A DNA stretch of 64,000 bases. Origin: Escherichia phage FL18. Under the pieces are notes generated by a model. That model saw only the letters and a list, made by a program, of their open reading frames with translations, made no database searches and was not told where the DNA came from. Below, piece by piece: positions 1 through 64,000 of this stretch. The stretch is from the sequence record PP400780, one strand, 5' to 3'. The translations under genes were made by a program, and so were the position numbers. Each line of letters starts with the position of its first letter. Within the stretch, counting starts at the first letter, position 1.

Positions 1-21
1 TCTTAACGAGAGGAAAATATT

Positions 22-975
22 ATGACACGTTCACATTACATTGATTATTTTGCAGGTCTTATCGCTAACGTTCATGCCCAACGTGCTTCTGGTTCATTAG
101 GATTTGATGTTCCACACCGAGTTGTAGTAAGTGGTATTCTTCGCGATTTTGGTACATACACAGGCCAAGAAAATCATATCTGTAAAGATACTCAGAATGC
201 GTATTCTCATTCATTAGGGACACTGCTTCAATGGTTCAAACGTTCTCGTTTATTATCTTCGACTGTAGCTCGCGATAACATTAAAAACTTTATGAAGCCG
301 AGCTTTATTAAATCTGCGACATCTAAAACCGATTTGGTTGAATTCACTATTGTTAATGATGTTAAAAAGACTCATTTGGCTGATTGGTTATCTACCATTC
401 CTGAAACTAAATTTGCTGATAAATTTGCTTGTGAATTCAATAACCAAGTGAATATGCTTTTTAAACATTCTCGTAAATTATTTACAGGTGGCGATGGTCG
501 TACAAATAAAGTTCATGCTAAAGATTGGGTTACTGCAGTATTCAAACCAACCGGTAATGGTAACGCATCATTGTCAATTGATATCCAGGTTCCTTATTAC
601 TACTCACGTAATCTCGGTACCATGAAAGCCGAAGAAATTAATAAGCGCAACAAAACCGTTCGTTCGCTGTCTTATAAACTTTGTACGATGTTACAGATTA
701 TGGATGTTGTTGAAATGTTCGACGAAACCGAAGATAACGGTTCAATGTTATTCAGTTCTAATATTCGAATTAAGCTGAAGAACCCTAATACATATAAACC
801 TAAGCCTATTAAAGAACCTAAAGTAGAAAAAGTTGATAACTTAAGAGAAGAACGCGAATATCTCAAATCTCGTCTGAAAGAAGTCGAAGCCCAGATTGCA
901 GAACAGACTAAATCGTTAAAAGCTCTGAATGCGAAAGCGGATGGTTTACGAAATGCCATTGAGGTATTGAAATGA
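22..975 (+). CDS. hypothetical protein upstream of nrdC (nrdC.x series), coiled-coil C-terminus
   Basis: 317-aa ORF, ATG start, stop overlaps next ORF start (ATGA); C-terminal heptad-like charged stretch. Confidence 0.6.
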   Translation: MTRSHYIDYFAGLIANVHAQRASGSLGFDVPHRVVVSGILRDFGTYTGQENHICKDTQNAYSHSLGTLLQWFKRSRLLSSTVARDNIKNFMKPSFIKSATSKTDLVEFTIVNDVKKTHLADWLSTIPETKFADKFACEFNNQVNMLFKHSRKLFTGGDGRTNKVHAKDWVTAVFKPTGNGNASLSIDIQVPYYYSRNLGTMKAEEINKRNKTVRSLSYKLCTMLQIMDVVEMFDETEDNGSMLFSSNIRIKLKNPNTYKPKPIKEPKVEKVDNLREEREYLKSRLKEVEAQIAEQTKSLKALNAKADGLRNAIEVLK

Positions 976-1286
976 AAAAGCGTCTATTAGAAGACATTGC
1001 AGCTTCAAGTAATTCCAGTTTAATTAAAATTATTATGGCCGGTGAAGAAGACGATCTGGAAATGCGCGGAAAGATTCATGGTTGTGATGATTATAGCAGC
1101 CCTATTAATTGGAATTCTGTAATGGTCATGGTTGAACGCCGCGAACGTGCTTCTAAAAACGTTCCTAATTGCCCTGAATGTGGAACTGAACAGGTGCAAT
1201 TGGTCCATTGGCAGACTAATAATCTTCGTTATAAATGTCGCCATTGTAAACACCGATTTGACCGAGAAGAAAATGACCAAGCGTAA
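972..1286 (+). CDS. zinc-ribbon protein
   Basis: 104-aa ORF with CPEC-x17-CRHC motif; translationally coupled to upstream ORF. Confidence 0.55.
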
Positions 1287-1431
1287 AGAATATATGGAGA
1301 CTGCTGAAAAGGCAGTCCGTGAATTAGCAATAGCTTATTATAATGAACATGGTAAATTTCCTGATAGATACAGCGTGCTTAAATCAGCTTTAACTCGTTC
1401 ATATAAAAAATATGCTATCAGAAGTAAGTGA
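1273..1431 (+). CDS. small hypothetical protein (52 aa)
   Basis: Internal ATG (MTKRKEY) of ORF 1132..1431; upstream part overlaps previous gene in another frame. Confidence 0.3.
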
Positions 1432-1517
1432 TATTATATACAAACATAAAGAACAAACGGGCCAAAGTCTTGATTACGACGAGACTTTTAAACAAGTACT
1501 AGGAATTAAGGAATAAT

Positions 1518-1781
1518 ATGTTTAAAGTATATGGTTATGATAGCAACATCCATAAATGTGTGTATTGCGATAATGCAAAACGTCTTTTGACCGTGAAGAA
1601 ACAGCCATTTGAATTTATCAATATTATGCCGGAAAAAGGTGTTTTTGATGATGAGAAAATTGCTGAGCTTCTGACTAAACTAGGTCGTGATACTCAAATC
1701 GGCTTGACAATGCCTCAGGTATTTGCTCCTGATGGAAGTCATATTGGTGGATTTGACCAACTGCGAGAATATTTTAAATGA
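1518..1781 (+). CDS. nrdC: glutaredoxin/thioredoxin NrdC
   Basis: 87 aa, CVYC active site, matches T4 thioredoxin as recalled; RBS AAGGA upstream. Confidence 0.95.
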   Translation: MFKVYGYDSNIHKCVYCDNAKRLLTVKKQPFEFINIMPEKGVFDDEKIAELLTKLGRDTQIGLTMPQVFAPDGSHIGGFDQLREYFK

Positions 1782-2113
1782 ACGATATTGATTTTGCCAA
1801 AGCATATAAATTTGTAGCAACTCTTCTCGGCCCTGACGCTCCTACTAAGCTTGAAGTTTTAAATTCGATTCCGACTTCATTGGTTCGAGATGCTGAAATA
1901 TGGACATGGGACGACCCAGCTGTTTGTGAAGACCTGTACATTCTGATGAATGACATGATGGTTAAAAAGCCTGAAACAATGGTTACTATTACTGTTGAAG
2001 AATATAATCGCCTACAAGCCATCGAAGAGCTTCTGTGGAATGTTGAATCTGATTTGCCATCTGGGCTAGAATCCTGGGTTGATTATGAAGAGCTCAATAA
2101 GCTCCGCGGTTAA
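1778..2113 (+). CDS. hypothetical protein (49.x-like)
   Basis: 111-aa ORF, ATGA overlap with nrdC stop. Confidence 0.6.
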   Translation: MNDIDFAKAYKFVATLLGPDAPTKLEVLNSIPTSLVRDAEIWTWDDPAVCEDLYILMNDMMVKKPETMVTITVEEYNRLQAIEELLWNVESDLPSGLESWVDYEELNKLRG

Positions 2114-2163
2114 ACCGTGGTATTCGGCTCGACTGTCTCCCATCGAGCCAGACGTCGAAACAG

Positions 2164-2192
2164 TTTACAACGACGAAGAAACATGTTATGAT
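2164..2192 (+). promoter_or_regulatory. T4-type early promoter (TTTACA -35, TGtTATGAT extended -10)
   Basis: GTTTACA followed about 17 nt later by TGnTATGAT; preceded by inverted repeat GGCTCGA..TCGAGCC. Confidence 0.4.
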
Positions 2193-2241
2193 GAGCCTTC
2201 AATAAATGAATTAATTGATATGGAAATGGGAAGAGATTATT

Positions 2242-2412
2242 ATGCAAGTTAAATTATTGTACCGTTTATTAAAAAATGGCAAGCATGATTGGTATTTGCT
2301 TATTAAAACCGATCAGAATTTTTTCTCCGGACACCCATTTACAGTTCGTCCTACTAAACGTCAGCTTCGCAAAGCTAAACGTTCTCATCGTAACTTTTAT
2401 AACGTTTACTAA
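2242..2412 (+). CDS. small basic protein with VRPTKRQLR tail motif
   Basis: First ATG of ORF 2215..2412 (track start is TTG); C-terminus shares motif with ORF 30152..30364. Confidence 0.4.
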   Translation: MQVKLLYRLLKNGKHDWYLLIKTDQNFFSGHPFTVRPTKRQLRKAKRSHRNFYNVY

Positions 2413-2414
2413 AT

Positions 2415-2422
2415 TATAAATA
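2415..2422 (+). promoter_or_regulatory. late promoter TATAAATA upstream of gene 49
   Basis: Exact TATAAATA about 30 nt upstream of the gene 49 ATG; T4 late promoters are defined by this gp55-recognised element. Confidence 0.55.
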
Positions 2423-2451
2423 CCCTTATCTATTTAAGGTAAGGGTTTATC

Positions 2452-2925
2452 ATGTTATTATCAGGCGCAAAATATAAAGAAGAAAAACAAAAATTTTATG
2501 ATGCACAGAATGGTAAGTGTCCTATTTGCCACCGTGAATTAGACCCTGATGTTCAAGGTAACCATCTTGACCACGACCACGAATTAAACGGGCCAAAAGC
2601 CGGTAGAGTTCGTGGATTACTCTGTAATCTGTGCAACGCAGCAGAAGGTCAAATGAAGCATAAGTTCAACCGTTCCGGTCTTAAAGGACGTGGTGTCGAC
2701 TACCTCGAATGGCTTGAAGCTCTTCTTGTTTATTTGAAACAAGATTATTCTGATAATAATATCCATCCTAATTTTGTTCCAGACAAAACTAAAGAGTTCT
2801 CAAGACTAGGTAAAGAGGAAATGATGGCTGAGATGCTTCAAAGAGGATTTGAATATAATGAATCTGACACCAAAACACAGTTAATAACTTCATTTAAGAA
2901 GCAGCTTAGAAAGAGTTTAAAATGA
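2452..2925 (+). CDS. 49: endonuclease VII (Holliday junction resolvase)
   Basis: 157 aa; CPICHRELDP..HLDHDHE..GLLCNLCNAAEG zinc/HNH-like core as in T4 endo VII. Confidence 0.95.
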   Translation: MLLSGAKYKEEKQKFYDAQNGKCPICHRELDPDVQGNHLDHDHELNGPKAGRVRGLLCNLCNAAEGQMKHKFNRSGLKGRGVDYLEWLEALLVYLKQDYSDNNIHPNFVPDKTKEFSRLGKEEMMAEMLQRGFEYNESDTKTQLITSFKKQLRKSLK

Positions 2926-3590
2926 ATGTAGTATATAAACTATCATTTATTAGTAGAATTAATGCTAAAACCCCGCCATATTATTATATTGGAAGTAAAA
3001 CCAATTGCACTTTTGACGGAACGAATATTATTGATAAAAATGGTAAATTTTATTATTCGTCTTCGTCATCTTCCGAATTTCAAAAAGCTTTGTTGAAAGA
3101 AACACCGAAAGTTGAAATATTATATTTTCAATTAGTCGGAGATGAACAAATAACTAGCATTGAAGCTGAATTTCAAAAGAATATAGAAAAAGATATATGG
3201 AATAAAGAGTATTTTAATTTAGCATATGCTAATGGTCAATTTACAACGTACGGTGTTTCTCCTTCTAAAGAAACTAGAGAAAAGCAATCAATAACCATGA
3301 TTAAAAGAAATCGTAATAAAGGTAAAAATCATGGATTTTATGGAAAGCATCATACTAATTTAGCCAGAAAGAAAATATCAGAAGCTTCTAAAAAATACTG
3401 GAAAGAAAATCCACATCATGGATTTTCGCACACAAAGGAAGCTAAAATTAAAATTGGAATTTCATCTTCTATCAGGCATAAAGGAAGTGGAAATCCGATG
3501 TACGGCGTAAAACCTTGGAAAACTCCTAGCGTTGTTCCATGGAATTTAGGTAAAATGAAAGAAATGGTAAAACGAGTAAAACATGCATAG
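2922..3590 (+). CDS. GIY-YIG-like homing endonuclease-like protein (degenerate motif)
   Basis: 222 aa; VYKLSF...YYIGSK resembles GIY-x(n)-YIG; NUMOD-like GSGNPMYG repeat; paralog of ORF 13128..13661. Confidence 0.55.
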   Translation: MNVVYKLSFISRINAKTPPYYYIGSKTNCTFDGTNIIDKNGKFYYSSSSSSEFQKALLKETPKVEILYFQLVGDEQITSIEAEFQKNIEKDIWNKEYFNLAYANGQFTTYGVSPSKETREKQSITMIKRNRNKGKNHGFYGKHHTNLARKKISEASKKYWKENPHHGFSHTKEAKIKIGISSSIRHKGSGNPMYGVKPWKTPSVVPWNLGKMKEMVKRVKHA

Positions 3591-4413
3591 GTATTATATA
3601 ATTTATAAAATAACAAATATAATTAATTCAAAGGAATATATCGGTGCGCATAGCACCGATAACATAAATGATGGTTATATGGGATCAGGAACATTGATTC
3701 GTGCCGCTTTATTAAAATATGGTAGAAAAAATTTTAATAAAGAAATTTTACATGTTTTTGATAATGAAAAACAAATGTATGATAAAGAAGCTGAACTCGT
3801 AACCGAAGAGTATTGTCTAAAAGAAAATACATATAATATTAAACCTGGTGGAAAAGGTGGAACTGCCTATGAACAGACACTTGAACATCGCCGCAAAAAT
3901 AGTTTAGCAAATAAAGGTAAAAAGAGAACAGAAGAAACTAAAATAGCTATTTCACGTGCTTTAAAGAAATATAAACGTACGCCAGAGCATCAAGCAAATT
4001 TAAATAAAGCCGTAAGCATAGCTATGAAGCGAAAAGATGTTAGAAGTAAATTAGCTGGAGAGCGGTCTGAGAAAGATAAATTACCTATATCAAACGGTGT
4101 TAAAAAATATTACAATTCTTTGAGTGAAGAAGAACGCGAACTTCATCGCAAGCGAATTATTGAAGGTAAAAAGAATTCTCCCATGTCATTGGAATCTAGA
4201 CAAAAGCTTTCAAAAGCTTTAAAAGGACTTCAAGTTGGTTCAAAAAATCCAATGTATGGAAAAATTTCTCCAACTAGCAAAACCGTTTCAGTTGACGGTA
4301 TTAAATATGATTCAATTAAAAAGTGCTCAAATGCCATAAAAGTTTCTAGACATCTTATACTAAAACGCTGTAATTCTACTGATGAAGCTTGGAAAAATTG
4401 GATATTATTATGA
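3583..4413 (+). CDS. GIY-YIG homing endonuclease (Seg/I-TevI-like)
   Basis: 276 aa; IYKITNIINSKEYIGAHS GIY-YIG motif, repeated KNSPMS/NPMYGK NUMOD3-like modules, basic C-terminal DNA-binding region. Confidence 0.75.
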   Translation: MHRYYIIYKITNIINSKEYIGAHSTDNINDGYMGSGTLIRAALLKYGRKNFNKEILHVFDNEKQMYDKEAELVTEEYCLKENTYNIKPGGKGGTAYEQTLEHRRKNSLANKGKKRTEETKIAISRALKKYKRTPEHQANLNKAVSIAMKRKDVRSKLAGERSEKDKLPISNGVKKYYNSLSEEERELHRKRIIEGKKNSPMSLESRQKLSKALKGLQVGSKNPMYGKISPTSKTVSVDGIKYDSIKKCSNAIKVSRHLILKRCNSTDEAWKNWILL

Positions 4414-4880
4414 ATTATGACAGAATATACCCGTGTTGCTTTGTGAATGGCCCTGGATGCAGGGTCGTTCTTTTCGTTACAGGTTGTTTGCATAAATGCG
4501 AAGGGTGTTATAATAAATCAACATGGAATGCTAGAAATGGTGTTCCATTCACTGGTGAAACACTAGAACAATTAATTGAATGTTTGAATAATGATTATAT
4601 AGAAGGATTGACTATAACCGGAGGTGACCCTCTTTATCCTGATAACAGAGACGTGATTCACTCTGTGGTTCAAACTATTAAAAATCTTTATCCCAATAAA
4701 AGCATTTGGTTGTGGACAGGATATAAGTTTGAAGATATTAAACAACTAGAAATGCTTAAATATGTTGATGTTATTATTGATGGGAAGTATGAGAAAAATC
4801 TTCCGACTAAAAAGCTGTGGCGAGGATCAGATAATCAGCGACTTTGGTCAAATACCGATGTGGTGTGGAAACATGATTAA
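4410..4880 (+). CDS. nrdG: anaerobic ribonucleotide reductase activating protein (radical SAM)
   Basis: 156 aa from internal ATG (MNYDRIYP); CLHKCEGC radical-SAM cluster motif; ATGA coupling to upstream gene. Confidence 0.9.
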   Translation: MNYDRIYPCCFVNGPGCRVVLFVTGCLHKCEGCYNKSTWNARNGVPFTGETLEQLIECLNNDYIEGLTITGGDPLYPDNRDVIHSVVQTIKNLYPNKSIWLWTGYKFEDIKQLEMLKYVDVIIDGKYEKNLPTKKLWRGSDNQRLWSNTDVVWKHD

Positions 4881-4995
4881 ATTGAATTATATTATGGATA
4901 CTATAAATGATATGATTTTTCATTTTGGTCCAGAATTTTATTCGCAGTATAGTTTAGTGCTTATCAATGCTTGGTTAATCAATTAAGGGTAAAAT

Positions 4996-5211
4996 ATGTA
5001 TAAATTTCGTAAAGGTTTAGCTGATTTTCTTACAACTGTAACATTCTTTCTGTTTATGGCAGTTGGAGCTATTTTCCTTATTCCTTTTATTGCTATATTT
5101 TTCGTGATTAGTTTGATTTCTCCAGAAAAAGGACTATCTTCTAGTGAGTTCAATGAGCGTCTGGATAAAATTACTAACAAGCTGAATGCGGTTCTTGATA
5201 AAAAGGATTAA
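4996..5211 (+). CDS. small membrane protein
   Basis: 71 aa with one long hydrophobic segment (LTTVTFFLFMAVGAIFLIPFIAIFFVISLI). Confidence 0.5.
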   Translation: MYKFRKGLADFLTTVTFFLFMAVGAIFLIPFIAIFFVISLISPEKGLSSSEFNERLDKITNKLNAVLDKKD

Positions 5212-5213
5212 TT

Positions 5214-5525
5214 ATGATTAGTTTTGAGCGGTATGTAGTAGAGAGTTGGAATGGTTTTGATATGTTCGGTAATGACTATTATTTCTATGAATGTAGTCTG
5301 AACCCAAGCTTCTGGGCTGGACGTGAACAAGACCTCGAAGAAATCAACGCTCGTGCCGATTTGTTAGGTGAACTGCCTACGGTTTATTTTACCTTTGATG
5401 AATCCGGCTTCGTTATCCAGGTTTATTTTCCTGAAGAAAACTCTGGTGAGGATTCTGTTAATCCTCCTTATTGGGCTTACCAAGGAATTATTTCTCGTGG
5501 AACAAAACTCGAACTTAAAGAATAA
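5214..5525 (+). CDS. hypothetical protein
   Basis: 103-aa ORF, ATG 2 nt after previous stop. Confidence 0.55.
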   Translation: MISFERYVVESWNGFDMFGNDYYFYECSLNPSFWAGREQDLEEINARADLLGELPTVYFTFDESGFVIQVYFPEENSGEDSVNPPYWAYQGIISRGTKLELKE

Positions 5526-5820
5526 GATTGAAGTCTATGGAATTCCAGATGAAGTAGGTCGTTGTCCTGGATGTCAATCAGTTACAAAACTTCTAAAGGA
5601 GCTCAATGCTCCTTTTACTTTCTATAAAGTTCTTACAAATAATGGTAAGATTGAGTATGATCGTCCACTGATTGTATCTCTTGCTAAACGCGCTGGATTC
5701 ACATCTCTTAACATTCGTTATCCAGTCATTTTCATTAATGATTCTAGACAAAAGAATATTAAACACTTCAAAGAAACTCTCATTTCACTTGGATATGATA
5801 GAGATATCATAGAAGATTAA
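5398..5820 (+). CDS. nrdH: glutaredoxin-like protein (NrdH-like); start uncertain
   Basis: C-terminal ~97 aa form a CPGC redoxin domain (from about 5530); only in-frame ATG/GTG lie 130-160 nt upstream, overlapping ORF 5214..5525. Confidence 0.5.
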   Translation: MNPASLSRFIFLKKTLVRILLILLIGLTKELFLVEQNSNLKNKIEVYGIPDEVGRCPGCQSVTKLLKELNAPFTFYKVLTNNGKIEYDRPLIVSLAKRAGFTSLNIRYPVIFINDSRQKNIKHFKETLISLGYDRDIIED

Positions 5821-5823
5821 GAC

Positions 5824-5846
5824 GGGCCCTCTGGGCCTTTCTTTCT
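5824..5846 (+). terminator. intrinsic terminator-like hairpin
   Basis: GGCCC-TCT-GGGCC stem-loop followed by T-rich tract just after nrdH-like stop. Confidence 0.45.
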
Positions 5847-5918
5847 CACATTCTGTATATTACCATTCTAAGCTATCGTTCCTTTCTTATCATTCCCTAA
5901 AATATTTTTCACAAAGTT

Positions 5919-5949
5919 GTTTACAACGAGCTCAAACCGTGGTATTATT
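5919..5949 (+). promoter_or_regulatory. T4-type early promoter
   Basis: GTTTACA then about 17 nt then TGGTATTAT. Confidence 0.45.
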
Positions 5950-5978
5950 AACATATGAATTGCCTTTGAGGATTTGAT

Positions 5979-6161
5979 ATGGTTGTGGTTGATAAAGAAA
6001 TTAAAAAGGGACAGTATTATCTTATTAATGGTAATGCTGTTCGCGTTACCTACGTAAATGGTTATGATGTTTATTATCTTATACTTAAGTTACATAAACA
6101 CATGATTTGTGACCGTGCTGTATTTAGTTCAGTTGCTAAGGAAATTAAACTCCATGGGTAA
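5979..6161 (+). CDS. hypothetical protein (55.x series)
   Basis: 60-aa ORF, ATG with GAGGA RBS. Confidence 0.45.
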   Translation: MVVVDKEIKKGQYYLINGNAVRVTYVNGYDVYYLILKLHKHMICDRAVFSSVAKEIKLHG

Positions 6162-6447
6162 AACGTATCGTCGTAAAGACTTAAAAGTGCGTGATTATGA
6201 CTATTTCGGAAAGCGTAAAGCTCCTGACGGTGTAAGTCATAAAGATATGGTTGAAAACATTTTTCGCTCAGATAAATGGCGTAGAATGAAAGGTATTGAT
6301 TCAGAAGTTAAAGATGAGTTAAATCGTCAATTACGCGGTGAAGTAAGAAAGTTGAAAAAATCAGTTTACATTGACGATGATTTTGATTATAATACTTCTC
6401 AACGAGTTGCTAAACGTAAATCAAACGAGTGTTATCGTTACAGCTGA
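6154..6447 (+). CDS. hypothetical basic protein (55.x series)
   Basis: 97 aa from internal ATG (MGKTYRRKD); Lys/Arg-rich. Confidence 0.5.
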   Translation: MGKTYRRKDLKVRDYDYFGKRKAPDGVSHKDMVENIFRSDKWRRMKGIDSEVKDELNRQLRGEVRKLKKSVYIDDDFDYNTSQRVAKRKSNECYRYS

Positions 6448-6454
6448 GGAAAAT

Positions 6455-6586
6455 ATGAATATCAAACGCATGCTTTTTAAGCAAGGGCTATATACTTTAA
6501 ATGTTACTCCAAAAGGCGATACAACTAAGTGGTCAGTAAATGACTGGATTAAATTTATTGATGAAAACGGTAATTGGGAAATTTAA
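6455..6586 (+). CDS. small hypothetical protein (43 aa)
   Basis: ATG preceded by GAGGA RBS. Confidence 0.3.
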   Translation: MNIKRMLFKQGLYTLNVTPKGDTTKWSVNDWIKFIDENGNWEI

Positions 6587-6787
6587 ATGAATCCTGAATC
6601 TAAATTATCGCAGCGAATTGCTGAAGAACGCGCCAAATTTTTCCAGAACATGAAACACAATGGTATTGAGGATGAAGTTTTTCTAAATTGGTTCTGGAAT
6701 AATAAGTATGCAGCATGTGAAGGAGCTTTGTCATTGTCAGTCGCAATGATGTACGAAGGCTGGAAGGGTGCCAAAAAGTTTAGCTAA
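6587..6787 (+). CDS. hypothetical protein (55.x series)
   Basis: 66-aa ORF, TAAATGA coupling. Confidence 0.5.
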   Translation: MNPESKLSQRIAEERAKFFQNMKHNGIEDEVFLNWFWNNKYAACEGALSLSVAMMYEGWKGAKKFS

Positions 6788-6805
6788 GGGCTTCGGCCCT
6801 TTTTG
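6786..6805 (+). terminator. intrinsic terminator (UUCG-loop hairpin + U-run)
   Basis: AGGGC-TTCG-GCCCT followed by TTTTT. Confidence 0.5.
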
Positions 6806-6840
6806 GATAATAAAATTTTTAACGTAATTGAGGATAATGT

Positions 6841-7167
6841 ATGACTATTCAAATTAAAAACGCCATCAATTCTTACGCATATGATAAAGTAGTTTCTTTG
6901 CTAGAAAAAGGCGATATTGTAACTCCTCAAATTTTGGATAAATGGGAAAAAGAGCTTCATCAAATGATGAAACAGAATGATCAGAAGATTGGACGCAACA
7001 CTGTACGTGAATTGTTGGTTCAATATATCTTGTCAGAATTTGATGTTAAAGCTTTTGGTGTAGAATCTAAAGCTTATCAAAAGCATGAAATTTCCGATAA
7101 AACTATTCGTCGCATGAAAAATCAACGCAAGAAAAAAATTGCAGACCTGAAAATTACTAAGGTATAA
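6841..7167 (+). CDS. hypothetical protein (55.x series)
   Basis: 108-aa ORF with ATG and GAGGA RBS. Confidence 0.55.
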   Translation: MTIQIKNAINSYAYDKVVSLLEKGDIVTPQILDKWEKELHQMMKQNDQKIGRNTVRELLVQYILSEFDVKAFGVESKAYQKHEISDKTIRRMKNQRKKKIADLKITKV

Positions 7168-7169
7168 TT

Positions 7170-7385
7170 ATGAACGAAGCTCTTATTAACGATTTGCGTC
7201 TTGCTGGATATGAAGTAAATACAAATGGCATTGGTTTAACTCAAATTGAAGGAAACGGATTCATCCTTGAGTATGAATTTAGCCAATGGTGGTTATATGC
7301 CAATTACGGCGAATTGATTGAATATGTTGACCAATTTGATTCACTAGATGCAGCTCTTGAAGCGGCTAAGTTGATGAATGTATGA
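7170..7385 (+). CDS. hypothetical protein
   Basis: 71-aa ORF tightly packed after previous gene. Confidence 0.5.
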   Translation: MNEALINDLRLAGYEVNTNGIGLTQIEGNGFILEYEFSQWWLYANYGELIEYVDQFDSLDAALEAAKLMNV

Positions 7386-7651
7386 AATTTATTAATATTT
7401 CTATTACTATTGAAAATTATGGCATTTTCTATGTTGACCAATACATGAAAATTTCATTTTTCCCAAATAAGACTGGTGTTGGATATTGGGAAAGTCATGT
7501 TTCTGAATTAAATGAAAGTGAATATGTTAGCACACATGAAAAGTTTTTAGACTTTTTATATCATGCAGATTTAACTAGTCATTATATAGATATTCATGAA
7601 TTTAAAAAGATGATGGAGAAAGTGTTCCAAGCATACTGTTTACTTAGATAA
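7382..7651 (+). CDS. hypothetical protein
   Basis: 89-aa ORF, ATGA overlap. Confidence 0.5.
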   Translation: MKFINISITIENYGIFYVDQYMKISFFPNKTGVGYWESHVSELNESEYVSTHEKFLDFLYHADLTSHYIDIHEFKKMMEKVFQAYCLLR

Positions 7652-7691
7652 CTGATATCCTCTATGCTTTAAGATAGATCTTCAAATATTA

Positions 7692-7700
7692 TGATATAAT
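7692..7700 (+). promoter_or_regulatory. extended -10 element (TGaTATAAT) upstream of gene 55
   Basis: TGATATAAT about 30 nt upstream of gene 55 ATG; TGCTTTA-like box lies further upstream at about 7665. Confidence 0.3.
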
Positions 7701-7729
7701 AGATCTATGAATTGAGCTAAGAGGTGAAA

Positions 7730-8287
7730 ATGTCAGAAACTAAGCCTAAATATAATTACGTAAACAATAAAGAGCTTTTACAAGCTATTATTGATTGGAA
7801 AACAGAATTAGCAAATAATAAAGACCCAAATAAAGTAGTTCGTCAGAATGATACTATCGGATTAGCCATTATGCTTATTGCAGAAGGCTTATCTAAACGT
7901 TTCAACTTTTCAGGATACACCCAGTCTTGGAAACAAGAGATGATTGCAGATGGGATTGAAGCCTCTATTAAGGGACTTCATAATTTCGACGAAACTAAGT
8001 ACAATAACCCGCATGCATACATAACTCGAGCTTGTTTTAATGCTTTTGTCCAACGTATCAAAAAAGAACGTAAGGAAGTTGCAAAGAAATATAGTTACTT
8101 CGTTCATAATGTCTACGACAGTCATGACGATGATATGGTAGCGTTGGTAGATGAAACGTTTATTCAAGACATCTACGATAAAATGACGCATTATGAAGAA
8201 TCCGCTTATAAAGCTCCTGGGGCTGAAAAGAAGGAAGTTGTTAGCGATTCGCCTAGTTTGGATTTTTTATATGAGGACGACAATTGA
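7730..8287 (+). CDS. 55: late-transcription sigma factor gp55
   Basis: 185 aa from ATG ([10 protein letters not shown]); matches T4 gp55 N-terminus and length; GAGGTG RBS. Confidence 0.9.
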
Positions 8288-8486
8288 CATCTCTAACTAC
8301 TTAGAAGAACCTTTTGACGAAGCAATCCCTTATTTGGTAAAACTGTTGGGTCGAGAATTTAAAATTAATTTTGACATCGACCCTTTGAACCCACATGACG
8401 TGTCATTTTCGATAAATGGGACTCCAGTTGAGTACGAGTTCCGTATTGAAGAGGACGGACGTTTTTATTTTAATTTAATGAGATAA
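8271..8486 (+). CDS. hypothetical protein (71 aa)
   Basis: Internal ATG of ORF 8193..8486 overlapping gp55 stop. Confidence 0.4.
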
Positions 8487-8487
8487 T

Positions 8488-8811
8488 ATGACTACCGAGA
8501 TTATTGAAAATAAAGAAGCAGAAGATGCAGTAGCTAAAATGCTACAAGAAATCCAAAAGAAAAATGAAGCTGAAGCACGTAAAAAATCCGAAAAGATTCT
8601 TAAAAAGAATCGTTTTGAACTAAACCGTCTTTATGCTCATGCTCAAGAAGCAGCAATTCAAAACAACTTCGAAGCTTACGAATATGCTATTAAGAAATCT
8701 CGGGATATTCTACGACAACCATATAATGACAAGTTAATTAAAATCCAGTGGGTTACTACTCGTCAGGCTATTGAGGACATCATTAATGGCGCTAGTTCAA
8801 ACAAAGTTTAA
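8488..8811 (+). CDS. hypothetical coiled-coil protein
   Basis: 107-aa ORF rich in E/K/A/Q. Confidence 0.55.
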   Translation: MTTEIIENKEAEDAVAKMLQEIQKKNEAEARKKSEKILKKNRFELNRLYAHAQEAAIQNNFEAYEYAIKKSRDILRQPYNDKLIKIQWVTTRQAIEDIINGASSNKV

Positions 8812-8992
8812 ACGTCTGAAGCTGAACGCAGGGTTCACCCTTAAATTGGGAGGTCCTCTTTGTGTTAAAATTTCTGAAAAGGAATATCACGACGGTTCTA
8901 TTACAGAAATTTGTCCGCCTATTGTAAAGGCACACCCAAAACAACTCGTGTGGGTTGATTCATTTCAAGTTAAGAAATGGTGGAAACGATGA
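8786..8992 (+). CDS. hypothetical protein (68 aa)
   Basis: ATG (MALVQTKFKR) overlapping end of upstream ORF. Confidence 0.35.
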   Translation: MALVQTKFKRLKLNAGFTLKLGGPLCVKISEKEYHDGSITEICPPIVKAHPKQLVWVDSFQVKKWWKR

Positions 8993-9031
8993 GAGAAATT
9001 GATTTAGGCATTTTCTGAGAGGTGCTTATGC

Positions 9032-9205
9032 ATGACGAACATCCCGACTTCTGAAAATTTCGATAAAATCCGTAAAGGCAAAGCAGAAAGAATGAGACGT
9101 TTTAAAGAGTCTTATGATAAAGCTAAAGCCGAAGGAACTATTACATACAAGCCCATTCGATTTAAAAGTTCAAATGAGCCTCTGTACGGTGTACTATGTG
9201 GATAG
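9032..9205 (+). CDS. small hypothetical protein (57 aa)
   Basis: ATG after GAGAGGTG RBS; below ORF-track length cut-off; ends at terminator hairpin. Confidence 0.35.
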   Translation: MTNIPTSENFDKIRKGKAERMRRFKESYDKAKAEGTITYKPIRFKSSNEPLYGVLCG

Positions 9206-9228
9206 GAACTCTTCGGAGTTCCTTTTTT
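9205..9228 (+). terminator. intrinsic terminator
   Basis: GGAACTC-TTCG-GAGTTCC perfect hairpin followed by TTTTTT. Confidence 0.6.
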
Positions 9229-9251
9229 GCTTTATAAACGGATGATAGAAT
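9228..9251 (+). promoter_or_regulatory. MotA-box middle promoter upstream of gene 47
   Basis: TGCTTTA box about 19 nt (centre to centre) upstream of TGATAGAAT extended -10. Confidence 0.45.
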
Positions 9252-9274
9252 GAATTAACTAATGAGGAAATAAT

Positions 9275-10294
9275 ATGAAAATTTTGCACTTAGGCGACTT
9301 CCATATCGGAGTCAAACAAGACGACCCATGGGTTCAAGATATTCAACGTGATGGTATTCGACAAGCAATTGAATACTCTAAGAAACACGGGATTAAAACT
9401 TGGATTCAGTACGGTGATTGGTTTGACGTCCGTAAAGCAATAACACATCGTACAATGGAATTCAATCGTGAAATCGTTGATATGATTTCTAAAGCAGGCA
9501 TTCACGTTCATGTCACGATAGGAAACCATGACATGGCGTTTAAGAATACAATAACACCTAACACTGTTTCTGAATTGTTAACTCAATTTGAAAACTTTAC
9601 TATTTACGAGCATCCGACTACTGTAGATTTTGACGGATGTCTGATTGATATCGTTCCATGGATGTGTGAAGAAAATACAGGTGAAATCTTAGAGCACATC
9701 AAGACTTCTTCTGCCGCATATTGTGTTGGGCACTGGGAACTGAATGGCTTTTATTTCTATAAAGGGATGAAGTCTCATGGGCTTGAACCTGATTTCTTAA
9801 AGACCTATAAACAAGTCTGGTCTGGCCACTTCCATACAATCTCTGAAGCTGCTAACGTCAAATATATTGGGACACCATGGACCCTTACTGCAGGTGATGA
9901 GAACGACCCTCGCGGATTCTGGGTATTTGACACTGATGTTGAACGTATGGAATTTATTCCTAATGAAACAACATGGCATCGACGAATCACTTATCCATTT
10001 AAAGGCAAAATCAATTATTCTGATTATACTAATCTAGCCGTACGTGTTATAGTATCAGAAATTGATTCAGAGTTGACTAAGTTTGAATCTGAACTTGAAA
10101 AAGTAGTTCACTCTCTTCGTATGGTTTCTAAAGTTGATAACAGTGTTGAATCTGATGACGACCAGGAAATCGAGATTAAATCACTTCAAGATATCATTAA
10201 AGAATATATTGACGCGATTCCAGATATCTCAGACGAAGACAGAGAAGCGCTGGTCAAATATTCCAACGAACTTTATATTGAGGCGACACAATGA
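9275..10294 (+). CDS. 47: recombination endonuclease subunit gp47 (Mre11/SbcD-like)
   Basis: 339 aa; phosphoesterase motifs LHLGDFH, GDWFD, GNHD, GHWE, GHFH. Confidence 0.9.
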   Translation: MKILHLGDFHIGVKQDDPWVQDIQRDGIRQAIEYSKKHGIKTWIQYGDWFDVRKAITHRTMEFNREIVDMISKAGIHVHVTIGNHDMAFKNTITPNTVSELLTQFENFTIYEHPTTVDFDGCLIDIVPWMCEENTGEILEHIKTSSAAYCVGHWELNGFYFYKGMKSHGLEPDFLKTYKQVWSGHFHTISEAANVKYIGTPWTLTAGDENDPRGFWVFDTDVERMEFIPNETTWHRRITYPFKGKINYSDYTNLAVRVIVSEIDSELTKFESELEKVVHSLRMVSKVDNSVESDDDQEIEIKSLQDIIKEYIDAIPDISDEDREALVKYSNELYIEATQ

Positions 10295-10548
10295 CTTTAG
10301 ATGAATTTAATAATGCTGGTCTTGGGCTTGAAGTTGAAATAGACGTTAAAGATGATGATGGATTCGAGAACACTATCAAGTATTGGATTGAACCATTACG
10401 TGTTGAAGGCAATGAAGTTAAAGCAGTTCATGTCTGCACCGACTGGGCTATTGAATTTAGCTTTAATATAATGGACAACGATACTCCCGGCTCTATTCTT
10501 AAAATGGCTGAAGCGTGTATTGAGGATGCGTATAATGACGAAGACTGA
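10291..10548 (+). CDS. hypothetical acidic protein (46.x series)
   Basis: 85-aa ORF, ATGA overlap with gp47. Confidence 0.55.
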   Translation: MTLDEFNNAGLGLEVEIDVKDDDGFENTIKYWIEPLRVEGNEVKAVHVCTDWAIEFSFNIMDNDTPGSILKMAEACIEDAYNDED

Positions 10549-10774
10549 TTATGAAATCCATCGTCATGAATTTAGTATTGGTGACGGTTATATTGGTATC
10601 GTTGAATGGACTGAGAATTACGAGGAATCAACTCCTCGTTTCTTTGGAACAATGTATGTTACCTGTGAGTACGCACCAGGTGTTGTTATGTATGCAGAAC
10701 TAGATGAATATTTTGCTGATAGGGATGACATGTTAAAATATGTAGAGGACTTCATTCGAAGAGAATACATATGA
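10535..10774 (+). CDS. hypothetical protein (46.x series)
   Basis: ATG with GAGGA RBS inside ORF 10520..10774 (track start is TTG). Confidence 0.5.
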   Translation: MTKTDYEIHRHEFSIGDGYIGIVEWTENYEESTPRFFGTMYVTCEYAPGVVMYAELDEYFADRDDMLKYVEDFIRREYI

Positions 10775-12459
10775 AATCATTTAAATTAAATCGTGTTCGT
10801 TATCAAAACATCATGTCGGTAGGTGGGAATCCTATTGATATCCAATTAGATAAAGTCCAAAAGACATTAATCACCGGTAAAAATGGCGGCGGTAAATCTA
10901 CGATGTTAGAAGCCGTTACTTTCGGACTTTTCGGTAAACCATTTCGTGATGTTAAGAAAGGACAAATCATTAATAGCACGAACAAGAAAGAGCTCTTAGT
11001 TGAGCTTTGGATGGAATTCGATGATAAAAAATACTTCATTAAACGTGGCCAAAAGCCCAATATTTTCGAAATCTCCGTTGACGGTGTTCGTCTCGATGAA
11101 TCTGCCAGCAGTCGTGACTTCCAAGAAGAATTTGAACGTAGCATCGGAATGTCATACGCGTCTTTTAAACAGATCGTTGTGCTTGGGACGGCAGGGTATA
11201 CCCCTTTCATGGCTCTTAGCACCCCTGCTCGTAGAAAACTTGTCGAAGACCTTTTAGAAGTCGGCACACTCGCTGAAATGGATAAAATCAATAAGTCTCA
11301 AGTTCGCGAACTTAATTCTCAGGGACAAGTTCTTGATGCCAAGAAAGATGGTGTTATCCAACAAATTAAGATTTATAACGAGAATATCGAACGTCAAAAG
11401 AAATTATCTGGTGATAATGTAGCGCGTCTACAGAATATGTATGACGACCTAGCCAAAGAAGCTCGTTCATTAAAAGCAGAAATCGAAGAAGCTAATGAGC
11501 GACTACTTAATATCGTTCTTGATGAAGACCCTACTGAGGCATTCAACAAGATAGGACAAGAAGCATTCTTGATTAAATCTAAAATCGACTCATACAACAA
11601 AGTTATTAAGATGTATCATGACGGTGGCACATGTCCTACTTGTGCATCACAATTGCACCAGGGTGACCCTATTGTCTCTAAGATTACCGATAAGCTTCAT
11701 GAATGTAATCACTCATTCGAGCAACTTACCTGTCACAGAGATAATCTGAGTGTCCTAGTTGATGAATATAGAGCTAATGTTAAGACTAAGCAGGACCTTG
11801 CATCTGATATTCGTACCAAGAAACAAGCAATGATTGCCACTATTGATAAAGCTAAGAAAGTTAAAGCTGCAATAGAACAAGCCTCGGCGGAATTTATCGA
11901 CCATGCTGATGAGGTAGCTTTGCTTCAAAAAGAACTTGATAAAATCATTAAAACAAAATCAGATATCGTTCTTGAAAAATATCATCGTGGTATTATCACA
12001 GATATGTTAAAAGATTCTGGTATTAAAGGTGCTATCATTAAAAAATATGTGCCTCTGTTTAATAAGCAGATTAACCATTATCTTAAAATCATGGAAGCCG
12101 ATTACGTGTTTTCTATTGACGAAGAATTCAATGAATCTATAAAATCACGTGGCCGTGAAGAGTTCAGTTATGCTTCATTTAGTCAAGGTGAAAAGGCACG
12201 TATCGATATCGCATTGTTGTTTACATGGCGAGATATTGCTGAAAAGGTTTCTGGTGTTAAAATCAACACTCTAATTCTTGATGAGGTTTTTGATGGTGCT
12301 GTCGATTCTGAGGCTGTTAAGGCTATAGATACCATCCTTGGTAGTTTACAAAATACTAACGTGTTCATTATCTCTCATCGAGACCATGACCCTCAACGTT
12401 ATGGACAACATCTTCAAATGAGCAAAGTTGGACGATTTACTGTGATGACTGTCTCATAA
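10771..12459 (+). CDS. 46: recombination endonuclease subunit gp46 (Rad50/SbcC-like ATPase)
   Basis: 562 aa; Walker A GKNGGGKST, central coiled coil with CPTC zinc hook, C-terminal LILDEVFDG Walker B/signature. Confidence 0.9.
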   Translation: MKSFKLNRVRYQNIMSVGGNPIDIQLDKVQKTLITGKNGGGKSTMLEAVTFGLFGKPFRDVKKGQIINSTNKKELLVELWMEFDDKKYFIKRGQKPNIFEISVDGVRLDESASSRDFQEEFERSIGMSYASFKQIVVLGTAGYTPFMALSTPARRKLVEDLLEVGTLAEMDKINKSQVRELNSQGQVLDAKKDGVIQQIKIYNENIERQKKLSGDNVARLQNMYDDLAKEARSLKAEIEEANERLLNIVLDEDPTEAFNKIGQEAFLIKSKIDSYNKVIKMYHDGGTCPTCASQLHQGDPIVSKITDKLHECNHSFEQLTCHRDNLSVLVDEYRANVKTKQDLASDIRTKKQAMIATIDKAKKVKAAIEQASAEFIDHADEVALLQKELDKIIKTKSDIVLEKYHRGIITDMLKDSGIKGAIIKKYVPLFNKQINHYLKIMEADYVFSIDEEFNESIKSRGREEFSYASFSQGEKARIDIALLFTWRDIAEKVSGVKINTLILDEVFDGAVDSEAVKAIDTILGSLQNTNVFIISHRDHDPQRYGQHLQMSKVGRFTVMTVS

Positions 12460-12513
12460 ACGCTTTAACATGATGTGGTTATAATGACCACATCAAATTA
12501 AATGGAGAACAAC

Positions 12514-12702
12514 ATGGAGTATTCAACCGGTCAACATCTTCTTGTTGTCCCTGAAATTAAAAAATATGTTTTGACCAATACGTTTTCAGGTGAAGAACAT
12601 ATTGTTACTGAACAAATGCTCAAATCTGCTTTTAAAGATGAGTATAATAAAATAATGTCTAATCGCAATTCCGCATGGACAGTTACCGACTTCTACGAAT
12701 AA
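12514..12702 (+). CDS. hypothetical protein (45.2-like position)
   Basis: 62 aa from second ATG with GGAG RBS. Confidence 0.45.
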   Translation: MEYSTGQHLLVVPEIKKYVLTNTFSGEEHIVTEQMLKSAFKDEYNKIMSNRNSAWTVTDFYE

Positions 12703-12714
12703 GAGAGAAATAAT

Positions 12715-13131
12715 ATGTTTACTACTGTTAAAGGTTTCACTGCTGCTGATCTGAAAGTTACTTCTATCCGTACTGACGCTAACCCACATAACCATAATCG
12801 TGTTCGTAAAGCATGGGTCCTGCATTGTGATGAAGCAAGTGCTAAAAAACTCCAATCTTTGCCACAAGAAACTCGTTTTATGATTTATGGTTTTATTGAT
12901 AACGATGTATCTGATATGTGGATTCATCTGATGCGTAAGCACTATAAAGATTCTATCGAAGCAGGTGCTAAAATCGTTCTTGATAAAGACGGTTCTGAGC
13001 GTCTGGAAGATTTCTACTGTGTTGATGCCGACGAACAACTAATTGCAGCTGGCGAAATTGTTGCTTCTAAAATTCCAGAATATATTGAATCACTGCCTGA
13101 AGCTATTAAAAAGCAGATGGTTGCTGCTTGA
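12715..13131 (+). CDS. hypothetical protein (position of T4 rpbA)
   Basis: 138-aa ORF between gene 46 and gene 45; assignment by synteny only. Confidence 0.55.
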   Translation: MFTTVKGFTAADLKVTSIRTDANPHNHNRVRKAWVLHCDEASAKKLQSLPQETRFMIYGFIDNDVSDMWIHLMRKHYKDSIEAGAKIVLDKDGSERLEDFYCVDADEQLIAAGEIVASKIPEYIESLPEAIKKQMVAA

Positions 13132-14028
13132 TAATTATGAATTTAATATATCTTATAACCTTTTATAATCGTGAGATTAAAAATGAATACCCGTGTTATT
13201 ATATAGGTTCTAAAGTTTCGTGTCATTTTAATGGAAAGGATATTATTGAAGATTCTACCGGTAAAATATATACCGGTAGTGTTAATTCCTCGTATTCTCC
13301 TTTATATAACAGATTAATAGACCAAGGCGAATATTCTGTAAAAATTTTAGGCGAAACCACATTAGACCCTAGAAGAATAGAAAGACTATTCCAACTCAAT
13401 GTTAAAGCCGTTTCAAATGAAAAATATTTTAATAAGGCTTATGCTAACGAGAAGTCTAGAATATCAGCTAAAGGATATGCACCGTATAAAAATTTAAAAA
13501 CAGGCAAAATAGTAAAACTTTCTAAAAACGAAATAAACGAAGATTACGTCGGTGTTAGAAAAAATTGCAAATTGTCGGAGAATCATTTAAACGCAATTAG
13601 AGAATTTCAAAAAAACATATTGGACCAAAGAACGAAGAGAGAAAGTTTCTATTCGTTCTAAAAAAATGTTTAACGATAGAGATTTTGCTTTAAAATTTAA
13701 AGATATAATGAATTCTCCTAATGTTAAAGATAAAATAAAAATATCTAAAACATTGTATTGGTCTAAACCTGAAAATAGAGCAAAGGCCTCTATCGCAGCT
13801 TCGAAAAGAAATGCAACCAAAGAATTTAAGGATAAATTCAGAAAATCTAAAGCTAGAGGTACATGGATATTTCATGAACAAAAATTAAAGGAATTGTGGA
13901 TTGCTTTAGGAAAACCAAGTTATATTACATTTAGAAAACATGCAATTCAGCATGGTTTTAATGATGAATCATACCAAGGTGCTATCCGGTCTTGGACAAA
14001 TTATTATGCTAATAGGAAACCTAAATGA
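13128..14028 (+). pseudogene. GIY-YIG-like homing endonuclease gene split in two frames (13128..13661 and 13666..14028)
   Basis: N-part has YYIGSK/KYFNKAYAN motifs paralogous to ORF 2922..3590; C-part is basic DNA-binding-like; frames differ by one at an A7 run (ctaaaaaaatg). Confidence 0.5.
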
Positions 14029-14711
14029 AACTTAGCCGTGAAACCGTAAATATTCTGAAAAACTTCGCTTCTATTAACTCTGGCATTCTGCTGAGTCAAG
14101 GTAAATTTATTATGACTCGTGCAGTTAATGGCACCACTTATGCGGAAGCAAATATCTCTGATGAAATTGATTTTGACGTAGCACTTTATGATTTGAATAG
14201 CTTCTTAAGCATTTTGAGTCTAGTGTCTGATGATGCTGAAATTTCAATGCACACTGATGGCAATATTAAAATTGCAGATACACGTTCCACAGTTTATTGG
14301 CCTGCCGCTGACAAGAGCACCATTGTTTTTCCTAATAAGCCAATTCAATTCCCAGTGGCTTCTGTGATTACTGAAATTAAAGCTGAAGACCTTCAACAAT
14401 TGCTTCGAGTTTCACGTGGACTTCAGATTGATACAATTGCTATTACAAATAAAGATGGTAAAATTGTTATCAATGGCTATAATAAAGTTGAAGATTCCGG
14501 ACTAACTCGTCCTAAGTATTCTTTGACTCTTACTGATTATGACGGTTCTAATAACTTTAACTTCGTAATCAATATGGCTAATATGAAAATCCAGCCAGGT
14601 AACTATAAAGTAATGTTGTGGGGAGCTGGTGATAAAGTTGCAGCTAAGTTTGAAAGCTCTCAAGTAAGTTATGTTATTGCGATGGAAGCCGATTCTACTC
14701 ACGACTTCTAA
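14025..14711 (+). CDS. 45: sliding clamp gp45
   Basis: 228 aa, near-identical to T4 gp45 as recalled. Confidence 0.95.
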   Translation: MKLSRETVNILKNFASINSGILLSQGKFIMTRAVNGTTYAEANISDEIDFDVALYDLNSFLSILSLVSDDAEISMHTDGNIKIADTRSTVYWPAADKSTIVFPNKPIQFPVASVITEIKAEDLQQLLRVSRGLQIDTIAITNKDGKIVINGYNKVEDSGLTRPKYSLTLTDYDGSNNFNFVINMANMKIQPGNYKVMLWGAGDKVAAKFESSQVSYVIAMEADSTHDF

Positions 14712-14752
14712 GTCAAAGCTTTACGTTTATTGTGATACGATTATGGAGGAGA

Positions 14753-14768
14753 AATCCTCCAGTTTAAT
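14753..14768 (+). other. GNRA-loop hairpin upstream of gene 44
   Basis: GGAGGA-GAAA-TCCTCC stem-loop 19 nt before the gene 44 RBS. Confidence 0.3.
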
Positions 14769-14786
14769 GATAATGAGGAAAATTAC

Positions 14787-15749
14787 ATGATTACTATCAA
14801 TTCCAAAGAACACATTCTAGAACAGAAATATCGTCCTTCTTCCATTGACGAATGTATTCTGCCTGCGTATGACCATGAAACATTCAAGTCTTTAGTATCT
14901 AAAGGAAAACTTCCTCATATTATTTTGCACTCTCCATCTCCTGGTACCGGTAAAACAACCGTAGCAAAAGCATTATGTAATGATATCAATGCCGAAATGA
15001 TGTTCGTCAACGGTTCTGATTGTAAGATTGATTTTGTGCGTGGTCCATTAACTGCATTCGCTCGTTCAGTCTCAATGGAAGGCAAGCCTAAAGTTATTGT
15101 TATTGATGAATTTGACCGTAGTGGCCTCGCCGAATCACAACGGCACCTTCGTACATTCATGGAAGAATTCTCTAGTAACTGTTCTATTATTATTACTGCC
15201 AACAACATCGATGGAATTATTGAACCATTACGTAGTCGTTGTCGAGTTATCGAATTCGGACGTCCAACCGAAGAAGATAAAATCTCAATGATGAAGAAAA
15301 TGATTCATCGTATGGTTGAAATCTGTAAGAACGAAAATATCGAAATCGCTGATATGAAAGTTGTTGCAGCTCTGGTTAAAAAGAACTTCCCAGACTTTCG
15401 TCGTACAATTGGTCAATTAGACCAGTACTCGTCTAAAGGTGTTCTTGATGCGGGTATTTTGTCTATCGTAACTAATGACCGTGGCACAGTCTCTGATGTT
15501 ATCGAAGCAATGAAGAACAAAGATATCAAACAGCTTCGTGCATTAGCTCCAAAATATGCCGCTGATTATTCATGGTTCATCGATAAATTAGTTTCAGAAT
15601 GTTATGACCAAGTTGCGCCTGGTAAAAGTATTATTTCGCTTTACGAAATTGCAGGTGAAAATAATAAGTTTCATGGACTAGCTAGTAATATTGAATTACA
15701 TGTTATGTATATGCTTCTTCAACTGACTTGTGAATTGACTTGGAAATAA
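14787..15749 (+). CDS. 44: clamp loader large subunit gp44 (AAA+)
   Basis: 320 aa; Walker [19 protein letters not shown] Walker B, SRC motif. Confidence 0.95.
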
Positions 15750-15750
15750 T

Positions 15751-16314
15751 ATGAACTTATTTGATGATGACGTCCAGCTTAACGAGCACCAAATTGCATG
15801 GAAGTCTAACGACGCTGATGCGATTCAAAAATGTGCTGACATGTTTAAAGAAAAACCTGAGAATGAATTCTTTAAAATCATTAATGCTATTAATGAAAAG
15901 AAATCTATGTCAATTGCTCAGGTCGACTACTCAAAATTTATGGTTGAGAACTCATTATCCCAGTTCCCAGAATGTATGCCAGCCGTTTACATGATGAACT
16001 TAGTCGGTTCTGAATTAAGTGATGAAGCGCACTTCAACTATATGATGGCGGCAATTCCACGTGGCCGACGATTCTCTAAATGGGCTAAACTAGTCGAAGA
16101 CACTTCAGAGTTACTAGTTATCAAACTGTTGATGAAACATTACACAATCAACATGAATGATGCTACCGAGTATAAGCGGCTCCTTGAAAAAAATAACAAG
16201 TTGCCAATAGTCCTTAAAGAACTGAAGGCCATGGTCACTGATGAGTTTCTCAAAGAAGTTACAAAAAATGTGAAAGAACAAAAACAATTTAAAAAATTAG
16301 CATTGGAATGGTAA
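15751..16314 (+). CDS. 62: clamp loader small subunit gp62
   Basis: 187-aa ORF immediately after gp44, followed by regA, as in T4. Confidence 0.9.
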
Positions 16315-16316
16315 AA

Positions 16317-16685
16317 ATGATCGAAATTAAATTGAAGAACCCCGAAGATTTTCTGAAAGTCAAAGAGACTCTGACCCGTATGGGCATCGCTAATAACAAG
16401 GATAAAGTTCTTTATCAGTCCTGTCATATCCTCCAAAAGCAAGGTAAATATTACATCGTCCACTTTAAAGAAATGCTGCGTATGGACGGACGTCAGGTTG
16501 ATATTGATGGTGAAGACTATCAGCGACGTGATTCGATTGCTCAGTTGCTTGAAGACTGGGGCTTGATTGTTATTGAAGACTCTGCTCGTGAAGATCTGTT
16601 TGGCCTGACTAATAACTTCCGTGTTATCTCTTTTAAACAGAAAGATGACTGGACTTTGAAAGCAAAATATACAATTGGTAATTAA
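16317..16685 (+). CDS. regA: translational repressor RegA
   Basis: 122 aa from internal ATG (MIEIKLKNPEDF), matches T4 RegA as recalled. Confidence 0.9.
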   Translation: MIEIKLKNPEDFLKVKETLTRMGIANNKDKVLYQSCHILQKQGKYYIVHFKEMLRMDGRQVDIDGEDYQRRDSIAQLLEDWGLIVIEDSAREDLFGLTNNFRVISFKQKDDWTLKAKYTIGN

Positions 16686-16689
16686 AGCA

Positions 16690-16710
16690 ATGGGACTTCG
16701 GTCCCATTTG
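16690..16710 (+). terminator. intrinsic terminator-like hairpin
   Basis: GGGAC-TTCG-GTCCC followed by ATTTGG; TATAAT at 16713-16718 follows. Confidence 0.45.
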
Positions 16711-16766
16711 GAGTATAATAAGTTCATCAACAAACAAAAGACAATAACTCGTCTAAAGGAAATTAA

Positions 16767-19478
16767 ATGAAAGAATTTTACTTAACGGTTGAACAGATTG
16801 GTGATTCAATTTTTGAACGTTACATCGATTCTAATGGCCGTGAACGTACTCGTGAAGTAGAATATAAACCATCACTGTTTGCTCATTGTCCAGAAAGTCA
16901 GGCTACGAAATATTTCGATATCTACGGTAAGCCGTGTACTCGTAAGTTGTTCGCTAATATGCGTGATGCCTCCCAATGGATTAAACGCATGGAAGATATC
17001 GGACTTGAAGCACTTGGCATGGACGATTTCAAATTGGCGTATTTGTCTGACACTTATAACTATGAAATCAAATACGACCATACAAAAATTCGTGTGGCTA
17101 ACTTCGACATCGAAGTAACATCTCCGGATGGGTTCCCTGAGCCATCACAAGCAAAACATCCGATTGATGCTATCACCCATTATGACTCAATTGACGACAG
17201 GTTCTACGTATTTGATCTATTGAATTCTCCATATGGTAATGTAGAAGAATGGTCTATTGAAATCGCTGCTAAGCTTCAAGAACAAGGCGGTGATGAAGTT
17301 CCATCTGAAATTATCGATAAAATCATTTATATGCCGTTCGATAACGAAAAAGAATTGTTGATGGAATATCTCAACTTCTGGCAACAGAAAACTCCTGTCA
17401 TTTTGACTGGATGGAACGTTGAGTCATTCGATATTCCATATGTGTATAACCGAATCAAGAATATTTTTGGCGAATCTACTGCGAAACGTTTATCACCGCA
17501 TCGTAAAACTCGTGTTAAAGTTATCGAAAACATGTATGGTTCTCGTGAAATCATTACATTGTTCGGTATCTCTGTTCTTGATTACATTGACCTTTACAAA
17601 AAATTCTCTTTTACCAATCAACCGTCGTATTCTCTGGATTACATTTCAGAATTTGAATTGAACGTTGGTAAACTGAAATATGATGGCCCTATTTCTAAGC
17701 TTCGTGAAAGCAATCACCAACGATATATAAGCTATAACATCATCGACGTGTATCGTGTATTGCAAATTGATGCTAAGCGTCAGTTCATCAACTTGAGTTT
17801 GGACATGGGTTATTATGCTAAGATACAGATTCAATCTGTGTTTAGCCCAATTAAAACATGGGATGCTATTATTTTTAATAGCCTTAAAGAGCAGAACAAG
17901 GTGATTCCACAAGGTCGTTCTCACCCGGTTCAACCTTATCCCGGCGCTTTTGTTAAGGAACCTATTCCAAATCGATACAAATATGTAATGAGTTTCGACC
18001 TTACATCTCTGTATCCAAGTATTATTCGCCAAGTGAATATTAGCCCGGAAACAATAGCAGGAACGTTTAAAGTAGCTCCATTGCATGATTATATTAACGC
18101 AATCGCTGAACGTCCTTCAGATGTGTACAGTTGCTCTCCTAACGGCATGATGTATTATAAAGACCGTGATGGTGTAGTTCCAACTGAAATCACTAAGGTC
18201 TTTAATCAACGTAAAGAACATAAAGGTTACATGCTTGCAGCTCAACGTAATGGTGAAATAATTAAAGAGGCATTGCATAATCCTAATCTTTCTGTTGACG
18301 AACCATTAGATGTTGATTATCGTTTCGACTTCAGCGATGAGATTAAAGAAAAGATTAAAAAGTTGTCTGCTAAATCTCTTAATGAAATGTTGTTTAGAGC
18401 TCAACGTACTGAAGTTGCAGGTATGACTGCACAAATTAACCGTAAATTGCTTATCAACTCGCTTTATGGTGCACTTGGAAACGTTTGGTTCCGTTATTAC
18501 GATTTGCGTAATGCAACTGCAATCACAACATTCGGGCAAATGGCTTTACAGTGGATTGAACGTAAAGTTAATGAATATCTGAATGAAGTTTGTGGTACAG
18601 AAGGTGAAGCTTTCGTTCTATATGGTGATACAGACTCCATTTATGTATCTGCAGATAAAATTATTGATAAGGTTGGTGAATCTAAATTCCGTGATACCAA
18701 CCATTGGGTAGACTTCTTAGATAAGTTTGCACGTGAACGTATGGAACCTGCTATTGATAGAGGTTTCCGTGAAATGTGCGAATACATGAACAATAAACAA
18801 CACTTAATGTTCATGGACCGAGAAGCTATCGCTGGGCCTCCGCTTGGTTCTAAAGGTATTGGCGGATTTTGGACTGGTAAGAAACGTTATGCATTAAACG
18901 TGTGGGATATGGAAGGTACTCGTTACGCTGAGCCTAAACTCAAAATCATGGGTCTAGAAACTCAGAAATCTTCGACCCCTAAAGCAGTACAGAAAGCTCT
19001 TAAAGAATGTATTCGTCGTATGCTTCAAGAAGGTGAAGAATCATTACAAGAATATTTTAAAGAGTTTGAAAAAGAATTCCGTCAATTGAATTATATTAGC
19101 ATCGCGTCGGTATCTTCTGCGAATAACATTGCTAAATATGACGTAGGTGGATTCCCTGGTCCTAAATGCCCGTTCCATATTCGTGGAATTCTGACATATA
19201 ACCGAGCTATCAAAGGTAATATCGATGCACCACAAGTTGTAGAAGGTGAAAAAGTATATGTTCTGCCTTTACGTGAAGGAAACCCATTCGGTGATAAATG
19301 TATCGCATGGCCTTCTGGTACTGAAATCACAGATTTAATTAAAGACGATGTACTTCATTGGATGGACTACACTGTTCTCCTTGAGAAGACATTTATTAAA
19401 CCACTTGAAGGATTCACATCAGCAGCGAAACTCGATTATGAGAAGAAAGCATCTCTGTTCGATATGTTCGATTTTTGA
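16767..19478 (+). CDS. 43: DNA polymerase gp43 (family B)
   Basis: 903 aa; exonuclease motif FDIE, polymerase motifs SLYPS, NSLYG, YGDTDS. Confidence 0.97.
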   Translation: MKEFYLTVEQIGDSIFERYIDSNGRERTREVEYKPSLFAHCPESQATKYFDIYGKPCTRKLFANMRDASQWIKRMEDIGLEALGMDDFKLAYLSDTYNYEIKYDHTKIRVANFDIEVTSPDGFPEPSQAKHPIDAITHYDSIDDRFYVFDLLNSPYGNVEEWSIEIAAKLQEQGGDEVPSEIIDKIIYMPFDNEKELLMEYLNFWQQKTPVILTGWNVESFDIPYVYNRIKNIFGESTAKRLSPHRKTRVKVIENMYGSREIITLFGISVLDYIDLYKKFSFTNQPSYSLDYISEFELNVGKLKYDGPISKLRESNHQRYISYNIIDVYRVLQIDAKRQFINLSLDMGYYAKIQIQSVFSPIKTWDAIIFNSLKEQNKVIPQGRSHPVQPYPGAFVKEPIPNRYKYVMSFDLTSLYPSIIRQVNISPETIAGTFKVAPLHDYINAIAERPSDVYSCSPNGMMYYKDRDGVVPTEITKVFNQRKEHKGYMLAAQRNGEIIKEALHNPNLSVDEPLDVDYRFDFSDEIKEKIKKLSAKSLNEMLFRAQRTEVAGMTAQINRKLLINSLYGALGNVWFRYYDLRNATAITTFGQMALQWIERKVNEYLNEVCGTEGEAFVLYGDTDSIYVSADKIIDKVGESKFRDTNHWVDFLDKFARERMEPAIDRGFREMCEYMNNKQHLMFMDREAIAGPPLGSKGIGGFWTGKKRYALNVWDMEGTRYAEPKLKIMGLETQKSSTPKAVQKALKECIRRMLQEGEESLQEYFKEFEKEFRQLNYISIASVSSANNIAKYDVGGFPGPKCPFHIRGILTYNRAIKGNIDAPQVVEGEKVYVLPLREGNPFGDKCIAWPSGTEITDLIKDDVLHWMDYTVLLEKTFIKPLEGFTSAAKLDYEKKASLFDMFDF

Positions 19479-19518
19479 TATAATGTCATGGACGGTAAAC
19501 TAATTAAATGAGAGAAAT

Positions 19519-20154
19519 ATGAAAACTACTCCTATTACTATCGCTATTGACGCAATCATAAAACAAGCTTCTTCTTTGGCCGCTATGGCCAAAGTAATTA
19601 GTCAAAACCCTGCTCGTTATAATGCTATTCTAGAAACTCTTCGACGCCCTGGACTTAGTAATTATGAAAGCCGGGTAATTATTACAGGTGTTGGTAAGAA
19701 TGCTAATATCGCAACTAAAGCTTCCGAGACATTTGCTTCACTAGGTATTCCTAGCATGTATTTGAACACTGGGCATTATTCTCACGGTGATGCAGGATTC
19801 ATTGCGCCTAATGATGTGTTGATTCATATTAGTCGTTCTGGTAAGACTGAAGAAATGATAGGTGTTGCTAAACATCTTCGTATGATTCGTCCTCAGGTTA
19901 AACAGATTCTGTTACATTGTAACCCAGACATTCCACAAGAATACGAAGCTCTTTTTGATTATACGTTCTGTACTGGCATCGCGGTAGAGGTTGATGAGAA
20001 TTCTCTGGCTCCGACTATGTCCACTACATTGTTGTTAGCGCTTATCGATACGTTTGCTATCAACCTTTCGTCTGAACGTGGATTTACCTCTAATGATTTC
20101 CTTAAGTTCCATCCAGGCGGTGCACTAGGTGCCATGTTACGAGGCGAACAATGA
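19519..20154 (+). CDS. SIS-domain sugar-phosphate isomerase, arabinose-5-phosphate isomerase-like (KdsD/KpsF N-domain)
   Basis: 211 aa; VIITGVGKNANIATK, HGDAG, HISRSGKTEE, FHPGGALG match the KdsD/GutQ SIS signature; no CBS domains. Confidence 0.8.
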   Translation: MKTTPITIAIDAIIKQASSLAAMAKVISQNPARYNAILETLRRPGLSNYESRVIITGVGKNANIATKASETFASLGIPSMYLNTGHYSHGDAGFIAPNDVLIHISRSGKTEEMIGVAKHLRMIRPQVKQILLHCNPDIPQEYEALFDYTFCTGIAVEVDENSLAPTMSTTLLLALIDTFAINLSSERGFTSNDFLKFHPGGALGAMLRGEQ

Positions 20155-20280
20155 AAGCAATAACAATAGGACTTTTACTATTGATGCTTGTCATGACTAT
20201 CTACTGGAGCTTAACGGCTCCGGTAATGATTCCAACACTTGTAATTGGATGGATTATGATTGGACTACAAGCAAAGTATG

Positions 20281-20307
20281 AATGCTTTAACTAGAATAGT
20301 GTACAAT
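20281..20307 (+). promoter_or_regulatory. MotA-box middle promoter upstream of nucleotidyltransferase-kinase gene
   Basis: AATGCTTTAA box about 19-20 nt upstream of TACAAT -10. Confidence 0.45.
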
Positions 20308-20335
20308 ACTCCTACTTACCAATGAGGACTTTAAC

Positions 20336-22021
20336 ATGAAAAAAGCTGTTATTCTTGGTGCTGGACTGGCAACTCGTTTGTATCCAATAACGCATCATAT
20401 TCCTAAGGTGCTTGTTAACTATAAACAAGATACTATTCTGAGCAATTTGTATACAATTTATTCTGACCTTGGCGCAGATGAAATTATTGTAGTAGTTCAT
20501 TCAAAATTTGCTGAAACTGTTCGAGCTTATTGTGAACAAGAAGGGTTCAATGTGACTATTCGTACAGTTGATGAAGCGTATGGTTCTGCTTATGCTCTTG
20601 CTAAATTACACAAAGATTTAGACGGCCATAATGTAATTGTTAACTGGTGTGATATTATTCCTGATTTTGGTTCATGGTCTTGGAATGTTAACGCAATCTA
20701 TGTTAAGGGTGACGAATGTCGATATAATTTCGACGGTGAAAATATCACTAACGTAGGTTCAACAGGTGGTAATGTTGTAGGAATTTATCAGTTCAAAGAC
20801 TGGGAATTCTATATGGGTTCTACTGATGAGGAAATTCATGAATACTGCAAAGGACGTGATTTCGTAGAATTCCTTTACGGCAGCGCATTCAATAAATCAG
20901 AGCTTATGAATCTAATTGATTTAGGTGATATGCCTAAACTTGAAAAAGCTCATGAAGTTCGTGAACTTAATCGTAGTTTTAATGCAGTTGAAATTGGTGA
21001 AGAAACTGTAACTAAATTCGCATTAACCGAACAGGGTCGAGCTCTTCAGAAAGATGAGATTTCGTGGTATCTTAAAGTGAAATCAGATTCAGTTCCTCAG
21101 TTAGTTTCTGTTAATGAAAATAACTTTGAAATGGAACGCATTAAAGGTAAGCCTGCATTTGAATATATTAAATCCAAATCAAGTCTTGCTCGTCCACAAA
21201 TTGTTGATGCAATTTTAGATGCACTGAAATTCAGCACAGACACTTATTTTGTAAGTCCTGAAACTGTTCGTCGTGATTTCACTAAAGAATTCTATACGAA
21301 AGTTATTGATCGTTGTGAAAGCATTCAACCATTGATTGATTCATTTGGTAAAATCACACATGTGAACTACACTAAGATTGGACGTCTGAAGCCAATGCTG
21401 AAACAAGCTTTAGAACACCTCATTCGTTATCATAACCGTTCTCAGGGACAGTACTCTGTTATTCACGGTGACCCGAACTTCAGTAATACTATGATTACTG
21501 ATAATGGCGAAGTCAAGTTTATCGACCCTCGTGGATATTTTGGTGAAACCAAGATTTACGGGCCAAAATTGTACGATGAAGCTAAAGTGCTTTATGCTGT
21601 TTCAGGTTATGATGAATTCAATGCTAATCCGACCTGGGGGCAGTTTACTATTGATGAAACAACTTGTAATGTGACTATTAACATCAATCCATTAGTTTAC
21701 AAATATAGAAAGATGAGTTCGTTTAACGAGTATCATCATTTGGCAGTGGCAATTATCTGGATTGCATTAGGCGGTTATTTCAAGAATAATCCACTTAAAG
21801 CGGTAGCCGCATATTATAAAGGTATGGAACTTCTGACTAAGCAATTACGTAACATGGGCCGTGTACTTCAGGACGGCTCTATTAGTTATGACGTAGCAGA
21901 ACCTGTAACGGCTACTCTGATTACAAAAAATCCTGGTAAATGGGTACTAACTGATAAAGAAACTGGTGTTTCCTATCGTCCAATCGGTGGCGATATCACT
22001 CATCAATGGGAACGAATCTAA
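20336..22021 (+). CDS. bifunctional sugar-1-phosphate nucleotidyltransferase / APH-fold sugar kinase
   Basis: 561 aa; N-terminal AVILGAGLATRLYPIT nucleotidyltransferase loop; C-terminal HGDPNFSN...FIDPRG phosphotransferase catalytic/Mg loops. Confidence 0.75.
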   Translation: MKKAVILGAGLATRLYPITHHIPKVLVNYKQDTILSNLYTIYSDLGADEIIVVVHSKFAETVRAYCEQEGFNVTIRTVDEAYGSAYALAKLHKDLDGHNVIVNWCDIIPDFGSWSWNVNAIYVKGDECRYNFDGENITNVGSTGGNVVGIYQFKDWEFYMGSTDEEIHEYCKGRDFVEFLYGSAFNKSELMNLIDLGDMPKLEKAHEVRELNRSFNAVEIGEETVTKFALTEQGRALQKDEISWYLKVKSDSVPQLVSVNENNFEMERIKGKPAFEYIKSKSSLARPQIVDAILDALKFSTDTYFVSPETVRRDFTKEFYTKVIDRCESIQPLIDSFGKITHVNYTKIGRLKPMLKQALEHLIRYHNRSQGQYSVIHGDPNFSNTMITDNGEVKFIDPRGYFGETKIYGPKLYDEAKVLYAVSGYDEFNANPTWGQFTIDETTCNVTININPLVYKYRKMSSFNEYHHLAVAIIWIALGGYFKNNPLKAVAAYYKGMELLTKQLRNMGRVLQDGSISYDVAEPVTATLITKNPGKWVLTDKETGVSYRPIGGDITHQWERI

Positions 22022-22407
22022 TGCACCGTGTAGAAAACATGCTTAATCTTTGTTTTGATGTCGATGATTGTATAACAGAGTGGAATAACAATCGTGATTA
22101 CGTGAACTTCAAACCTGACGTCGAAATGGTGTCTGCCATTAATGCCCTGTATGATGCAGGGCATACCATAACGCTTTACACTGCTCGCGGTATGAAGTCA
22201 GTAGGTCCTGGACGTATAGCAATTGACATTCTCCCAAGTCTGATTCAGAACTTGGAAAACATTGGTTTGAAGTACCATAATTTGCTAACACATAAACCAG
22301 TATATGATTGGATTATCGACGACAAAGCTATGCGTCCTGACGAATTCAAAGCTCTTATGAATAAAGGCGAATTCGAAACATTTAAATCGTATAAACCGAA
22401 TCTATAA
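22021..22407 (+). CDS. HAD-superfamily phosphatase (KdsC-like size)
   Basis: 128 aa from ATG overlapping upstream stop (TAATG); HAD motif I CFDVDDCIT. Confidence 0.65.
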   Translation: MHRVENMLNLCFDVDDCITEWNNNRDYVNFKPDVEMVSAINALYDAGHTITLYTARGMKSVGPGRIAIDILPSLIQNLENIGLKYHNLLTHKPVYDWIIDDKAMRPDEFKALMNKGEFETFKSYKPNL

Positions 22408-22463
22408 TAATTTAAGTAAGACCTGCAAAAACCATCGCGTCAATTAACGTGAGATGCAAAAAA

Positions 22464-23624
22464 ATGAATACTTTTAAAATTGGAACGAATTTTGATTTAG
22501 CTCTTCTTGATAAAATCGTAGAGCTCAATAAAACTTATCCTAATAGCTTGATAAACGAAGTATACGGCTCTACAAGAGAAATGGCTTTTGTAGCAGCCAG
22601 ACCTGATTTTAGGCTTCCTGACGTTGACAAAAAGATGTTAGAAGATTACGTTAAACGTTGTAACGAATTAGGTATTTGCTTTAACTATACACTCAACACG
22701 ATAAATCCTGGTTCAAAAAGAGAACTAGTTGAGTGGAAGAAGAAAGCTATTCAGGATTATGTTCAGTATCTTTGGTCAATAGGTGTATGGCGTATTACTA
22801 TCGCTAACCCTGTTGTTATGGAAATTGTTCGTGAAGTCAATAAAGACATTGAGATTGAAGTTTCAACAATTCTACATGTCGATGCTGTAACTCAAATCAA
22901 ATACTTGCATGACCAGTATAATATCAAAAAGGTCTGCTGTGGAATTCATAAGAACCGTTCAGTTTCTTTCCTGAAGCGTGCAGCAGAGTTTTGCAATAAG
23001 AACAATATAATATTTGAAGTTCTTGTAAATGAGTTCTGTTCTAATGCTGGTAAAGGGTATACAACACATTGTAGCTATCGTGACTCTTGCTATATTTTCC
23101 ATAGTACTGATGTTACAGCTGATGATGCTAAATCCTTAAACGGATATCCTATGCAGCACTGTATTAAAGCTCGTGATACAGACCCATTTAACTGGTTGAG
23201 AACTCGTTTTGTTCGTCCTCAAGATTTGAAACTTTATAATGATATTGGTATCACTCAATTCAAAGTTTCAGGACGTACAGGTAGCACAGACTACATTTTG
23301 AAAGTTCTTGAAGCATACGCTTCTGAAAAGTTTGAAGGTAATTTGTTAGAACTGTGGAAGCCTTTAGAGACTATTTTCACTCTTGAAAACGAAACTGAGT
23401 TTTCACATACAGTAAATATTGAAACCTCTTTGTTAGATGGCTTTTTAGAAAAAAGGTGGTTCAGACATCCAGATTTCGATTGTGCTAATGAAATCTGCGG
23501 GACGACGTGTACATATTGTGAAAGATATTATAAACGTCAATTATCTAAAAACGGGTTAGCAGAAAACTCTATATCTATTATTGATATAACTAACTCTGAT
23601 GACGCTTTGAGGTACCCGGAATGA
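22464..23624 (+). CDS. U32-peptidase-family-like protein (TIM-barrel, Cys-rich)
   Basis: 386 aa from first ATG; N-terminal VYGS..FVAAR..NYTLNT resembles U32 barrel; EFCSNAGKGYTTHCSYRDSC cysteine cluster; family assignment tentative. Confidence 0.45.
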   Translation: MNTFKIGTNFDLALLDKIVELNKTYPNSLINEVYGSTREMAFVAARPDFRLPDVDKKMLEDYVKRCNELGICFNYTLNTINPGSKRELVEWKKKAIQDYVQYLWSIGVWRITIANPVVMEIVREVNKDIEIEVSTILHVDAVTQIKYLHDQYNIKKVCCGIHKNRSVSFLKRAAEFCNKNNIIFEVLVNEFCSNAGKGYTTHCSYRDSCYIFHSTDVTADDAKSLNGYPMQHCIKARDTDPFNWLRTRFVRPQDLKLYNDIGITQFKVSGRTGSTDYILKVLEAYASEKFEGNLLELWKPLETIFTLENETEFSHTVNIETSLLDGFLEKRWFRHPDFDCANEICGTTCTYCERYYKRQLSKNGLAENSISIIDITNSDDALRYPE

Positions 23625-23860
23625 TTTCTAGAAAAACTTTTAATCACCAACTTAATGAAGAGATTTTGACTACGAAACTGAACACTAACGAACAAATTCT
23701 TAAAAAGGCCCTTATGGGCCTGTTTGAAACCAAAGCGGCTAAAGTGATTAAAGGACCTGTTCAATTAGAATATTACGCTGATACATTTCTTCATAGTGTT
23801 CTTGGAAGTATCGATGCTGAAGCTTTACGTTATATCAACATTGCCAAGAAATTCAAATAA
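23621..23860 (+). CDS. hypothetical protein (79 aa)
   Basis: ATGA-coupled ORF inside the cassette. Confidence 0.5.
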   Translation: MISRKTFNHQLNEEILTTKLNTNEQILKKALMGLFETKAAKVIKGPVQLEYYADTFLHSVLGSIDAEALRYINIAKKFK

Positions 23861-23883
23861 GCTTTACGAATTGAGTATATAAT
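23859..23883 (+). promoter_or_regulatory. MotA-box middle promoter upstream of hydroxymethylase gene
   Basis: AAGCTTTAC box about 18 nt upstream of TATATAAT. Confidence 0.4.
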
Positions 23884-23902
23884 AAATTGTATTGAGGTAA
23901 AC

Positions 23903-24619
23903 ATGGGGAAACATAACACAATGAAATATATCAAAGCCGCAGATTTTCAAACCGCATTTAAAGCAGTCAATCGTGAAATTTTAGAAAACCCGGAATTCGT
24001 AACTGATTCTCGTATTGGACGTTGTAATGAAATTGGGTCTATGACAGTAGTTGTTGACACTCCATCATCATTCAAAATGACTGACCCACGTATTAACCGC
24101 ATCTCTTATGAATATGCCGAAGACTTCTGGAAGTTTATGATTTCTGGTGGTACCAACGCAGAAGAAGCGTTTAAGGCATATCCTAATGTCGCTAAATTTA
24201 TTTCTAAACCAAAATCAGATGTTTTGCCGGCGAACTTCAATACTTTCTATGGTCCTCGCATTGCGGCCCAATTACCAGCTCTTCTAAAAGAACTTAAAGA
24301 GAAGCCTAACTCTCGAAGAGTTGTGTTCCAAATTCTAGAAAGTTCTGATCAGGCTTTGCTTGATTCGGATGAAACGCTTGAATATCCATGTACTGACTCA
24401 GTGACTTATTATATTCGTGATGGTAAGCTTTATACCCACTGTCATATGCGTTCTCAGAACTGTGCTGTTGTTATGCAGTTGGATTTTTATCTCCAAGGAA
24501 AATTACTTCATTATATCGCTAACGAATGCGGTGTAGAAGTTGGTGATTATACTCATACCATGGTAAGTGCCCATGTGTTTGAACGTGATTTTGATTATGT
24601 TAAAGGATTCCTTGACTAA
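23903..24619 (+). CDS. thymidylate-synthase-fold pyrimidine hydroxymethylase, divergent (gene 42 position; likely dCMP hydroxymethylase)
   Basis: 238 aa; PNSRRVVFQIL, catalytic-Cys context YPCTDSVTYYIRDGKL, MRSQN, HTMVSAHVFERDF align with T4 gp42/TS motifs but overall divergent. Confidence 0.65.
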   Translation: MGKHNTMKYIKAADFQTAFKAVNREILENPEFVTDSRIGRCNEIGSMTVVVDTPSSFKMTDPRINRISYEYAEDFWKFMISGGTNAEEAFKAYPNVAKFISKPKSDVLPANFNTFYGPRIAAQLPALLKELKEKPNSRRVVFQILESSDQALLDSDETLEYPCTDSVTYYIRDGKLYTHCHMRSQNCAVVMQLDFYLQGKLLHYIANECGVEVGDYTHTMVSAHVFERDFDYVKGFLD

Positions 24620-25518
24620 TGGCTATTTTCCGCGTACCAATCTTGAGTATGCGGTCTTATGAAACTGGACAGTATGCTATCCTTAAGGATGGCAACTTCC
24701 AACTTCATTTGCACCGTGCTAATCCGGGTGATGTGATTACATATCCACGTAATGCATCTGATATTAAAGAATGCGAACGTCTTTTCCCAGAATTTAAGTT
24801 TGTTCCATTATGGTATAAAGATAACGCTTATAACACTCGTAAATATTTCTGGTCTGAAAATGAATTTGTGGTTGATTCATTAATTGCTTATTATGATTGC
24901 GATTTTCTAATCACAGATATAACTGGATATGACGGCGCTTTTGATGTAGAATTCAATTTCAATATCACTGCAGACCCTAATAAACCACGTTTTTATATTG
25001 ACGAATTCTTAAAAACCGACATGTTGTCGGTTAATCGTTCAATCCAAACAACTGTGTTGAATGAACGTCAAAAAGAAGTGCTGGTTAACGCAGGTGCAGA
25101 TGGTAATAAGATTATCGTAACGCAGAAAGTTATACGTCCTTCCATCATGCAGCGTCTTGTAGGTGATTTGGCTCCTATTTATCTAGATGGTATTTTTCAT
25201 CCATTTCGAATTAGTGACCCGTGCTATCGTTTTGAACAAGTGGTTGAATGTGCAATTCAATTAGGTCAACCGCTTTATATAACCGATCCAAATAATAGCT
25301 TTGACAGAAATAAGTATCCTGAAGAAGCGTTGATTCGAATTTTTAAACCAACTAAAACTGAGTACTATCAAATTCTTAAAGGACGTCCGAAGATTCAATA
25401 TTTCGAAAATCCTGAAGAGGTATTTCATCCAGGTCTTGGTGAGTTCATCTACTTTAATGCTTTAATTTCTTCACCGTATAATATACCTAAATATGAAGAT
25501 GTCGTAATCGAGGAATAA
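24619..25518 (+). CDS. hypothetical protein at beta-glucosyltransferase locus (candidate DNA sugar transferase)
   Basis: 299 aa; no similarity to T4 beta-gt noticed; function by position only. Confidence 0.5.
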   Translation: MAIFRVPILSMRSYETGQYAILKDGNFQLHLHRANPGDVITYPRNASDIKECERLFPEFKFVPLWYKDNAYNTRKYFWSENEFVVDSLIAYYDCDFLITDITGYDGAFDVEFNFNITADPNKPRFYIDEFLKTDMLSVNRSIQTTVLNERQKEVLVNAGADGNKIIVTQKVIRPSIMQRLVGDLAPIYLDGIFHPFRISDPCYRFEQVVECAIQLGQPLYITDPNNSFDRNKYPEEALIRIFKPTKTEYYQILKGRPKIQYFENPEEVFHPGLGEFIYFNALISSPYNIPKYEDVVIEE

Positions 25519-25519
25519 A

Positions 25520-26068
25520 ATGGCTAAAATTATTTTAGTAGATGGCCCGGATAATGCTGGTAAAACAACTTTCATTAATGACATAATGGAAATTAGTGAA
25601 AGATATGTAAAAATTGATTTCCCTAAACGAACAGTTGATGGACGTTTCGATGTTAAGTCTCGAAATGAAGTTGGCTGTTTTGAAACGATGTTGAATTATT
25701 TAGACCCTACTAAGATTTATCTGTTAGACCGTGGATATATTAGTAACTGGGTTTACGGACGTATTCGACAAGATGCGGACTCGGTTCTTGACGTTTATGA
25801 ACAGGATTATATTCGTCTTTGCCAAAACCATGATGTGTTCACAATTATTTTAACACGTAACGAAATGACTGAAAGTTTTGAAGACGACCTTATTACTTTG
25901 TCTTCATTCGGTTTTAATACAGTCATTTCACATTTTGAAGAGTTTGCAATTCATAACAAAATCCAAACGTATCAATTACTTAATCATGATGGTGCTAACA
26001 AAGTTATAGGATTTAATGCAAGCGAACGTAATGGTTTGATTACAGAAATCATCAAATGGGCTCGTTAA
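25520..26068 (+). CDS. P-loop nucleotide kinase, thymidylate-kinase-like
   Basis: 182 aa; Walker A VDGPDNAGKTT, LLDRGY (DRY/H-like) motif. Confidence 0.65.
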   Translation: MAKIILVDGPDNAGKTTFINDIMEISERYVKIDFPKRTVDGRFDVKSRNEVGCFETMLNYLDPTKIYLLDRGYISNWVYGRIRQDADSVLDVYEQDYIRLCQNHDVFTIILTRNEMTESFEDDLITLSSFGFNTVISHFEEFAIHNKIQTYQLLNHDGANKVIGFNASERNGLITEIIKWAR

Positions 26069-26085
26069 GAGCCATTTAAAGTTTT

Positions 26086-26113
26086 AAATGCTGTATAACC
26101 CTTAGTATATAAT
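26086..26113 (+). promoter_or_regulatory. MotA-box middle promoter upstream of uvsX
   Basis: AATGCTGTA box about 20 nt upstream of TATATAAT. Confidence 0.45.
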
Positions 26114-26167
26114 CATCTTATCTTTTAAACATGAGTAAAATATAATGATGCCTATGGAAAAAATACA

Positions 26168-27340
26168 ATGTCTGATTTAAAATCTCGTCTGATTAAAGCT
26201 TCTACTTCTAAAATGACTGCAGACTTGACTAAGTCTAAGCTGTTTAATAATCGTGATGAAGTCCCTACTCGTATTCCGATGTTGAATATTGCACTAGGTG
26301 GTGCTCTGAATGCAGGATTGCAATCAGGCTTGACTATTTTTGCTGCACCTTCTAAACACTTTAAAACGTTGTTTGGACTGACCATGGTTGCAGCATATAT
26401 GAAGAAATATAAAGATGCAATCTGTTTGTTTTATGACTCAGAATTCGGTGCTTCAGAATCTTATTTTCGTTCAATGGGTGTTGATTTAGACCGTGTAGTT
26501 CATACACCAATTCAGTCAGTCGAACAACTTAAAGTTGATATGACTAATCAGCTTGACGCTATTGAACGCGGTGATAAAGTTATTATCTTTATCGATTCAA
26601 TCGGTAATACTGCATCTAAGAAAGAAACCGAAGATGCATTGAACGAGAAAGTTGTAGGTGATATGTCTCGTGCTAAGGCACTTAAATCTCTTTTCCGTAT
26701 TGTGACTCCTTATCTGACTATTAAAGATATTCCATGTGTTGCAATCAACCATACCGCAATGGAAATTGGTGGATTGTACCCTAAAGAGATTATGGGCGGC
26801 GGTACAGGTATTCTTTACTCGGCTAACACTGTATTCTTTATCTCTAAACGTCAGGTTAAGGATGGCACTGAATTGACCGGTTATGACTTCACGTTGAAAG
26901 CAGAAAAATCTCGTACAGTTAAAGAGAAATCTACTTTCCCAATCACAGTTAATTTTGATGGTGGTATCGACCCATTCAGTGGCTTGTTAGAAATGGCAAC
27001 TGAAATCGGTTTTGTAGTTAAGCCTAAAGCTGGTTGGTATGCTCGTGAATTCCTTGACGAAGAAACAGGTGAAATGATTCGTGAAGAGAAATCATGGCGT
27101 GCTAAAGCTACTGATTGTGTAGAATTCTGGGGTCCTTTGTTTAAACACAAACCTTTCCGAGATGCAATTGAAACTAAATATAAACTAGGTGCTATCTCTT
27201 CTATTAAAGAAGTTGATGACGCTGTTAATGACCTTATTAATTGCAAAGCAACAACTAAAGTTCCGGTTAAAACTTCTGATGCTCCGTCTGCAGCAGATAT
27301 AGAAAACGACCTTGACGAAATGGAAGATTTCGATGAATAA
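26168..27340 (+). CDS. uvsX: RecA-like recombinase UvsX
   Basis: 390 aa, close match to T4 UvsX as recalled (MSDLKSRLIKASTSK..., acidic C-terminus). Confidence 0.95.
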   Translation: MSDLKSRLIKASTSKMTADLTKSKLFNNRDEVPTRIPMLNIALGGALNAGLQSGLTIFAAPSKHFKTLFGLTMVAAYMKKYKDAICLFYDSEFGASESYFRSMGVDLDRVVHTPIQSVEQLKVDMTNQLDAIERGDKVIIFIDSIGNTASKKETEDALNEKVVGDMSRAKALKSLFRIVTPYLTIKDIPCVAINHTAMEIGGLYPKEIMGGGTGILYSANTVFFISKRQVKDGTELTGYDFTLKAEKSRTVKEKSTFPITVNFDGGIDPFSGLLEMATEIGFVVKPKAGWYAREFLDEETGEMIREEKSWRAKATDCVEFWGPLFKHKPFRDAIETKYKLGAISSIKEVDDAVNDLINCKATTKVPVKTSDAPSAADIENDLDEMEDFDE

Positions 27341-27674
27341 TCTCGATGATTTAAATCTAGAAATCATTGATGAATCCCCTTCTTCGGAAGGGGAGGACAT
27401 TCGCAAAGAACGAGTGTTTAATGAATCTCTTAAAATTATCCGTTCAGCAATGGAAAATGTCATTCAAGAGATTCTGATTACACTTGAAGACGGTTCCCAT
27501 CATATAGTCTATATTACAAAACTAGACTGGGTTGATGGTAAAATCGTAATGGACTTTGCAGTTCTTGACCAGGACAGAAAAGCAGAACTTGCACCACATG
27601 TTGAAAAATGTGTTACAATGCAAGTACAACAAGCTTTTAATGAACGAACCAAGAAAAAATTTAAATTCTTTTAA
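27333..27674 (+). CDS. 40: gp40-like protein (head vertex assembly chaperone)
   Basis: 113 aa from ATG overlapping uvsX stop; position between uvsX and 41 as in T4. Confidence 0.6.
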   Translation: MNNLDDLNLEIIDESPSSEGEDIRKERVFNESLKIIRSAMENVIQEILITLEDGSHHIVYITKLDWVDGKIVMDFAVLDQDRKAELAPHVEKCVTMQVQQAFNERTKKKFKFF

Positions 27675-27683
27675 GGAGTTATC

Positions 27684-29126
27684 GTGGTAGAAATTATTTT
27701 GTCTCATCTCGTATATGACCAGGCTTATTTTTCTAAGGTCTGGCCTTATATGGATTCTGAGTATTTTGAGCGTGGACCAGCAAAAAATGTCTTTAAAATT
27801 ATAAAGAGCCACGTTAACGAATATAATGCAATGCCATCTATCAATGCGTTAAAGGTGGCTTTAGATAACAGTTCTTTAACTGAAGCCGAATATAAAGGAA
27901 CTTCAGACCTAATTGAAAAATTGGCTGATACTCCTGAAGACCATGAATGGTTGGTTAAAGAAACTGAGAAATATGTCCAGCAAAAAGCGATGTATAATGC
28001 TACATCCAAAATCATTGAGATTCAGTCTAATGCTGAACTACCTCCAGAACAACGTAACAAGAAAATGCCTGACGTAGGAGCTATTCCTGATATTATGCGT
28101 CAAGCACTTTCAATTTCGTTCGATAGTTATGTTGGACATGACTGGATGGAAGACTACGAAGCACGCTGGCTTTCTTATCTAAATAAAGCGCGTAAGGTCC
28201 CGTTCAAATTAAACATTTTGAATAAAATCACTAAAGGTGGTGCTGAAACAGGTACACTAAACGTTTTAATGGCCGGTGTTAACGTTGGTAAATCTTTAGG
28301 CCTTTGTTCACTTGCTGCAGATTATCTTCAAACAGGTCATAATGTTCTTTATATTTCCATGGAAATGGCTGAAGAAGTTTGTGCTAAGCGTATAGATGCA
28401 AACATGCTTGACGTATCACTCGATGATATCGATGATGGTAACGTATCTTATGCTGAATATAAAGCCAAGATGGAAAAATGGCGTTCAAAAACAACATTAG
28501 GACGTTTAGTAGTTAAACAGTATCCTACTGGCGGAGCTAATGCTAATACATTCCGTGCATTGCTTAATGAGTTAAAACTTAAGAAGAACTTTGTGCCATC
28601 TGTAATCATGGTTGATTACTTAGGTATTTGTGGGTCTTGTCGTATCAGAGTTTACACTGAAAATAGCTACACATTAGTTAAAGCTATCGCAGAAGAACTT
28701 CGTGCATTAGCAGTAGAATCTGAAACAGTTCTATGGACTGCAGCTCAAGTAGGACGTGCAGCATGGGATGCTTCAGACATGAACATGAGTGATATCGCAG
28801 AATCAGCAGGTTTACCAGCAACGGCAGATTTCATGTTGGCTGTAATTGAAACCGAAGAACTTGCACAAGCCGAACAACAACTTATCAAACAAATCAAATC
28901 ACGATATGGTGATAAGAATAAGTGGAATAAATTCCTGATGGGTGTACGTAAAGGCAATCAGAAATGGGTTGAGATTGAGCAAGAAGGCATGAACACACCT
29001 AACACAGTAAATGAAAACGCAGGTGCTCAGATGCGTCAGGCAGAGGTGAATCGTACGGAACGCGTAGGTAAAGCCAAAGCAACACGTGCTGACCTAGATA
29101 GCTTAGCCAATGAGTTAAAATTTTAA
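27684..29126 (+). CDS. 41: replicative DNA helicase gp41 (DnaB-like)
   Basis: 480 aa, GTG start with AAGGAG RBS; Walker A MAGVNVGKS; close to T4 gp41. Confidence 0.95.
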   Translation: MVEIILSHLVYDQAYFSKVWPYMDSEYFERGPAKNVFKIIKSHVNEYNAMPSINALKVALDNSSLTEAEYKGTSDLIEKLADTPEDHEWLVKETEKYVQQKAMYNATSKIIEIQSNAELPPEQRNKKMPDVGAIPDIMRQALSISFDSYVGHDWMEDYEARWLSYLNKARKVPFKLNILNKITKGGAETGTLNVLMAGVNVGKSLGLCSLAADYLQTGHNVLYISMEMAEEVCAKRIDANMLDVSLDDIDDGNVSYAEYKAKMEKWRSKTTLGRLVVKQYPTGGANANTFRALLNELKLKKNFVPSVIMVDYLGICGSCRIRVYTENSYTLVKAIAEELRALAVESETVLWTAAQVGRAAWDASDMNMSDIAESAGLPATADFMLAVIETEELAQAEQQLIKQIKSRYGDKNKWNKFLMGVRKGNQKWVEIEQEGMNTPNTVNENAGAQMRQAEVNRTERVGKAKATRADLDSLANELKF

Positions 29127-29131
29127 TAAAA

Positions 29132-29155
29132 AGGAGACTTCGGTCTCCTTTCGGG
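29132..29155 (+). terminator. intrinsic terminator-like hairpin
   Basis: GGAGAC-TTCG-GTCTCC followed by TTTCGGGGTTT. Confidence 0.5.
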
Positions 29156-29156
29156 G

Positions 29157-29185
29157 TTTACATCTTCCTCTAGGCATGATATGAT
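29157..29185 (+). promoter_or_regulatory. T4-type early promoter
   Basis: TTTACA then 17 nt then TGATATGAT. Confidence 0.5.
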
Positions 29186-29214
29186 GTACTTACACAAACC
29201 AAGAGGAAAACATT

Positions 29215-29589
29215 ATGAATATGTCTCAAGCAATTTTTACTGCAATCACCGAAAACACAACTGTTGAAGTAGTTTCTCCGCTGGCAACCTACGTTATTCT
29301 TGCTCCTAAAACTATTGTATCTCGTATGGAAAACATGGGCAAACGTATCGTACAAATTGTTGGAGCTGGAAATCAAAAACTTGATTATCTACGAACCATC
29401 AAAGCTTATGAACATTTCCAACTCGAAAAAGGTTCTCCTATCCAGGTAGAACTCGTAAATGGTGATATCGTTCGAGCAATGTTCCATCATTTCTATGCAT
29501 TGAATGACCCATCTAAAGCGGTTCGTTTAATTGCATATGACGCAAACCAAAACGAAATCAACGCAGATGTATCTAAATTACGTTTTTAA
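29215..29589 (+). CDS. hypothetical protein (124 aa)
   Basis: ORF with AAGAGGAAAA RBS downstream of early promoter. Confidence 0.55.
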   Translation: MNMSQAIFTAITENTTVEVVSPLATYVILAPKTIVSRMENMGKRIVQIVGAGNQKLDYLRTIKAYEHFQLEKGSPIQVELVNGDIVRAMFHHFYALNDPSKAVRLIAYDANQNEINADVSKLRF

Positions 29590-29590
29590 G

Positions 29591-29619
29591 TTTACTTCTC
29601 CGGTAGTTGTGTTATTATA
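29591..29619 (+). promoter_or_regulatory. T4-type early promoter
   Basis: TTTACT then about 17 nt then TGTTATTAT. Confidence 0.45.
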
Positions 29620-29644
29620 GATCTATCAACTACTGGAGAACAAA

Positions 29645-29962
29645 ATGAAAACCATCGATTGTAAAGCAGAATTTAAGATTTTTTATCATGGTTCAAGTAG
29701 TTCAGCTAACATCGAAAACATGCTTTGTCCTCCTGAAGAAACAGGAGTTCTGTCTGAAACTGGACGTAAGAAAAACTTGGATCGTGTATTCTTTACTGAA
29801 GATATCGGTTTAGCAAAGATTTATGCAGGACGAGCAGCACGCTCTTATGGAGGTGAACCACGTCTCTATCGAGTAATTTCTCCGGTAGATGTAGTTCAAA
29901 TGAATGATACTAAAGGTGCTACAGTTTATCACGCTGAATGGGCATTTTGCGAGGAAATATGA
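29645..29962 (+). CDS. small protein with H-Y-E ADP-ribosyltransferase-like motifs (tentative)
   Basis: 105 aa; FYHGSSSSANIENM (H-G-S), VFFTEDIGLAKIYAG, YHAEWAF order resembles minimal PARP/DT-type ART core. Confidence 0.5.
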   Translation: MKTIDCKAEFKIFYHGSSSSANIENMLCPPEETGVLSETGRKKNLDRVFFTEDIGLAKIYAGRAARSYGGEPRLYRVISPVDVVQMNDTKGATVYHAEWAFCEEI

Positions 29963-30150
29963 GCAAATTAACTAAAGTTACTTTTATCGGTTGGTTTAAA
30001 AGCGGTGAGATGTTCACTAAAGATATCATGTTATCAGGTGATCGCGAAGAAATCGAGTGGGTTACGGTACAACTTGCTGAAGTGAACAATGCATTAGTTA
30101 AAGCATTTATTAATGACGAGAAAGTTTTTGAAGCTGATTTCAGAGGATAA
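29959..30150 (+). CDS. dmd: Dmd-like antitoxin (inhibitor of RnlA/LsoA)
   Basis: 63 aa; VTFIGWFKSGEMFTKDI...LAEVNNALVKAFINDEKV resembles T4 Dmd (61.5) as recalled. Confidence 0.65.
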   Translation: MSKLTKVTFIGWFKSGEMFTKDIMLSGDREEIEWVTVQLAEVNNALVKAFINDEKVFEADFRG

Positions 30151-30151
30151 T

Positions 30152-30364
30152 ATGTATTCAACTGTGTTTAAACCATCAGCATACGAATTTGCATCAACTA
30201 CACAATGGAAAGCTCTTATTCTGGAAGGATGGGAACTAATGATGGACTGTGAAGCATCTGAAAAGTTTCCACACGGCAAAGTGGACTTCGTTAAATTTGC
30301 TGTGCGTCCGACTAAACGACAGATTCGTCAAGAAAAACGCAAATTTCGAAAAAGTTTAAAATAG
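30152..30364 (+). CDS. small basic protein with VRPTKRQIR...RKSLK tail (61.4-like position)
   Basis: 70 aa; C-terminal motif shared with ORF 2242..2412 and with gp49 C-terminus (RKSLK). Confidence 0.5.
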   Translation: MYSTVFKPSAYEFASTTQWKALILEGWELMMDCEASEKFPHGKVDFVKFAVRPTKRQIRQEKRKFRKSLK

Positions 30365-30366
30365 CT

Positions 30367-30395
30367 GTTTACAAGCACCACATACTGTGTTACTA
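30367..30395 (+). promoter_or_regulatory. T4-type early promoter
   Basis: TTTACA then 17 nt then TGTTACTAT. Confidence 0.45.
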
Positions 30396-30424
30396 TATTT
30401 CTATCAACTACAGAGGAAATTGAA

Positions 30425-30793
30425 ATGAAAAAATTAATCGCTTTAGCAATGGTGTTCGGATTAACTGGATGTGGTGCTCATGGCTTTATCCCTAATAACG
30501 TTGGCCAACTGATTTACAATCCGAATGTTAAACAGTACAACCAACCTAAAGTTGAAGTGGAAGACCCGGTTACTGTAGGTAATCGAATGATTCAAGCTGA
30601 TGCCCATGCTCAACGTTATCGTGATTCTGATACCGTAGCGTTGTCAAAAGAACAACGCGTTAAAGAACATTGCTTACAGGCTACTGAAATCGCATTCATT
30701 CGCTATGTTGAAACAACTGGTAAAGAGCCTACCCAGAAACAAATCGCGAATAACTACGTCCAGTGTATTGAACGTTTAAACAAATTTAATTAA
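30425..30793 (+). CDS. lipoprotein
   Basis: 122 aa; signal peptide with lipobox LTGC. Confidence 0.65.
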   Translation: MKKLIALAMVFGLTGCGAHGFIPNNVGQLIYNPNVKQYNQPKVEVEDPVTVGNRMIQADAHAQRYRDSDTVALSKEQRVKEHCLQATEIAFIRYVETTGKEPTQKQIANNYVQCIERLNKFN

Positions 30794-30797
30794 TTGG

Positions 30798-30826
30798 TTT
30801 ACGCAAAAGTTAAAACAAGATACTAT
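30798..30826 (+). promoter_or_regulatory. T4-type early promoter
   Basis: TTTACG then 17 nt then GATACTAT. Confidence 0.45.
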
Positions 30827-30854
30827 AAACATAACAAATCAAGAGGAAATTAAC

Positions 30855-31103
30855 ATGGAATTATTCGTAGCTAGTTCAGTAGCAGTTTTAATCGCAGGTA
30901 TTGGTTCAATCATCATTTACATGTTGCCTTGGGTAATCGCACTTATTCGTGGCACAAAAAGCACAACAGCAATCTTCTTTGTATCTTTACTCTTTAACTG
31001 GACGATGATTGGTTGGATTGGAACTTTAATTTGGTCTATCGTTGCCGAAAAGAAATCTGCTCAGCAGCCTCAACAAGTAATTATTATTCGCGAAAAAGAA
31101 TAA
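30855..31103 (+). CDS. imm: superinfection immunity protein Imm-family membrane protein
   Basis: 82 aa, two TM helices; YMLPWVIALIRG...NWTMIGWIGTLIWSI fits the Imm family signature as I recall it. Confidence 0.55.
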   Translation: MELFVASSVAVLIAGIGSIIIYMLPWVIALIRGTKSTTAIFFVSLLFNWTMIGWIGTLIWSIVAEKKSAQQPQQVIIIREKE

Positions 31104-31108
31104 ACTTG

Positions 31109-31137
31109 TTTACATTATAGATGGACTATGGTATAGT
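31109..31137 (+). promoter_or_regulatory. T4-type early promoter
   Basis: TTTACA then 17 nt then TGGTATAGT within GGACTA...TAGTCC inverted repeat. Confidence 0.45.
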
Positions 31138-31166
31138 AGTCCTATCAAATCAACTAAGGAGTTAAA

Positions 31167-31460
31167 ATGAAAAAGTTATCATTGGCAGCAATCTTACTTG
31201 CAGTATCATGTGCACCGGCTCCAGTTACGGCAGGTTATGATAAAGACCTCTGTGAGTGGTCAATGACTGCAAATCAAGAAGATGTTGAACAACAAATCTT
31301 CTCTGATATCATGAACATCACTAAACGAGACCGTCCTAATATGGTTAATAAAGTTGTTGAACAACTTAAGTCTGGCGGTATCATGCAGTACAACTATGTT
31401 TTGTATTGTGACCCTAATTTCGATAACAAAGATATCGTAACCGAAATCACAGGTGAATAA
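31167..31460 (+). CDS. sp: spackle periplasmic protein Sp
   Basis: 97 aa; signal peptide then GYDKDLCEWSMTA...GGIMQYNYVLYCD closely resembles T4 Sp (61.3) as recalled. Confidence 0.8.
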   Translation: MKKLSLAAILLAVSCAPAPVTAGYDKDLCEWSMTANQEDVEQQIFSDIMNITKRDRPNMVNKVVEQLKSGGIMQYNYVLYCDPNFDNKDIVTEITGE

Positions 31461-31461
31461 T

Positions 31462-32112
31462 ATGATTTATTACATGCACAAAAACGCACCATTTAAATAT
31501 GGTAAATTTCCTAATGCACAATGTTATAATATAACGCCGAATGAAAATAATAACGGATACCATATTGGTGTAATTTTTGTAATTGTTAAAGATAACGAAA
31601 TCGTTGCCTGGGCAGATTTTAAAGGTACAACATATGATGTTAATCCTGTGCCTTTCACATATTACAATATAATGGATTTGGCATATGATTATAATTGGTT
31701 TACTCATGACACGTTGGCTCATATTGAAGGTGTAGGATTTGACATCTCTTATTCTAGCTATTCATTATGTCCTATGAGCCGAGCTCACGGTAAAGATGTA
31801 TCATATCTTTCAATTCGGAAACGTGTAAACTTCAAACGTAGTACAGAGTATGTTGGTGGACTCTTTGTTAAAGATAATAAAATAACCCGTATTAGTTATC
31901 CTTTAAGTGTAGGTCAAAAAGATGTTGATGTTGATTTAGACTTAACTGAAAGTAACATTAATCGTATTGCTTCTGTATATTTTGATATCGATGAAAAAAT
32001 TGTAGTGTGTGGATACGAATTACCACCTGAAGAAAAGGCTGAAACAATTGAAGTCGAATTAGAAATTTCTGTTGATGACCAAATATTTAACGCATTTATG
32101 AATCGAGGTTAA
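31462..32112 (+). CDS. hypothetical protein (61.2-like position)
   Basis: 216 aa from ATG overlapping sp stop. Confidence 0.6.
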   Translation: MIYYMHKNAPFKYGKFPNAQCYNITPNENNNGYHIGVIFVIVKDNEIVAWADFKGTTYDVNPVPFTYYNIMDLAYDYNWFTHDTLAHIEGVGFDISYSSYSLCPMSRAHGKDVSYLSIRKRVNFKRSTEYVGGLFVKDNKITRISYPLSVGQKDVDVDLDLTESNINRIASVYFDIDEKIVVCGYELPPEEKAETIEVELEISVDDQIFNAFMNRG

Positions 32113-32113
32113 A

Positions 32114-32311
32114 ATGACTACTGCAATTTGCACTGGTTCTAAAATTAGTGTTTTTACAAGTTTTGAAGATTATGAAGTTGTTTCAAAACACCAATGCCAT
32201 ATTAGCGTAAAAGCTAATGATGGTGTAATTTGGAATATTCCACACTATGAAGACACTACATATGAAGTCACAGATGCGAACGGTGATAAAGCGATCTTTG
32301 TGATTGATTAA
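32114..32311 (+). CDS. hypothetical protein (65 aa)
   Basis: ATG 1 nt after previous stop. Confidence 0.5.
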   Translation: MTTAICTGSKISVFTSFEDYEVVSKHQCHISVKANDGVIWNIPHYEDTTYEVTDANGDKAIFVID

Positions 32312-32330
32312 ATATACTCAGGAGGTACCT

Positions 32331-32798
32331 ATGGGTATTATTAACACTGCAATAGATTCTGTTTATGCATATAAGTTTATTCGACTAATGCAAAAACCTT
32401 TTACTGAATGGAAAGCATACGAAGCCAAAATCATCGATGAACGTGGAAGTGTTCTTAAACGTCCTTCTACTCCAGAAGAGAAAGCGGCTTATACACCTTT
32501 TCATGCTTCAGTTCGTTCAATGAAGCGAATGATGAGCACTGTTCCAGGTCTTAATGGAATGGCCTCAATGATGTCTGCCTGGAGTGCTGTAGCTTCACGC
32601 TATAACATTACAGAAGAACAACAGAAAGAAATATTTAAAGAACTCCCTTTATTTGAGGATATGGTTGCTGGTGATTCAGGTGGCAGCCCTCAAGCTATTG
32701 CATCAGGAACAACTACAGGTGCAGTCGTAAATAAAGGCCCCGAACAAATTCCTTCCAAGAAAAGAAAGCGAATTAAAGTAAATATTAATAAGTTGTGA
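32331..32798 (+). CDS. hypothetical protein (61.1-like position)
   Basis: 155 aa from ATG with perfect AGGAGG RBS (track start is TTG). Confidence 0.55.
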   Translation: MGIINTAIDSVYAYKFIRLMQKPFTEWKAYEAKIIDERGSVLKRPSTPEEKAAYTPFHASVRSMKRMMSTVPGLNGMASMMSAWSAVASRYNITEEQQKEIFKELPLFEDMVAGDSGGSPQAIASGTTTGAVVNKGPEQIPSKKRKRIKVNINKL

Positions 32799-32837
32799 TA
32801 AGATGGCCTTATTAATTTAAGGCCTCTGGAGAATACT

Positions 32838-33860
32838 ATGGCTGAATGGATAGATAATGAATTTGCTTATCGTGCGTTTTCTCACCTACCTCGTTTTAGA
32901 CAAATCAATAATTCAAGCACATTTAAATTAACATTTCGATGTCCAGTTTGTGGCGACTCCCAGACAGATGCAATGAAAGCTCGCGGATGGTATTACGGTG
33001 GTACTCCTGGTAATGTACATTGCTATAACTGTCAATACCACAATACAATTTCCGGATACTTAAAAGAGTACGATGAAGAGCTTTATCGCGAATATCTAAT
33101 GGAAGTTCGTAAAGAAAAAGCTAGAATGGAACCAAAGATTGAAAAGGTTCCTGAAGCTAAGCCGGAGCCAGAGAAAAAGACTATAAATTCTTTGCCGTCT
33201 TGTTCTCGTCTGGACAAGTTGCCTGAAGAGCATCCTATTGTGAAATATGTTAAGTCTCGGTGTATTCCTAAAGAATCATGGAACAGATTATGGTTCACAT
33301 TAGAATGGCCCAAATTGGTCAACAAGATTCAACCTGGTACGTATAAGAAAGAGATTCCCGAACCACGTTTAGTGATTCCTATTTTTAATAAAGACGGGAA
33401 GGCCGAGTCATTCCAAGGACGTGCACTTCGTAAAGATGCTCCTCAGAAATATATCACTATTAAAGCATTTGAGTCTGCAACAAAAATTTATGGTGTTGAA
33501 CGTGTTAAGGAAGGAGACGTCTGGGTAATGGAAGGCCCTATTGATAGTTTATTCATACCCAATGCAATCGCTATTACAGGCGGCTCAATAGATTTAGATG
33601 TGGTACCATTTAAAGAACGTCGGGTATGGGTAATGGATAATGAACCTAGGCATCCGGATACTATAGCTCGCATGAAGCGATTAGTTGATGCAGGCGAACG
33701 TGTCATGTTCTGGGACCGAGCTCCATGGAGTTCAAAGGATGTGAATGATATGGTAATGAAAGAAAATGCAACACCACAAGAAATTTTAGAATATATGAAA
33801 CAGAATATTTCAAGTGGGTTGCATGCTAAAATGAGATTATCTCGTTATTCGAAGATTTAA
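32838..33860 (+). CDS. 61: DNA primase gp61
   Basis: 340 aa; N-terminal zinc ribbon CPVCGDS...CYNC, TOPRIM-like core. Confidence 0.92.
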   Translation: MAEWIDNEFAYRAFSHLPRFRQINNSSTFKLTFRCPVCGDSQTDAMKARGWYYGGTPGNVHCYNCQYHNTISGYLKEYDEELYREYLMEVRKEKARMEPKIEKVPEAKPEPEKKTINSLPSCSRLDKLPEEHPIVKYVKSRCIPKESWNRLWFTLEWPKLVNKIQPGTYKKEIPEPRLVIPIFNKDGKAESFQGRALRKDAPQKYITIKAFESATKIYGVERVKEGDVWVMEGPIDSLFIPNAIAITGGSIDLDVVPFKERRVWVMDNEPRHPDTIARMKRLVDAGERVMFWDRAPWSSKDVNDMVMKENATPQEILEYMKQNISSGLHAKMRLSRYSKI

Positions 33861-34054
33861 ACCAGACCTATAATAGCAAAGGCCAAATCAACTACAGTAT
33901 CCAATGGAACAGAAGGAACTATAATACCATGGGCAACTAACAATGGTGCAATCCCGAAGTTCCATGAAATAATGCCACCTACAACTATTGCAGCGATAGC
34001 AGTTTTCTTTTTATTGCCTTTAATAGCGTTGATTAACGATGGAAGTTTAAACAT
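33857..34054 (-). CDS. small membrane protein on opposite strand
   Basis: 65 aa, two hydrophobic segments; ATG preceded by AAGGAG at 5-nt spacing; in 61-56 intergenic space. Confidence 0.5.
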   Translation of the reverse strand: MFKLPSLINAIKGNKKKTAIAAIVVGGIISWNFGIAPLLVAHGIIVPSVPLDTVVDLAFAIIGLV

Positions 34055-34085
34055 AATATCTCCTTAGTTACCTTATTATTTATTA

Positions 34086-34110
34086 CGCTTTATAAAATTA
34101 ATGTTAGAAT
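34086..34110 (+). promoter_or_regulatory. MotA-box-like middle promoter upstream of gene 56
   Basis: CGCTTTA (one mismatch to TGCTTTA) about 20 nt upstream of TGTTAGAAT. Confidence 0.35.
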
Positions 34111-34143
34111 TAACTCTCTTATACTGAATTGAAAGGAAAAATA

Positions 34144-34665
34144 ATGGCACACTTTAACGAATGTTCACAACTTATTTCTGGTGTTGATAAAGCAGAAGAA
34201 GCTTATTTTAATGCTCTGATTCACGAAGATAAAGACCCACTGCAGGTAATGCTTGATATGCAGAAATCTTTACAGGTTCTTCTGGCAAATGACAAGCCTG
34301 AACATAACAAACATCCTGATGAATTGGCTACTGCTGGTGATGTTGTTGATTGGCTGCGTAATCAGAAAGATTATATTGATGATGAATTTCGTGAACTGCT
34401 GACTTCACTTGGCGGTATGAGCAATGGTGAAAAAGCTGCCAGCAGTGTATGGAAGCCGTGGAAGGCACAACACGCTGAATATCGAAATCGTCGTATCGAT
34501 GAACTGTCTCCTGAAGACCAGCTTGAAATTAAATTTGAAATGATTGATATTCTGCATTTCGTTCTAAATATGTTCCAAGGTCTAGGACTTTCTGCTGAAG
34601 AAATCTTCAAACTGTATTATCTGAAAAACCAACACAACTTTGAACGTCAGGATAATGGTTACTAA
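34144..34665 (+). CDS. 56: dCTP pyrophosphatase gp56 (MazG-like)
   Basis: 173 aa from ATG (MAHFNEC); close to T4 gp56 as recalled. Confidence 0.92.
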   Translation: MAHFNECSQLISGVDKAEEAYFNALIHEDKDPLQVMLDMQKSLQVLLANDKPEHNKHPDELATAGDVVDWLRNQKDYIDDEFRELLTSLGGMSNGEKAASSVWKPWKAQHAEYRNRRIDELSPEDQLEIKFEMIDILHFVLNMFQGLGLSAEEIFKLYYLKNQHNFERQDNGY

Positions 34666-34670
34666 TTAAG

Positions 34671-34678
34671 TTATAAAT
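34671..34678 (+). promoter_or_regulatory. late promoter TATAAATA upstream of soc
   Basis: Exact TATAAATA about 30 nt before soc ATG. Confidence 0.6.
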
Positions 34679-34710
34679 ACACCTGTAATTAAACAACAAA
34701 GGAGTTAATT

Positions 34711-34947
34711 ATGGGTGGTTATGTAAACATCAAAACCTTTACGCATCCTGCTGGTGAAGGTAAAGAAGTTAAAGGTATGGAAGTTTCTGTACCGTTTGAG
34801 ATTTATTCAAACGAACATCGGATTGCAGATTCTCATTACCAAATCTTTCCATCAGAAAAGGCAGCTTATTCTACTGTAGTTTCTGATGCAGCTGACTGGA
34901 AAACTAAGAACGCTGCAATGTTTACCCCTACACCAGTAAGCGGTTAA
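34711..34947 (+). CDS. soc: small outer capsid protein Soc
   Basis: 78 aa; GYVNIKTF...HYQIFPSEKAAYSTV resembles T4 Soc. Confidence 0.85.
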   Translation: MGGYVNIKTFTHPAGEGKEVKGMEVSVPFEIYSNEHRIADSHYQIFPSEKAAYSTVVSDAADWKTKNAAMFTPTPVSG

Positions 34948-34956
34948 ATAATTTAA

Positions 34957-34986
34957 GGAATCCTTCGGGATTCCTTTTTTTTTTTG
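34957..34986 (+). terminator. intrinsic terminator
   Basis: GGAATCC-TTCG-GGATTCC hairpin followed by T11. Confidence 0.65.
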
Positions 34987-34995
34987 TTTCTACAG

Positions 34996-35024
34996 TTTAC
35001 AACCACTAAAAACTGTGTTAAGAT
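34996..35024 (+). promoter_or_regulatory. T4-type early promoter
   Basis: TTTACA then 17 nt then TGTTAAGAT. Confidence 0.45.
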
Positions 35025-35052
35025 ATTTTTACTTACTCAAGAGGAGAACAAT

Positions 35053-35280
35053 ATGTTAAATCGTTGGATTAAACCTAATAACACATTAGGTGCTTTGATT
35101 GCTCAAGAAGTTTCGTTGAAATACGGTCTTGGATATTACGATGATGTGGTCGTACACTCATTCATGATGGATGGTGAAGACGTCAAATTTAATGCCGAAA
35201 TCCGTTGGGATGATGGTGGTGTTCGTTTTGTTCGAGGAACAATTAATGCTTACGATACTGAAGAAGTTGTTTGCTGTTAA
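35053..35280 (+). CDS. hypothetical protein (75 aa)
   Basis: ATG with GAGGAG RBS inside ORF 34984..35280. Confidence 0.5.
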   Translation: MLNRWIKPNNTLGALIAQEVSLKYGLGYYDDVVVHSFMMDGEDVKFNAEIRWDDGGVRFVRGTINAYDTEEVVCC

Positions 35281-35293
35281 ACCAGGCGAAGGT

Positions 35294-35482
35294 ATGATGC
35301 CTATTCCTGATACACACGAAAAAAGTTGTGAATATATCGGTGACGGAATGATGGAAGAAGTTGTTCGTCCTAAGTCTGCTTCAAGCTCTTCAAGTTATAA
35401 TCATTCATACGTATCGTCTTGGCCTGGTGATTCTGGGTCAAGTTATTCTGATTGTGGTTCAAGCTCAGGGAGCTGCGAATGA
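35294..35482 (+). CDS. small Ser-rich protein (62 aa)
   Basis: ATG pair MMPIPD; low-complexity Ser/Gly-rich C-terminal half. Confidence 0.3.
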   Translation: MMPIPDTHEKSCEYIGDGMMEEVVRPKSASSSSSYNHSYVSSWPGDSGSSYSDCGSSSGSCE

Positions 35483-35658
35483 ACAAGATAGTTAAATGGT
35501 TTAAAAGCTGGGACGATGGTGTCGGTCCAGAAGATTGGCTGGATGTTCTTGAAGAGAATATGGTTAAAGAATTCCAGAAACACGAAGAGAAGATCATCGA
35601 AGATGAAGGCGAACGTATTGTAAAACTTTATATGGGTGAACCATCGAGGAAATTATAA
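35479..35658 (+). CDS. small hypothetical protein (59 aa)
   Basis: ATGA-coupled ORF with AGGGAG RBS. Confidence 0.4.
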   Translation: MNKIVKWFKSWDDGVGPEDWLDVLEENMVKEFQKHEEKIIEDEGERIVKLYMGEPSRKL

Positions 35659-36122
35659 TGGATGCTATGTTATTTAAAATGTATTTGCTTGAAGCCAAGT
35701 CGTTTAAACATATACCAGTAGAAGATAAGACTCCACTAGAAATAGCTATTCTCATTAACAAAAGTCTAAATAATCCGCAATATATCGTAGAAGAATTCTG
35801 CAAATTGCAGATTCCTAAAGGTTACAAAATTCGTGTAGATCGAGTTGGAGCTATTACTCATTCTAAAAATTCTCCGTTTAGTCTTGAAGAAGGCATAAAG
35901 GACTTAGGTTATGAATCTACGGAAAATGCCGTTTATGTGAATCCTGAAAAGCGTTTAGACTTGTTTGAAAAGCGAGACCATAAGTATTTTGCCAAAAAAT
36001 ACTTTATTACATCATTAGCAGATTTAATCCATTTGCAACGAGCTATTTGGAAATTTTTTAAGACAAAAGGTGTAGCACTAGAAACATTCTCTGAACCTGC
36101 TAGTTTTTATTTAGGTGAATAA
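35658..36122 (+). CDS. hypothetical protein (154 aa)
   Basis: ORF tightly coupled to neighbours. Confidence 0.6.
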   Translation: MDAMLFKMYLLEAKSFKHIPVEDKTPLEIAILINKSLNNPQYIVEEFCKLQIPKGYKIRVDRVGAITHSKNSPFSLEEGIKDLGYESTENAVYVNPEKRLDLFEKRDHKYFAKKYFITSLADLIHLQRAIWKFFKTKGVALETFSEPASFYLGE

Positions 36123-36123
36123 T

Positions 36124-36312
36124 ATGGACTTGATGAGTATGTTTGATGAGCCTGAAGTTGAGTCTCCTAAAGTGCATCGTAGTGAACTTGTTGATGAACT
36201 AGATAGTATTATACAACGTCATGGCTTTAGTTTACCTGTTGAAGCCCTGAAAGACCTTGCCTCTTATTATGACGACCCTCCACCATGGAGTCCTTGGAGT
36301 CCTTGGAAATGA
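36124..36312 (+). CDS. small acidic protein ending PPWSPWSPWK
   Basis: 62 aa from ATG 1 nt after upstream stop. Confidence 0.4.
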   Translation: MDLMSMFDEPEVESPKVHRSELVDELDSIIQRHGFSLPVEALKDLASYYDDPPPWSPWSPWK

Positions 36313-36473
36313 AAGAGAAATTGAAAGAGAAATTCTTACTAGAAATCAAGGAAAAAGACTTTGAGACATGGTATCGAATGGTGAAAGGGTTGACATTGCT
36401 TTTTAAAACATCCTTATTCATGTTAGAACAACCTGGCCCTGATGGACCTTTAGTAGGAAAGCTTAAAAAGTAG
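36309..36473 (+). CDS. small hypothetical protein (54 aa)
   Basis: ATGA-coupled ORF. Confidence 0.3.
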   Translation: MKEKLKEKFLLEIKEKDFETWYRMVKGLTLLFKTSLFMLEQPGPDGPLVGKLKK

Positions 36474-36502
36474 TTTACATTCCCTCCTCTCGTGTTATGA
36501 TA
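36474..36502 (+). promoter_or_regulatory. T4-type early promoter
   Basis: TTTACA then 17 nt then TGTTATGAT. Confidence 0.45.
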
Positions 36503-36528
36503 GGCTTATCTTTAAATGGAGGACTATC

Positions 36529-37110
36529 ATGACATGTCAATCTGAACTTCAAGAACGCGAATACCTAACAAATCTGATTGATAGCAAATTCACCCGCCAA
36601 GAACAAAACATTCTCTGGGCTTGCACCGATTCTAAGGAAGACCCGGATTTCCACTATGAATTAGACCATCTTGTTCGTAAGCATATGACTTCTACAGTAC
36701 CAATAGAACTCTACCGTGGTGTAACTCCTGAAGAAGTAGAACGTCTTTCCCTTCTTTCTGTTGGATGTCATTGGTCTCCTGGACGAGTAACATCGTTCAC
36801 AACTGATTTCAGTACAGCTCGTCAATTCTCTGGGAGTTGGGAATATCAGACGTACACTATTCTTAGTCTCAGGAATGCTCCATTCATTTTTGATTACTAC
36901 CAAAACATGATTAACATTGTACTTGCCGGAAAGAACCCTAAGCATGTTATGGAAGAAAAGCGTGTTGACGTCCTAGATATGATTGAATCTGAACAAGAGT
37001 ATATGGTCTCAGGTATCTCTAGATTTGAGATTGTGGAAATTGAAGACTTAGAATATGACCCTTTATCTCGATTATACAAAATCATTCATTTGAAAATGTT
37101 GAATTTTTAG
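36529..37110 (+). CDS. modB: ADP-ribosyltransferase, ModB-like (R-S-E class)
   Basis: 193 aa; LYRGV (Arg), FTTDFSTA (STS-like), EQEYMV (ExE); paralog of next gene; position as in T4. Confidence 0.65.
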   Translation: MTCQSELQEREYLTNLIDSKFTRQEQNILWACTDSKEDPDFHYELDHLVRKHMTSTVPIELYRGVTPEEVERLSLLSVGCHWSPGRVTSFTTDFSTARQFSGSWEYQTYTILSLRNAPFIFDYYQNMINIVLAGKNPKHVMEEKRVDVLDMIESEQEYMVSGISRFEIVEIEDLEYDPLSRLYKIIHLKMLNF

Positions 37111-37140
37111 TGTACAAACTCTACCGACGATGATACTATA
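37110..37140 (+). promoter_or_regulatory. T4-type early promoter
   Basis: TGTACA then about 18 nt then TGATACTAT. Confidence 0.4.
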
Positions 37141-37167
37141 CTTTTATCAACCAGAGGAGAAACCTAA

Positions 37168-37776
37168 ATGTTTATGCCATATAACGAGTGTGAAATTGAA
37201 GAAATGGTTCGTCGTGCTCAAAACCCCGAATATCAAGATGTATTGCAGTACGAAATTGATAGTCAATTCAGCGACATTGAACAAAGTGTACTGTGGCAGT
37301 GTATGGAAAACAAGCCAGACAGCATCCAACAAGATTTAAGTGCAATTGTTCGTAGAAATTGGTCGTCTTCTGTTCCTGAGACAATGTATCGTGGAATCTC
37401 TAAGAAAACTATGGCCACACTCGATGATAAAGGCATTGGTAGTATTATTAAATTTGACAGAGTAATGAGCTTCAGCCCAGTGTTCGGTGTAGCACGTAAC
37501 TTTGCTTCGTATAATTTTTACGGAACATTTAATATGTTCTGCATCAAAGATGCACCATTTGCTTTCAACTTCCGTGAACATATGCTTAACATGATTCTGG
37601 CTGCGCCATCTTGTGAGTTCAATGGAGCTTTCCCTGAAGCGACAAGACGGTCTAATGCTAGACTTATATCTGACGAATGTGAATTTATGCTCCCTATAGG
37701 GACTACACTGCGTGTAGATTCTATTATTCAAGATGGACGTTATACAATCTGGAATCTGTCTATTGTCAGTTACTGA
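37168..37776 (+). CDS. modA: ADP-ribosyltransferase, ModA-like (R-S-E class)
   Basis: 202 aa; MYRGI, MSFSPVFG, DECEFML motifs; paralog of previous gene. Confidence 0.65.
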   Translation: MFMPYNECEIEEMVRRAQNPEYQDVLQYEIDSQFSDIEQSVLWQCMENKPDSIQQDLSAIVRRNWSSSVPETMYRGISKKTMATLDDKGIGSIIKFDRVMSFSPVFGVARNFASYNFYGTFNMFCIKDAPFAFNFREHMLNMILAAPSCEFNGAFPEATRRSNARLISDECEFMLPIGTTLRVDSIIQDGRYTIWNLSIVSY

Positions 37777-37851
37777 CTGAATTGGAATAACCGGATGGAA
37801 CTCAGAACCATTATAACACATAAAAAATTAAAGCATTTTATGAAAAAAGAG

Positions 37852-37879
37852 TGTACACTACCTGAGGGCATGATATTAT
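37852..37879 (+). promoter_or_regulatory. T4-type early promoter
   Basis: TGTACA then about 16 nt then TGATATTAT. Confidence 0.4.
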
Positions 37880-37929
37880 AAAGCTTATCAGCTAAATGAC
37901 CTAACGTCCGTAAGACAGAGGAAAATATT

Positions 37930-38676
37930 ATGTTATCAAATAATAAAATTAACAAAATCAATCGTCGTCTTGACCACACCAGAGCTTCTGCGAAGAGACG
38001 CTCTAAGGATTTTAACTTAGACTTTAATTACCTTAAAAACATTCTTGATCAAAAGGTCTGCGCTTACTCAGGTGAATCTTTTAATAACTCTGTTGAAGGT
38101 GAGAAATTATCCTTAGAACGTTTTAATAATGATATAGGCTACATTAAAGGTAATGTTATTCCGGTTAAGAAAAAATATAACACGGCTCGTTCTGATTTAA
38201 CATTAGAAGAACTTATTGAGAAACGTGATGCCATTGCAAGACGTATCGCTAATCCTTCTGTCCGTAAAGTAGAGAAACTTAATCTCGACGAGAAGAAATG
38301 GGCCCAAATTAAAAAGGTTTATGATACTATTTTAAAAATCCGGGCAAAACGTGAAAATCGTGTTAAGCATATGGCGAACATGATGAAAAATCAACCTTTA
38401 TCTAACGAATCTAAACTTAGAATTGTTGCTTTGAAAGCACGCATTAATGGCTCACATCAAGCAGAAGGCCATGAACTTACTAAACTCAACGTTCTTCTTA
38501 AAGGCTCTGACTGGAAAACTAAAACTAAATTAACTGACGCTGAATCGCTTTTCGATACATATGATAAAGTTATCCAAGGTCTGCAACGTTTTGAAAAGAT
38601 TAGTTTCATTGGTAAATTAAAATTGAAACGTGGCTTACCACTTAGCGCATCATTATTCCAACTGATTAAAGGTTAA
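37930..38676 (+). CDS. Srd-like protein (by synteny); N-terminal HNH_3-like motif
   Basis: 248 aa between modA and dda; CAYSGESF...SLERFNNDIGYIKGNV resembles HNH_3 signature. Confidence 0.45.
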   Translation: MLSNNKINKINRRLDHTRASAKRRSKDFNLDFNYLKNILDQKVCAYSGESFNNSVEGEKLSLERFNNDIGYIKGNVIPVKKKYNTARSDLTLEELIEKRDAIARRIANPSVRKVEKLNLDEKKWAQIKKVYDTILKIRAKRENRVKHMANMMKNQPLSNESKLRIVALKARINGSHQAEGHELTKLNVLLKGSDWKTKTKLTDAESLFDTYDKVIQGLQRFEKISFIGKLKLKRGLPLSASLFQLIKG

Positions 38677-38678
38677 TT

Positions 38679-38990
38679 ATGGTTTATGTATATGCAATAG
38701 TTTATCGAGATATGGAAGGATTTACTGTCCCGGTTCCACTTGATGAGCATCGTCCTGCAGTATTTTTTAGAAAGGATATTGCAGATAAAGTTTTCGATAC
38801 TTTGAAAACACAGTATAAAACAGATTTAAAAATGGGAGTTCTAAGAATGGTCGAAACTCCGCGTAAGTTCTGGTTTAATAAGCTTGAAATGAAACACGTT
38901 AAACTAGATGCGGAGACGCAAAGATTGTATCAACGAATCCTGGACACAGGCCGTATTGTTAGTATTCCAATTGCAGGGACTTTACGATGA
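38679..38990 (+). CDS. hypothetical protein (dda.1-like position)
   Basis: 103-aa ORF. Confidence 0.55.
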   Translation: MVYVYAIVYRDMEGFTVPVPLDEHRPAVFFRKDIADKVFDTLKTQYKTDLKMGVLRMVETPRKFWFNKLEMKHVKLDAETQRLYQRILDTGRIVSIPIAGTLR

Positions 38991-40300
38991 CATTTGATGA
39001 TTTGACTGAAGGCCAGAAAAACGCCTTCAACGTTGTTATGAACGCTATTAAAGAAAAGAAACATCACGTAACTATTAATGGGCCTGCTGGTACAGGTAAA
39101 ACAACCCTTACTAGATTCATCGTTGAAGCCCTTATTTCTTCTGGAGAATCAGGTATTATTTTAGCGGCCCCTACACATGCTGCTAAAAAGGTTCTAAGCA
39201 AACTTGCTGGTCAAGAAGCATCGACTATTCATAGCATTCTTAAAATCAACCCAACTACATACGAAGAAAATGTATTGTTTGAACAGAAAAAGGTTCCCGA
39301 CTTAGCCTTGTGTCGTGTACTGTTATTTGATGAAGCGTCAATGTGCGACCGTTCTCTGTTTAAAATAATGTTAGCTAGTATCCCTAAATGGTGCACAGTA
39401 ATTGGAATCGGCGACCGATGCCAGATTCGTCCGGTAGACCCAGGCGAATCAACTGCGTATCTAAGTCCTTTCTTCACTCACAAAGACTTCGTGCAATGCA
39501 ACCTTACAGAAGTTAAACGTAGCAATGCACCAATTATTGATGTTGCGACTGACATTCGTAATGGCAAATGGATTTACGATAAAGTAGTTGACGGGCATGG
39601 TGTTCATGGATATACAGACCTTAAATCGTATATGACGAACTATTTTAACGTCGTTAAAACTCCTGAAGACCTTTTTGAAAATCGAATGATGGCATTCACA
39701 AATAAGTCGGTGGACAAGTTAAATTCAATTATTCGCCGAAAACTTCTTGAAACAGAAAAACCATTTATTAAAGACGAAGTCATTGTTCTACAAGAGCCAT
39801 TTACTAAGACATATAAGCTAGATGGTAAAAATATGACCGAAATGCTTTTCAATAACGGGCAATTCGTTCGTATTCGAGATGCTGTAGAAACGTCTACATT
39901 CGTTAAAGCACGTGGTGTTTCAGGCGAATATATGATACGATACTGGAATCTTACAGTAGAAACATATGGGGATGATGAAGAATACATCCGCGAAGATATA
40001 AAGGTTATTTCTTCTGAAGAAGAGCTTTATAAATTCAATTTGTTTTTGGCTAAGACCGCAGAAACATACAAATTTTGGAATAAAGGTGGTAAAGCTCCGT
40101 GGAGCGAATTCTGGGATGCTAAACGTATGTTCACTAAGGTGAAGGCACTACCGGTATCAACCTTCCATAAGGCCCAGGGTATGTCTGTTGACACGGCCTT
40201 TGTTTATACACCGTGTATCCATTATGCTGATTCAGAATTAGCTAAACAGTTATTGTATGTCGGCACAACTCGTGGTCGTTTTGACGTCCATTTTATTTGA
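38987..40300 (+). CDS. dda: SF1 DNA helicase Dda
   Basis: 437 aa; Walker A GPAGTGKTT, LLFDEASM Walker B; size and position as T4 Dda. Confidence 0.92.
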   Translation: MTFDDLTEGQKNAFNVVMNAIKEKKHHVTINGPAGTGKTTLTRFIVEALISSGESGIILAAPTHAAKKVLSKLAGQEASTIHSILKINPTTYEENVLFEQKKVPDLALCRVLLFDEASMCDRSLFKIMLASIPKWCTVIGIGDRCQIRPVDPGESTAYLSPFFTHKDFVQCNLTEVKRSNAPIIDVATDIRNGKWIYDKVVDGHGVHGYTDLKSYMTNYFNVVKTPEDLFENRMMAFTNKSVDKLNSIIRRKLLETEKPFIKDEVIVLQEPFTKTYKLDGKNMTEMLFNNGQFVRIRDAVETSTFVKARGVSGEYMIRYWNLTVETYGDDEEYIREDIKVISSEEELYKFNLFLAKTAETYKFWNKGGKAPWSEFWDAKRMFTKVKALPVSTFHKAQGMSVDTAFVYTPCIHYADSELAKQLLYVGTTRGRFDVHFI

Positions 40301-40309
40301 GAGAAAATT

Positions 40310-40987
40310 ATGAGCACTGATGTTATTATAGATTTTGAAACATTCGGCAATACATCAAAAGCGGCTGTTATTGACCTTGCGGTTATTGCATATAATTCAG
40401 ACCCTGAAGTTGTTGAATCATTTGAAGAACTTGTTCAACGAGGTAAGCGAATTAAATTTAATTTAGCTTCTCAAAAAGGGAAGCGAGTTTTCGCTAAATC
40501 CACTATGAAATGGTGGAAAGAACAATCAGCAGAAGCACGTAAAAACCTGGCCCCGTCTGAAGACGATGTCACTACGCTTGAAGGCATTAAAATCTTTTTA
40601 GACTATTGCCGAGCTAATAAAGTTGACCAATGGAAATCACAGATGTGGTGCCGTGGTATGAGCTTTGACTTCCCGATCTTGGTCGATTTGATTCGTGACC
40701 TCTATCGTGATGAAGGTGTTCTTGAACCAGATATTGATACTGATAAATTAGAACCTGTTAAATTCTGGGCTCAACGTGATATTCGTACGGCAATCGAAGC
40801 TTACTCGTTGACACGAGGAGTAAGTATGTGTCCATTACCGATGGGTACGCTAAAAGGATTCGTTGCCCATGATAGTATTCATGATTGTGCTAAAGATATT
40901 TTGATGTTAAAATATGCTCAGCGTTATGCGCTTGGCCTTGAAGATGTCCCTGAGAATCCTGACCCGTTAAGTGTAAAACAGCGATAA
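40310..40987 (+). CDS. dexA: 3'-5' exonuclease DexA (DEDD family)
   Basis: 225 aa; N-terminal IIDFETFG exonuclease motif; position after dda. Confidence 0.85.
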   Translation: MSTDVIIDFETFGNTSKAAVIDLAVIAYNSDPEVVESFEELVQRGKRIKFNLASQKGKRVFAKSTMKWWKEQSAEARKNLAPSEDDVTTLEGIKIFLDYCRANKVDQWKSQMWCRGMSFDFPILVDLIRDLYRDEGVLEPDIDTDKLEPVKFWAQRDIRTAIEAYSLTRGVSMCPLPMGTLKGFVAHDSIHDCAKDILMLKYAQRYALGLEDVPENPDPLSVKQR

Positions 40988-40993
40988 AATCAG

Positions 40994-41022
40994 TTTACAA
41001 CCAAGGACGGTTGGAGTATAAT
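40994..41022 (+). promoter_or_regulatory. T4-type early promoter
   Basis: TTTACA then 17 nt then TATAAT. Confidence 0.45.
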
Positions 41023-41053
41023 CTTTCTATCTTAACCAAACAGGAAAAACATT

Positions 41054-41548
41054 ATGAATATCAATACTACGGCTACTTACATCCTGAAAGACGAAAAACA
41101 AATTAACTGGTATGGTGCTTCAGTGCGAGCTTATGAAAAGTTTTGTGAAATTTTAGGTGCCACTCAAGGTAATAGTTTCACTATTGTTAACTTCATCAAA
41201 CAAGCTGAAGGCCCTTGGTTATTCTTAGAAATTAAAAATTCATATGGTACAATTTCTACTACCGCCCTTCCAAGCACCGACTTTGAACTGTTGATTGAAG
41301 AAGTAGAACCCGTTAAAGATATCTGTATTGATATGGATATCGCTTGTATGTACGGTACTCTGATTAAGCCTATTGAGCCTACTGATTTGTTGTGTAAAGC
41401 TGTTTCAATTCGACGTCCGTTCGCAGGTCCAGTAAATGGATGGGTGACTGATCAGTGGATTGAAGACGGTGTTGAACTTCTGAACGTTGTTCATGCAGGT
41501 GATTTTAGTGTAGTTCCACGTAGTGCTGTGGTTAATATCCTTAATTAA
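41054..41548 (+). CDS. hypothetical protein, member of three-gene paralog family
   Basis: 164 aa; C-terminal WIEDGVELLNVVHAGDFSVVP shared with next two ORFs. Confidence 0.6.
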   Translation: MNINTTATYILKDEKQINWYGASVRAYEKFCEILGATQGNSFTIVNFIKQAEGPWLFLEIKNSYGTISTTALPSTDFELLIEEVEPVKDICIDMDIACMYGTLIKPIEPTDLLCKAVSIRRPFAGPVNGWVTDQWIEDGVELLNVVHAGDFSVVPRSAVVNILN

Positions 41549-41550
41549 TG

Positions 41551-41580
41551 TTGTACATCCAAGGATGGATGGAGTATAAT
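41551..41580 (+). promoter_or_regulatory. T4-type early promoter
   Basis: TTGTAC then about 18 nt then TATAAT. Confidence 0.4.
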
Positions 41581-41610
41581 GAATTCAACTTAAACAAAGA
41601 GAGAAAAATT

Positions 41611-42075
41611 ATGATTACTATTGGTGAAATTAAGCGTGTATCAACTGCATCCCGTTCTAAAGCCGCAGGTCGTCTGGTTGAAGTTGTCGGACTTCGCACA
41701 AATGGCATGGGACGTATTAAAGAAGTTAAAGTTCGAATCATTCCTAGTTTTGGACGTCAGGATACTCAGTACGCTTACGTAAGTCCTAAATTCTTGGAAA
41801 CTCGTGTAAGTGCCCACTTTGCTTCAAGCGATATCGTTGAGCCTACTACACAGTTCAAATGGGCCCTTTGCAAAGGTGTTGAATTCCAGACTGATAAAGA
41901 ATTTGACTTCATCGATGAATACGGTTATCCAAGCAAAACTGATACTATGTGTGGCTTTATTAGTGACCAATGGGTTGAAGATGGTGAAAAGTTATACAAT
42001 ATCGTATTCTTAGGTGACTTCCGAGTTGTTAAAGAATCTGAAATCACTCGCTATGTGTCTCCTCGTAAAGCTTAA
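41611..42075 (+). CDS. hypothetical protein, paralog family member
   Basis: 154 aa from internal ATG; SRSKAAGRLVEV and WVEDGEKLYNIVFLGDF motifs. Confidence 0.6.
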   Translation: MITIGEIKRVSTASRSKAAGRLVEVVGLRTNGMGRIKEVKVRIIPSFGRQDTQYAYVSPKFLETRVSAHFASSDIVEPTTQFKWALCKGVEFQTDKEFDFIDEYGYPSKTDTMCGFISDQWVEDGEKLYNIVFLGDFRVVKESEITRYVSPRKA

Positions 42076-42084
42076 GGAATTATT

Positions 42085-42504
42085 ATGAATATTGTAAATC
42101 TCTCTACAGGTGATTACGTATATGTATCTGTTGCTTCTCGCTCTAAAGTTGCCGGGAAGTTGGTTGAAGTTCTTTCTGTGAGTGATCCGGTTTTTGGACG
42201 TAACGAAGTTAAAGTTCGTGATGCTGATGGTAACATTGGTTACGTTAAAAGCCAATTCATTGAACCAGAAGAAAAAGCGTTCAAATGGGGACTATGCAGA
42301 TCAGTTTCTGTTGAAAAAGACCATGAATTCACTATTGCTGCGGCAACTGATGGAACACCGTGGAAAACTAAGCAAATCGCCGGATTTATTAGCGACCGTT
42401 GGGTAGAAGATGGTGTTAAGCTTTATAACATCGTTTTCGCTGGTCAGTTCATGGTAGTTCCTGAATTCCAAATTAAAAAATATAGCCCAGCTGCTTTCGC
42501 ATAA
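42085..42504 (+). CDS. hypothetical protein, paralog family member
   Basis: 139 aa; SRSKVAGKLVEV and WVEDGVKLYNIVFAGQF motifs. Confidence 0.6.
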   Translation: MNIVNLSTGDYVYVSVASRSKVAGKLVEVLSVSDPVFGRNEVKVRDADGNIGYVKSQFIEPEEKAFKWGLCRSVSVEKDHEFTIAAATDGTPWKTKQIAGFISDRWVEDGVKLYNIVFAGQFMVVPEFQIKKYSPAAFA

Positions 42505-42509
42505 AATTG

Positions 42510-42538
42510 TTTACTTCTCCTCTGGTTTTGATATTATA
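42510..42538 (+). promoter_or_regulatory. T4-type early promoter
   Basis: TTTACT then about 16 nt then TGATATTAT. Confidence 0.45.
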
Positions 42539-42563
42539 ACCATATCAACCAGAGGAGAATAAT

Positions 42564-43088
42564 ATGTTAGTTTACCGCGTAGAACGTAGTTTTTGTACTC
42601 AACGTGAATCATTACCAGGAATTGCTATCGAAGACGGTAAAGCCGTCAGAATTTGGGAAACCTCTTGGAATAAAGAACCTCGCTCGCCATACGGTTGGTC
42701 GGGTGCCGACAACTCTGAAGAAACATGGGAGTTCCTTGATAAACATGGAATAATCTCAGGTAACTTCTACCATCACGGCGACAACTATAATGTCCCTAAT
42801 CGTCCTACAGTAAATGAAGACAAACTCCTTGAACAAAATATCTTAAGATACTATAGAATTGAGCACGCATTTGAATTGAGTGAAGATTGGGCTCAAGGGT
42901 TCTATTTTGGATTTGAAAGTGTTGACGCGGTTTATGCATGGTTTGATGACCAGGTGGATGTTGAACTCTTGAAAGCTAAAGGATACTACATCGCGGTCTA
43001 TGAAGCACCTGATTTCATCCTCGGAAGTTGTCAATTAATGTTTAGACGTTCATTGGCAGAACAAGTTGATTTTATTTTGCTAAAATGA
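42564..43088 (+). CDS. hypothetical protein (174 aa)
   Basis: ORF with GAGGAGAA RBS. Confidence 0.6.
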   Translation: MLVYRVERSFCTQRESLPGIAIEDGKAVRIWETSWNKEPRSPYGWSGADNSEETWEFLDKHGIISGNFYHHGDNYNVPNRPTVNEDKLLEQNILRYYRIEHAFELSEDWAQGFYFGFESVDAVYAWFDDQVDVELLKAKGYYIAVYEAPDFILGSCQLMFRRSLAEQVDFILLK

Positions 43089-43118
43089 TGTACAACAACT
43101 ATGGTCTATGATACTATA
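43089..43118 (+). promoter_or_regulatory. T4-type early promoter
   Basis: TGTACA then about 18 nt then TGATACTAT within GTCTAT..ATAGAC inverted repeat. Confidence 0.45.
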
Positions 43119-43145
43119 GACCTATCAAAACAAGAGGAGAATATT

Positions 43146-43373
43146 ATGAAACGTCAAATCATTAAAAACGTAACTACTGATTCAAACATCGATGAGTTTG
43201 AAGATGTTCTGTTTAATCCTGATTTAGTTGTTGTACAGAAAAACTGGACCGAATTTTTATGCTACACCGAAGTGGTTTACGTTTACGAAAAACTCGGCGA
43301 TGAAATGCCTATCTATGGTATCTTCCGTGAAATCACTGAAAATGGTACAACTTATTGGAAGGAAACTTACTAA
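43146..43373 (+). CDS. hypothetical protein (75 aa)
   Basis: ATG with GAGGAG RBS. Confidence 0.5.
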
Positions 43374-43783
43374 TGGCTAATAAATTCCGCGTTAACTCAT
43401 GGTACCAATTTATAGATAAACGTGCCCAAGAAGAGTTTATTAAAGACCACACTGATAATGGGATTTATTCACGACGTCTTGGCATGGAACCATTTAAAGT
43501 ATTAGATGTTGACCATCTTGGACGTCCTACTAAAATTGTGACATCTACTGGCACGGTTGGATATGCATCAGGCGGTGATATCCTTGATGAAAACTTTATC
43601 TGGCTTTCCACGAATGAAGCAGAGTTCTTTGACGAAGTTGAAAATCCGTATCAAGCGTCCGAAGAGCAAGATTCTGGTGAACTTGATGAATTGTCTGAAT
43701 TTCCGGCGATGACGATTACTATCGAAAATAACGACCAGGCATGGTCTTTGTATCAAATGTTGAAAGCACATTTTAAGGAATAA
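43373..43783 (+). CDS. hypothetical acidic protein (136 aa)
   Basis: ATG overlapping upstream stop. Confidence 0.55.
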
Positions 43784-43785
43784 TA

Positions 43786-43965
43786 ATGCCGTTATACGAC
43801 TATAAATGCCAATCTGAAGATTGTGGACATGAATATGAAAAAATTAAAAGGATTTCTGAACGAGAAAACGATGTTTGCCCTGAATGTCATCGTCTGTCTA
43901 CTCGTCGGGTTTCTGCTCCTAAACATGTGAACGGTGGTTTTTACGACTTACTTAAGAAGGGTTAA
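43786..43965 (+). CDS. zinc-ribbon protein (FmdB-like, 59 aa)
   Basis: MPLYDYKCQSEDCGHEY...CPECH; two CxxC pairs; below ORF-track cut-off. Confidence 0.5.
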   Translation: MPLYDYKCQSEDCGHEYEKIKRISERENDVCPECHRLSTRRVSAPKHVNGGFYDLLKKG

Positions 43966-43967
43966 TT

Positions 43968-44393
43968 ATGGCTTTTAAAGGTTTTGAAGTTGGTAAGAAA
44001 TATCGTATTATCAAAGGACAGGAAGATAATTTCTTGAGAATTCTTAATACGACTGGTAAACGTCTTAATACTAATCTGCATACTACTTTATTGTCCAAAG
44101 ATTTTATTGTGGAAGAGATGATTGGTTACGGTGTTTCGGTTATTGCTGTAGAAGCCGTAGGCGATTATGGCCGAACTATTCATAGTATGCAAGGTGATAT
44201 TCTGCTTTATGGTGCAGAATTTAAATTCTTTGAAGAAGTTCCGGAACCAGATACAGCTGTCGATTTCAAAAAAGGCTCTATAGAATTTGTTGATGGTTCG
44301 GTGATCGTATCAGGCGATGTGGTCATTACAGTTAAAAGTGAACAAGGGCGTTTGGCTGCAATCGATACACTTCAGAAAATTAAATTTAAATAA
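43968..44393 (+). CDS. hypothetical protein (39.x-like position)
   Basis: 141-aa ORF ending at terminator hairpin. Confidence 0.6.
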   Translation: MAFKGFEVGKKYRIIKGQEDNFLRILNTTGKRLNTNLHTTLLSKDFIVEEMIGYGVSVIAVEAVGDYGRTIHSMQGDILLYGAEFKFFEEVPEPDTAVDFKKGSIEFVDGSVIVSGDVVITVKSEQGRLAAIDTLQKIKFK

Positions 44394-44411
44394 GGGCTTC
44401 GGCCCTTTTTG
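44393..44411 (+). terminator. intrinsic terminator
   Basis: AGGGC-TTCG-GCCCT followed by TTTTT. Confidence 0.55.
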
Positions 44412-44434
44412 CTTTAGATTTCGGATGATAGAAT
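44410..44434 (+). promoter_or_regulatory. MotA-box middle promoter upstream of gene 39
   Basis: TGCTTTA box about 19.5 nt upstream of TGATAGAAT. Confidence 0.45.
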
Positions 44435-44456
44435 ACCTTCATAACGAGGAGACAAC

Positions 44457-46274
44457 ATGATTAAAAATGAAATTAAGGTATTGACAGATGTAGAACATAT
44501 TAAGAAACGTAGTGGTATGTATATTGGTTCTTCGGCTAAAGAAGCACATGAGCGTTTTTTGTTTGGTAAATATCAACAAGTTGAATATGTTCCTGGTCTG
44601 GTTAAATTAATCGATGAGATTATTGACAACTCGGTTGATGAAGCTATTCGTACATCATTTAAGTTTGCAAATAAAATTGATGTGCAAATTAAAAATAATC
44701 AAGTTTCGGTGGAAGATAACGGACGTGGTATTCCTCAAGGTTTAGTTACTGACCAAACAGGTGAACAAATTCCTGGTCCTGTAGCGGCCTGGACTATTCC
44801 AAAGGCTGGTGGTAACTTTGGTGATGATTCTGAACGCAAGACTGGTGGTATGAACGGCGTCGGGAGTAGTTTAACTAATATCTTCTCTACGTTGTTTACA
44901 GGCATCACGTCAGATGGCGAAAACGAAATCACTGTTAACTGTTCAAACGGAATGGAAAACAAATCATGGTCTTCTAAGAAATCTAAAGGTAAAGGCACTA
45001 AAGTAATCTTCACTCCTGATTTCTCTTCATTTGAAGAACATAATTTATCTCAAATTTATTTAGATATTACTTTAGACCGACTTCAAACATTGGCAGTCGT
45101 TTATCCTGATATCAAGTTCACATTTAATGGTAAAAAGGTTGATGGTAATTTTAAACGATTTGCTAAACAATTTGGTGAAGATAACATCATTCAAGAAAAT
45201 GATAAAGTCTCTATAGCATTCACAACATCACCAGATGGCTTCCGTCATTTAACTTATGTGAATAACATCCATACTAAAAATGGTGGCCATCATGTTGAAT
45301 GCGTAATGGATGATATCTGCGAACATCTTTTGCCGGGTATTAAAAAGAAATATAAGGGTATTGAAGTCACTAAAGCTCGTGTTAAAGAATGCCTCACAAT
45401 GTTGATGTTTATTAGAGACATGAGCAACATGCGTTTTGATTCTCAGACTAAAGAACGTTTAACGTCAACGTATGGTGATATTCGTAATCATATCCAATTA
45501 GATGCTAAGAAAATTGCTCAGGCACTTCTTAAAAACGAAGCCTTGATTATGCCTATTGTTGAAGCAGCATTAGCTCGTAAATTGGCAGCAGAAAAGGCTG
45601 CAGAAACTAAAGCAGCTAAAAAGGCAACTAAAGCTAAGGTTCATAAGCATATTAAAGCTAACCAATGTGGTAAAGATGCAGATACGACATTGTTTTTAAC
45701 AGAAGGTGATTCGGCAATTGGTTATCTCATTGATGTTCGTGACCGTGAACTACACGGCGGATTCCCATTACGTGGTAAGGTGATGAATAGCTGGGGTATG
45801 TCATATGCTGATATGATGAAGAACAAAGAGCTCTTTGATATCTGTGCTATCACAGGTCTTATTCTTGGTGAAAAGGCAGAGAATACGAACTATCGTAATA
45901 TTGCAATTATGACCGATGCCGATCACGACGGTCTTGGAAGTATTTATCCTGCTTTGCTTGCTTTCTTTAGTAATTGGCCCGAATTGTTTGAACAAGGACG
46001 TATTCGCTTTGTTAAAACACCTGTAATTATTGCACAAATTGGCAAAACTCAAAAATGGTTTTATACTGTAGCTGAGTATGAAGAAGTTAAAGATACACTG
46101 CCTAAGCATAGTATTCGATACATCAAGGGATTAGGCTCCCTTGAAAAGTCAGAGTATCGTGAAATGATTCAGAACCCTGTGTACGACGTAGTTAAACTTC
46201 CTGAAAATTGGAAAGAACTCTTTGAAATGTTGTTGGGTGATGATTCAGAACTTCGTAAAGAATGGATGTCCTAA
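44457..46274 (+). CDS. 39: type II DNA topoisomerase large (ATPase/GyrB-like) subunit gp39, unsplit
   Basis: 605 aa continuous; GHKL motif IDEIIDNSVDEA, TOPRIM-like region; no separate gene 60 follows. Confidence 0.92.
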   Translation: MIKNEIKVLTDVEHIKKRSGMYIGSSAKEAHERFLFGKYQQVEYVPGLVKLIDEIIDNSVDEAIRTSFKFANKIDVQIKNNQVSVEDNGRGIPQGLVTDQTGEQIPGPVAAWTIPKAGGNFGDDSERKTGGMNGVGSSLTNIFSTLFTGITSDGENEITVNCSNGMENKSWSSKKSKGKGTKVIFTPDFSSFEEHNLSQIYLDITLDRLQTLAVVYPDIKFTFNGKKVDGNFKRFAKQFGEDNIIQENDKVSIAFTTSPDGFRHLTYVNNIHTKNGGHHVECVMDDICEHLLPGIKKKYKGIEVTKARVKECLTMLMFIRDMSNMRFDSQTKERLTSTYGDIRNHIQLDAKKIAQALLKNEALIMPIVEAALARKLAAEKAAETKAAKKATKAKVHKHIKANQCGKDADTTLFLTEGDSAIGYLIDVRDRELHGGFPLRGKVMNSWGMSYADMMKNKELFDICAITGLILGEKAENTNYRNIAIMTDADHDGLGSIYPALLAFFSNWPELFEQGRIRFVKTPVIIAQIGKTQKWFYTVAEYEEVKDTLPKHSIRYIKGLGSLEKSEYREMIQNPVYDVVKLPENWKELFEMLLGDDSELRKEWMS

Positions 46275-46299
46275 GCTCCTTCGGGAGCTTCATTTTAAT
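46274..46299 (+). terminator. intrinsic terminator-like hairpin
   Basis: AGCTCC-TTCG-GGAGCT followed by T-rich tract. Confidence 0.5.
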
Positions 46300-46316
46300 T
46301 TTAATAAGGCTTAATT

Positions 46317-47417
46317 ATGAAAGTTATGTTTATCCCATCTCGCGCAGTCCCATTTAACCCAGAACGTGTACAAGGTGGTCTTGAAGCAGTACATTTAAAT
46401 GTGTTGAAATATCTTGTGTCCATCGGTGCTGATATTGATTATATCGGCTTTGATAATGACACGTTTGGTGACTGGAAGGTTAATCATCATCCTGTTGGTC
46501 ATCTGACTAAATTCAGTCTAGGTATGAGTTATACTATGGCTCGTAAGATTGTTGAACTAGCCGGCATTAATGAGTACGATTTCGTTGTTACAATGGAACC
46601 GACCAAACTAACCGTTCAGGCAATTAAAGACGCAGGTCTCTCTAAAGTTCATAAGAATTTTATGGCAACACCATTTGAACCAGTATCTCGTGGCATTGTT
46701 CAAATTTGGGACCAGACTATTCAAATTCATAAGAACGGTGGTAAGAGTTATGCTCCTACTAAAGCCTTCCGTGAATTTGAACGCAAATATTGTTATATGA
46801 CTTCAGGTCTGACTGACAAAATTGATTATGATTATTGGCGAGCAAATCCGTTGTTTGAAGCCGAAGATTATCCGGTTATTTGTTTGAATGATAAACCTGA
46901 AGTTCTTCCGGCGACGGATCTGATTATTAGTGCACAACGTTATGACACTAAAATGCGTCGTACTGATGTTGCTCTTGAAGCGATTAAAGCACTAGGCGAA
47001 AATGGTGCAGGATACTGTCCAAGCAAATGGGCGCCACCGGCTAAATATCCTGTTATTATTGATGCTCCACACAGTGAAATTATGGAACGTCTTAAAACAG
47101 CTAAAGCACTTATTAATACGTGTCCTGACACAGGTACGGTAGAGAATAGTTCTATTGAAGCCATCTCTAAAGGTGTCCCTGTAATCCAGTTAGTTTTTAA
47201 GGATTATCCTCATGCGACATTTGAATACGACCCAGATACTGTGCGTGTAGAAATTGATTCCTCTACTCCTAAGAAAGAAGTAGTTGCGCTTTACACAAAA
47301 GCTGTATTAGAATTCACTGACACATACGAAGCTCGAGTTAAACGTGCTGAAGCTGTATGGAAGAAGTATAACCGAGATGCAGTTGTTGCGATGTGGGATA
47401 AAATCTTCACAGCGTAA
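46317..47417 (+). CDS. GT-B fold glycosyltransferase (candidate DNA sugar transferase)
   Basis: 366 aa; N-terminal MKVMFIP..GGLEAVH Rossmann start; C-terminal TGTVENSSIEAISKGVPVI resembles the GT4 E-x7-E donor-binding motif. Confidence 0.6.
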   Translation: MKVMFIPSRAVPFNPERVQGGLEAVHLNVLKYLVSIGADIDYIGFDNDTFGDWKVNHHPVGHLTKFSLGMSYTMARKIVELAGINEYDFVVTMEPTKLTVQAIKDAGLSKVHKNFMATPFEPVSRGIVQIWDQTIQIHKNGGKSYAPTKAFREFERKYCYMTSGLTDKIDYDYWRANPLFEAEDYPVICLNDKPEVLPATDLIISAQRYDTKMRRTDVALEAIKALGENGAGYCPSKWAPPAKYPVIIDAPHSEIMERLKTAKALINTCPDTGTVENSSIEAISKGVPVIQLVFKDYPHATFEYDPDTVRVEIDSSTPKKEVVALYTKAVLEFTDTYEARVKRAEAVWKKYNRDAVVAMWDKIFTA

Positions 47418-47509
47418 ATCCTGAATAGCCTGAGGCACTATTACACATAAGATGATAGATTATATGGTCTTTAGTAATAGTGCCCTAGGAATCTACTGAA
47501 GAGAATATT

Positions 47510-47710
47510 ATGAGAACATATAACGTGGACTTGGAACTTTTTGATAAAGCAGTGCTCCGGGAATTCCGGCTTATCCAAAGATTTTTTGATATCGAGTCAG
47601 CAGAGTCCTTTAAAGAACGCTTTAAAGAAATTCGATATAAAATACAAACCGATACAGCTACTAAAGAAGAACTTCTCGAAGTGGCAGAAATTTTTAAACG
47701 TAACTTGTGA
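47510..47710 (+). CDS. hypothetical protein (66 aa)
   Basis: ORF between glycosyltransferase and rIIA. Confidence 0.45.
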   Translation: MRTYNVDLELFDKAVLREFRLIQRFFDIESAESFKERFKEIRYKIQTDTATKEELLEVAEIFKRNL

Positions 47711-47722
47711 TGAGAGAAAAAT

Positions 47723-48677
47723 ATGATTATTGAAACGGCTAAAGAAACGATTATTGGTTCTGGTGGTAAAAGCACAGCATTTACTATTCAAGGCAATAGC
47801 AAAGTTTATAAGATTTTGTCTAATGACCTTTATACAAACAAAGAATTGGCTTGTGTACGTGAATTAATCACAAACTGTATCGATGGACAAATTCTTAATG
47901 GTTGCACTGATAAGTTTATTGTTCAGGCTCCAGGTCGTTTAGACCCACGTTTTGTAGTTCGAGACTTTGGTCCTGGTATGAGTGATTTCACCATTCGAGG
48001 TAATGACGAAGAGCCAGGAATCTATAACTCATATTTTGCTTCAACTAAAACATCGAGTAACGATTTCATTGGTGGATTCGGACTCGGCTCTAAAGCTCCA
48101 CTAGCATATACCGATACGTTTAACATTACTTCTTATCATAATGGTGAAGTTCGTGGTTATGTAATTTATCAAGATGACAGTGGTCCACAGATTAAGCCAA
48201 CCTTCGTAGATAAGATGGGTCCTGATGACCGGACCGGCGTTGAAGTAGTTGTGCCTGTTAACCCAGAAGATTTTGAAAAGTTCGCATCCGAAATTGCATA
48301 TGTTATGCGTCCTCTAGGTGATATTGCAGAAGTTCGCGGTGTTAAAGATATCAAATACTTTCCTGAATTCGATGATGTTTATTTAGCCAAGGAAGCTCCA
48401 TGGGGTGAACGTGGTAATATCATGGCTGTTTATGGTGGTATTGTATATCCAATCGGAAGTGTTATTAAAGAACAAACCTGGATGATGACGCGATGCACAC
48501 TACGGCTGGTTAGAATGCAACGAAGTTGTTATTGAAATCCCACCGGTAGATGCAGAATATCTTGAAGAAGGAGACCGCATTTATTTTGGCGAACTACACA
48601 TCAGAGGTATCTATGGTAAAGACGAACTTGGGGCTGTTGAGGCTGAAGAGTCTTCCGACATTTATCCTGTCGAATGA
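47723..48677 (+). pseudogene. rIIA: rII-locus remnant: rIIA N-terminal portion (270 codons) followed by a frame-shifted protein-like segment
   Basis: N-terminus close to T4 rIIA as recalled; frame stops at 48535; another frame stays open 48489..48677 with protein-like sequence. Confidence 0.55.
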
Positions 48678-48693
48678 GTTTTTGACTAGCGAA

Positions 48694-49170
48694 ATGAAGG
48701 TTAAGATCGCTGATACTGCTCGGTACTCGTTGAAACAAGATCCAGACCAAAACAAAGAAGATGTAGTTCGACGTTGTAAGGTTGCGGTCTTTGCAGAGTA
48801 TGTAGTAGCAAATTGGCTAGACGGATATGTTAATAAAGGTATTGAAGACGTAGAAGACCCGTACACGTATGCATGGGACGTGTTAGCCCATCCCAAGTAT
48901 TGTGGAATTCGTGTAGAAGTCAAGACACACCAGATAGATTCTAAATGGATTTCGGTTACCACAGGATACAGTGGTGATTATCCGGGTGGTAATGGAATCA
49001 ATATAGGGCCCTTCCTTAATCATCGAGTCGCAGATTGCATTATTATATTAGATGTCAAAGAAACCTCACCTGACGTCTTCTCTTATTCTATAAAGTTCGT
49101 GGGAGACCATGAAGACCTAAAGAAAATCGTCCGTAAGAGCAACTACAACGGGTGGTATCTTCATCTTTAA
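48694..49170 (+). CDS. hypothetical protein, possible PD-(D/E)xK nuclease (denB candidate by position)
   Basis: 158 aa from ATG in ORF 48550..49170; D...EVK motif (WDVLAHPKYCGIRVEVKTHQ); upstream of ndd as denB is in T4. Confidence 0.4.
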   Translation: MKVKIADTARYSLKQDPDQNKEDVVRRCKVAVFAEYVVANWLDGYVNKGIEDVEDPYTYAWDVLAHPKYCGIRVEVKTHQIDSKWISVTTGYSGDYPGGNGINIGPFLNHRVADCIIILDVKETSPDVFSYSIKFVGDHEDLKKIVRKSNYNGWYLHL

Positions 49171-49183
49171 TTTCATAAAAATG

Positions 49184-49212
49184 TTTACAACTAAGTAGGA
49201 CTATGATATAGT
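49184..49212 (+). promoter_or_regulatory. T4-type early promoter
   Basis: TTTACA then 17 nt then TGATATAGT within GGACTA..TAGTCC inverted repeat. Confidence 0.45.
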
Positions 49213-49238
49213 AGTCCTATCTAAAAGAGGATAACATC

Positions 49239-49502
49239 ATGAAATTTAAATTTTTCTACGCAAAACATAAAGTGACCGGTGAGTTTGTTTCAATGTACAA
49301 CACTGTAGATGACGAAGGGATGATTTATACTCATTTAAGTCTATCTCATTGGGACTCAGACGTGCCTTATATGTCATCTGAAGCCGAAATAACTCGTTTA
49401 GTTAATGGACATATGAACGACCATTTTGGTGTTATTCTTTCTAAAGACCTTAAAGAGGTTATCAACAAAGGATATATGGAACTCGCGGAAGTTGAGATAT
49501 GA
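49239..49502 (+). CDS. hypothetical protein (87 aa)
   Basis: ORF with AAGAGGA RBS. Confidence 0.55.
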   Translation: MKFKFFYAKHKVTGEFVSMYNTVDDEGMIYTHLSLSHWDSDVPYMSSEAEITRLVNGHMNDHFGVILSKDLKEVINKGYMELAEVEI

Positions 49503-49695
49503 GCTCTAAAATGTGGATAGGAATATGGTTGCTTAGTATCCCAATGATTTGTATAATATTTTCAATTGTGTTGAGGTACTTATGAAAAATGCACTTCTTA
49601 TTGTACTAAGAACAATTTGTGATGCGTGGTTTTACATTGCATGTTCGTTCACTGGAACATGGTTGGCTTTAACATATTTTAATGTAATTTAATTG

Positions 49696-49725
49696 TTTAC
49701 ATCAAGGTAGGATTATGGTATAGTA
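49696..49725 (+). promoter_or_regulatory. T4-type early promoter
   Basis: TTTACA then about 18 nt then TGGTATAGT. Confidence 0.45.
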
Positions 49726-49752
49726 GTCCTATCAAATCAAGAGGAAAACAAA

Positions 49753-49953
49753 ATGGCTAAGCTTTTTAAAGATGTTGAAATTGGTGAAAAATTTGTCCTG
49801 AATAATGGTCAGCAGCTTATTCGTGTAGCTTCTATAGCCGGACAAACTCATAACTGTATCGCCCCAACGTGTTGGGCCCGATTCTTTATTGAGGATGACA
49901 CCGAATGTTTAACTGTTGAAGAGCTTTTTGAACGTTCTGATATGGCCGAATAA
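49753..49953 (+). CDS. hypothetical protein (66 aa)
   Basis: ORF with AAGAGGAAAA RBS. Confidence 0.5.
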   Translation: MAKLFKDVEIGEKFVLNNGQQLIRVASIAGQTHNCIAPTCWARFFIEDDTECLTVEELFERSDMAE

Positions 49954-49955
49954 AA

Positions 49956-49985
49956 TTGTACAAACTCTTGAGAGCAGAGTATAAT
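49956..49985 (+). promoter_or_regulatory. T4-type early promoter
   Basis: TTGTAC then about 18 nt then TATAAT. Confidence 0.45.
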
Positions 49986-50029
49986 GCTCTCATGGATTAC
50001 AAAAACATTAATCAATTGAGGAAATTAGC

Positions 50030-50476
50030 ATGACCAAATATTTAACTCGTAAAGACCTTCTGGCAGTTGGCGGTGAAGTTGTTGCAGTAGTTCGTAATGG
50101 CGAATACGGTTCTGAAGTTTCTAAAGAGTTTCGTTCTCGTGAAGGTTTTTACTTCTTCGTTAAAGGTTCATCTGATTGGCGACAAGTAGCAGCACGATTC
50201 TTTGTAGGACGTCAACGTTCTAAACAAGGGTTGGATGCAATTCTTTCTCATATTCGTCAAGGCCGTTCGCAACTAGCCCGTACCATGGGCACTAACAATA
50301 TTGAATATGATGTAATCTTTGTTTCAGCTAAGAACATGAAACCTCTGACTACTGGTTATGGTAAAGGTCAATTGGCTCTGGCGTTCACTCGCAATCATTC
50401 ATCAGAATATCAAACACTCACTGAAATGAACCGTCTTCTGGCAGATAATTTCAAATTCATTCTGCAGAGTTACTAA
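50030..50476 (+). CDS. ndd: nucleoid disruption protein Ndd
   Basis: 148 aa; [31 protein letters not shown]...[22 protein letters not shown] matches T4 Ndd as recalled. Confidence 0.85.
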
Positions 50477-50528
50477 TTTATATAGGCCTATTAAGTTGGG
50501 CCTTTAATTTATTTTTGAGGTAATTAAA

Positions 50529-50675
50529 ATGATAGCATGGATTATTGCATTGCTGTGTTGGTCGTTTTTATTCGTTAACACTTTAGTTACAGGCGAAACA
50601 ACAGTATTTCAACAGGCGGTATCACAAGGTACCTTAGCGGTCTTAGCTCTTCTTAACGTATTAAAAGGCGAGTAA
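50529..50675 (+). CDS. small hydrophobic peptide (48 aa; ac/52.1-like region)
   Basis: ATG with GAGGT RBS; single TM segment; below ORF-track cut-off. Confidence 0.4.
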   Translation: MIAWIIALLCWSFLFVNTLVTGETTVFQQAVSQGTLAVLALLNVLKGE

Positions 50676-50815
50676 TGATTAAGAAAATCTTAGCAGGAGC
50701 CTTCGGGCTCTTGTTGTTGCTTACGGTTCTGTACTACGGTGTGATGTTTGGGCTAATCCAAGTAGTGCTTTTCATTTCAGATGTTATAATGGTTATTCGT
50801 TCATTAATATGGTGA
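50675..50815 (+). CDS. small hydrophobic peptide (46 aa)
   Basis: ATG overlapping previous stop; hydrophobic throughout. Confidence 0.4.
   Translation: MIKKILAGAFGLLLLLTVLYYGVMFGLIQVVLFISDVIMVIRSLIW
50765..50790 (+). promoter_or_regulatory. MotA-box middle promoter upstream of gene 52
   Basis: TGCTTTT box about 19.5 nt upstream of TGTTATAAT. Confidence 0.4.
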
Positions 50816-50819
50816 AAAT

Positions 50820-52145
50820 ATGCAATTGAATTCTCGTAATCTAAAAAGTATTATTGATAACGAAGCCTTAGCATATGCGATGTACACCGTTGAAAACCGT
50901 GCAATCCCAAACATGATTGATGGATTTAAGCCGGTTCAACGTTTTGTGGTTCATCGTGCGTTAGATTTGGCTCGTGGTAATAAAGAAAAATTTCATAAAC
51001 TTGCGTCAATTGCAGGCGGTGTTGCAGATTTAGGTTATCACCATGGTGAATCTTCTGCACAAGATGCAGGTGCATTGATGGCTAACACATGGAACAACAA
51101 CTATCCACTGTTAGATGGCCAAGGCAACTTTGGTTCTCGAACAGTCCAAAAAGCTGCAGCATCTCGTTATATTTTTGCTCGTGTAAGTAAAAATTTCTAT
51201 AACGTATATAAAGATACTGAATATGCTCCAGCTCATGAAGATAAAGAACACATTCCACCAAAATTCTATCTTCCTATTATTCCGACAGTTCTTTTGAATG
51301 GTGTCTCTGGTATTGCAACCGGTTACGCAACAAATATTCTGCCTCATAGTTTTAAATCAGTCAAAAAGGCTGTATTACAAGCTCTTCAAGGTAAAAATGT
51401 CACTAAGCCAAAAGTTGAATTCCCGGAATTCCGTGGTGAAGTACATGAAGTTGATGGGCGTTATGAGATTCACGGAACATATAAGTTCACATCTCGCACT
51501 CAAATGCAGATAACTGAAATCCCATATAAATTCGACCGTGAAACGTATGTGAGTAAGGTTCTTGACCCGTTGGAAGACAAAGGTCTAATCTCATGGGAAG
51601 ATGATTGTGGTGAACACGGCTTTGGGTTTAAGGTGAAGTTCCGTAAAGAGTACTCGCTTCCTGATGATGAAGAGCTACGTCATGAAAAAATCATGAAAGA
51701 TTTTAGTCTCATCGAACGTCGTTCACAAAACATCACAGTGATTAATGAAAAGGGTAAATTAGCTGTCTACGATAACGTAGTGGACTTAATCAAAGATTTT
51801 GTTGAAGTCCGTAAGACTTACGTTCAGAAACGTATTGACAACAAAATCCTTGAATCTGAAAAAGCATTTAAACTGGCTTTTGCTAAGGCACACTTCATCA
51901 AAAAAGTTATCAACGGTGAAATTGTGATTCAGGGCAAGACTCGTAAAGCTTTGACTGAAGAGCTAGCACAAATCGAAATGTATAAAGAACATGTCGATAA
52001 ACTGGTAGGTCTTAACATCTTCCATATCACTTCTGACGAAGCACGTAAACTAGCAGAAGAAGCTAAAGCTAAGAAAGAAGAAAATGAGTATTGGAAGTCT
52101 ACTGATGTTGTGACAGAGTATACTAAAGACTTGGAGGCACTTTGA
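50820..52145 (+). CDS. 52: type II DNA topoisomerase medium (GyrA-like) subunit gp52
   Basis: 441 aa; N-terminal NMIDGFKPVQRFVVH, catalytic-Tyr region; size as T4 gp52. Confidence 0.92.
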   Translation: MQLNSRNLKSIIDNEALAYAMYTVENRAIPNMIDGFKPVQRFVVHRALDLARGNKEKFHKLASIAGGVADLGYHHGESSAQDAGALMANTWNNNYPLLDGQGNFGSRTVQKAAASRYIFARVSKNFYNVYKDTEYAPAHEDKEHIPPKFYLPIIPTVLLNGVSGIATGYATNILPHSFKSVKKAVLQALQGKNVTKPKVEFPEFRGEVHEVDGRYEIHGTYKFTSRTQMQITEIPYKFDRETYVSKVLDPLEDKGLISWEDDCGEHGFGFKVKFRKEYSLPDDEELRHEKIMKDFSLIERRSQNITVINEKGKLAVYDNVVDLIKDFVEVRKTYVQKRIDNKILESEKAFKLAFAKAHFIKKVINGEIVIQGKTRKALTEELAQIEMYKEHVDKLVGLNIFHITSDEARKLAEEAKAKKEENEYWKSTDVVTEYTKDLEAL

Positions 52146-52221
52146 GTGCCCTAGCCTTAGGATTTCTCAGTGCAATAGCTGCACTAGTGATTTGGCTATA
52201 TTGGTTGGACAAACATGATTA

Positions 52222-52245
52222 GGGAGCTTCGGCTCCCTTTGTGCA
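52222..52245 (+). terminator. intrinsic terminator
   Basis: GGGAGC-TTCG-GCTCCC followed by T-rich tract. Confidence 0.55.
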
Positions 52246-52262
52246 TTTTCCTCACAAAACAG

Positions 52263-52290
52263 TTTACACGTGCTTCAAACATGATATTAT
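52263..52290 (+). promoter_or_regulatory. T4-type early promoter upstream of motA
   Basis: TTTACA then about 16 nt then TGATATTAT. Confidence 0.5.
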
Positions 52291-52329
52291 AGACCTATCA
52301 AAACAAAACAACCAAATTGGAGAAATAAA

Positions 52330-52962
52330 ATGTCTAAAGTTACTTACATCATCAAAGCTTCTGAAAACGTTCTGAATGAAAAAACTGCTGCAATAATGGT
52401 TTATATCATTAAGAACAACTTCACAACTGCTGCCAATGTCCGTGAAGCTCTGGAAGCAGAATACAATGCATCAGTTGTTAACTCTAACATTGGTGTATTG
52501 ATTAAGAAAGGTTTAGTCGAAAAATCTGGTGATGGACTTGTAGCAACAGGCGAAGCAATGGATATTATCCAAAAAGCTGCAGACCTATTTGCTCAAGAAA
52601 ATGCTCCAGAACTTCTTCAGAAACGTAACACCAGAAAAGCACGTGGAGTTACTCCTGAAATGCATGAACTAGCAAACTTTGTTTTTGAAAATATTAAAGA
52701 TAAAGTTGAAGTTAAAGAAATTGGTGAAAACCGTAGTAACTTGGAAGTTCGATTTGCAAAACGAGTTCTAGGTATTCGTCAGATCGAAATTCGTCGAGAT
52801 GGCGCTCTTAGAATCTTTGCATACAACATGTCAGAAACTGAATCAAAGCTGTTTACTTCTCTTGAAAATGATGTTAAGATTAAGATCGGTGGTAAATATA
52901 CCTACATTGACTTCCCTAATGTGTCCAAAGAAATCATTACCCTTGTAACTAACGTACTGTGA
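52330..52962 (+). CDS. motA: middle-transcription activator MotA
   Basis: 210 aa; N-terminal MSKVTYIIKAS and NSNIGVLIKKGLVEKSGDGL match T4 MotA as recalled; C-half more divergent. Confidence 0.85.
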   Translation: MSKVTYIIKASENVLNEKTAAIMVYIIKNNFTTAANVREALEAEYNASVVNSNIGVLIKKGLVEKSGDGLVATGEAMDIIQKAADLFAQENAPELLQKRNTRKARGVTPEMHELANFVFENIKDKVEVKEIGENRSNLEVRFAKRVLGIRQIEIRRDGALRIFAYNMSETESKLFTSLENDVKIKIGGKYTYIDFPNVSKEIITLVTNVL

Positions 52963-52972
52963 GGAATACATA

Positions 52973-53302
52973 ATGAATAAGCTGAATATTATTAACGAAC
53001 TTCGTAAATGTGCAGAACCTACTCAGGAAGGATGGGATATTTGGTACCACGGGGCTTATTTAGGGACAATTGTAAAGATTAAAGCAGGCCAATATACGGT
53101 TATTCGTGAAAATAATGACGCGCCATTTGGCCTTCGTAAAAACTACATGGCAGCGATCAGTTCATTTGTTGATGCAGCTTACGAAATCTATAAAGAAGAT
53201 TATAAAGAATATCAGCAGTCACAACCGGTTATTCGTTCGATTGGTGTAAATAAACAAGCACAAAAATCTATTTGGCAACGTATTAAGGAATGGTTTAAAT
53301 GA
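52973..53302 (+). CDS. hypothetical protein (109 aa)
   Basis: ORF between motA and asiA. Confidence 0.55.
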
Positions 53303-53760
53303 AAACTTTTAAAGAACGTTTAGCTCTGTTAGATAAAGCTTTGTCGCGTGAGACTCCGGAAAGTCTGGCTGCTAAATTAGCTTCTTACGGTGGTGAATAT
53401 ACAGAACAAAATGTTTTAGACGAAGTTCCTGAAATCTGTTGGCAGACTGTGTATTGGGATGAAAACCAAAAGTATCAACGACGAATTGTCTGTGCAGCCA
53501 ACCGTTTTAAATTAAAAGATGGACGAACTCTTGTTATTCCAGGTGCTCGTCATTATTCTAAAGATATGGCAGAAGTTTTAGATGTAGTTAAACCTCAATT
53601 AGTTACTCAGCAAGTTTGTGATGATGACCAAGGGTTTATTGATCAATATAGTAATTATTGGACACGTGAAGAAGCAATGATTATTGCAACTTACGCTGGA
53701 CAAGTACGTATTGAACGTGGTGGTAATGAAAAAGAACTTTACTCTGAGGACCTTTACTAA
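53299..53760 (+). CDS. hypothetical protein (153 aa)
   Basis: ATGA-coupled ORF. Confidence 0.6.
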
Positions 53761-54056
53761 TGAATATTAAAAAGTTTCAAATTGATGGAATTACGAATCA
53801 AATTAAGGCATTGGAATATGCTAACAAAATGATGTCAACTAATTGGGGAATTTATACCAATGAGCCGGGATTTAAGTTCTGCGATATGGAATTCGCCAAA
53901 AAGCTTGTAGGAAAAGATTATGTATGTCCATTTAGTTCTCCAGTAAATGGAATGCTAAAACCTGCTTTACGCGATCTTTATATTGCGATGAACGAAGAAA
54001 TGATAAAAGAGTTAAAACGTCAACTGAAGGTGATTCAATTTGGCCAGGGAAATTAA
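53760..54056 (+). CDS. hypothetical protein (98 aa)
   Basis: ORF overlapping previous stop. Confidence 0.55.
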   Translation: MNIKKFQIDGITNQIKALEYANKMMSTNWGIYTNEPGFKFCDMEFAKKLVGKDYVCPFSSPVNGMLKPALRDLYIAMNEEMIKELKRQLKVIQFGQGN

Positions 54057-54258
54057 TTCAAAATCTGATTATTTTAATTCTCTCAATGATAAAGATAAAA
54101 ATCTAATAAGGCATTTTATTGTTGAGATGGGATATACGGATACACACGATTTAAGAGAACATATATTTGAATGTGGTGTAGCTAAAAAGTTTTCATTCAC
54201 ATGCAAATGTTTGAGAGAGGTAATTCAGCACTATGAACAATTTAGTCGCAAAACATAA
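54040..54258 (+). CDS. hypothetical protein; start uncertain
   Basis: Track start is TTG; first in-frame ATG would give only 43 aa. Confidence 0.3.
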   Translation: MAREINSKSDYFNSLNDKDKNLIRHFIVEMGYTDTHDLREHIFECGVAKKFSFTCKCLREVIQHYEQFSRKT

Positions 54259-54341
54259 TTTTAATAAAGCTTCTGTTCATAAAGATAAGAAGAAAGCGTT
54301 TAAAGAATCTAATCGCAAACAGAAACATAAGGGGAAGGTCT

Positions 54342-54620
54342 ATGATTATTGATTCTCAGTCCGTGGTTCAATACACAATCAAAATTGATATTCTAGAAAA
54401 GCTATATAAGTTTCTACCAAATTTATACCACTCAATTGTCAGTGAATTAGTTGAAGAACTGCATCTTGAGAATAATGATTTCTTGATTGGAACTTATAAA
54501 GACCTCTCAAAAGCAGGATATTTTTACGTAATTCCAGCTCCAGGAAAAAGTATCGATGATGTATTAAAAACTATAATGATTTATGTCCATGATTACGAAA
54601 TTGAAGATTATTTCGAATGA
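54342..54620 (+). CDS. hypothetical protein (92 aa)
   Basis: ATG with AAGGGGAAGG RBS. Confidence 0.55.
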   Translation: MIIDSQSVVQYTIKIDILEKLYKFLPNLYHSIVSELVEELHLENNDFLIGTYKDLSKAGYFYVIPAPGKSIDDVLKTIMIYVHDYEIEDYFE

Positions 54621-54721
54621 GTCATAATCTTGAAAAGGTAATCGAGCATAATGTAGCTCAGGAACGTGAGTCGTTCAAAGAATTCGTAGAAAAAATTTTT
54701 GAAGAAAATAACACAGACCAG

Positions 54722-54750
54722 TTTACAAATCAAGCGTCTGATGATATTAT
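54722..54750 (+). promoter_or_regulatory. T4-type early promoter upstream of asiA
   Basis: TTTACA then 17 nt then TGATATTAT; second TGGTATAGT at about 54771. Confidence 0.45.
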
Positions 54751-54781
54751 AACAAAGTCAACTAATTGAGTGGTATAGTTA

Positions 54782-55054
54782 ATGAATAAAAATATTGATA
54801 CAGTTCGTGAAATTATTACTGTTGCGTCTATTTTGATTAAATTTTCCAGAGAAGATATTGTTGAAAATCGTGCTAATTTTATTGCATTTCTGAATGAGAT
54901 TGGAGTAACGCATGAAGGTAGAAAATTAAATCAGAATTCATTCCGTAAAATTGTTTCTGAATTAACTCAAGAAGATAAGAAAACCCTCATCGACGAATTC
55001 AACGAGGGTTTTGAGGGTGTATATCGATATCTAGAGATGTATACGAACAAATAA
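54782..55054 (+). CDS. asiA: anti-sigma70 protein AsiA
   Basis: 90 aa, identical to T4 AsiA as recalled. Confidence 0.95.
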   Translation: MNKNIDTVREIITVASILIKFSREDIVENRANFIAFLNEIGVTHEGRKLNQNSFRKIVSELTQEDKKTLIDEFNEGFEGVYRYLEMYTNK

Positions 55055-55711
55055 TTATTTAGCCCTTCCTAATATTCTGGCCGCCTGAGCACATATTGAT
55101 TCAAGGCGGTCATTACTTATATGATCATTTCTATACCAGTACATGGTTATCGTTCCAGCATAGATATTATCCAAATTAAAATATGGACAACTGTACATGT
55201 AGTTTATTTCGGGAGTAGGCTTTTTAGTTGGTAAAAAAGCAAATTTTGAGTTGGAATAATAATGACGTCCATTTAAATGAACTGTATATTCATCCATAGT
55301 TTTATCAACAGGATATCCTCCAAGTGATTTTTCACTTATTGTTGAAGGTAATTTTCCTTCGTATGCTATAATATCAACAAAATAGTTTAAGTTTTTAGGG
55401 CGGAAAGAATACACCGCACTAAAGTCTGCCTCAGATGATATATGAACTATCTGGAGTTGTTCCAGGGCGACAGATTCAAAGCGTGCAGTTCTTTCCTTTT
55501 CAATAATTTCACGGTATGTTTCATACTTTGATTGCTTATAGTACTCAAAGAAACTATCTCCCCTATACCAAACAATCGCCATTATAAACAAAAGAATTAC
55601 GACAGCTACCCGGGAAGCAAGAACTTTCCCGGTAGCGTTATCTTTGAACAAGCGATCTAGAACACCAAATAGAATATCAGAGGGCGAAAATGATATTCTA
55701 GGTGCTGCCAT
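55055..55711 (-). CDS. t: holin T
   Basis: 218 aa, matches T4 holin; single N-terminal TM and large periplasmic domain; convergent with asiA. Confidence 0.95.
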   Translation of the reverse strand: MAAPRISFSPSDILFGVLDRLFKDNATGKVLASRVAVVILLFIMAIVWYRGDSFFEYYKQSKYETYREIIEKERTARFESVALEQLQIVHISSEADFSAVYSFRPKNLNYFVDIIAYEGKLPSTISEKSLGGYPVDKTMDEYTVHLNGRHYYSNSKFAFLPTKKPTPEINYMYSCPYFNLDNIYAGTITMYWYRNDHISNDRLESICAQAARILGRAK

Positions 55712-55742
55712 AGACCCTCCTTTTAAGGATATTTATTCAAAA

Positions 55743-56516
55743 TTATACTCTTGAACCGTATATTGTACCAACCTTAGTCCATGTTGGGGCATTTCCGGTA
55801 ACAGCTTTACCTGCTGCGCCGCCGTTATATTCTGTACCGTTACCTTGAGTATTACATCTTCCTCCAGCAGCACCAACGTTACCGCCCGCACCGCCTGTAT
55901 ATGCACTAAGAGACCCCTCACCAACAGATCCTTTACCAGGAGCGGAAATAGTACCAGCAGTTGCACCGGAACTCATATGAGAGGAAGACCCACCAGCACC
56001 GAATGGGCACCCACCGCCACCGCCAAATATTAGTTTACCCCTGTTACCGCCGCCACCGCCGCCGCCGCCGCCTGCAATAGCTCCGCCATTATTAATTCTT
56101 AGTCTCCCACCAATATCGTTTTGAATACAATGACCCCCAGCTGAGCCAGGACTATTGCTACCACCATTACCTCCACGACCATACATTGTTACGCCATGTA
56201 TATTTAACTGAACATATTCATTTGGTGTATCTCCGTACATGAAGAATAAAGGAACATCTTTAGAATATGATACTAAATCTCCAGTGATATTAAACACTAT
56301 AGGTGCACTACCTGCCTCAAAACATCTATCTCGGAACCATTGACCATTGAAGTTATGGTCTGCTCCAAGTGTGTGAATTACTTCAACAGATCGACCTATC
56401 ATATTACTCATCCAAAACGGAATTCCCATTCTCAATCTCTGTGCGGCACCACCCATCCAAGGATCTCCAGTCTGTACCCTCGCAGACCATCCTACCCACG
56501 GTCCTTCAACTGCCAT
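55743..56516 (-). CDS. 38: long tail fibre tip adhesin gp38 (T2/T6-type, glycine-rich motifs)
   Basis: 257 aa from ATG (track start is GTG); conserved N-terminus [10 protein letters not shown]; poly-Gly blocks [20 protein letters not shown]. Confidence 0.85.
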
Positions 56517-56526
56517 ATACACCTCC

Positions 56527-56543
56527 GAGGGGCTGAAGCCCCT
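56527..56543 (-). other. hairpin between gene 37 stop and gene 38 RBS
   Basis: GAGGGGC-TTCA-GCCCCTC on the transcribed strand, immediately upstream of GGAGGTG RBS. Confidence 0.3.
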
Positions 56544-56547
56544 CTTA

Positions 56548-59500
56548 TTATTTTAACAATGATTTAACTAATTTTTTAAGCTCTTCAATCTCTGACTTAA
56601 GTTCTGCAATTTCTGCAGTATGTTCATTGATTGCAGCTGTATTTAAACCAATTACACCGTTATAGTTCAAACGAAGTAAAGCTTCGCCATCAGGGTCACC
56701 TTCAACTAATTCAGGCAAAATAGCTTGAACTTCTTGAGCTATCAAACCGGCGTTTGGTTCCCATTTCTGATTACCATCTTCGTCAGTTCCACGTTTCTGC
56801 ATATATGTGTAACCATTAATTTTGGAAAGCTTCTCAGAAGCATTTTCAAATTTAATTAAATCCTTTTTAACACGAATATCAGAACGAACATAAACATCGC
56901 GGACATATGTAGAATAGGCATCGCTCTGTTGGACTAAATGACCATGAGAAACGATAGCTCTTCCGGTTTCTGTCCAAAAAGCACCAGTTGTATCCCAAAG
57001 CCCAGGATGAGATTGATAGCCTGCTCCCCAGTTTGCAATATGTATACCATTGGCAACCATATTGATTCGGCCGTCACCACCATGAACTAATCCTGTATCA
57101 TTATCACCAATAACAAGACATGGTCCAGTCCACACTGGGTCGCCACCGCCAGCCGATAATCTTGCTCCGGTTTTAACCATGTTAGGAACATACATAACTC
57201 CATTGTGGTGAAATTCATAGATGGCTTGTGGGCCGGAACCATTTTCCTGATTACCTACACGAATAATACCTTGTGCCCATATATTAGGGGCACGGCGCAT
57301 ACCAAAATCTACGCCGGAAAAATATCCTTCATTCGTAATACCAGATCTTCCTTTAATAATAGGATAATAACAGTCATTACTGACACTACCAAAATCCACA
57401 AATACAGGAGCTTCTAAGCCCCATTGGTCACCCCATGCACCGGATTGATGGGCCGACCATTGTGCAGCCTTTATATAAAGGCGGTCCCTATTAAAATAAA
57501 AAGTATCCGACCCTTGAGGAGCTAAACTAATTTCCCCGCTATTATGAATATTAACACCCGAATTAGTTTGGAAACTATAAAACGATAGGGCGTTATGAGC
57601 GCCGCCATTGCCCACATACCAGTTATTAACGCCTGCTTTTTGTCCTTTCACATAACCAGATTCAGTTGCCGCACTGTTAATAACAATAGCATCCGAGTTT
57701 GTATTCAGAGTTAAACGGCCGGTCATCGTGTCGCCTTCTTTAGAAACACGGGTAGCAATAGCGTCACGGATATTTGTAGTGTCTCCTGCTGAAGTAAACG
57801 ATTTCCAAATATCCGAGAAAATATTACCATTTCTAGCAATAGTAGCTTCACCGCCGCCGACCTGAACGTTATCTGGGAAGTTAACAGTACCGTCTTGATT
57901 AAAACGAGACGTATGGCCTTGTGATCCATCTTCTTTGATATGGTGTAAAACAAATGTACCCGAATTAATTTCAGTACCTAAAGACCAAACGCATTTACCG
58001 TTTAAAAACTTCTGTTTAACAATAGGATAATATTTGCTTACAGCATCATCGATTTCCTGGAAAATAGGAGCCGCTTGAGCATATTGAATGTCATAACCGC
58101 CAGCTCCCGCACCGTGACCAGTAAATTTAATATAGCCGTTTGCTGCGAACGTATTGTAACTTGATTGTAAATCTGGAATAGTAACTTTACCAGTATCTAA
58201 AGCCATACTAAACGGGCGAAGTGGACCGATATCGCCGTGTTTACCTTCACCGTAAGCAGTTGGAATAATATGAAGACTTCCTTCTGAACGTCTAAAAATA
58301 GCTCCATAATCTGCGTTCCAAATACGAAGCGCATTCACAGCCCCAGATGAAATTTCGCCTGTTGTGTGAACTCCCCTATCTCCAGCAGTAACGCCAGATG
58401 ATTCAAATGAACCGTTAACGTTCATTTCTACTTCACCTGTTGTAAGTCTTTGAATATAGCTCATCCAACTAGTTGCATCAGAAATTTCCATGACGTTTTT
58501 ACGATTACCTACACTAGGATTAGTAAACGTATTGCCCCAAACGGAAATTGTCATATTATCAACTGAACTACTACCAGTTGTGTTACCTCTAAACATCAGT
58601 GTAGAAGCATTATTTCTACCATCGATATTAACAGAACCGCCGACCACATCTACATCACCGGGAGTAACTAACAAACCGCCATGGGTATTAATGTTTGTAG
58701 TACCTTTACCGCGGAAATAGTGATGATAATTACCGCCTTGATAATATCCTAAAAGAGTCTGACCATCTCCAACCGCGTTATTATCGTGATATGTCACAAC
58801 AGTAGCAAGAGCATAATTTTCAGTTGGAGGAGTAGTTAAATCGGTTCCGTTAGTAGAATATCCAGCTACAAATTTTCTTAGGCTAGTTGTTTCGCTAGGA
58901 CTAAATAAAAACGTTTTTGTTCCATTATTAACGCTGAAATAATATCCGTCCTGATGCCATTTTAGCCCGGTATCATTATCGCCAAGAGAAATTGAAGCAG
59001 TCCCTAATTCAGAGTATCCTTTATTGCCACCAGGAGTACCAACAGAAATAGAATGGCCTGCTTTCAATCCACCGGACCAGGTAAACGACCAAAGATAAGT
59101 GTCTAAGCCATCTCCAGTATACCAAGTTATTCCATCATTATCTTTAACTTCATGGAATACGCCAGCGCCTACAGCATTGCGCATAACACGGAGATGATTA
59201 ATAGCCGTAGTGCTTTCAGCCAATGGAACGTTGTCTGCCATAGAATAAATGTCATAATCGCTCGTAGATTTATTATTAGTAATAACTCTATTTGTCAAAA
59301 TCTGAGGAGTTGACATAGATTTCCATGCTGATACTTCAGGTGAAGTAAATAGGCCACTGCCTGAAAATGCATAAGTGCTTTCGCTACCGGCGGCGTAGTC
59401 TTGAACCCTGATATTAAGTACTTGTGTAGTTAAACCATCATTAGCCGGGGCATAAATGATTCCACGTTCACGATCAGCCGAATCATTAAAACGAACATGT

Positions 59501-59856
59501 GCTGTACCTGAACTTTTTGTAACAAGTTCACCGCCTTCGGTCATAATCTGCCCAGCGGCAATAATATCACGAGTTACTCGAGCAATACCGGTTAAATTAA
59601 AATTACCTGTCTGAGTGAAGGTGCCATTTAAAGTATAATCGCCAGTTTGGTTATAATTGCCAGTATGAATAACATTCCCGTCAATACTACCACCTTTAGC
59701 AAAACCCAGATCAATAATATTTCCTTGGTCATCTTTAGTAAAAAGTACACGGTCTTTTAAGTTTATAGCCAATTCACCTTCGGCTAATACTGAAGCGGCA
59801 GGACGTGCTCCTGCAGTTTTGCTTCTTTTAAATTGTATTTGTTTTAAAGTAGCCAT
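56548..59856 (-). CDS. 37: long tail fibre distal subunit gp37
   Basis: 1102 aa; N-terminus [13 protein letters not shown] as T4 gp37; C-terminal [15 protein letters not shown] intramolecular-chaperone-like domain. Confidence 0.92.
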
Positions 59857-59864
59857 AAGTCCTC

Positions 59865-60527
59865 TTAATAATAGCCGAAATCTTGAACAGAATCTTTAAT
59901 TACAATCTGGTCGAAACGAGGAACATGATTAGCCTTGGAGGCCGGATTCTGTGAGAAAAAGTTTGGTGCTGTTAAAGTACCCGTCATGGTATCGCCTTTA
60001 CGCAATACACGGGAATTTGCGTTATCCGTAACAATATTTATTCGTCCATCAACATAATCTTTACGAGTAAGGTCATTTGCTGCTATAGGAGCAGCCGCAT
60101 CACTTCTTACTTGACCTGATGCTGATACAACACCTTTTGTGTTAATATCACCATTACGTGTATTAATTACAATAGTTCGGGCTGCTGAACCTTGTGATGA
60201 TTTAAAACCAATACCATTCCATGAAACGATGTCAATATTTGCCATAGCAAAAGTAGCTGCATCACCGTTACCTGGATAAACACCACACTGTTGACTACTA
60301 CCTACAGTAGGAACATGTACGCCTCCATTAAATCGAACAGTTGCAGCGTAAGTACCACCATTAGCTTTAGAAACGAAATCGTTATCAGCAGCTTGTGGTT
60401 TATTATATTCTGAATAGAGTTTAAACGTTTTATACAGGACGTCATCACCTGCTGGCATTAAAGGGAAATTACCTTGATGCCATATAACGGCACCGCCAGT
60501 TGTACTACCAGCTTTTAAATCGGCCAT
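59865..60527 (-). CDS. 36: long tail fibre hinge protein gp36
   Basis: 220 aa, near-identical to T4 gp36 as recalled. Confidence 0.92.
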   Translation of the reverse strand: MADLKAGSTTGGAVIWHQGNFPLMPAGDDVLYKTFKLYSEYNKPQAADNDFVSKANGGTYAATVRFNGGVHVPTVGSSQQCGVYPGNGDAATFAMANIDIVSWNGIGFKSSQGSAARTIVINTRNGDINTKGVVSASGQVRSDAAAPIAANDLTRKDYVDGRINIVTDNANSRVLRKGDTMTGTLTAPNFFSQNPASKANHVPRFDQIVIKDSVQDFGYY

Positions 60528-60551
60528 AGTTGTCTCCTTATATGTATACCA

Positions 60552-60559
60552 TATTTATA
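60552..60559 (-). promoter_or_regulatory. late promoter TATAAATA upstream of gene 36
   Basis: TATTTATA on + strand, i.e. TATAAATA on the coding strand, about 25 nt before gene 36 ATG. Confidence 0.55.
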
Positions 60560-60566
60560 CAAAAAT

Positions 60567-60584
60567 GGGAGACCGAAGTCTCCC
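60567..60584 (-). terminator. terminator-like hairpin after gene 35
   Basis: GGGAGAC-TTCG-GTCTCCC on coding strand followed by ATTTTTG. Confidence 0.45.
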
Positions 60585-60589
60585 TAAAT

Positions 60590-61717
60590 TTATTCTGATG
60601 CTTCTTTAAATTCTTGTCCAAATACCTTACCAGTATCAGTTGAAGATTGAGTAGGTAATGTCATTATGTCTGGGGCACTTAAAGATTCTGAAACATAATT
60701 TACACGAATACCATTTATACCAAACTCAGCAGGTTTTGAAACGCTTCCATTACATGATACTTCAGTGAATATAACGTTTCTTAATCCACCTTGCCCGACT
60801 GGAGCTGTACGATAACAATAAATCGTGAACCCGTCAGCACCAGCAGGAATTTCTATGTAGTCTTCATATATCTTCCATTCACCTGCGTCCCCATCAAAGT
60901 TTATATCCTTAAATGAAATAGGTGAAGTAGAAGGAGATTTAAAGAAACGAATAGAAAGTCGTGTCGTCCCTTGTGCTAACAAATCGGCATCGGCCATTAG
61001 TTGGAATTTCATATAAAGGAAATCTCCAGGCTTCAATTTATACCCAGCGAGAGGTGTAATAATGGACGTTGTAGGCATCCTTTTAATTTCATTATTAGTA
61101 CCTCCAACAGCAGATAAAAATGTGTCTGTCGATTCGTACGTACGACTAGGGAAGCCGGTAGCACCAATATCATCGATCGTGTCGTACACAACATCAAGTG
61201 GTGTACTATAGTCGGTTGAAGTTTTCTTATTACTATACTTAATATGTTCTAGTGCTATAGCATTCTTACCAGAAATATAAAATGCAGAATAAGAAATGTC
61301 CACTATATTTAAAACTTGTTGAGCTAATGGAATAGCAGAACTCCCAGCTTTGGTAAACCATGCGAGAACTTCAGGAGGAAAGTTTGTTTTAGCGTTAGTA
61401 ACAAGAGCAAATATAAAATTTGAAGCATATGTGTCCATGTAAGTAACAAATGCACTTGACGTGGCGTCGTTTTCAGTAGAGAAATTATATGACTTAGATT
61501 CAACTACTGCACCTGTTGTAGGATTTATTACACGAACGTTTAATCCAACGTAAAAAACCTGGGAACCAAGTGGATTATCCTGGAACTTAATATAAGCAGG
61601 AGATGTTGATAGCGGGCAAGAGCCCGCTATGCTTAATTTAAATCGTACTGAATTGCTTTCCGATAAAAATGGCGTTTGGACGTATCCTTGTCCAAACTTA
61701 GCCATAAATTTTTCCAT
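60590..61717 (-). CDS. 35: long tail fibre proximal connector gp35
   Basis: 375 aa, close to T4 gp35 as recalled. Confidence 0.92.
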   Translation of the reverse strand: MEKFMAKFGQGYVQTPFLSESNSVRFKLSIAGSCPLSTSPAYIKFQDNPLGSQVFYVGLNVRVINPTTGAVVESKSYNFSTENDATSSAFVTYMDTYASNFIFALVTNAKTNFPPEVLAWFTKAGSSAIPLAQQVLNIVDISYSAFYISGKNAIALEHIKYSNKKTSTDYSTPLDVVYDTIDDIGATGFPSRTYESTDTFLSAVGGTNNEIKRMPTTSIITPLAGYKLKPGDFLYMKFQLMADADLLAQGTTRLSIRFFKSPSTSPISFKDINFDGDAGEWKIYEDYIEIPAGADGFTIYCYRTAPVGQGGLRNVIFTEVSCNGSVSKPAEFGINGIRVNYVSESLSAPDIMTLPTQSSTDTGKVFGQEFKEASE

Positions 61718-61725
61718 AATACCTC

Positions 61726-64000
61726 TTATTCAATCCACTCGAATTTAACAGATTTATTCACAGGGTCCGGAATAATGCGGACATTACCAATCCTTAAGAA
61801 ATCCCTTATTGTCAAGTTTCCGATTGTTGCATTATCAGAAGGTAAAGCACCAATATCAGAAGGTTGAGGAGGGTTTCCACCATCAAATACCTGAACAAAA
61901 CTTGACCAAGAATTTTTGGTTTTCTGCCATGTACGTGTCCAACGGGTTGTACGTGCTTCTGGAGTTGTTGGATAAGTAATCCAATCTTGGTAAAGTGAAT
62001 CAAGTGTGTTACCAAACTGAGTCAGTGTACCAGGAGATTTAACTTCTTCGCCACGTTCTAAGTATGGAAGCCCAGTCACTTCATTAGTTTTTTCAACCAT
62101 TTTAAAATAACCTGGGAACTGGTTATAAGTGGCTGAATCGTTAATATCGATTGACCAGAATCCTACAGTATCAGATGTTGGCGAACGGGTATATAAATCA
62201 GATGTTTTAGTACCCTGAGAACGAATGCTCGAGTAAACAGATAAACCACCTGAATTTATAGTAACACCTTTAGCAATGATTAAGCCTTCACCAATTGTAA
62301 TCTGGCCGGATTGATTATTAATTGATAATGGGCGTAATCCATTAAATCCACCAGTCTGATCACCTGATGCAGTAAGCATAAAATATGTGCTGCCTCCATC
62401 ATTGCGAATAAAGAATCCGTAATCACCACTAATTGCTCTGAAAGCATTTGCAGACTTGCTAATGAATTCACCATTGGCTGTAACTGAACGACCAAATGTT
62501 GCAACACCATTCGCATTTAACGTGCCTGAAGCGTTAACATTTATTGGCATCACAGTACCATTAATGCTAAACGTTATATTCCCAGCTTTATTACGTTGAG
62601 AATAAAAGTGATTAGATGTTTCATCACCAACTTCAAATACAGTAGAACGTGTTGTATCTGAACCACCACCAAATTCATTTCCCCAAACTCTGATAGTCAT
62701 CGTCTGTGCTGGGTTAGTTCCAGTCTGAGGTCCTTTCTCAAAAATCAGACGAGTTGCCGTTCCAGTATTAGAAATAGTTAATGTACTATTTGCCGAAACT
62801 GAACCACCAAACGTAGCAGTACTAGATGATACAAGAGGGGCACTCAGATTCGTTTGTTGTGTTAAGGTTAGTGAACCATTAACCGTCTGTGCAATGTCCC
62901 TACGAATGAACTGAGATGAATCTAGGCCATCTAATAAATTTGCATCAGCAGCTTTAGCTTTCAATGGCAAATAGTTAGCAAGTACACGGTTTAATTCATA
63001 TGGAGATATAGCATAGCTATTTTTTTCATACGATTCTAAAGGTTGTGTTGAACCAACTGTATCATTACCAACAAATGTAATAGAACCAGATGAAGTTTTA
63101 ACGAATCCGCGAATTGTTGTAGTAGCAGCCCATGTTGGTTCATTCTGGACAATCCATTTTAAATTCTTAGGAGATACAGCAGTATTAGCAGAAGTTCCTG
63201 TTACAGTTTCAGCCTGAGTAGCAACCTTAATTACGCCTTCAGACGTTTCAGTGGACTTAGTCCCTAAAAGCTTTTTAGGAGTAATAAGAACATCATCTAA
63301 AGTTCCTGCATTAGATTCTGCCTGGGTCGCTACTCGAAGTGTACCACGTTGTGTTTCATTTGCTTTAGAAATATCAAGAGTATAATGGTTCCACAAGGTT
63401 CCTTCTTCAATAAGTCCGGAATCAGAATTAACACTGGTACGGTCAGAAGAATCAAAATGAGTTTTAATTTTCAGTGGAGTCGAGATACGAGTATCATCAG
63501 TTCCAGTATCAAATTCAACTTGCGTAGCAAGTTCGGCTATGCCGGATAATCCTTCCGTCGCTCTCCTATCATTTAACGTCTTAGGCGTTACTGCACGTGT
63601 ATAATCAGTCCCAGCATTAGTTTCTGCTTGCGTAGCAATTTCAATTAAACCAATACGTCCATCAGTAGAAGTTTTCTTATGTAGTGTTTCAGGAGTTACT
63701 ACAGCGTGAGAATAACCTGCTTGGGATTGACCAGCAATTACTTCACTTTCAAGAGCCAGAATAGTAGCACCCTGTTGAGTAGAAGTCGCTTTATACTGAT
63801 CGAGAGCTTTAGGCGAAATAGTTAACGTAGTTGTGTCTTTATTATAAACGTTAGTGCCTGCAGTTCCACGAGTTTCAGCAGGAGTAGCAGAAGCAGTTGA
63901 TACATATTTAACTATACCCGATAGTGTTTCGGAACCCTGACGTGCCTGTAATTTCTTAGGCGTAATAATCGTTGTGTCATCAATTCAGCCTGAGTAGCAA
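61726..64000 (-). CDS. 34: long tail fibre proximal subunit gp34 (C-terminal part; gene continues beyond window)
   Basis: Open frame from window edge region to stop at 61726; repeated VATQAE-type motifs; C-terminus IGNVRIIPDPVNKSVKFEWIE as T4 gp34. Confidence 0.85.

Follow-up and report, generated by a model that had tools for sequence, protein, structure and literature searches.

A private in-frame deletion allele between gene 49 and nrdG of Escherichia phage FL18, and its possible origin in SegH homing

In Escherichia phage FL18, nrdG, the gene of the class III ribonucleotide reductase (RNR) activase, is present, while nrdD, which should precede it, is missing between gene 49 and nrdG. An earlier note, made from the sequence alone, reported this absence and proposed that homing endonuclease genes (HEGs) had replaced or displaced nrdD, or that nrdD lies elsewhere. 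The question is thus how the gene was lost, and whether the endonucleases had a part in it. The analysed window is a stretch of 64 kb of the ~168-kb genome (record PP400780), and relatives were compared through their database records. The locus is a real deletion allele, private to this phage, and the deletion may be linked to the homing of segH.

Genes of the locus

The locus begins with gene 49 (2452..2925, + strand), which codes for an intact recombination endonuclease VII of 157 residues (Pfam PF02945 and PF09124) with ~100% identity to JM17. A T4 late-promoter motif, TATAAATA, lies 5' of it at 2415..2422 on the + strand; it is an exact match, one of only three in the window, and serves as context only. 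The pin gene is absent just upstream; a second private deletion was considered there and rejected, as 145 records show the same contiguous order without pin.

The interval between gene 49 and nrdG holds only two GIY-YIG endonuclease ORFs, and the absence of nrdD is confirmed. The first ORF (2922..3590, + strand), which matches PHROG 7504 and NUMOD3, had been described as a degenerate GIY-YIG-like ORF of 222 residues. The GIY-YIG assignment stands, but the ORF is actually a truncated endonuclease gene, here called HEG1, fused in frame to the last 22 codons of nrdD (HEG1 1-202 :: NrdD 584-605), and it matches both parents. The HEG1-derived part (2922..3527, + strand) has zero mismatches to residues 1-202 of JK42 HEG1 and encodes a divergent GIY-YIG nuclease domain and a NUMOD3 linker, without the C-terminal 71 residues of the 273-residue parent. 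The last 22 residues of the fusion are identical to NrdD of segH-bearing phages, and T201 and P202 are common to HEG1 and NrdD. Parent residues 203-273 are therefore replaced by 20 NrdD residues, and the 222-residue copy is not a complete modular protein.

HEG1 has the alpha/beta fold of GIY-YIG nucleases. In a 26-sequence family alignment, which includes bona fide PF01541 members, the GIY/YIG motif residues Y5, Y22 and G24 show little or no variation, and the catalytic Glu and Asn (I-TevI E75 and N90) are present as E81 and N99, which form the only fully invariant columns. The label "degenerate" is fair in one sense: the subfamily lacks the catalytic Arg after YIG, at the position aligned to I-TevI R27 (YYYIGSKT--NCTF). 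The conserved R12, located between the two motifs, might stand in for it, to judge from the alignment. The lost C-terminal region is presumably DNA-binding, by analogy with the I-TevI-type architecture, and the structural model has low confidence in this region. HEG1 has also lost its right homology arm.

The second ORF (3583..4413, + strand), noted earlier as a canonical GIY-YIG/NUMOD homing endonuclease of 276 residues, is intact segH, a free-standing GIY-YIG homing endonuclease gene. Its product is 97.5% identical (269/276 residues) to T6 SegH from AY262137, and its nucleotide identity is 99.3-99.6% to RB3, PP01 and others (99.5-99.6% to RB3, LZ2 and PP01). It matches PHROG 314 (2e-60), NUMOD3 and, weakly, the I-TevI DNA-binding domain. 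Its position directly 5' of nrdG, together with its identity to the characterised SegH of T6, RB3 and LZ2, makes it a member of this family. The start of segH overlaps the upstream ORF at ATGCATAG, and its stop overlaps the ATG of nrdG.

The nrdG gene (4410..4880, + strand) encodes an intact class III RNR activase of 156 residues, which is collinear with T4 NrdG, has the cluster motif CLHKCEGC and matches Pfam Fer4_12 and Radical_SAM (PF13353, 5e-49; PF04055, 1e-7). Between 150 and 153 of its 156 residues are identical to those of relatives, and one change, G151V, is private. As the earlier note held, the activase has no partner within the window, where no second NrdD-like match was found in 64 kb. 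The nrdG gene is orphaned and its product is probably idle.

A 1,961-bp deletion with a nine-base microhomology

What remains of nrdD is a stretch of 69 nt (3522..3590, + strand), comprising codons 584-605 and the stop, which begins four codons past the glycyl-radical Gly of RRTCGYLG. This motif (residues 576-583) and everything upstream of it are deleted, and the class III reductase is absent from the locus: there is no ~600-residue subunit with a C-terminal RxCGY, and residues 584-605 alone survive. An ancestral absence of nrdD was rejected, since the in-frame remnant is still in place.

The alignment with relatives that had been proposed as a search for a deletion scar revealed one. Mapped against four relatives, the locus lacks 1,961 bp compared with the arrangement that carries both HEGs, and the missing sequence comprises the 71 codons at the 3' end of HEG1 and codons 1-583 of nrdD. 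The joint is in frame and keeps the native stop/start overlap with segH. A single copy of AACTCCTAG is retained at 3521-3529 with no filler DNA, and this nine-base sequence is found in both parental sequences, the JM17 HEG1 reading ...GGAAAACTCCTAGAGC and the donor nrdD tail ...TTGGAACTCCTAGCG. In JM17, the stretch that runs from gene 49 through nrdD contains no other exact copy. With JK42 and SF6 as stand-ins for the parents, the microhomology was scored as 6 bp plus 2, and with JM17 as backbone it is a perfect 9-mer; at random breakpoints, the chance of at least 6 bp is 0.003 and that of at least 9 bp is 1e-4. Stronger repeats existed in the reconstructed interval, where 1171 pairs lie above the joint repeat when this is scored as 6 bp and 146 pairs score at least 9, so repeat strength alone cannot account for the site.

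The junction has zero exact matches in IMG/VR, JGI metagenomes and GTDB genomes, none of the 50,697 phage records searched by megablast spans it, and an exact-protein look-up of the fusion ORF gave zero matches.

The remnant belongs to the segH-linked allele of nrdD. It is identical to SF6, PP01 and moha in 66/66 nt, and only 38/66 nt match the segH-less allele (JK42, common to T4). The segH-bearing and segH-less alleles split sharply at codon 584, with over 90% identity upstream against 38/66 downstream, and the first donor-specific base, C3523, falls within the microhomology. The sharp boundary could also have a simple explanation, namely that the conserved coding stretch of the glycyl-radical region ends there.

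Mosaic structure and origin of the joint

The sequence around the joint is a mosaic of two genera. Identity to JM17, a Mosigvirus, is 99.5% over 1-3529 and 98.9% over 7665-17811, and in between it is 61-91% or the sequences are unalignable; collinearity ends exactly at 3529 and restarts near 7900. Over 3522-7664, identity is 97.8% to SHFML-26 and 97.4% to PP01, which are Tequatrovirus-like, and the best donor-like records reach only 97-98%. Identity profiles against these three phages thus delimit a Tequatrovirus-like donor tract of ~4.4 kb (3522..7900) in a JM17-like backbone, containing the nrdD tail, segH, nrdG, 55.8, nrdH, 55.x and the 5' part of gene 55. The right-hand homologous crossover (~7880-7920) lies in gene 55, the late sigma factor gene (7724..8287, + strand): in bins of 100 nt, SHFML-26 is 100% identical through bin 7801 and 91% from bin 7901, while JM17 is 81% at bin 7801 and 97-99% from bin 7901. 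From this succession of JM17-like, Tequatrovirus-like and again JM17-like sequence it follows that the segH-bearing tract has its illegitimate left end at the joint. The locus shows the features of a homing-associated co-conversion tract: an HEG with donor flanks in a recipient backbone, and a recoded nrdD tail beside segH. The segH gene is lacking in those phages whose HEG1 is closest to that of FL18 (JK42, AV118, FL08 and JM17; 99.7-99.8%), and HEG1 is lacking in the donor-like PP01 and SHFML-26.

There is about an even chance, in our estimate, that the deletion arose in the course of double-strand-break repair initiated by SegH, or resulted directly from it; SegH as the maker of the break and the order of events are inferred. 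Sandegren et al. (2005) reportedly found that SegH cuts both segH-less and segH-bearing DNA near its own gene; other papers that name SegH do so only in passing. The recipient would have been a JM17-like Mosigvirus with the order 49-HEG1-nrdD-nrdG, which would gain the ~4.4-kb tract from a Tequatrovirus-like phage. The right end of the tract would be settled by ordinary homologous recombination within gene 55, and the left end would be illegitimate: AACTCCTAG in the recipient HEG1 would pair with the identical 9-mer with which the donor-specific nrdD tail opens, and 1,961 bp would be lost. Two routes may lead there. SegH may cut the 3' end of the recipient nrdD, after which the donor-copied strand, still inside the donor-specific block, would anneal by microhomology to the resected left arm; or SegH may cut its own allele and microhomology would close the break. 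It is tentatively proposed, at a little under an even chance, that the joint is the one-step footprint of aberrant SegH homing between two genera, in which a break in the recipient nrdD was repaired from the donor and the copied strand, as it had not yet left the donor-specific block, annealed through 9 bp located 1.96 kb upstream in a second HEG. SegB-linked rearrangements in T6, which have microhomology and a C-terminally truncated seg gene (Nat Commun 2026, PMC13096335), provide a precedent for seg-associated microhomology events.

A rival history, which we regard as a serious but rather less than even prospect, has two independent steps: normal segH homing produced the order 49-HEG1-nrdD-segH-nrdG, and a later spontaneous slippage or illegitimate deletion joined the AACTCCTAG copies with no endonuclease involved. 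The double-HEG arrangement does exist in 12 database records, and if normal homing placed its left crossover within nrdD and an unrelated slippage deletion then erased it, the identical sequence results. In the phage CJY920, an independent nrdD deletion uses the 8-bp microhomology GAAGGATT with no HEG at the joint, and deletions between short direct repeats are classical in T-even phages, as reported by Pribnow (1981) and by Singer and Westlye (1988). The loss would be tolerable because the phage anaerobic reductase is dispensable under aerobic culture; a literature search for direct statements on the dispensability of T4 nrdD gave nothing specific. Against two steps, one additional event is needed, and also a coincidence, since the right breakpoint falls a few bases from the left edge of the donor block (~10 of ~2000 positions) when ~146 repeat pairs of at least 9 bp were on offer in the interval. 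Moreover, no record was found that combines a JM17-like backbone, both HEGs and an intact nrdD.

An artefact of assembly or library preparation, either a chimera of co-cultured Mosigvirus and Tequatrovirus or a misassembly that dropped nrdD, is very improbable. It would fit a window that is a mosaic of two genera and a junction present in no other sequence searched, but such mosaicism is normal among T-even phages, and to make a join, assemblers need a shared k-mer of at least ~21 nt, whereas only 9 bp are shared here. The conserved frame and native overlap with segH, and the microhomology signature (P ~1e-4), also argue against it.

That nrdD was relocated or lies elsewhere in the genome, or that endonuclease genes were inserted in its place, as had first been suggested, is barely conceivable even though the inspection covers 64 kb of the genome, because the 69-nt remnant is in situ and in frame with no further NrdD-like match in the window, the distance from gene 49 to nrdG exceeds 1.7 kb with a single exception among 1318 related records and nrdD lies between them at every locus inspected, relatives have an intact nrdD between the two HEGs, and the deletion also took the end of HEG1. 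Replacement is thus discarded, and a mechanistic role of a homing endonuclease may hold, given that both the segH-bearing tract and the recoded nrdD tail linked to segH have their left limit at the joint.

All parts of the locus (endonuclease VII, a Seg-like HEG, SegH and NrdG) are known, and what is new is a deletion variant of a known locus. That a dispensable gene is lost by way of a short repeat is nothing unusual in phage genetics, and the value of this case lies in its legible scar: at the same nine bases, the recipient backbone ends, a segH-bearing tract from another genus starts, and the recoded nrdD tail linked to segH has its first base. It offers a concrete, testable case for the idea that free-standing homing endonucleases can cause, as collateral damage, the loss of the gene they target and of HEGs nearby. 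If aberrant SegH homing made the joint in one step, a homing endonuclease would have destroyed its own target gene together with a rival HEG, a natural example of gene loss driven by an HEG and of competition between HEGs that can be read to the single base. As a natural nrdD-null, nrdG-plus phage, FL18 also lets one ask whether the phage activase has a role without its reductase, and what weight the phage class III RNR has in anaerobic, gut-like growth.

Comparison with known loci

T4 shares the flanks and order nrdC ... 49 ... nrdG, 55.8, nrdH ... 55 with FL18 and has 49, nrdD (with a group I intron that carries I-TevII), mobC and nrdG. Compared with T4, FL18 lacks nrdD, the intron with I-TevII, the HNH gene mobC and pin; segH stands in place of mobC and HEG1 is added. 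Escherichia phage CJY920 (PQ349265, an unverified record) is the only other one among the 1318 records with less than 1.7 kb between gene 49 and nrdG, and there, too, nrdD carries an in-frame deletion with microhomology. Its endpoints differ, as the repeat given above links codon 9 of nrdD to residue ~66 of nrdG, so that nrdG is destroyed too and no HEGs are left at the locus. The SegB-linked tandem amplification in T6 (PMC13096335) resembles the FL18 event in its location beside a seg gene, in the microhomology at the joint and in the loss of an endonuclease C-terminus; it differs in being an amplification, for which a defence system selected, whereas FL18 shows a deletion for which no selection is known.

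The 49-nrdD-segH-nrdG locus of T6, RB3, LZ2 and PP01 (SegH; Sandegren, Nord and Sjoberg 2005, NAR 33:6203) shares with FL18 the position of segH directly 5' of nrdG, the ATGCATAG overlap and the recoded 3' end of nrdD (22 codons); FL18 has lost codons 1-583 of nrdD and carries the tail as a fusion with another endonuclease gene. The 12 records with both HEGs, which include Pu-Krd-SF1/2/5/6/7, OES_C-3, F26, Lv5cm and PD112, have the order 49-HEG1 (273 residues)-nrdD (605 residues)-segH (276 residues)-nrdG, with the same two HEGs in the same order and orientation and nucleotide identities of 98% and 99.4%. These phages keep the complete HEG1 and NrdD, whereas FL18 carries the locus without the intervening 1,961 bp and on a different, JM17-like backbone.

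Loss of nrdD between gene 49 and nrdG

The window is T-even-type phage DNA, with a G+C content of ~35%, in which nrdC (1518-1781), small ORFs, gene 49 for endonuclease VII (2452-2925), a 222-aa ORF (2922-3590), the 276-aa ORF segH (3583-4413), nrdG (4410-4880), the 55.8, nrdH and 55.x genes, and gene 55 (7724-8287) follow each other on the plus strand. The T4 order is nrdC-49.3-49.2-49.1-pin-49-nrdD (whose intron carries I-TevII)-mobC-nrdG-55.8-nrdH...55, so the order given in the earlier note (49, nrdD with the I-TevII intron, nrdG) is right for these genes and omits mobC. The only match of the complete NrdD protein to the 64 kb in tblastn is its last 22 residues, at 3522-3587, which bears out the proposed absence of nrdD between gene 49 and nrdG; the class III reductase is absent within this window. 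Under aerobic culture, T4 can do without nrdD.

Replacement or displacement of nrdD by endonucleases, as had been suggested, is not what happened. The gene was deleted, since the closest database relatives carry both homing endonuclease genes (HEGs) on either side of an intact nrdD, such as Pu-Krd-SF6 (SF6), which has gene 49, a HEG of 273 aa (HEG1), nrdD (605 aa), a HEG of 276 aa and nrdG. Alignment with relatives, proposed as a way to find a deletion scar, does reveal one. In pairwise blastn, 2411-3529 aligns to SF6 gene 49 and the first 608 nt of HEG1, and 3521-5985 aligns to the last 70 nt of SF6 nrdD and onward; the two alignments share 9 nt, and 1,961 bp are absent from the window.

The 222-aa ORF is formed by HEG1 residues 1-202 and NrdD residues 586-605, with T201 and P202 occurring in both parents, and it keeps both parental reading frames. 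It terminates at nrdD's own stop codon, in overlap with the start of segH (ATGCATAG), and the glycyl-radical motif RRTCGYLG, immediately upstream of the retained nrdD part, is lost. The nrdD remnant is identical to the sequence of relatives and the HEG1 part has 0 amino-acid mismatches to JK42 (99.8% nucleotide identity), which argues for a recent event. The nrdG gene, which is full length and keeps the CxxxCxxC motif, is orphaned and still undecayed. NrdG has a private G151V change (4860-4862; Gly in T4, SF6, PP01, moha, JK42 and CJY920), which might come from relaxed constraint on an orphan activase, a single change proving nothing.

The junction was found in none of 50,697 phage records, IMG/VR, JGI metagenomes and GTDB genomes, nor was the fusion protein found in the gene-position index, and gene 49 and nrdG are spaced by <1.7 kb in one other record among 1318 related. 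This is a real and private deletion variant of a well-known locus. The kind of event is ordinary; the scar is unusually informative, tying the deletion to homing-endonuclease traffic.

Upstream of gene 49, the window is missing pin (Lon protease inhibitor), which is present there in T4, moha and JK42. A 65-aa ORF in 2215-2412 looks chimeric, as if joined from the two small paralogs found on either side of pin in moha, with the switch point at ACTTTTATA, near 2395-2404. The window shares this pin-less layout with 145 records, JM17, ST0 and Shf125875 among them, in which it is contiguous, so it is not private to the window. The late-promoter motif TATAAATA has 3 copies in the 64 kb (~8 expected from shuffles), one of them directly upstream of gene 49, and its scarcity probably reflects a window of mostly early and middle genes.

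Endonuclease cassettes and the mosaic genome

SegH, a free-standing GIY-YIG homing endonuclease, is identical to T6 SegH at 269 of 276 residues and matches PHROG 314 (2e-60), NUMOD3 and, weakly, the I-TevI DNA-binding domain. JK42 and JM17 have HEG1 without segH, PP01, moha, SHFML-26 and T6 have SegH without HEG1, and both are present in 12 database records. The most similar HEG1 sequences (99.7-99.8%) are those of JK42, AV118, AV121, FL08 and JM17, in which segH is absent wherever checkable.

Between phages with HEG1 (L001, L005) and without it (L002, L004), nrdD diverges strongly over its first ~240 nt, where each 60 nt holds 33-49 identities (53-60 elsewhere), and the NrdD N-terminus is MSLEKDVLNFISNKDKELNTEN with HEG1 and MTIEKEIEGLIHKTNKDLLNEN without it. 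Between segH-bearing phages and those lacking segH (JK42, T4), the difference is confined to the last 66 nt (38/66 identical), and the NrdD tail is TPSVVPWNLGKMKEMVKRVKHA in the former and NPNERGFNLGKNKEIMHRVKHQ in the latter. The two ends mirror each other, and nrdD is thus bracketed by two HEG cassettes, each bringing its own version of the adjoining nrdD end. Recoded ends of neighbouring genes are the usual picture for free-standing HEGs that target the adjacent gene, which suggests the nrdD 5' end as the HEG1 target and the 3' end as that of SegH.

Positions 1-3529 are collinear with and 99.49% identical to JM17, a Mosigvirus, with Tequatrovirus-like phages not the closest, and this similarity stops exactly at the joint. 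The stretch 3530-4409 has no counterpart in JM17 and corresponds to segH-bearing sequence of Tequatrovirus-like phages, which are also the nearer from 4410 to ~7900, where JM17 is 61-91% identical or unalignable. From ~7900, inside gene 55, and as far as aligned (17811), JM17 is again ~99% identical and Tequatrovirus-like phages are clearly lower. Over 3522-7664, SHFML-26 and PP01 are 97.8% and 97.4% identical to the window. In this genome a JM17-like backbone therefore carries a donor tract of ~4.4 kb that brought segH; a homologous crossover in gene 55 forms the right end of the tract and the 9-bp joint its left end.

A further HEG1-like (Seg-like) gene lies between rpbA and gene 45, split between ORFs of 177 aa (13128-13661) and 120 aa (13666-14028) that differ in frame. 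JM17 matches it at 100% and has two ORFs annotated there; other relatives, aligned over 949-950 nt rather than 951, have a single ORF, which suggests a frameshifted pseudogene.

Microhomology and origin of the joint

JM17 HEG1 reads ...CCTTGGAAAACTCCTAGAGC at the left breakpoint and the donor-type nrdD tail reads ...ATCTTGGAACTCCTAGCGTT at the right one, while the window keeps a single copy of AACTCCTAG (3521-3529), which occurs exactly once in JM17 from gene 49 through the nrdD end. With breakpoints paired at random in a reconstructed parent, microhomology of at least 6 bp arises with P=0.003 and of at least 9 bp with P ~1e-4; the joint therefore bears a biological microhomology signature and not that of an arbitrary excision or assembler join. 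Of the repeats in the interval this is not the strongest (~146 pairs score at least 9); a first reconstruction scored the used pair as 6 bp, and 1171 pairs then scored higher. The first segH-allele-specific base, C3523, is within the microhomology, which puts the right breakpoint at the left border of the donor-specific block.

At this locus, a 1,961-bp microhomology joint forms the left end of a donor tract that bears segH. We tentatively prefer the reading that this joint formed during repair of a SegH-initiated break, as may well have been the case. SegH would cut the recipient nrdD tail, and repair would copy the donor leftwards, via segH and the recoded tail. Beyond the block, ordinary homology would take over; a strand ending within it would lack left-arm homology and could anneal to the recipient left arm by microhomology only, for which AACTCCTAG in HEG1 would be the sole exact match. 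This would account for an illegitimate joint falling within the heterology block or on its border. The outcome would be the same for a break in the allele that bears segH, and SegH is reported (Sandegren et al. 2005) to cleave its own DNA too.

The main rival, normal homing and then a slippage deletion unrelated to it, is a real possibility and predicts identical sequence, but it requires one more event and a coincidence of position of roughly 10 in 2000. With only 9 bases shared, the joint is unlikely to be an artefact of assembly.

The joint has two precedents. CJY920 (PQ349265; record flagged UNVERIFIED) has an independent natural nrdD loss at 3013-3345, where an in-frame fusion joins the first 9 nrdD codons to NrdG residue ~66 and onward (MTIEKEIEG|LTITGG) across 8 bp of microhomology, GAAGGATT; nrdG has lost its native stop too, the ORF continues ...KHDFSFWSRILFAV*, and no HEG is present at this joint. 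The SegB-linked amplifications of T6, which combine microhomology with a truncated seg gene, are a further precedent (PMC13096335).

Follow-up and report, generated by a model that had tools for sequence, protein, structure and literature searches.

The interval between genes 55 and 47 of Escherichia phage FL18 contains no alpha-glucosyltransferase gene (a-gt), and it is very probably the normal a-gt-free form of a conserved T4-like locus (55, a-gt.5 to a-gt.2, a variable slot, and 47) in an arabinosylating Mosigvirus. The absence is real, yet it is an ordinary, published trait of the RB69 group. The window analyzed here comprises 64,000 nucleotides (64 kb of the ~168-kb genome), and all coordinates refer to it. 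The source phage was placed in the genus Mosigvirus, RB69 group, as its relatives are classified as Mosigvirus, database members of the group share 97–99% DNA identity with it, and its gene order is as in RB69.

Gene content between genes 55 and 47

The upstream boundary is gene 55 for the late sigma factor (7730–8287, + strand), which is annotated as 55 in relatives and whose product is 94.6% identical to RB69 gp55 and 94% to T4 gp55. The downstream boundary is gene 47 for the SbcD/Mre11-like nuclease subunit (9275–10294, + strand; 100% identity to RB69 gp47 and 76% to T4 gp47). The first-pass annotation had described the sequence in between as four short ORFs (71, 107, 68, and 57 aa), a terminator, and a MotA-type promoter, and all of these were located. 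The ORFs, all on the + strand, were orthologs of a-gt.5 (8271–8486, 71 aa; 47% identity to T4 a-gt.5, E = 2e-18; Pfam DUF5491; phrog_1169; 98.5% to RB69p070), a-gt.4 (8488–8811, 107 aa; 58% to T4 a-gt.4, E = 3e-38; Pfam DUF2654; 100% to RB69p069), a-gt.3 (8786–8992, 68 aa; 69% to T4 a-gt.3, E = 5e-34; phrog_1648; 98.5% to RB69p068), and a-gt.2 (9032–9205, 57 aa; 76% to T4 a-gt.2, E = 1e-29; Pfam DUF5486; 94.7% to RB69p067). The Pfam scores of a-gt.5, a-gt.4, and a-gt.2 (49.4, 96.6, and 97.3 bits) all exceeded the curated cutoffs (27, 25, and 27, respectively); a-gt.3 has no Pfam model. The a-gt.5 ATG and the end of gene 55 overlap by 17 nt, and the overlap is identical in T4. a-gt.4 has been reported to be conserved in T4 as well as in five further T4-like genomes (PMC1524935); a literature search on the roles of a-gt.2 to a-gt.5 returned only this mention, in which the function of a-gt.4 was called unknown.

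The T4 locus has the order 55, a-gt.5, a-gt.4, a-gt.3, a-gt.2, mobB, a-gt, 47.1, and 47, and the earlier statement that a ~400-codon a-gt lies between genes 55 and 47 in T4 was correct. T4 and the window share the flanking genes and the four small genes (47–76% amino acid identity), and T4 has ~2.2 kb more, which accommodates the mobB homing endonuclease gene, a-gt (400 aa), another copy of the stem-loop/promoter unit, and 47.1 (46 aa). The four ORFs are thus present as annotated, but they do not set the window apart from T4, since T4 also has them; the true difference is that mobB, a-gt, and 47.1 are missing. Judged by their homology, the four small ORFs are the conserved T4 genes a-gt.5 to a-gt.2 and no substitutes for a-gt. 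They fill the interval and their functions are unassigned, so one or more of them might be imagined to take over the a-gt function; this is hardly conceivable, because proteins of 57–107 aa are far below the size of a GT-B enzyme, and equivalent small ORFs are carried by phages both with and without a-gt. The replacement was rejected because T4 also carries these genes, where the orthologs coexist with a-gt.

From the a-gt.2 stop (9205) to the gene 47 ATG (9275) there are only 69 nt, and a gene of ~400 codons was absent from this slot. The empty slot itself was placed at 9252–9274 (+ strand), where T4 has mobB, a-gt, and 47.1, and it includes a Shine-Dalgarno sequence, GAGGA, at 9264–9268. Phage TH58 has 47.1 in the slot, and this ORF (136 bp), located between TATGA repeats, is its sole difference from the window there. 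The search of the whole window against Rfam yielded no known RNA family.

Conservation of the layout in relatives

In RB69 (NC_004928), the genes RB69p066-071 (47, a-gt.2, a-gt.3, a-gt.4, a-gt.5, and 55) have an order identical to that in the window, and a-gt, mobB, and 47.1 are all absent. The proteins of the interval are 94.6–100% identical to their window counterparts. The possibility that the window is RB69 itself was ruled out by the DNA identity of 96.6% across genes 55 to 47 and by a 28-nt RB69 primer site that differs at 2 positions. Furthermore, gp46/47 and gp52/53 are split ORFs in the RB69 reference, whereas each is a single ORF in the window. The phage also has at least one private deletion, rIIA-rIIB, which was found in the FL18 window and does not occur in RB69.

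Such a deletion, together with the lack of 47.1, which TH58 retains, could be taken to mean that the absence of a-gt is likewise peculiar to this isolate, the result of either a recent deletion or faulty assembly. This is extremely unlikely, as the window from 7700 to 10300 was matched by 133 database records at 95–99% DNA identity, including the independently sequenced RB69, and the 2.6-kb layout was unbroken and unchanged in them.

Absence of glucosyltransferase genes

The first-pass annotation had proposed that a-gt is missing between genes 55 and 47 and that, together with a missing beta-glucosyltransferase gene (b-gt), this supports a non-glucose modification genotype. The tblastn search with T4 a-gt (400 aa) gave no homolog in the window (best E = 0.58; T4 control 100%). 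The searches of the window with T4 b-gt (best E = 3.1) and with the RB27 (T2-type) ba-gt (280 aa; best E = 1.5; RB27 control 100%) gave no homolog either, and low-stringency tblastn with a-gt and b-gt (word size 2, E up to 100) returned only noise. The slot of b-gt, from gene 42 to uvsX, is occupied by a 299-aa GT-B protein and a 182-aa kinase, neither of which was tied to b-gt by tblastn. Homologs of a-gt were found in 657 phage records, and those listed among them were Tequatrovirus-type coliphages and Klebsiella phages.

A homolog elsewhere in the genome would overturn the proposal, and none was detected at the ortholog level, either in the 64-kb window or across the full-length TH58 genome (Mosigvirus), where the best E values were 2.6 for a-gt, 6.9 for b-gt, and 1.6 for ba-gt. 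For the genome outside the window, a-gt and b-gt are excluded by analogy with TH58 and RB69 only. Relocation of the glucosyltransferase genes to that part, instead of their loss, was therefore considered: the window covers no more than 64 kb of some 168 kb, and the large distance of an arabinosyltransferase candidate (46317–47417) from the main cluster shows that modification genes can be scattered (PMC8056088). It is nonetheless very unlikely, given that the complete TH58 genome has no match and that RB69 has been reported to lack a-gt, b-gt, and ba-gt (PMC6024577; PMC13326640). In addition, the ThyA-like enzyme of the window yields, in RB69, 5-hydroxy-dCMP and not hydroxymethyl-dCMP, whose DNA product is used by glucosyltransferases. 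The non-glucose genotype was therefore supported, with the RB69 arabinosylation genes, present at 98–99% identity, as a further argument, and it was already known for the group.

Arabinosylation genes

The DNA of RB69 contains arabinosylated 5-hydroxycytosine, as determined by LC-MS and NMR (PMC13326640), and the chemistry and enzymology of the modification have been described by Thomas 2018 (PMC6024577) and Lee 2026 (PMC13326640). The window encodes, on the + strand, an arabinose-5-phosphate isomerase orthologous to RB69 gp55 (19519–20154; Pfam SIS; phrog_5670, E = 1.6e-116; 98.1% identity to RB69p055), followed by a bifunctional sugar kinase/nucleotidyltransferase corresponding to RB69 gp52:53 and analogous to AfhE (20336–22021; Pfam NTP_transferase; 99.4% and 99.5% to RB69p052 and RB69p053). 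The latter is an intact ORF of 561 aa, the C-terminal kinase-like matches of which were under the Pfam cutoff, and RB69 cloning primers match both of its ends. Further downstream on the same strand are genes for a HAD-like sugar phosphatase (RB69 gp51, AfhF analog; 22021–22407; 98.4% to RB69p051), with its role taken from PMC13326640, and for a U32-family protein (RB69 gp50; 22449–23624; Pfam Peptidase_U32; 99.2% to RB69p050), with an unassigned role in the pathway.

The position of gene 42 in T4 is occupied by a gene for a ThyA-like 5-hydroxy-dCMP synthase (RB69 gp48; 23903–24619, + strand), which is 99.2% identical to RB69p048 over 238 aa and only 24.8% to T4/RB27 gp42. The activity of RB69p048 has been shown experimentally (PMC13326640). 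The gene is followed, again on the + strand, by that for a GT-B glycosyltransferase of 299 aa in the T4 b-gt position (RB69 gp46:47; 24619–25518; 98–99% identity to RB69), a candidate first arabinosyltransferase, and by that for a thymidylate-kinase-like nucleotide kinase of 182 aa (RB69 gp45; 25520–26068; phrog_761; 98.4% to RB69p045). A second GT-B glycosyltransferase of 366 aa, the candidate second arabinosyltransferase, is encoded at 46317–47417 (+ strand; RB69 gp3 / ORF003c; 98.9% to RB69p003). Its AlphaFold2 model, for which 5 aligned sequences served as input, had low quality in the N-terminal half (mean pLDDT 63.6), and the assignment was instead based on the ~98% full-length identity to PDB 9iqz, "phage HY126 glycosyltransferase". 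The protein was considered a narrow family because an exhaustive representative search gave only 16 relatives. Both transferases showed the features of the GT-B fold, i.e., two Rossmann-like domains and similarity to known GT-B enzymes. They are distant GT-B-fold relatives of a-gt and candidates for arabinosyltransferases, not glucosyltransferases.

By analogy with RB69, for which this scheme has been shown and whose genes are 98–99% identical, the phage would not make glucosyl-hydroxymethylcytosine. The ThyA-like enzyme would produce 5-hydroxy-dCMP, phage enzymes would convert ribulose-5-phosphate to UDP-arabinose, and the GT-B transferases, one of them in the b-gt position of T4, would add one or two arabinoses onto the 5-hydroxyl. 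The modified base is probably not hmC, its RB69 counterpart being 5-hydroxycytosine made by the ThyA homolog (PMC13326640). With arabinosylation in place of glucosyl-hmC, alpha- and beta-glucosyltransferases would be unneeded, which would explain why none is present.

Predicted terminator and middle promoter

An intrinsic-terminator-like stem-loop with a T-run was found at 9204–9228 (+ strand). The stem-loop (9204–9223) has an 8-bp stem, AGGAACTC / GAGTTCCT, and a UUCG (TTCG) loop, and its predicted RNA fold had an energy of −13.9 kcal/mol (z = −4.2), with 0 of 200 shuffled sequences folding as well. The same arrangement of stop codon, CTTCGG stem-loop, and T-run 3′ of a-gt.2 was also observed in T4, S1P5QW, Roth78, CHI14, and TH58. 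Next to it, a putative MotA-type middle promoter for genes 47 and 46 was located at 9228–9251 (+ strand), having TGCTTTA at 9228–9234, an 11-nt spacer, and TAGAAT at 9246–9251, in agreement with the published T4/RB69 middle-promoter consensus (PMC1524935). The pattern TGCTTYA-N11-13-TANNNT had 18 matches in the window, mostly on the + strand, against 2.0 expected (18 was reached in 0 of 100 shuffles), and the motA gene itself is within the window (52330–52962). Transcripts that run through gene 55 and a-gt.5 to a-gt.2 may thus be halted or attenuated at the UUCG stem-loop, and the MotA-dependent promoter may restart transcription into genes 47 and 46.

Gain or loss of a-gt at the slot

In T4, S1P5QW, and Roth78, the stem-loop/MotA-promoter unit is present 3′ of both a-gt.2 and a-gt, i.e., two units flank a-gt, whereas the window, TH58, and CHI14 have a single unit. 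Being flanked by two such units, a-gt would therefore behave as an insertable or deletable cassette. Gain and loss were compared using pairwise identities and eight sampled lineages. Across the eight T4-like groups, the slot was empty more often than occupied, with Karamvirus, Krischvirus, and an Acinetobacter phage as further examples of the empty state; because most sampled lineages have it, the empty slot is more likely, on this comparison, to be ancestral than a product of loss. The divergence of a-gt between T4 and Roth78 (66% identity) is near that of the flanking core genes (70% for gp47 and 68% for gp46), and this would be compatible as well with ancient vertical inheritance and subsequent losses.

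Accordingly, a Mosigvirus ancestor might have had a-gt, which recombination between the flanking terminator/promoter units would have removed on the switch to arabinosylation. T4 and the Klebsiella phage Roth78 have a-gt in exactly one and the same slot, the a-gt divergence between them resembles that of neighbouring core genes in general (68–79%), and T4 is, by those core genes, nearer to the window than to Roth78. Moreover, the unit of the window looks recombinant-like, having GCTTTATAAA in common with the upstream copy of T4 and CGGA..TGATA.AATGA with the downstream copy. However, a hybrid-looking unit is equally expected from an insertion duplicating one ancestral unit, the slot is without a-gt in 5 of the 7 other sampled groups (cited: RB69, TH58, Winklervirus, Karamvirus, Krischvirus, and an Acinetobacter phage), and genes 55 and 47 are annotated as adjacent in distant T4-like phages, namely several cyanophages and Dickeya phage Kamild. 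Such a loss was consequently regarded as rather unlikely.

Tentatively, and at somewhat below even odds, the T-even a-gt can be described as a self-contained mobile cassette bounded by direct-repeat units of UUCG terminator and MotA middle promoter, with the Mosigvirus locus as the empty docking site. If a-gt is such a mobile cassette, the precise loss of 47.1 between the TATGA repeats would represent a second, minor event at this slot as a hotspot, and the units would mark predictable sites for the gain, loss, or swap of DNA-modification genes.

Significance

Which restriction and defence systems of the host are evaded or triggered by a T4-like phage depends on its modification genotype, and so does the ease with which the phage can be cut, sequenced, or edited. 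For annotation, the window is to be recognised as that of an arabosyl-5-hydroxycytosine (RB69-type) phage and not a glucosyl-hmC phage. This genotype is already known, having been described by Thomas et al. 2018 and Lee et al. 2026 and in the annotation of RB69. The arrangement of the slot, with a-gt between repeated terminator/middle-promoter units, may be a modest new addition, and, together with the mostly empty slots, it suggests how T4-like phages exchange glycosylation genes.

Comparison with known systems

The arabosylated 5-hydroxycytosine pathway of the RB69/DLP3/HY126 type was represented in the window by all listed RB69 genes of this genome part, at 98–99% identity and with the order kept. 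No difference from that pathway was detectable by sequence.

The units at the slot would, with a-gt as a mobile cassette, be the middle-promoter analogue of PeSLs. The promoter of a PeSL, as originally defined, is sigma-70-like and early and its stem is polyG/polyC (PMC2839356), whereas the slot units combine a MotA-dependent middle promoter (TGCTTTA at about −30) with a short GC stem capped by a UUCG loop. Neither the sigma-70-like promoter nor the polyG/polyC stem was found here. As in the PeSL cassettes described for RB49/phi1 and further T4-like phages (PMC2839356; PMC4122927), composite units of a stem-loop terminator and a promoter border a dispensable gene on both sides, and loci lacking the gene have one unit only.

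Gene content between genes 55 and 47

The window is AT-rich (GC about 33-42%), and its early and middle genes are on the + strand. Between the end of gene 55 (8287) and the start of gene 47 (9275), four small ORFs of 71 aa (8271-8486), 107 aa (8488-8811), 68 aa (8786-8992), and 57 aa (9032-9205) were identified as counterparts of T4 a-gt.5, a-gt.4, a-gt.3, and a-gt.2, with identities of 47%, 58%, 69%, and 76%, respectively. Three of them matched Pfam families above the curated cutoffs (DUF5491, DUF2654, and DUF5486), and all four matched PHROG families without known function. Gene 55 and a-gt.5 overlap by 17 nt, as in T4. The gene order in the T4 record is 55, a-gt.5, a-gt.4, a-gt.3, a-gt.2, mobB, a-gt, 47.1, 47, whereas the window lacks the mobB homing endonuclease gene, the alpha-glucosyltransferase gene a-gt, and the 46-aa 47.1. 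The four ORFs were rejected as stand-ins for a-gt, since T4 carries the same genes alongside it.

The terminator scan located a stem-loop at 9204-9228 (8-bp stem, UUCG loop, T-run; fold -13.9 kcal/mol, z = -4.2 against shuffled sequences). Directly 3' of it is a MotA-type promoter (TGCTTTA at 9228-9234, 11-nt spacer, TAGAAT at 9246-9251) with the layout of the T4/RB69 middle-promoter consensus (PMC1524935). The motif had 18 matches in the window against a chance expectation of 2.0, predominantly on the + strand, and the MotA gene is at 52330-52962. The first-pass annotation, which had placed only four short ORFs, a terminator, and a MotA-type promoter here, with no a-gt, was borne out in all details.

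Search for glucosyltransferase genes

The 64-kb window and the complete genome of Mosigvirus TH58 were searched by tblastn with three queries: a-gt and b-gt as given in the T4 record, and ba-gt (T2-type) of RB27. No significant homolog was obtained in either target with a-gt (best E 0.58 in the window and 2.6 in TH58), b-gt (3.1 and 6.9), or ba-gt (1.5 and 1.6). The positive controls scored 100%. Homologs of a-gt were found in 657 records of the phage collection; the records listed were Tequatrovirus-type coliphages (at least 90% identity) and Klebsiella phages (about 66%). For RB69, published work likewise concludes that glucosyltransferases are lacking (PMC6024577; PMC13326640).

Close relatives and the rII region

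The stretch spanning genes 55 to 47 aligned without a break to 133 database phages (95-99% identity). Of the window's first 25 kb, 89% aligned to phage JM17, with 98.7% identity in the aligned part. Taxonomically, these relatives are placed in Mosigvirus (RB69 group). RB69 has the same layout, annotated 55, a-gt.5, a-gt.4, a-gt.3, a-gt.2, 47, with 96.6% DNA identity across the locus; that the window is RB69 itself was rejected on two mismatches in one RB69 primer site. JM17, the closest relative, has a GIY-YIG homing endonuclease gene inserted behind its kinase/nucleotidyltransferase gene (JM17 sequence L003, 48195-48956), which the window lacks at ~22006, where a HAD phosphatase gene comes directly next. 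Mobile endonuclease genes of this kind probably account for several of the gaps where the window and its relatives do not align.

Compared with close Mosigvirus relatives, the rII region (47723-48700) has a ~2.54-kb deletion, seen in none of the top database relatives. Its junction is near 48490-48498, where two alignment blocks share 9 nt. The rIIA match extends to about residue 258-292 of 737, with a window ORF of 270 aa. The rIIB gene is wholly missing, and the following small ORF is without its first ~28 codons; denB, ndd, gene 52, and motA are intact downstream.

Modification genes

Between the DNA polymerase (16767-19478) and uvsX (26168-27340) genes, the window encodes an arabinose-5-phosphate isomerase with a SIS domain, a 561-aa nucleotidyltransferase/kinase fusion (20336-22021), a HAD-like phosphatase, a U32-family protein, a ThyA-like protein (23903-24619), a 299-aa protein with no Pfam match (24619-25518), and a thymidylate-kinase-like protein. 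Together with a 366-aa protein, also with no Pfam match (46317-47417), these were 98-99% identical to RB69 gp55, gp52:53, gp51, gp50, gp48, gp46:47, gp45, and gp3, respectively. The genes split in the RB69 reference as RB69p053/052 and RB69p047/046 each form one intact ORF in the window (561 and 299 aa), in agreement with the published account of the splits as sequencing errors (PMC6024577; PMC13326640).

The 366-aa protein, a candidate second arabinosyltransferase, shares about 98% identity along its entire length with a solved structure, 9iqz ("phage HY126 glycosyltransferase"). Its family is very narrow, with 16 relatives among 1.84 billion representative proteins, about 8-10 of them full length; the first-transferase family (299-aa protein) has >130.

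Arabinose was found earlier in RB69 DNA, and ORF003c was proposed as the transferase (Thomas et al. 2018, PMC6024577). Lee et al. 2026 (PMC13326640) reported mono- and di-arabinosylated 5-hydroxycytosine in RB69 DNA and formation of 5-hydroxy-dCMP by gp48 with O2 as the oxygen source; the remaining RB69 genes plausibly produce and transfer UDP-arabinofuranose. The ThyA-like protein was 99.2% identical to gp48, the 5-hydroxy-dCMP synthase, and 24.8% identical to gene 42 of T4/RB27, and judging from these identities, dCMP hydroxymethylase would be a wrong annotation for the window 'gene 42' (23903-24619). By orthology, the FL18 genotype would be non-glucose, as in RB69, and hydroxymethylcytosine is probably not even the precursor base. 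The non-glucose genotype, proposed initially from the missing glucosyltransferases, is supported by the lack of any significant glucosyltransferase match in the window and in TH58, together with the RB69 gene set. The absence of a-gt is an ordinary lineage trait and no discovery; both it and the non-glucose genotype are already in the literature and the RB69 GenBank annotation.

The a-gt slot in T4-like phages

Within Mosigvirus, TH58 retains a 47.1 homolog (TH58 sequence L005, 25677-25813), a 46-aa membrane protein 74% identical to T4 47.1. In the window (9252-9277) and RB69, exactly this 136-bp ORF is missing, with TATGA at each edge of the missing segment, and gene 47 consequently uses the position of the TH58 47.1 ribosome-binding site and start.

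The slot junctions, between a-gt.2 and gene 47, were compared by sequence across several T4-like phages. The terminator/promoter unit consists, in order, of a stop codon, a GC stem with a CTTCGG loop, a T-run, (T/A)GCTTTA, about 12 nt, and TAnAAT. T4, Tequatrovirus S1P5QW, and Klebsiella phage Roth78 have two units, one after a-gt.2 and another after a-gt; the window, TH58, and Winklervirus CHI14 have a single unit and no a-gt. In CHI14, a Serratia phage (sequence L010, ~3040-3300), there appears to be an unannotated ORF with an a-gt.2-like C-terminal part behind a Cys-rich segment resembling that of the 85-aa Roth78 protein; the ORF annotated there is unrelated (14% identity).

An empty slot was likewise seen in one Karamvirus, one Krischvirus, and one Acinetobacter phage, and genes 55 and 47 are annotated as neighbours in several cyanophages and Dickeya phage Kamild. 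Among the phages compared, an empty slot is therefore more common than an occupied one, and it is probably the older state. Loss of a-gt in Mosigvirus, which this distribution makes less likely, would fit the identity of a-gt between T4 and Roth78 (66%), near that of the flanking core genes (gp47 70%, gp46 68%). The a-gt gene may be seen as a cassette bounded by terminator/promoter units, a modest addition whose statement was not found in the literature consulted. A matching arrangement has been described for the promoter-early/stem-loop (PeSL) cassettes of other T4-like phages (PMC2839356, PMC4122927); the PeSL promoter is sigma-70-like and early, whereas that at the a-gt slot is a MotA-type middle promoter.

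Follow-up and report, generated by a model that had tools for sequence, protein, structure and literature searches.

Gene content of the region between DNA polymerase and uvsX

The window analysed, 64,000 nucleotides of Escherichia phage FL18 (PP400780), derives from an RB69-like Mosigvirus. Nine intact ORFs lie between its DNA polymerase and uvsX genes: the eight of the initial annotation, all recovered at their coordinates on the + strand, and a missed ninth, encoding a hydrophobic protein of 47 aa. The features discussed are:

16767-19478, gp43 DNA polymerase, left flank of the cassette
19519-20154, + strand, SIS-domain sugar-phosphate isomerase, 211 aa (RB69 gp55 equivalent)
20151-20294, + strand, small, strongly hydrophobic ORF, 47 aa, overlapping the isomerase stop codon (MKAITIGLLLLMLVMTIYWSLTAPVMIPTLVIGWIMIGLQAKYECFN)
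20283-20307, + strand, MotA-box-like middle-promoter motif upstream of the 561-aa gene (TGCTTTAACTAGAATAGTGTACAAT)
20336-22021, + strand, nucleotidyltransferase/kinase fusion, 561 aa (RB69 gp52:53; AfhE-like)
22006-22407, + strand, small HAD-type phosphatase, 133 aa (RB69 gp51; AfhF-like)
22449-23624, + strand, U32-family protein with Fe-S-type cysteines, 391 aa (RB69 gp50)
23621-23860, + strand, 79-aa ORF overlapping the U32 stop codon (RB69 ORF049c)
23903-24619, + strand, predicted 5-hydroxy-dCMP synthase of the thymidylate synthase (TS) fold, 238 aa (RB69 gp48 equivalent)
24619-25518, + strand, predicted GT-B-fold glycosyltransferase, 299 aa (RB69 gp46:47)
25458-25482, + strand, MotA-box-like middle-promoter motif upstream of the 182-aa gene (TGCTTTAATTTCTTCACCGTATAAT)
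25520-26068, + strand, thymidylate-kinase-like P-loop protein, 182 aa (RB69 gp45)
26168-27340, uvsX, right flank of the cassette
30855-31103, imm
34144-34665 (about), + strand, gp56 dCTPase
46317-47417, + strand, second glycosyltransferase, 366 aa (RB69 ORF003c/gp3 type)

The 47-aa ORF matches phrog_3610 (E 6.8e-27), and NRG-P0074, JK45, PEi26 and Virsaitis27 have an annotated ORF of 144 bp at this position. The 79-aa ORF occurs in Mosigviruses at 80-100% identity, many forms being truncated to 47-58 aa; it is 45% identical to g049 of phiR1-RT, which lies between the U32 gene and a genuine chorismate mutase. As a chorismate mutase itself it was rejected, giving no CM_2 match.

In T4 (NC_000866) the order is 43, imm.1, imm, 42, beta-gt, segA, uvsX, which bears out the T4 arrangement assumed in the initial annotation. 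Its view that this segment is replaced in FL18 applies in part. The gene set is different, but imm is relocated (Imm_superinfect, 57 bits) rather than replaced, and the positions of gene 42 and beta-gt are those of the TS-fold and 299-aa genes. Because a TS-fold enzyme and a glycosyltransferase still fill these slots, the cassette is partly an in-place substitution, with six or seven genes added. The dCTPase gene is intact, as had been noted (dUTPase_2, 28.7 bits, cut-off 22.9); its JK45 counterpart bears the annotation nucleoside triphosphate pyrophosphohydrolase, and PMC13326640 gives RB69p028 as dCTPase. With gene 55 placed at about 7730-8287 by transfer from the JK45 annotation, no ORF above 107 aa is found between it and gene 47 (9275-10294), so that alpha-gt is indeed absent there. 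The MotA-box-like pattern TGCTTNA-N11-13-TANNNT has 20 matches in the window versus 3.9 expected; the motifs just upstream of the 561-aa and 182-aa genes, also recognised earlier, are pattern matches only and are regarded as putative promoters.

The earlier domain calls are upheld by Pfam, NCBIfam and PHROGs. The gene order matches RB69 ORF045c-055c, and the cluster is common to about 150-155 Mosigvirus records at 95-99.5% nucleotide identity. It is very probably the already published RB69-type cluster that replaces cytosine with arabinosyl-5-hydroxycytosine (arabinosyl-5hoC), and there is essentially no counter-evidence to this identity. FL18 does not differ in substance from the RB69 gp45-gp55 and HY126 Afh clusters: between gp43 and uvsX both gene content and gene order are shared, the proteins being 97-100% identical, and the second transferase behind gp39 and the dCTPase recur as well. 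Two genes split by sequencing errors in the published RB69 sequence are intact in FL18 (561 and 299 aa), and a homing endonuclease present in some relatives between the phosphatase and U32 genes is absent. The RB69 cluster was reportedly described in 2025-2026 also by He et al. (Nat Chem Biol 2026) and Mahler et al. (Cell Host Microbe 2025). Lee et al. (NAR 2026) assigned gp45-gp55 to arabinosyl-5hoC synthesis (PMC13326640); the remark that the pathway was not a characterised one is thus out of date, while the proposal of a self-contained nucleotide-sugar and base-modification cassette that places arabinose on a modified cytosine, as in RB69-type phages, agrees with these assignments. Both 5-ara-dC and 5-ara-ara-dC have been confirmed in one Mosigvirus (PMC13390438).

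Synthesis and transfer of arabinose

The SIS-domain protein (Pfam SIS, 39.8 bits) is matched by the NCBIfam models KpsF/GutQ (111 bits) and KdsD (106 bits), both under their equivalog cut-offs, and by phrog_5670, arabinose 5-phosphate isomerase (E 1.6e-116); it lacks the CBS pair. It would convert ribulose-5-P into arabinose-5-P, the isomerase role likewise being predicted for RB69 gp55 (PMC13326640). The 561-aa protein, 99.5% identical to RB69 ORF052c+053c, consists of an N-terminal sugar-1-P nucleotidyltransferase (Pfam NTP_transferase at residues 3-99; PDB 1jyk, E 2e-5) and a C-terminal kinase (weak kinase-family matches at 344-409). By analogy with HY126 AfhE, it would be an arabinose-5-P 1-kinase and UDP-arabinofuranose pyrophosphorylase; both activities are reported for the HY126 homolog, as summarised in PMC13326640. 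For the HAD protein a near-identical solved structure exists (PDB 9iqw, E 4e-87), with further matches to 1xpj and to TIGR01689, capsule biosynthesis phosphatase (50.5 bits); its role is the conversion of Ara-1,5-P2 into Ara-1-P (PMC13326640).

The phosphatase had been placed before the kinase in the initial annotation. The HY126 order given in PMC13326640 is the reverse, the kinase acting first (Ara5P to Ara1,5P2), followed by the phosphatase (to Ara1P) and the pyrophosphorylase. The bifunctional enzyme and the phosphatase would take Ara-5-P via Ara-1,5-P2 and Ara-1-P to UDP-arabinofuranose, as shown in close homologs. The roles proposed earlier for the isomerase, fusion protein, phosphatase and transferase agree with PMC13326640.

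The 299-aa protein, formerly an unknown, has no Pfam match and no PDB sequence match, yet is modelled with AF2 (pLDDT 94.6) as a GT-B glycosyltransferase; Foldseek matches are MshA 3c4q (TM 0.60), 5ze7 (TM 0.60) and UDP-GlcNAc 2-epimerases. It is predicted to be the first arabinosyltransferase on 5hoC, in line with the proposal for RB69 gp46:47 (PMC13326640), and would attach the first arabinose to the 5-OH group. The second transferase (phrog_8302, E 3.6e-222) directly follows topoisomerase gp39, outside the coordinates of the initial annotation. About 155 Mosigvirus records, JS09 included, contain it at 95% identity or more, and it is found at 42% identity in Acinetobacter phages, with two copies per genome. 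Its role is as proposed in PMC6024577 and PMC13326640: it would add the second arabinose, and the predicted end product is mono- and di-arabinosyl-5-hydroxycytosine instead of cytosine.

The 182-aa protein (phrog_761, thymidylate kinase, E 6.8e-45; weak DTMP_kinase P-loop match) is likely the kinase for modified dCMP; RB69 gp45 has a thymidylate-kinase fold (PMC13326640, Table 1). All 15 T4-like loci, and 12 of 31 distant U32 lineages, have its gene together with that of the transferase.

Identity of the modified base

The TS-fold protein (Pfam Thymidylat_synt, 56.9 bits) is identical to PDB 9iqc at 233 of 238 residues (98%). Its residues C163, E160, D194 and N186 occupy ThyA positions 146, 143, 177 and 169; the asparagine at the last of these, where ThyA and T4 gp42 have aspartate, is the published signature of 5hodCMP synthases. 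From this D169N signature the enzyme is a flavin/O2-dependent 5hodCMP synthase, and the acceptor of the sugar is 5-hydroxycytosine instead of the hydroxymethylcytosine (hmC) proposed earlier. That the enzyme is a divergent dCMP hydroxymethylase, with arabinose on hmC, is the reading of the 2018 RB69 report, in which Thomas et al. named the modification ara-hmC (PMC6024577); many records annotate the gene accordingly, and it sits in the T4 gene 42 slot. This reading is now highly improbable. Identity to T4 gp42 is only 24.8%, and ThyA Glu58 and Trp80, both kept in gp42, are Phe and Ala. RB69 gp48 forms 5hodC with incorporation of 18O from O2, and flavin was detected (PMC13326640). Reports on RB69 and on Mosigvirus phage NP already describe a mass corresponding to ether-linked 5-O-arabinosyl-dC, with no CH2 bridge, and the RB69 ara-hmC call is now termed erroneous (PMC13390438).

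The 5-hydroxy-dCMP synthase would convert dCMP into 5-hydroxy-dCMP with flavin and O2, the dNMP kinase would phosphorylate the product, and gp56 would clear competing dCTP, all three steps as shown in close homologs. Incorporation would thereby be confined to the modified nucleotide. The logic, and in part the genomic slots, are those of the T4 hmC/glucosyl-hmC system (gp42, alpha-gt, beta-gt, gp56, gp1): modification takes place on dCMP, ahead of replication, through a TS-fold enzyme, dCTPase shuts out dCTP, glycosyltransferases decorate the new hydroxyl group, and T4-style middle-promoter motifs are present. T4, however, employs folate-dependent hydroxymethylation and CH2-O-linked glucose, whereas the FL18 type employs flavin/O2 hydroxylation and an ether-linked pentose, must produce its own sugar donor, UDP-Araf, and has transferases, the 299-aa protein included, without detectable sequence similarity to beta-gt. 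The galactosyl/glucosyl-5hoC system of Rhizobium phage RL38J1 likewise has a TS-fold D169N hydroxylase, a kinase-like protein and a GT-B transferase, but attaches hexoses in place of arabinose.

The U32 protein

The U32-like and thymidylate-kinase-like proteins had been given no role in the initial annotation, and it is the U32 gene that proves the interesting one. By BLAST, the similarity of the protein (Pfam Peptidase_U32, 42.2 bits, cut-off 22.4) to the U32 proteins of E. coli is not significant; its AF2 model (pLDDT 90.5) is best matched in the PDB by the U32 protein 5d88. Its invariant C208, C214 and C238 align with UbiU C169, C176 and C193, published 4Fe-4S ligands, and also with the essential C169 and C176 of RlhA; only three of the four canonical ligands are aligned. 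Within the region, constraint is strongest on this gene: pN is 0.08-0.15 while pS is saturated (0.66-0.81), and the protein retains 82% identity where DNA polymerase has 65%.

The Peptidase_U32 domain is shared with RlhA (ho5C2501 in 23S rRNA), TrhP (ho5U34 in tRNA) and UbiU/UbiV (anaerobic ubiquinone synthesis), and the CX(n)C...C cysteines of RlhA, TrhP and UbiU are kept at the published ligand positions. Prephenate is the oxygen donor of, or a requirement for, U32 hydroxylases, including the rRNA 5-hydroxycytidine enzyme (PMC10990095, PMC5727448, PMC6599085), and the phage protein is linked to prephenate supply as well: a chorismate mutase passing Pfam CM_2 adjoins the U32 gene in 13 of 15 T4-like genomes, though in none of FL18's own phage type, and distant relatives adjoin DAHP synthase-chorismate mutase fusions or stand-alone DAHP synthase. 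Just as TrhP and UbiU,V have O2-dependent counterparts for the same job (TrhO and UbiI,H,F), the phage U32 protein is paired with an O2-dependent enzyme. It forms a separate clade from RlhA, TrhP and UbiU, with an additional invariant C-terminal CX4CX3CX2C cluster, and it presumably acts on a deoxynucleotide or on DNA, where the others act on RNA or a quinone. We infer, at about even odds, that the U32 protein is a prephenate-dependent, O2-independent cytosine hydroxylase, a back-up to the flavin/O2 enzyme. Like RlhA, TrhP and UbiU/V, such a second hydroxylase would use prephenate as its oxygen source, and it would form the 5-hydroxypyrimidine under conditions that disable the flavin/O2 enzyme, with prephenate coming from the host or, in most related phages, via the adjacent chorismate mutase.

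A function in the sugar branch, or that of a reductase, is unlikely. In Table 1 of Lee et al. (PMC13326640) the entry for the protein reads 'sugar or heterocycle reductase', phage AlbertHofmann/Bas47 (BASEL) carries the annotation 'putative enzyme involved in UDP-arabinose biosynthesis', and nine distant lineages have U32 in one block with isomerase and kinase/pyrophosphorylase genes. Yet UDP-Araf synthesis from Ara5P was reconstituted with the AfhE and AfhF homologs only (PMC13326640). Moreover, the sugar genes are present in phages without U32 (Acinetobacter phages, Dhakavirus), other U32 relatives adjoin dCMP deaminase, NT5C and dNK without sugar genes, and the repeated adjacency of chorismate mutase or DAHP synthase has no sugar-pathway rationale, although DAHP_synth_1 also covers KDO8P synthase.

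Somewhat less probable still is a phage RNA hydroxylase of the RlhA/TrhP type, tuning translation via host or phage tRNA or rRNA, with its place in the cluster incidental. RNA is the substrate of every nucleic-acid U32 hydroxylase characterised so far, and a C-terminal cysteine pair aligns tentatively with RlhA C611/C614; the long C-terminal extension of RlhA, however, is missing (391 versus 653 aa). The U32 gene always lies inside the DNA-modification cluster, beside the TS homolog or transferase, even in Thanatos-2, where it shifts together with the chorismate mutase, and its distant relatives stand in deoxynucleotide-metabolism contexts. A collagenase-like peptidase unconnected with DNA modification, as most records and the name of the best structural match would have it, is very improbable: wherever a role has been defined for a member of the family, it is that of an Fe-S hydroxylase, none of the cysteine ligands varies, and the gene context is nucleotide metabolism throughout.

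Acinetobacter phages, among which no U32 match was seen, reportedly make arabinosyl-5hoC, and the E. coli Dhakaviruses (IME08) have the cluster without U32; the U32 protein is therefore dispensable, at least in air. As nrdD is absent from FL18, the window shows no evident specialisation for anoxic growth. In favour of the putative back-up hydroxylase, a transferase homolog lies within 10 kb of U32 in 19 of 31 distant lineages, 18 of which lack a TS homolog within the same 10 kb even at E<=1, though one could lie farther along the same genome; nine of the 19 combine isomerase, kinase/pyrophosphorylase and transferase without a TS homolog. Conversely, two transferase relatives pair with TS and a Flavodoxin_2-family gene without U32. 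One distant U32 locus (L016) carries a UDP-galactopyranose mutase, as in the RL38J1-type system.

Gene content between gp43 and uvsX

The window is a segment of a T-even-type phage genome, in which the DNA polymerase gene and the following 6.8 kb share 95–99.5% nucleotide identity with about 155 records of Mosigviruses (RB69-like phages). Each of the eight ORFs that the initial annotation placed between the end of gp43 (19478) and the start of uvsX (26168) is found in intact form on the + strand, and its domain assignments are upheld, namely, SIS, an NTP-transferase with a kinase-like C-terminus, a small HAD-type phosphatase, Peptidase_U32, a thymidylate-synthase (TS) fold, and a thymidylate-kinase-like P-loop protein. 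The window thereby carries the arabinosyl-5-hydroxycytosine gene set of the RB69 gp45-gp55 type between gp43 and uvsX. The genes for the isomerase, the kinase/pyrophosphorylase fusion, the HAD phosphatase, the TS-fold hydroxylase, the GT-B transferase, and the thymidylate-kinase-like protein are syntenic in RB69, JK45, Bas47, and 15 T4-like genomes from IMG/VR. This system is already known, having been described by four groups between 2018 and 2026, and the cassette alone is one more copy of a known cluster. A ninth, previously overlooked ORF of 47 aa (20151–20294) encodes a very hydrophobic product that is probably a small membrane protein; relatives have this ORF conserved and annotated as well. 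It overlaps the isomerase stop codon, belongs to phrog_3610, which is conserved across genera, and has no role in any published pathway scheme.

As far as it went, the comparison with T4 was correct, the T4 order being 43, imm.1, imm, 42, beta-gt, segA, and uvsX. Replacement of the entire imm-42-beta-gt segment, as had been proposed, is not borne out for imm, which is kept at 30855–31103 beside spackle, and it holds only in part for gene 42 and beta-gt, whose slots still encode a TS-fold enzyme and a glycosyltransferase. The retained imm is located downstream of gene 41, whereas T4 imm lies between genes 43 and 42; imm of Dhakavirus IME08 still adjoins gene 43. The gene for the gp56 dCTPase is present, and from the expected gene 55 (approximately 7730–8287, placed via the JK45 annotation) to gene 47 there is no ORF longer than 107 aa, in agreement with the stated absence of alpha-gt.

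The link to middle transcription is likewise supported at the level of motifs. MotA-box-like motifs are found just upstream of the 561-aa gene (20283–20307) and the 182-aa gene (25458–25482). The pattern, a MotA box near -30 combined with a -10 element TAnnnT at 11–13 nt, yields 20 putative sites in the window versus 3.9 expected, which is a five-fold enrichment. Sigma-70-type promoters and intrinsic terminators within the cassette do not exceed chance.

Route to arabinosylated 5-hydroxycytosine

In RB69 and Acinetobacter phage DLP3, the place of cytosine is taken by mono- and poly-arabinosylated 5-hydroxycytosine (5hoC), with arabinose ether-linked directly to C5 (Lee et al., NAR 2026, PMC13326640; preprint June 2025). 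RB69 gp45-gp55, which correspond to the cassette of the window, were assigned to this pathway. There, the 5-hydroxy-dCMP (5hodCMP) synthase is gp48 (TS fold), which co-purifies with flavin and takes up 18O from O2. Arabinose-5-phosphate (Ara5P) isomerase activity is predicted for gp55, the kinase/pyrophosphorylase fusion corresponds to gp52:53, and the phosphatase to gp51. The first arabinosyltransferase is predicted to be gp46:47 and the second gp3, of which neither was active singly on 5hoC DNA in vitro (PMC13326640). According to the statement credited there to He et al., AfhE and AfhF of phage HY126 lead from Ara5P via Ara1,5P2 and Ara1P to UDP-arabinofuranose (UDP-Araf) (PMC13326640). A second 2026 paper on another Mosigvirus, phage NP, reports 5-ara-dC and 5-ara-ara-dC in its DNA and calls the 2018 assignment of arabinosyl-hmC for RB69 erroneous (PMC13390438). 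From the near-identity to RB69 and NP, mono- and di-arabinosyl-5-hydroxycytosine would be expected in the virion DNA of the present phage. Measured against this scheme, the initial reading of the pathway was largely right in its sugar route, which recovered the published one almost exactly from sequence, and wrong about the acceptor base, about which of kinase and phosphatase acts first, and in claiming novelty; its error in base chemistry was the same as the first one made in the field.

Evidence on the acceptor base comes from the TS-fold protein (23903–24619), which matches Pfam Thymidylat_synt with 56.9 bits (cut-off 24.3) and has TS and MilA as PDB matches. When aligned with ThyA of E. 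coli and gp42 of T4, the protein shows the residues of a 5hodCMP synthase, that is, the catalytic C163 (ThyA C146), D194 (N177D), and E160 (L143E). The exchange D169N, which is diagnostic according to Lee et al. 2026, is represented by N186 in the window protein and is shared by five orthologs, versus D171 in T4 gp42. Hydroxymethylated cytosine, which had been assumed as the acceptor, is therefore not supported: at the ThyA positions Asp169, Glu58, and Trp80 the protein carries N186, F75, and A97, while T4 gp42, which is only 24.8% identical to it, keeps all three residues. The window protein shares 233 of its 238 residues with PDB 9IQC/9IR2, which, together with 9IQW, presumably are HY126 structures. 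Flavin- and O2-dependent formation of 5hodCMP, as reported for RB69 gp48 and the HY126 homolog (PMC13326640), is predicted for the window enzyme. In two distant jumbo-phage contigs (L024, 548–9607; L025, 6739–9594), a Flavodoxin_2-family gene, with a weaker match to FMN_red, precedes the TS-fold hydroxylase and transferase genes. This suggests a dedicated flavin reductase partner of the hydroxylase, which would fit the flavin dependence.

Among the sugar enzymes, the 211-aa SIS protein lacks the tandem CBS domains of KdsD/GutQ and reaches 106 bits with KdsD (cut-off 505) and 111 bits with the KpsF/GutQ subfamily (cut-off 203.7). It is a truncated relative that probably acts as an Ara5P isomerase. 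The HAD phosphatase is near-identical to PDB 9IQW. The 299-aa protein has neither a Pfam match nor an informative PDB sequence match. Its AF2 model (pLDDT 94.6, pTM 0.89) displays the two Rossmann domains of a GT-B fold, and Foldseek relates this model with probability 1.00 to MshA (3c4q), 5ze7, 7qsg, and UDP-GlcNAc 2-epimerases at TM scores of 0.5–0.6. The protein is proposed to transfer arabinose from UDP-Araf to 5hoC. A second transferase of the RB69 ORF003c type is encoded by a 366-aa ORF (46317–47417) directly after topoisomerase gene gp39; identity is at least 95% in Mosigviruses and 42% in Acinetobacter phages, which have two copies per genome. Neither transferase shows sequence similarity to T4 beta-gt or to the other. 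The 182-aa kinase-like protein has no informative match among PDB sequences. Its gene accompanies the transferase gene almost everywhere in the neighbourhoods compared, and the modified dCMP is the probable substrate of this presumably dedicated kinase. According to Lee et al., the first sugar may be attached either at the nucleotide stage or to DNA (PMC13326640).

The U32 protein as a candidate second hydroxylase

The published pathway assigns no role to the 391-aa U32 protein, which appears there as a single table entry, "sugar or heterocycle reductase", without discussion (Lee et al., PMC13326640). Its U32 domain and fold are evident from Pfam Peptidase_U32 (42.2 bits; cut-off 22.4) and from the best PDB fold, 5d88 (TM 0.71, normalised to the target). 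By sequence there is no informative PDB match, and the U32 proteins of E. coli resemble it only at the profile level. The invariant C208/C214/C238 align with C169/C176/C193 of UbiU, which are published 4Fe-4S ligands, with C169/C176/C192 of RlhA, and with C170/C177/C193 of TrhP; C169 and C176 of RlhA are essential cysteines. Three of the four 4Fe-4S ligand cysteines are thus aligned, and candidates for the fourth are the invariant C163, C182, or C197, or the C-terminal cluster. This latter cluster, an invariant CX4CX3CX2C near the C-terminus, is an addition to C208/C214/C238. Prephenate is required by the characterised U32 enzymes, which hydroxylate independently of O2: RlhA forms 5-hydroxycytidine in 23S rRNA, TrhP forms 5-hydroxyuridine in tRNA, and UbiU/V have been shown to take their oxygen from prephenate (PMC10990095, PMC5727448, PMC6599085).

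The U32 protein is also the most conserved protein of the region. Between the window and Proteus or Shewanella phages, its identity is 82%, as compared to 65% for DNA polymerase and 42–54% for the adjacent bifunctional enzyme. Recent horizontal transfer was considered as the source of its 82–89% cross-genus identity and was rejected, since synonymous sites are saturated as in the neighbouring genes (pS 0.66–0.81). Together with a pN of 0.08–0.15, this saturation shows that U32 is under purifying selection.

A link to prephenate supply is suggested by the gene neighbourhoods. The gene that follows U32 in phages of Proteus, Yersinia, Edwardsiella, Erwinia, and Shewanella passes the Pfam threshold for CM_2, chorismate mutase (CM). 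CM adjoins U32 in 13 of the 15 IMG/VR T4-like genomes, the exceptions being the type of the window itself and Klebsiella phage Marfa, and in 5 of 31 distant lineages; the U32 and CM genes of Thanatos-2 are shifted as a unit inside the cluster. A DAHP synthase-CM fusion is located next to U32 at three distant loci, which dereplicate to two of these distant lineages, and a stand-alone DAHP-synthase-family gene at one. These shikimate-pathway entry enzymes of uncultivated phages lie at 8399–9430 (L052), 7290–8354 (L055), 8323–9384 (L056), and 8145–8891 (L014). Neither CM nor DAHP synthase is encoded in the window. As to the alternative use of prephenate for Cx-SAM, family searches of the cassette proteins gave no match to CmoA or a methyltransferase.

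Displacement of the TS-fold enzyme is suggested by large uncultivated phage contigs, where U32 relatives (37–58% identity) occur among deoxynucleotide genes, for example those for dCMP deaminase, NT5C, dNK, UDG, and kinases. A transferase homolog is found within 10 kb in 19 of the 31 dereplicated distant U32 lineages. Eighteen of these 19 have no TS homolog at E<=1 in the 10-kb flanks, beyond which one could lie, and nine combine the isomerase and kinase/pyrophosphorylase genes with the transferase in flanks that likewise contain no TS homolog. Conversely, two distant transferase relatives have a TS homolog and a Flavodoxin_2-family gene as neighbours but lack U32. The cluster is present without U32 in E. 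coli Dhakaviruses, and no U32 matches were seen among Acinetobacter phages, which indicates that U32 is not needed in air.

Family, prephenate supply, and displacement are three lines pointing the same way for the function of U32. It is given an even chance that U32, with CM or DAHP synthase in relatives, constitutes an O2-independent route to 5-hydroxypyrimidine deoxynucleotides with oxygen from prephenate, either beside or in place of the TS-fold hydroxylase. In enterobacterial phages, this module would work alongside the TS-fold hydroxylase, which depends on flavin and O2, while in many uncultivated phages it would be an entire replacement; the phage of the window, having no CM of its own, would draw prephenate from host PheA/TyrA. 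The simplest reading of the genomic context is that of two interchangeable hydroxylase modules, flavin/O2 TS-fold versus prephenate U32-fold, both of which would be present in enterobacterial T4-like phages. By analogy, the proposed pairing would resemble the aerobic/anaerobic pairs TrhO/TrhP and UbiIHF/UbiUV.

No link of a phage U32 or CM to DNA hydroxylation was found in the literature searched, which did not include He et al. 2026 and Mahler et al. 2025. If the proposal is true, U32 would be the first DNA-directed prephenate-dependent U32 hydroxylase and part of a third aerobic/anaerobic pair, and a recently discovered type of hydroxylation would be extended from RNA and quinones to DNA precursors. 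It would also explain anoxic replication of gut phages that destroy dCTP yet are tied to an O2-requiring hydroxylase. U32 with an adjacent GT-B transferase and no TS homolog would become a marker of hypermodified genomes among uncultivated phages, of relevance to phage therapy, restriction evasion, and the sequencing of modified DNA. U32 is a strongly constrained enzyme with a specific and cheaply testable hypothesis.

Two uncultivated loci differ in composition. At L016 (5971–13179), a transferase homolog and U32 occur with a Tet-associated-type glycosyltransferase (weak match), a dUTPase/dCTP-deaminase-family gene, and UDP-galactopyranose mutase, which hints at a galactofuranosylated hydroxypyrimidine formed without a TS-fold enzyme. 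L012 (7001–13360) contains two U32-family genes, 49% and 22% identical to the window protein, on either side of NT5C, an NMN transporter, a deoxynucleoside kinase, a radical SAM enzyme, and a nucleoside deoxyribosyltransferase; it may represent a different nucleotide-modification pathway.

Variable ORFs and insertion sites

The 79-aa ORF (23621–23860) was considered as a degenerate CM. This was rejected, because it gives no CM_2 match even at E<=10 and phiR1-RT has both its homolog (g049) and a separate CM; the ORFs in the neighbouring slot of PEi26, phiR1-RT (g048), Virsaitis27, Proteus PM2, and Thanatos-2 score 33–47 bits with CM_2. The 79-aa ORF shows weak constraint and occurs only in Mosigviruses plus a few relatives. 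It is frequently shortened, to 47–58 aa in many other Mosigvirus genomes. Among Mosigvirus genomes, its identity is 89–95% versus at least 99% for the overlapping U32 gene. Its truncation and sequence variation suggest that the ORF is decaying or dispensable.

Between the phosphatase and U32 genes, a Seg/GIY-YIG homing endonuclease is inserted in JM17, NRG-P0074, phiR1-RT, PEi26, and Virsaitis27 (compared with loci L001, L005, L009, and L010). The corresponding gap of the window (22407–22449) has none, and the cassette is thus a target site of homing endonucleases.

NrdD, the large subunit of anaerobic ribonucleotide reductase, was compared with U32 as an indicator of anaerobic capability and is widespread among the matches listed. 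The window itself lacks nrdD (2452–4880). There, two NUMOD3 homing-endonuclease-like ORFs (2922–3590 and 3583–4413) lie between gene 49 (2452–2925) and nrdG (4410–4880); over the second of these ORFs and nrdG, identity to SegH-nrdG of RB3-type Tequatroviruses is 99%. Since no phage record in the collection searched covers at least 80% of 2800–4500, this arrangement with a solitary nrdG appears to be unreported. A further 850–900 bp, approximately, are extra relative to JK45 between rpbA (12715–13131) and gene 45; this insert (13128–14028) comprises a 120-aa ORF without family match and a 177-aa homing-endonuclease-like ORF (phrog_7504, E 2e-17).
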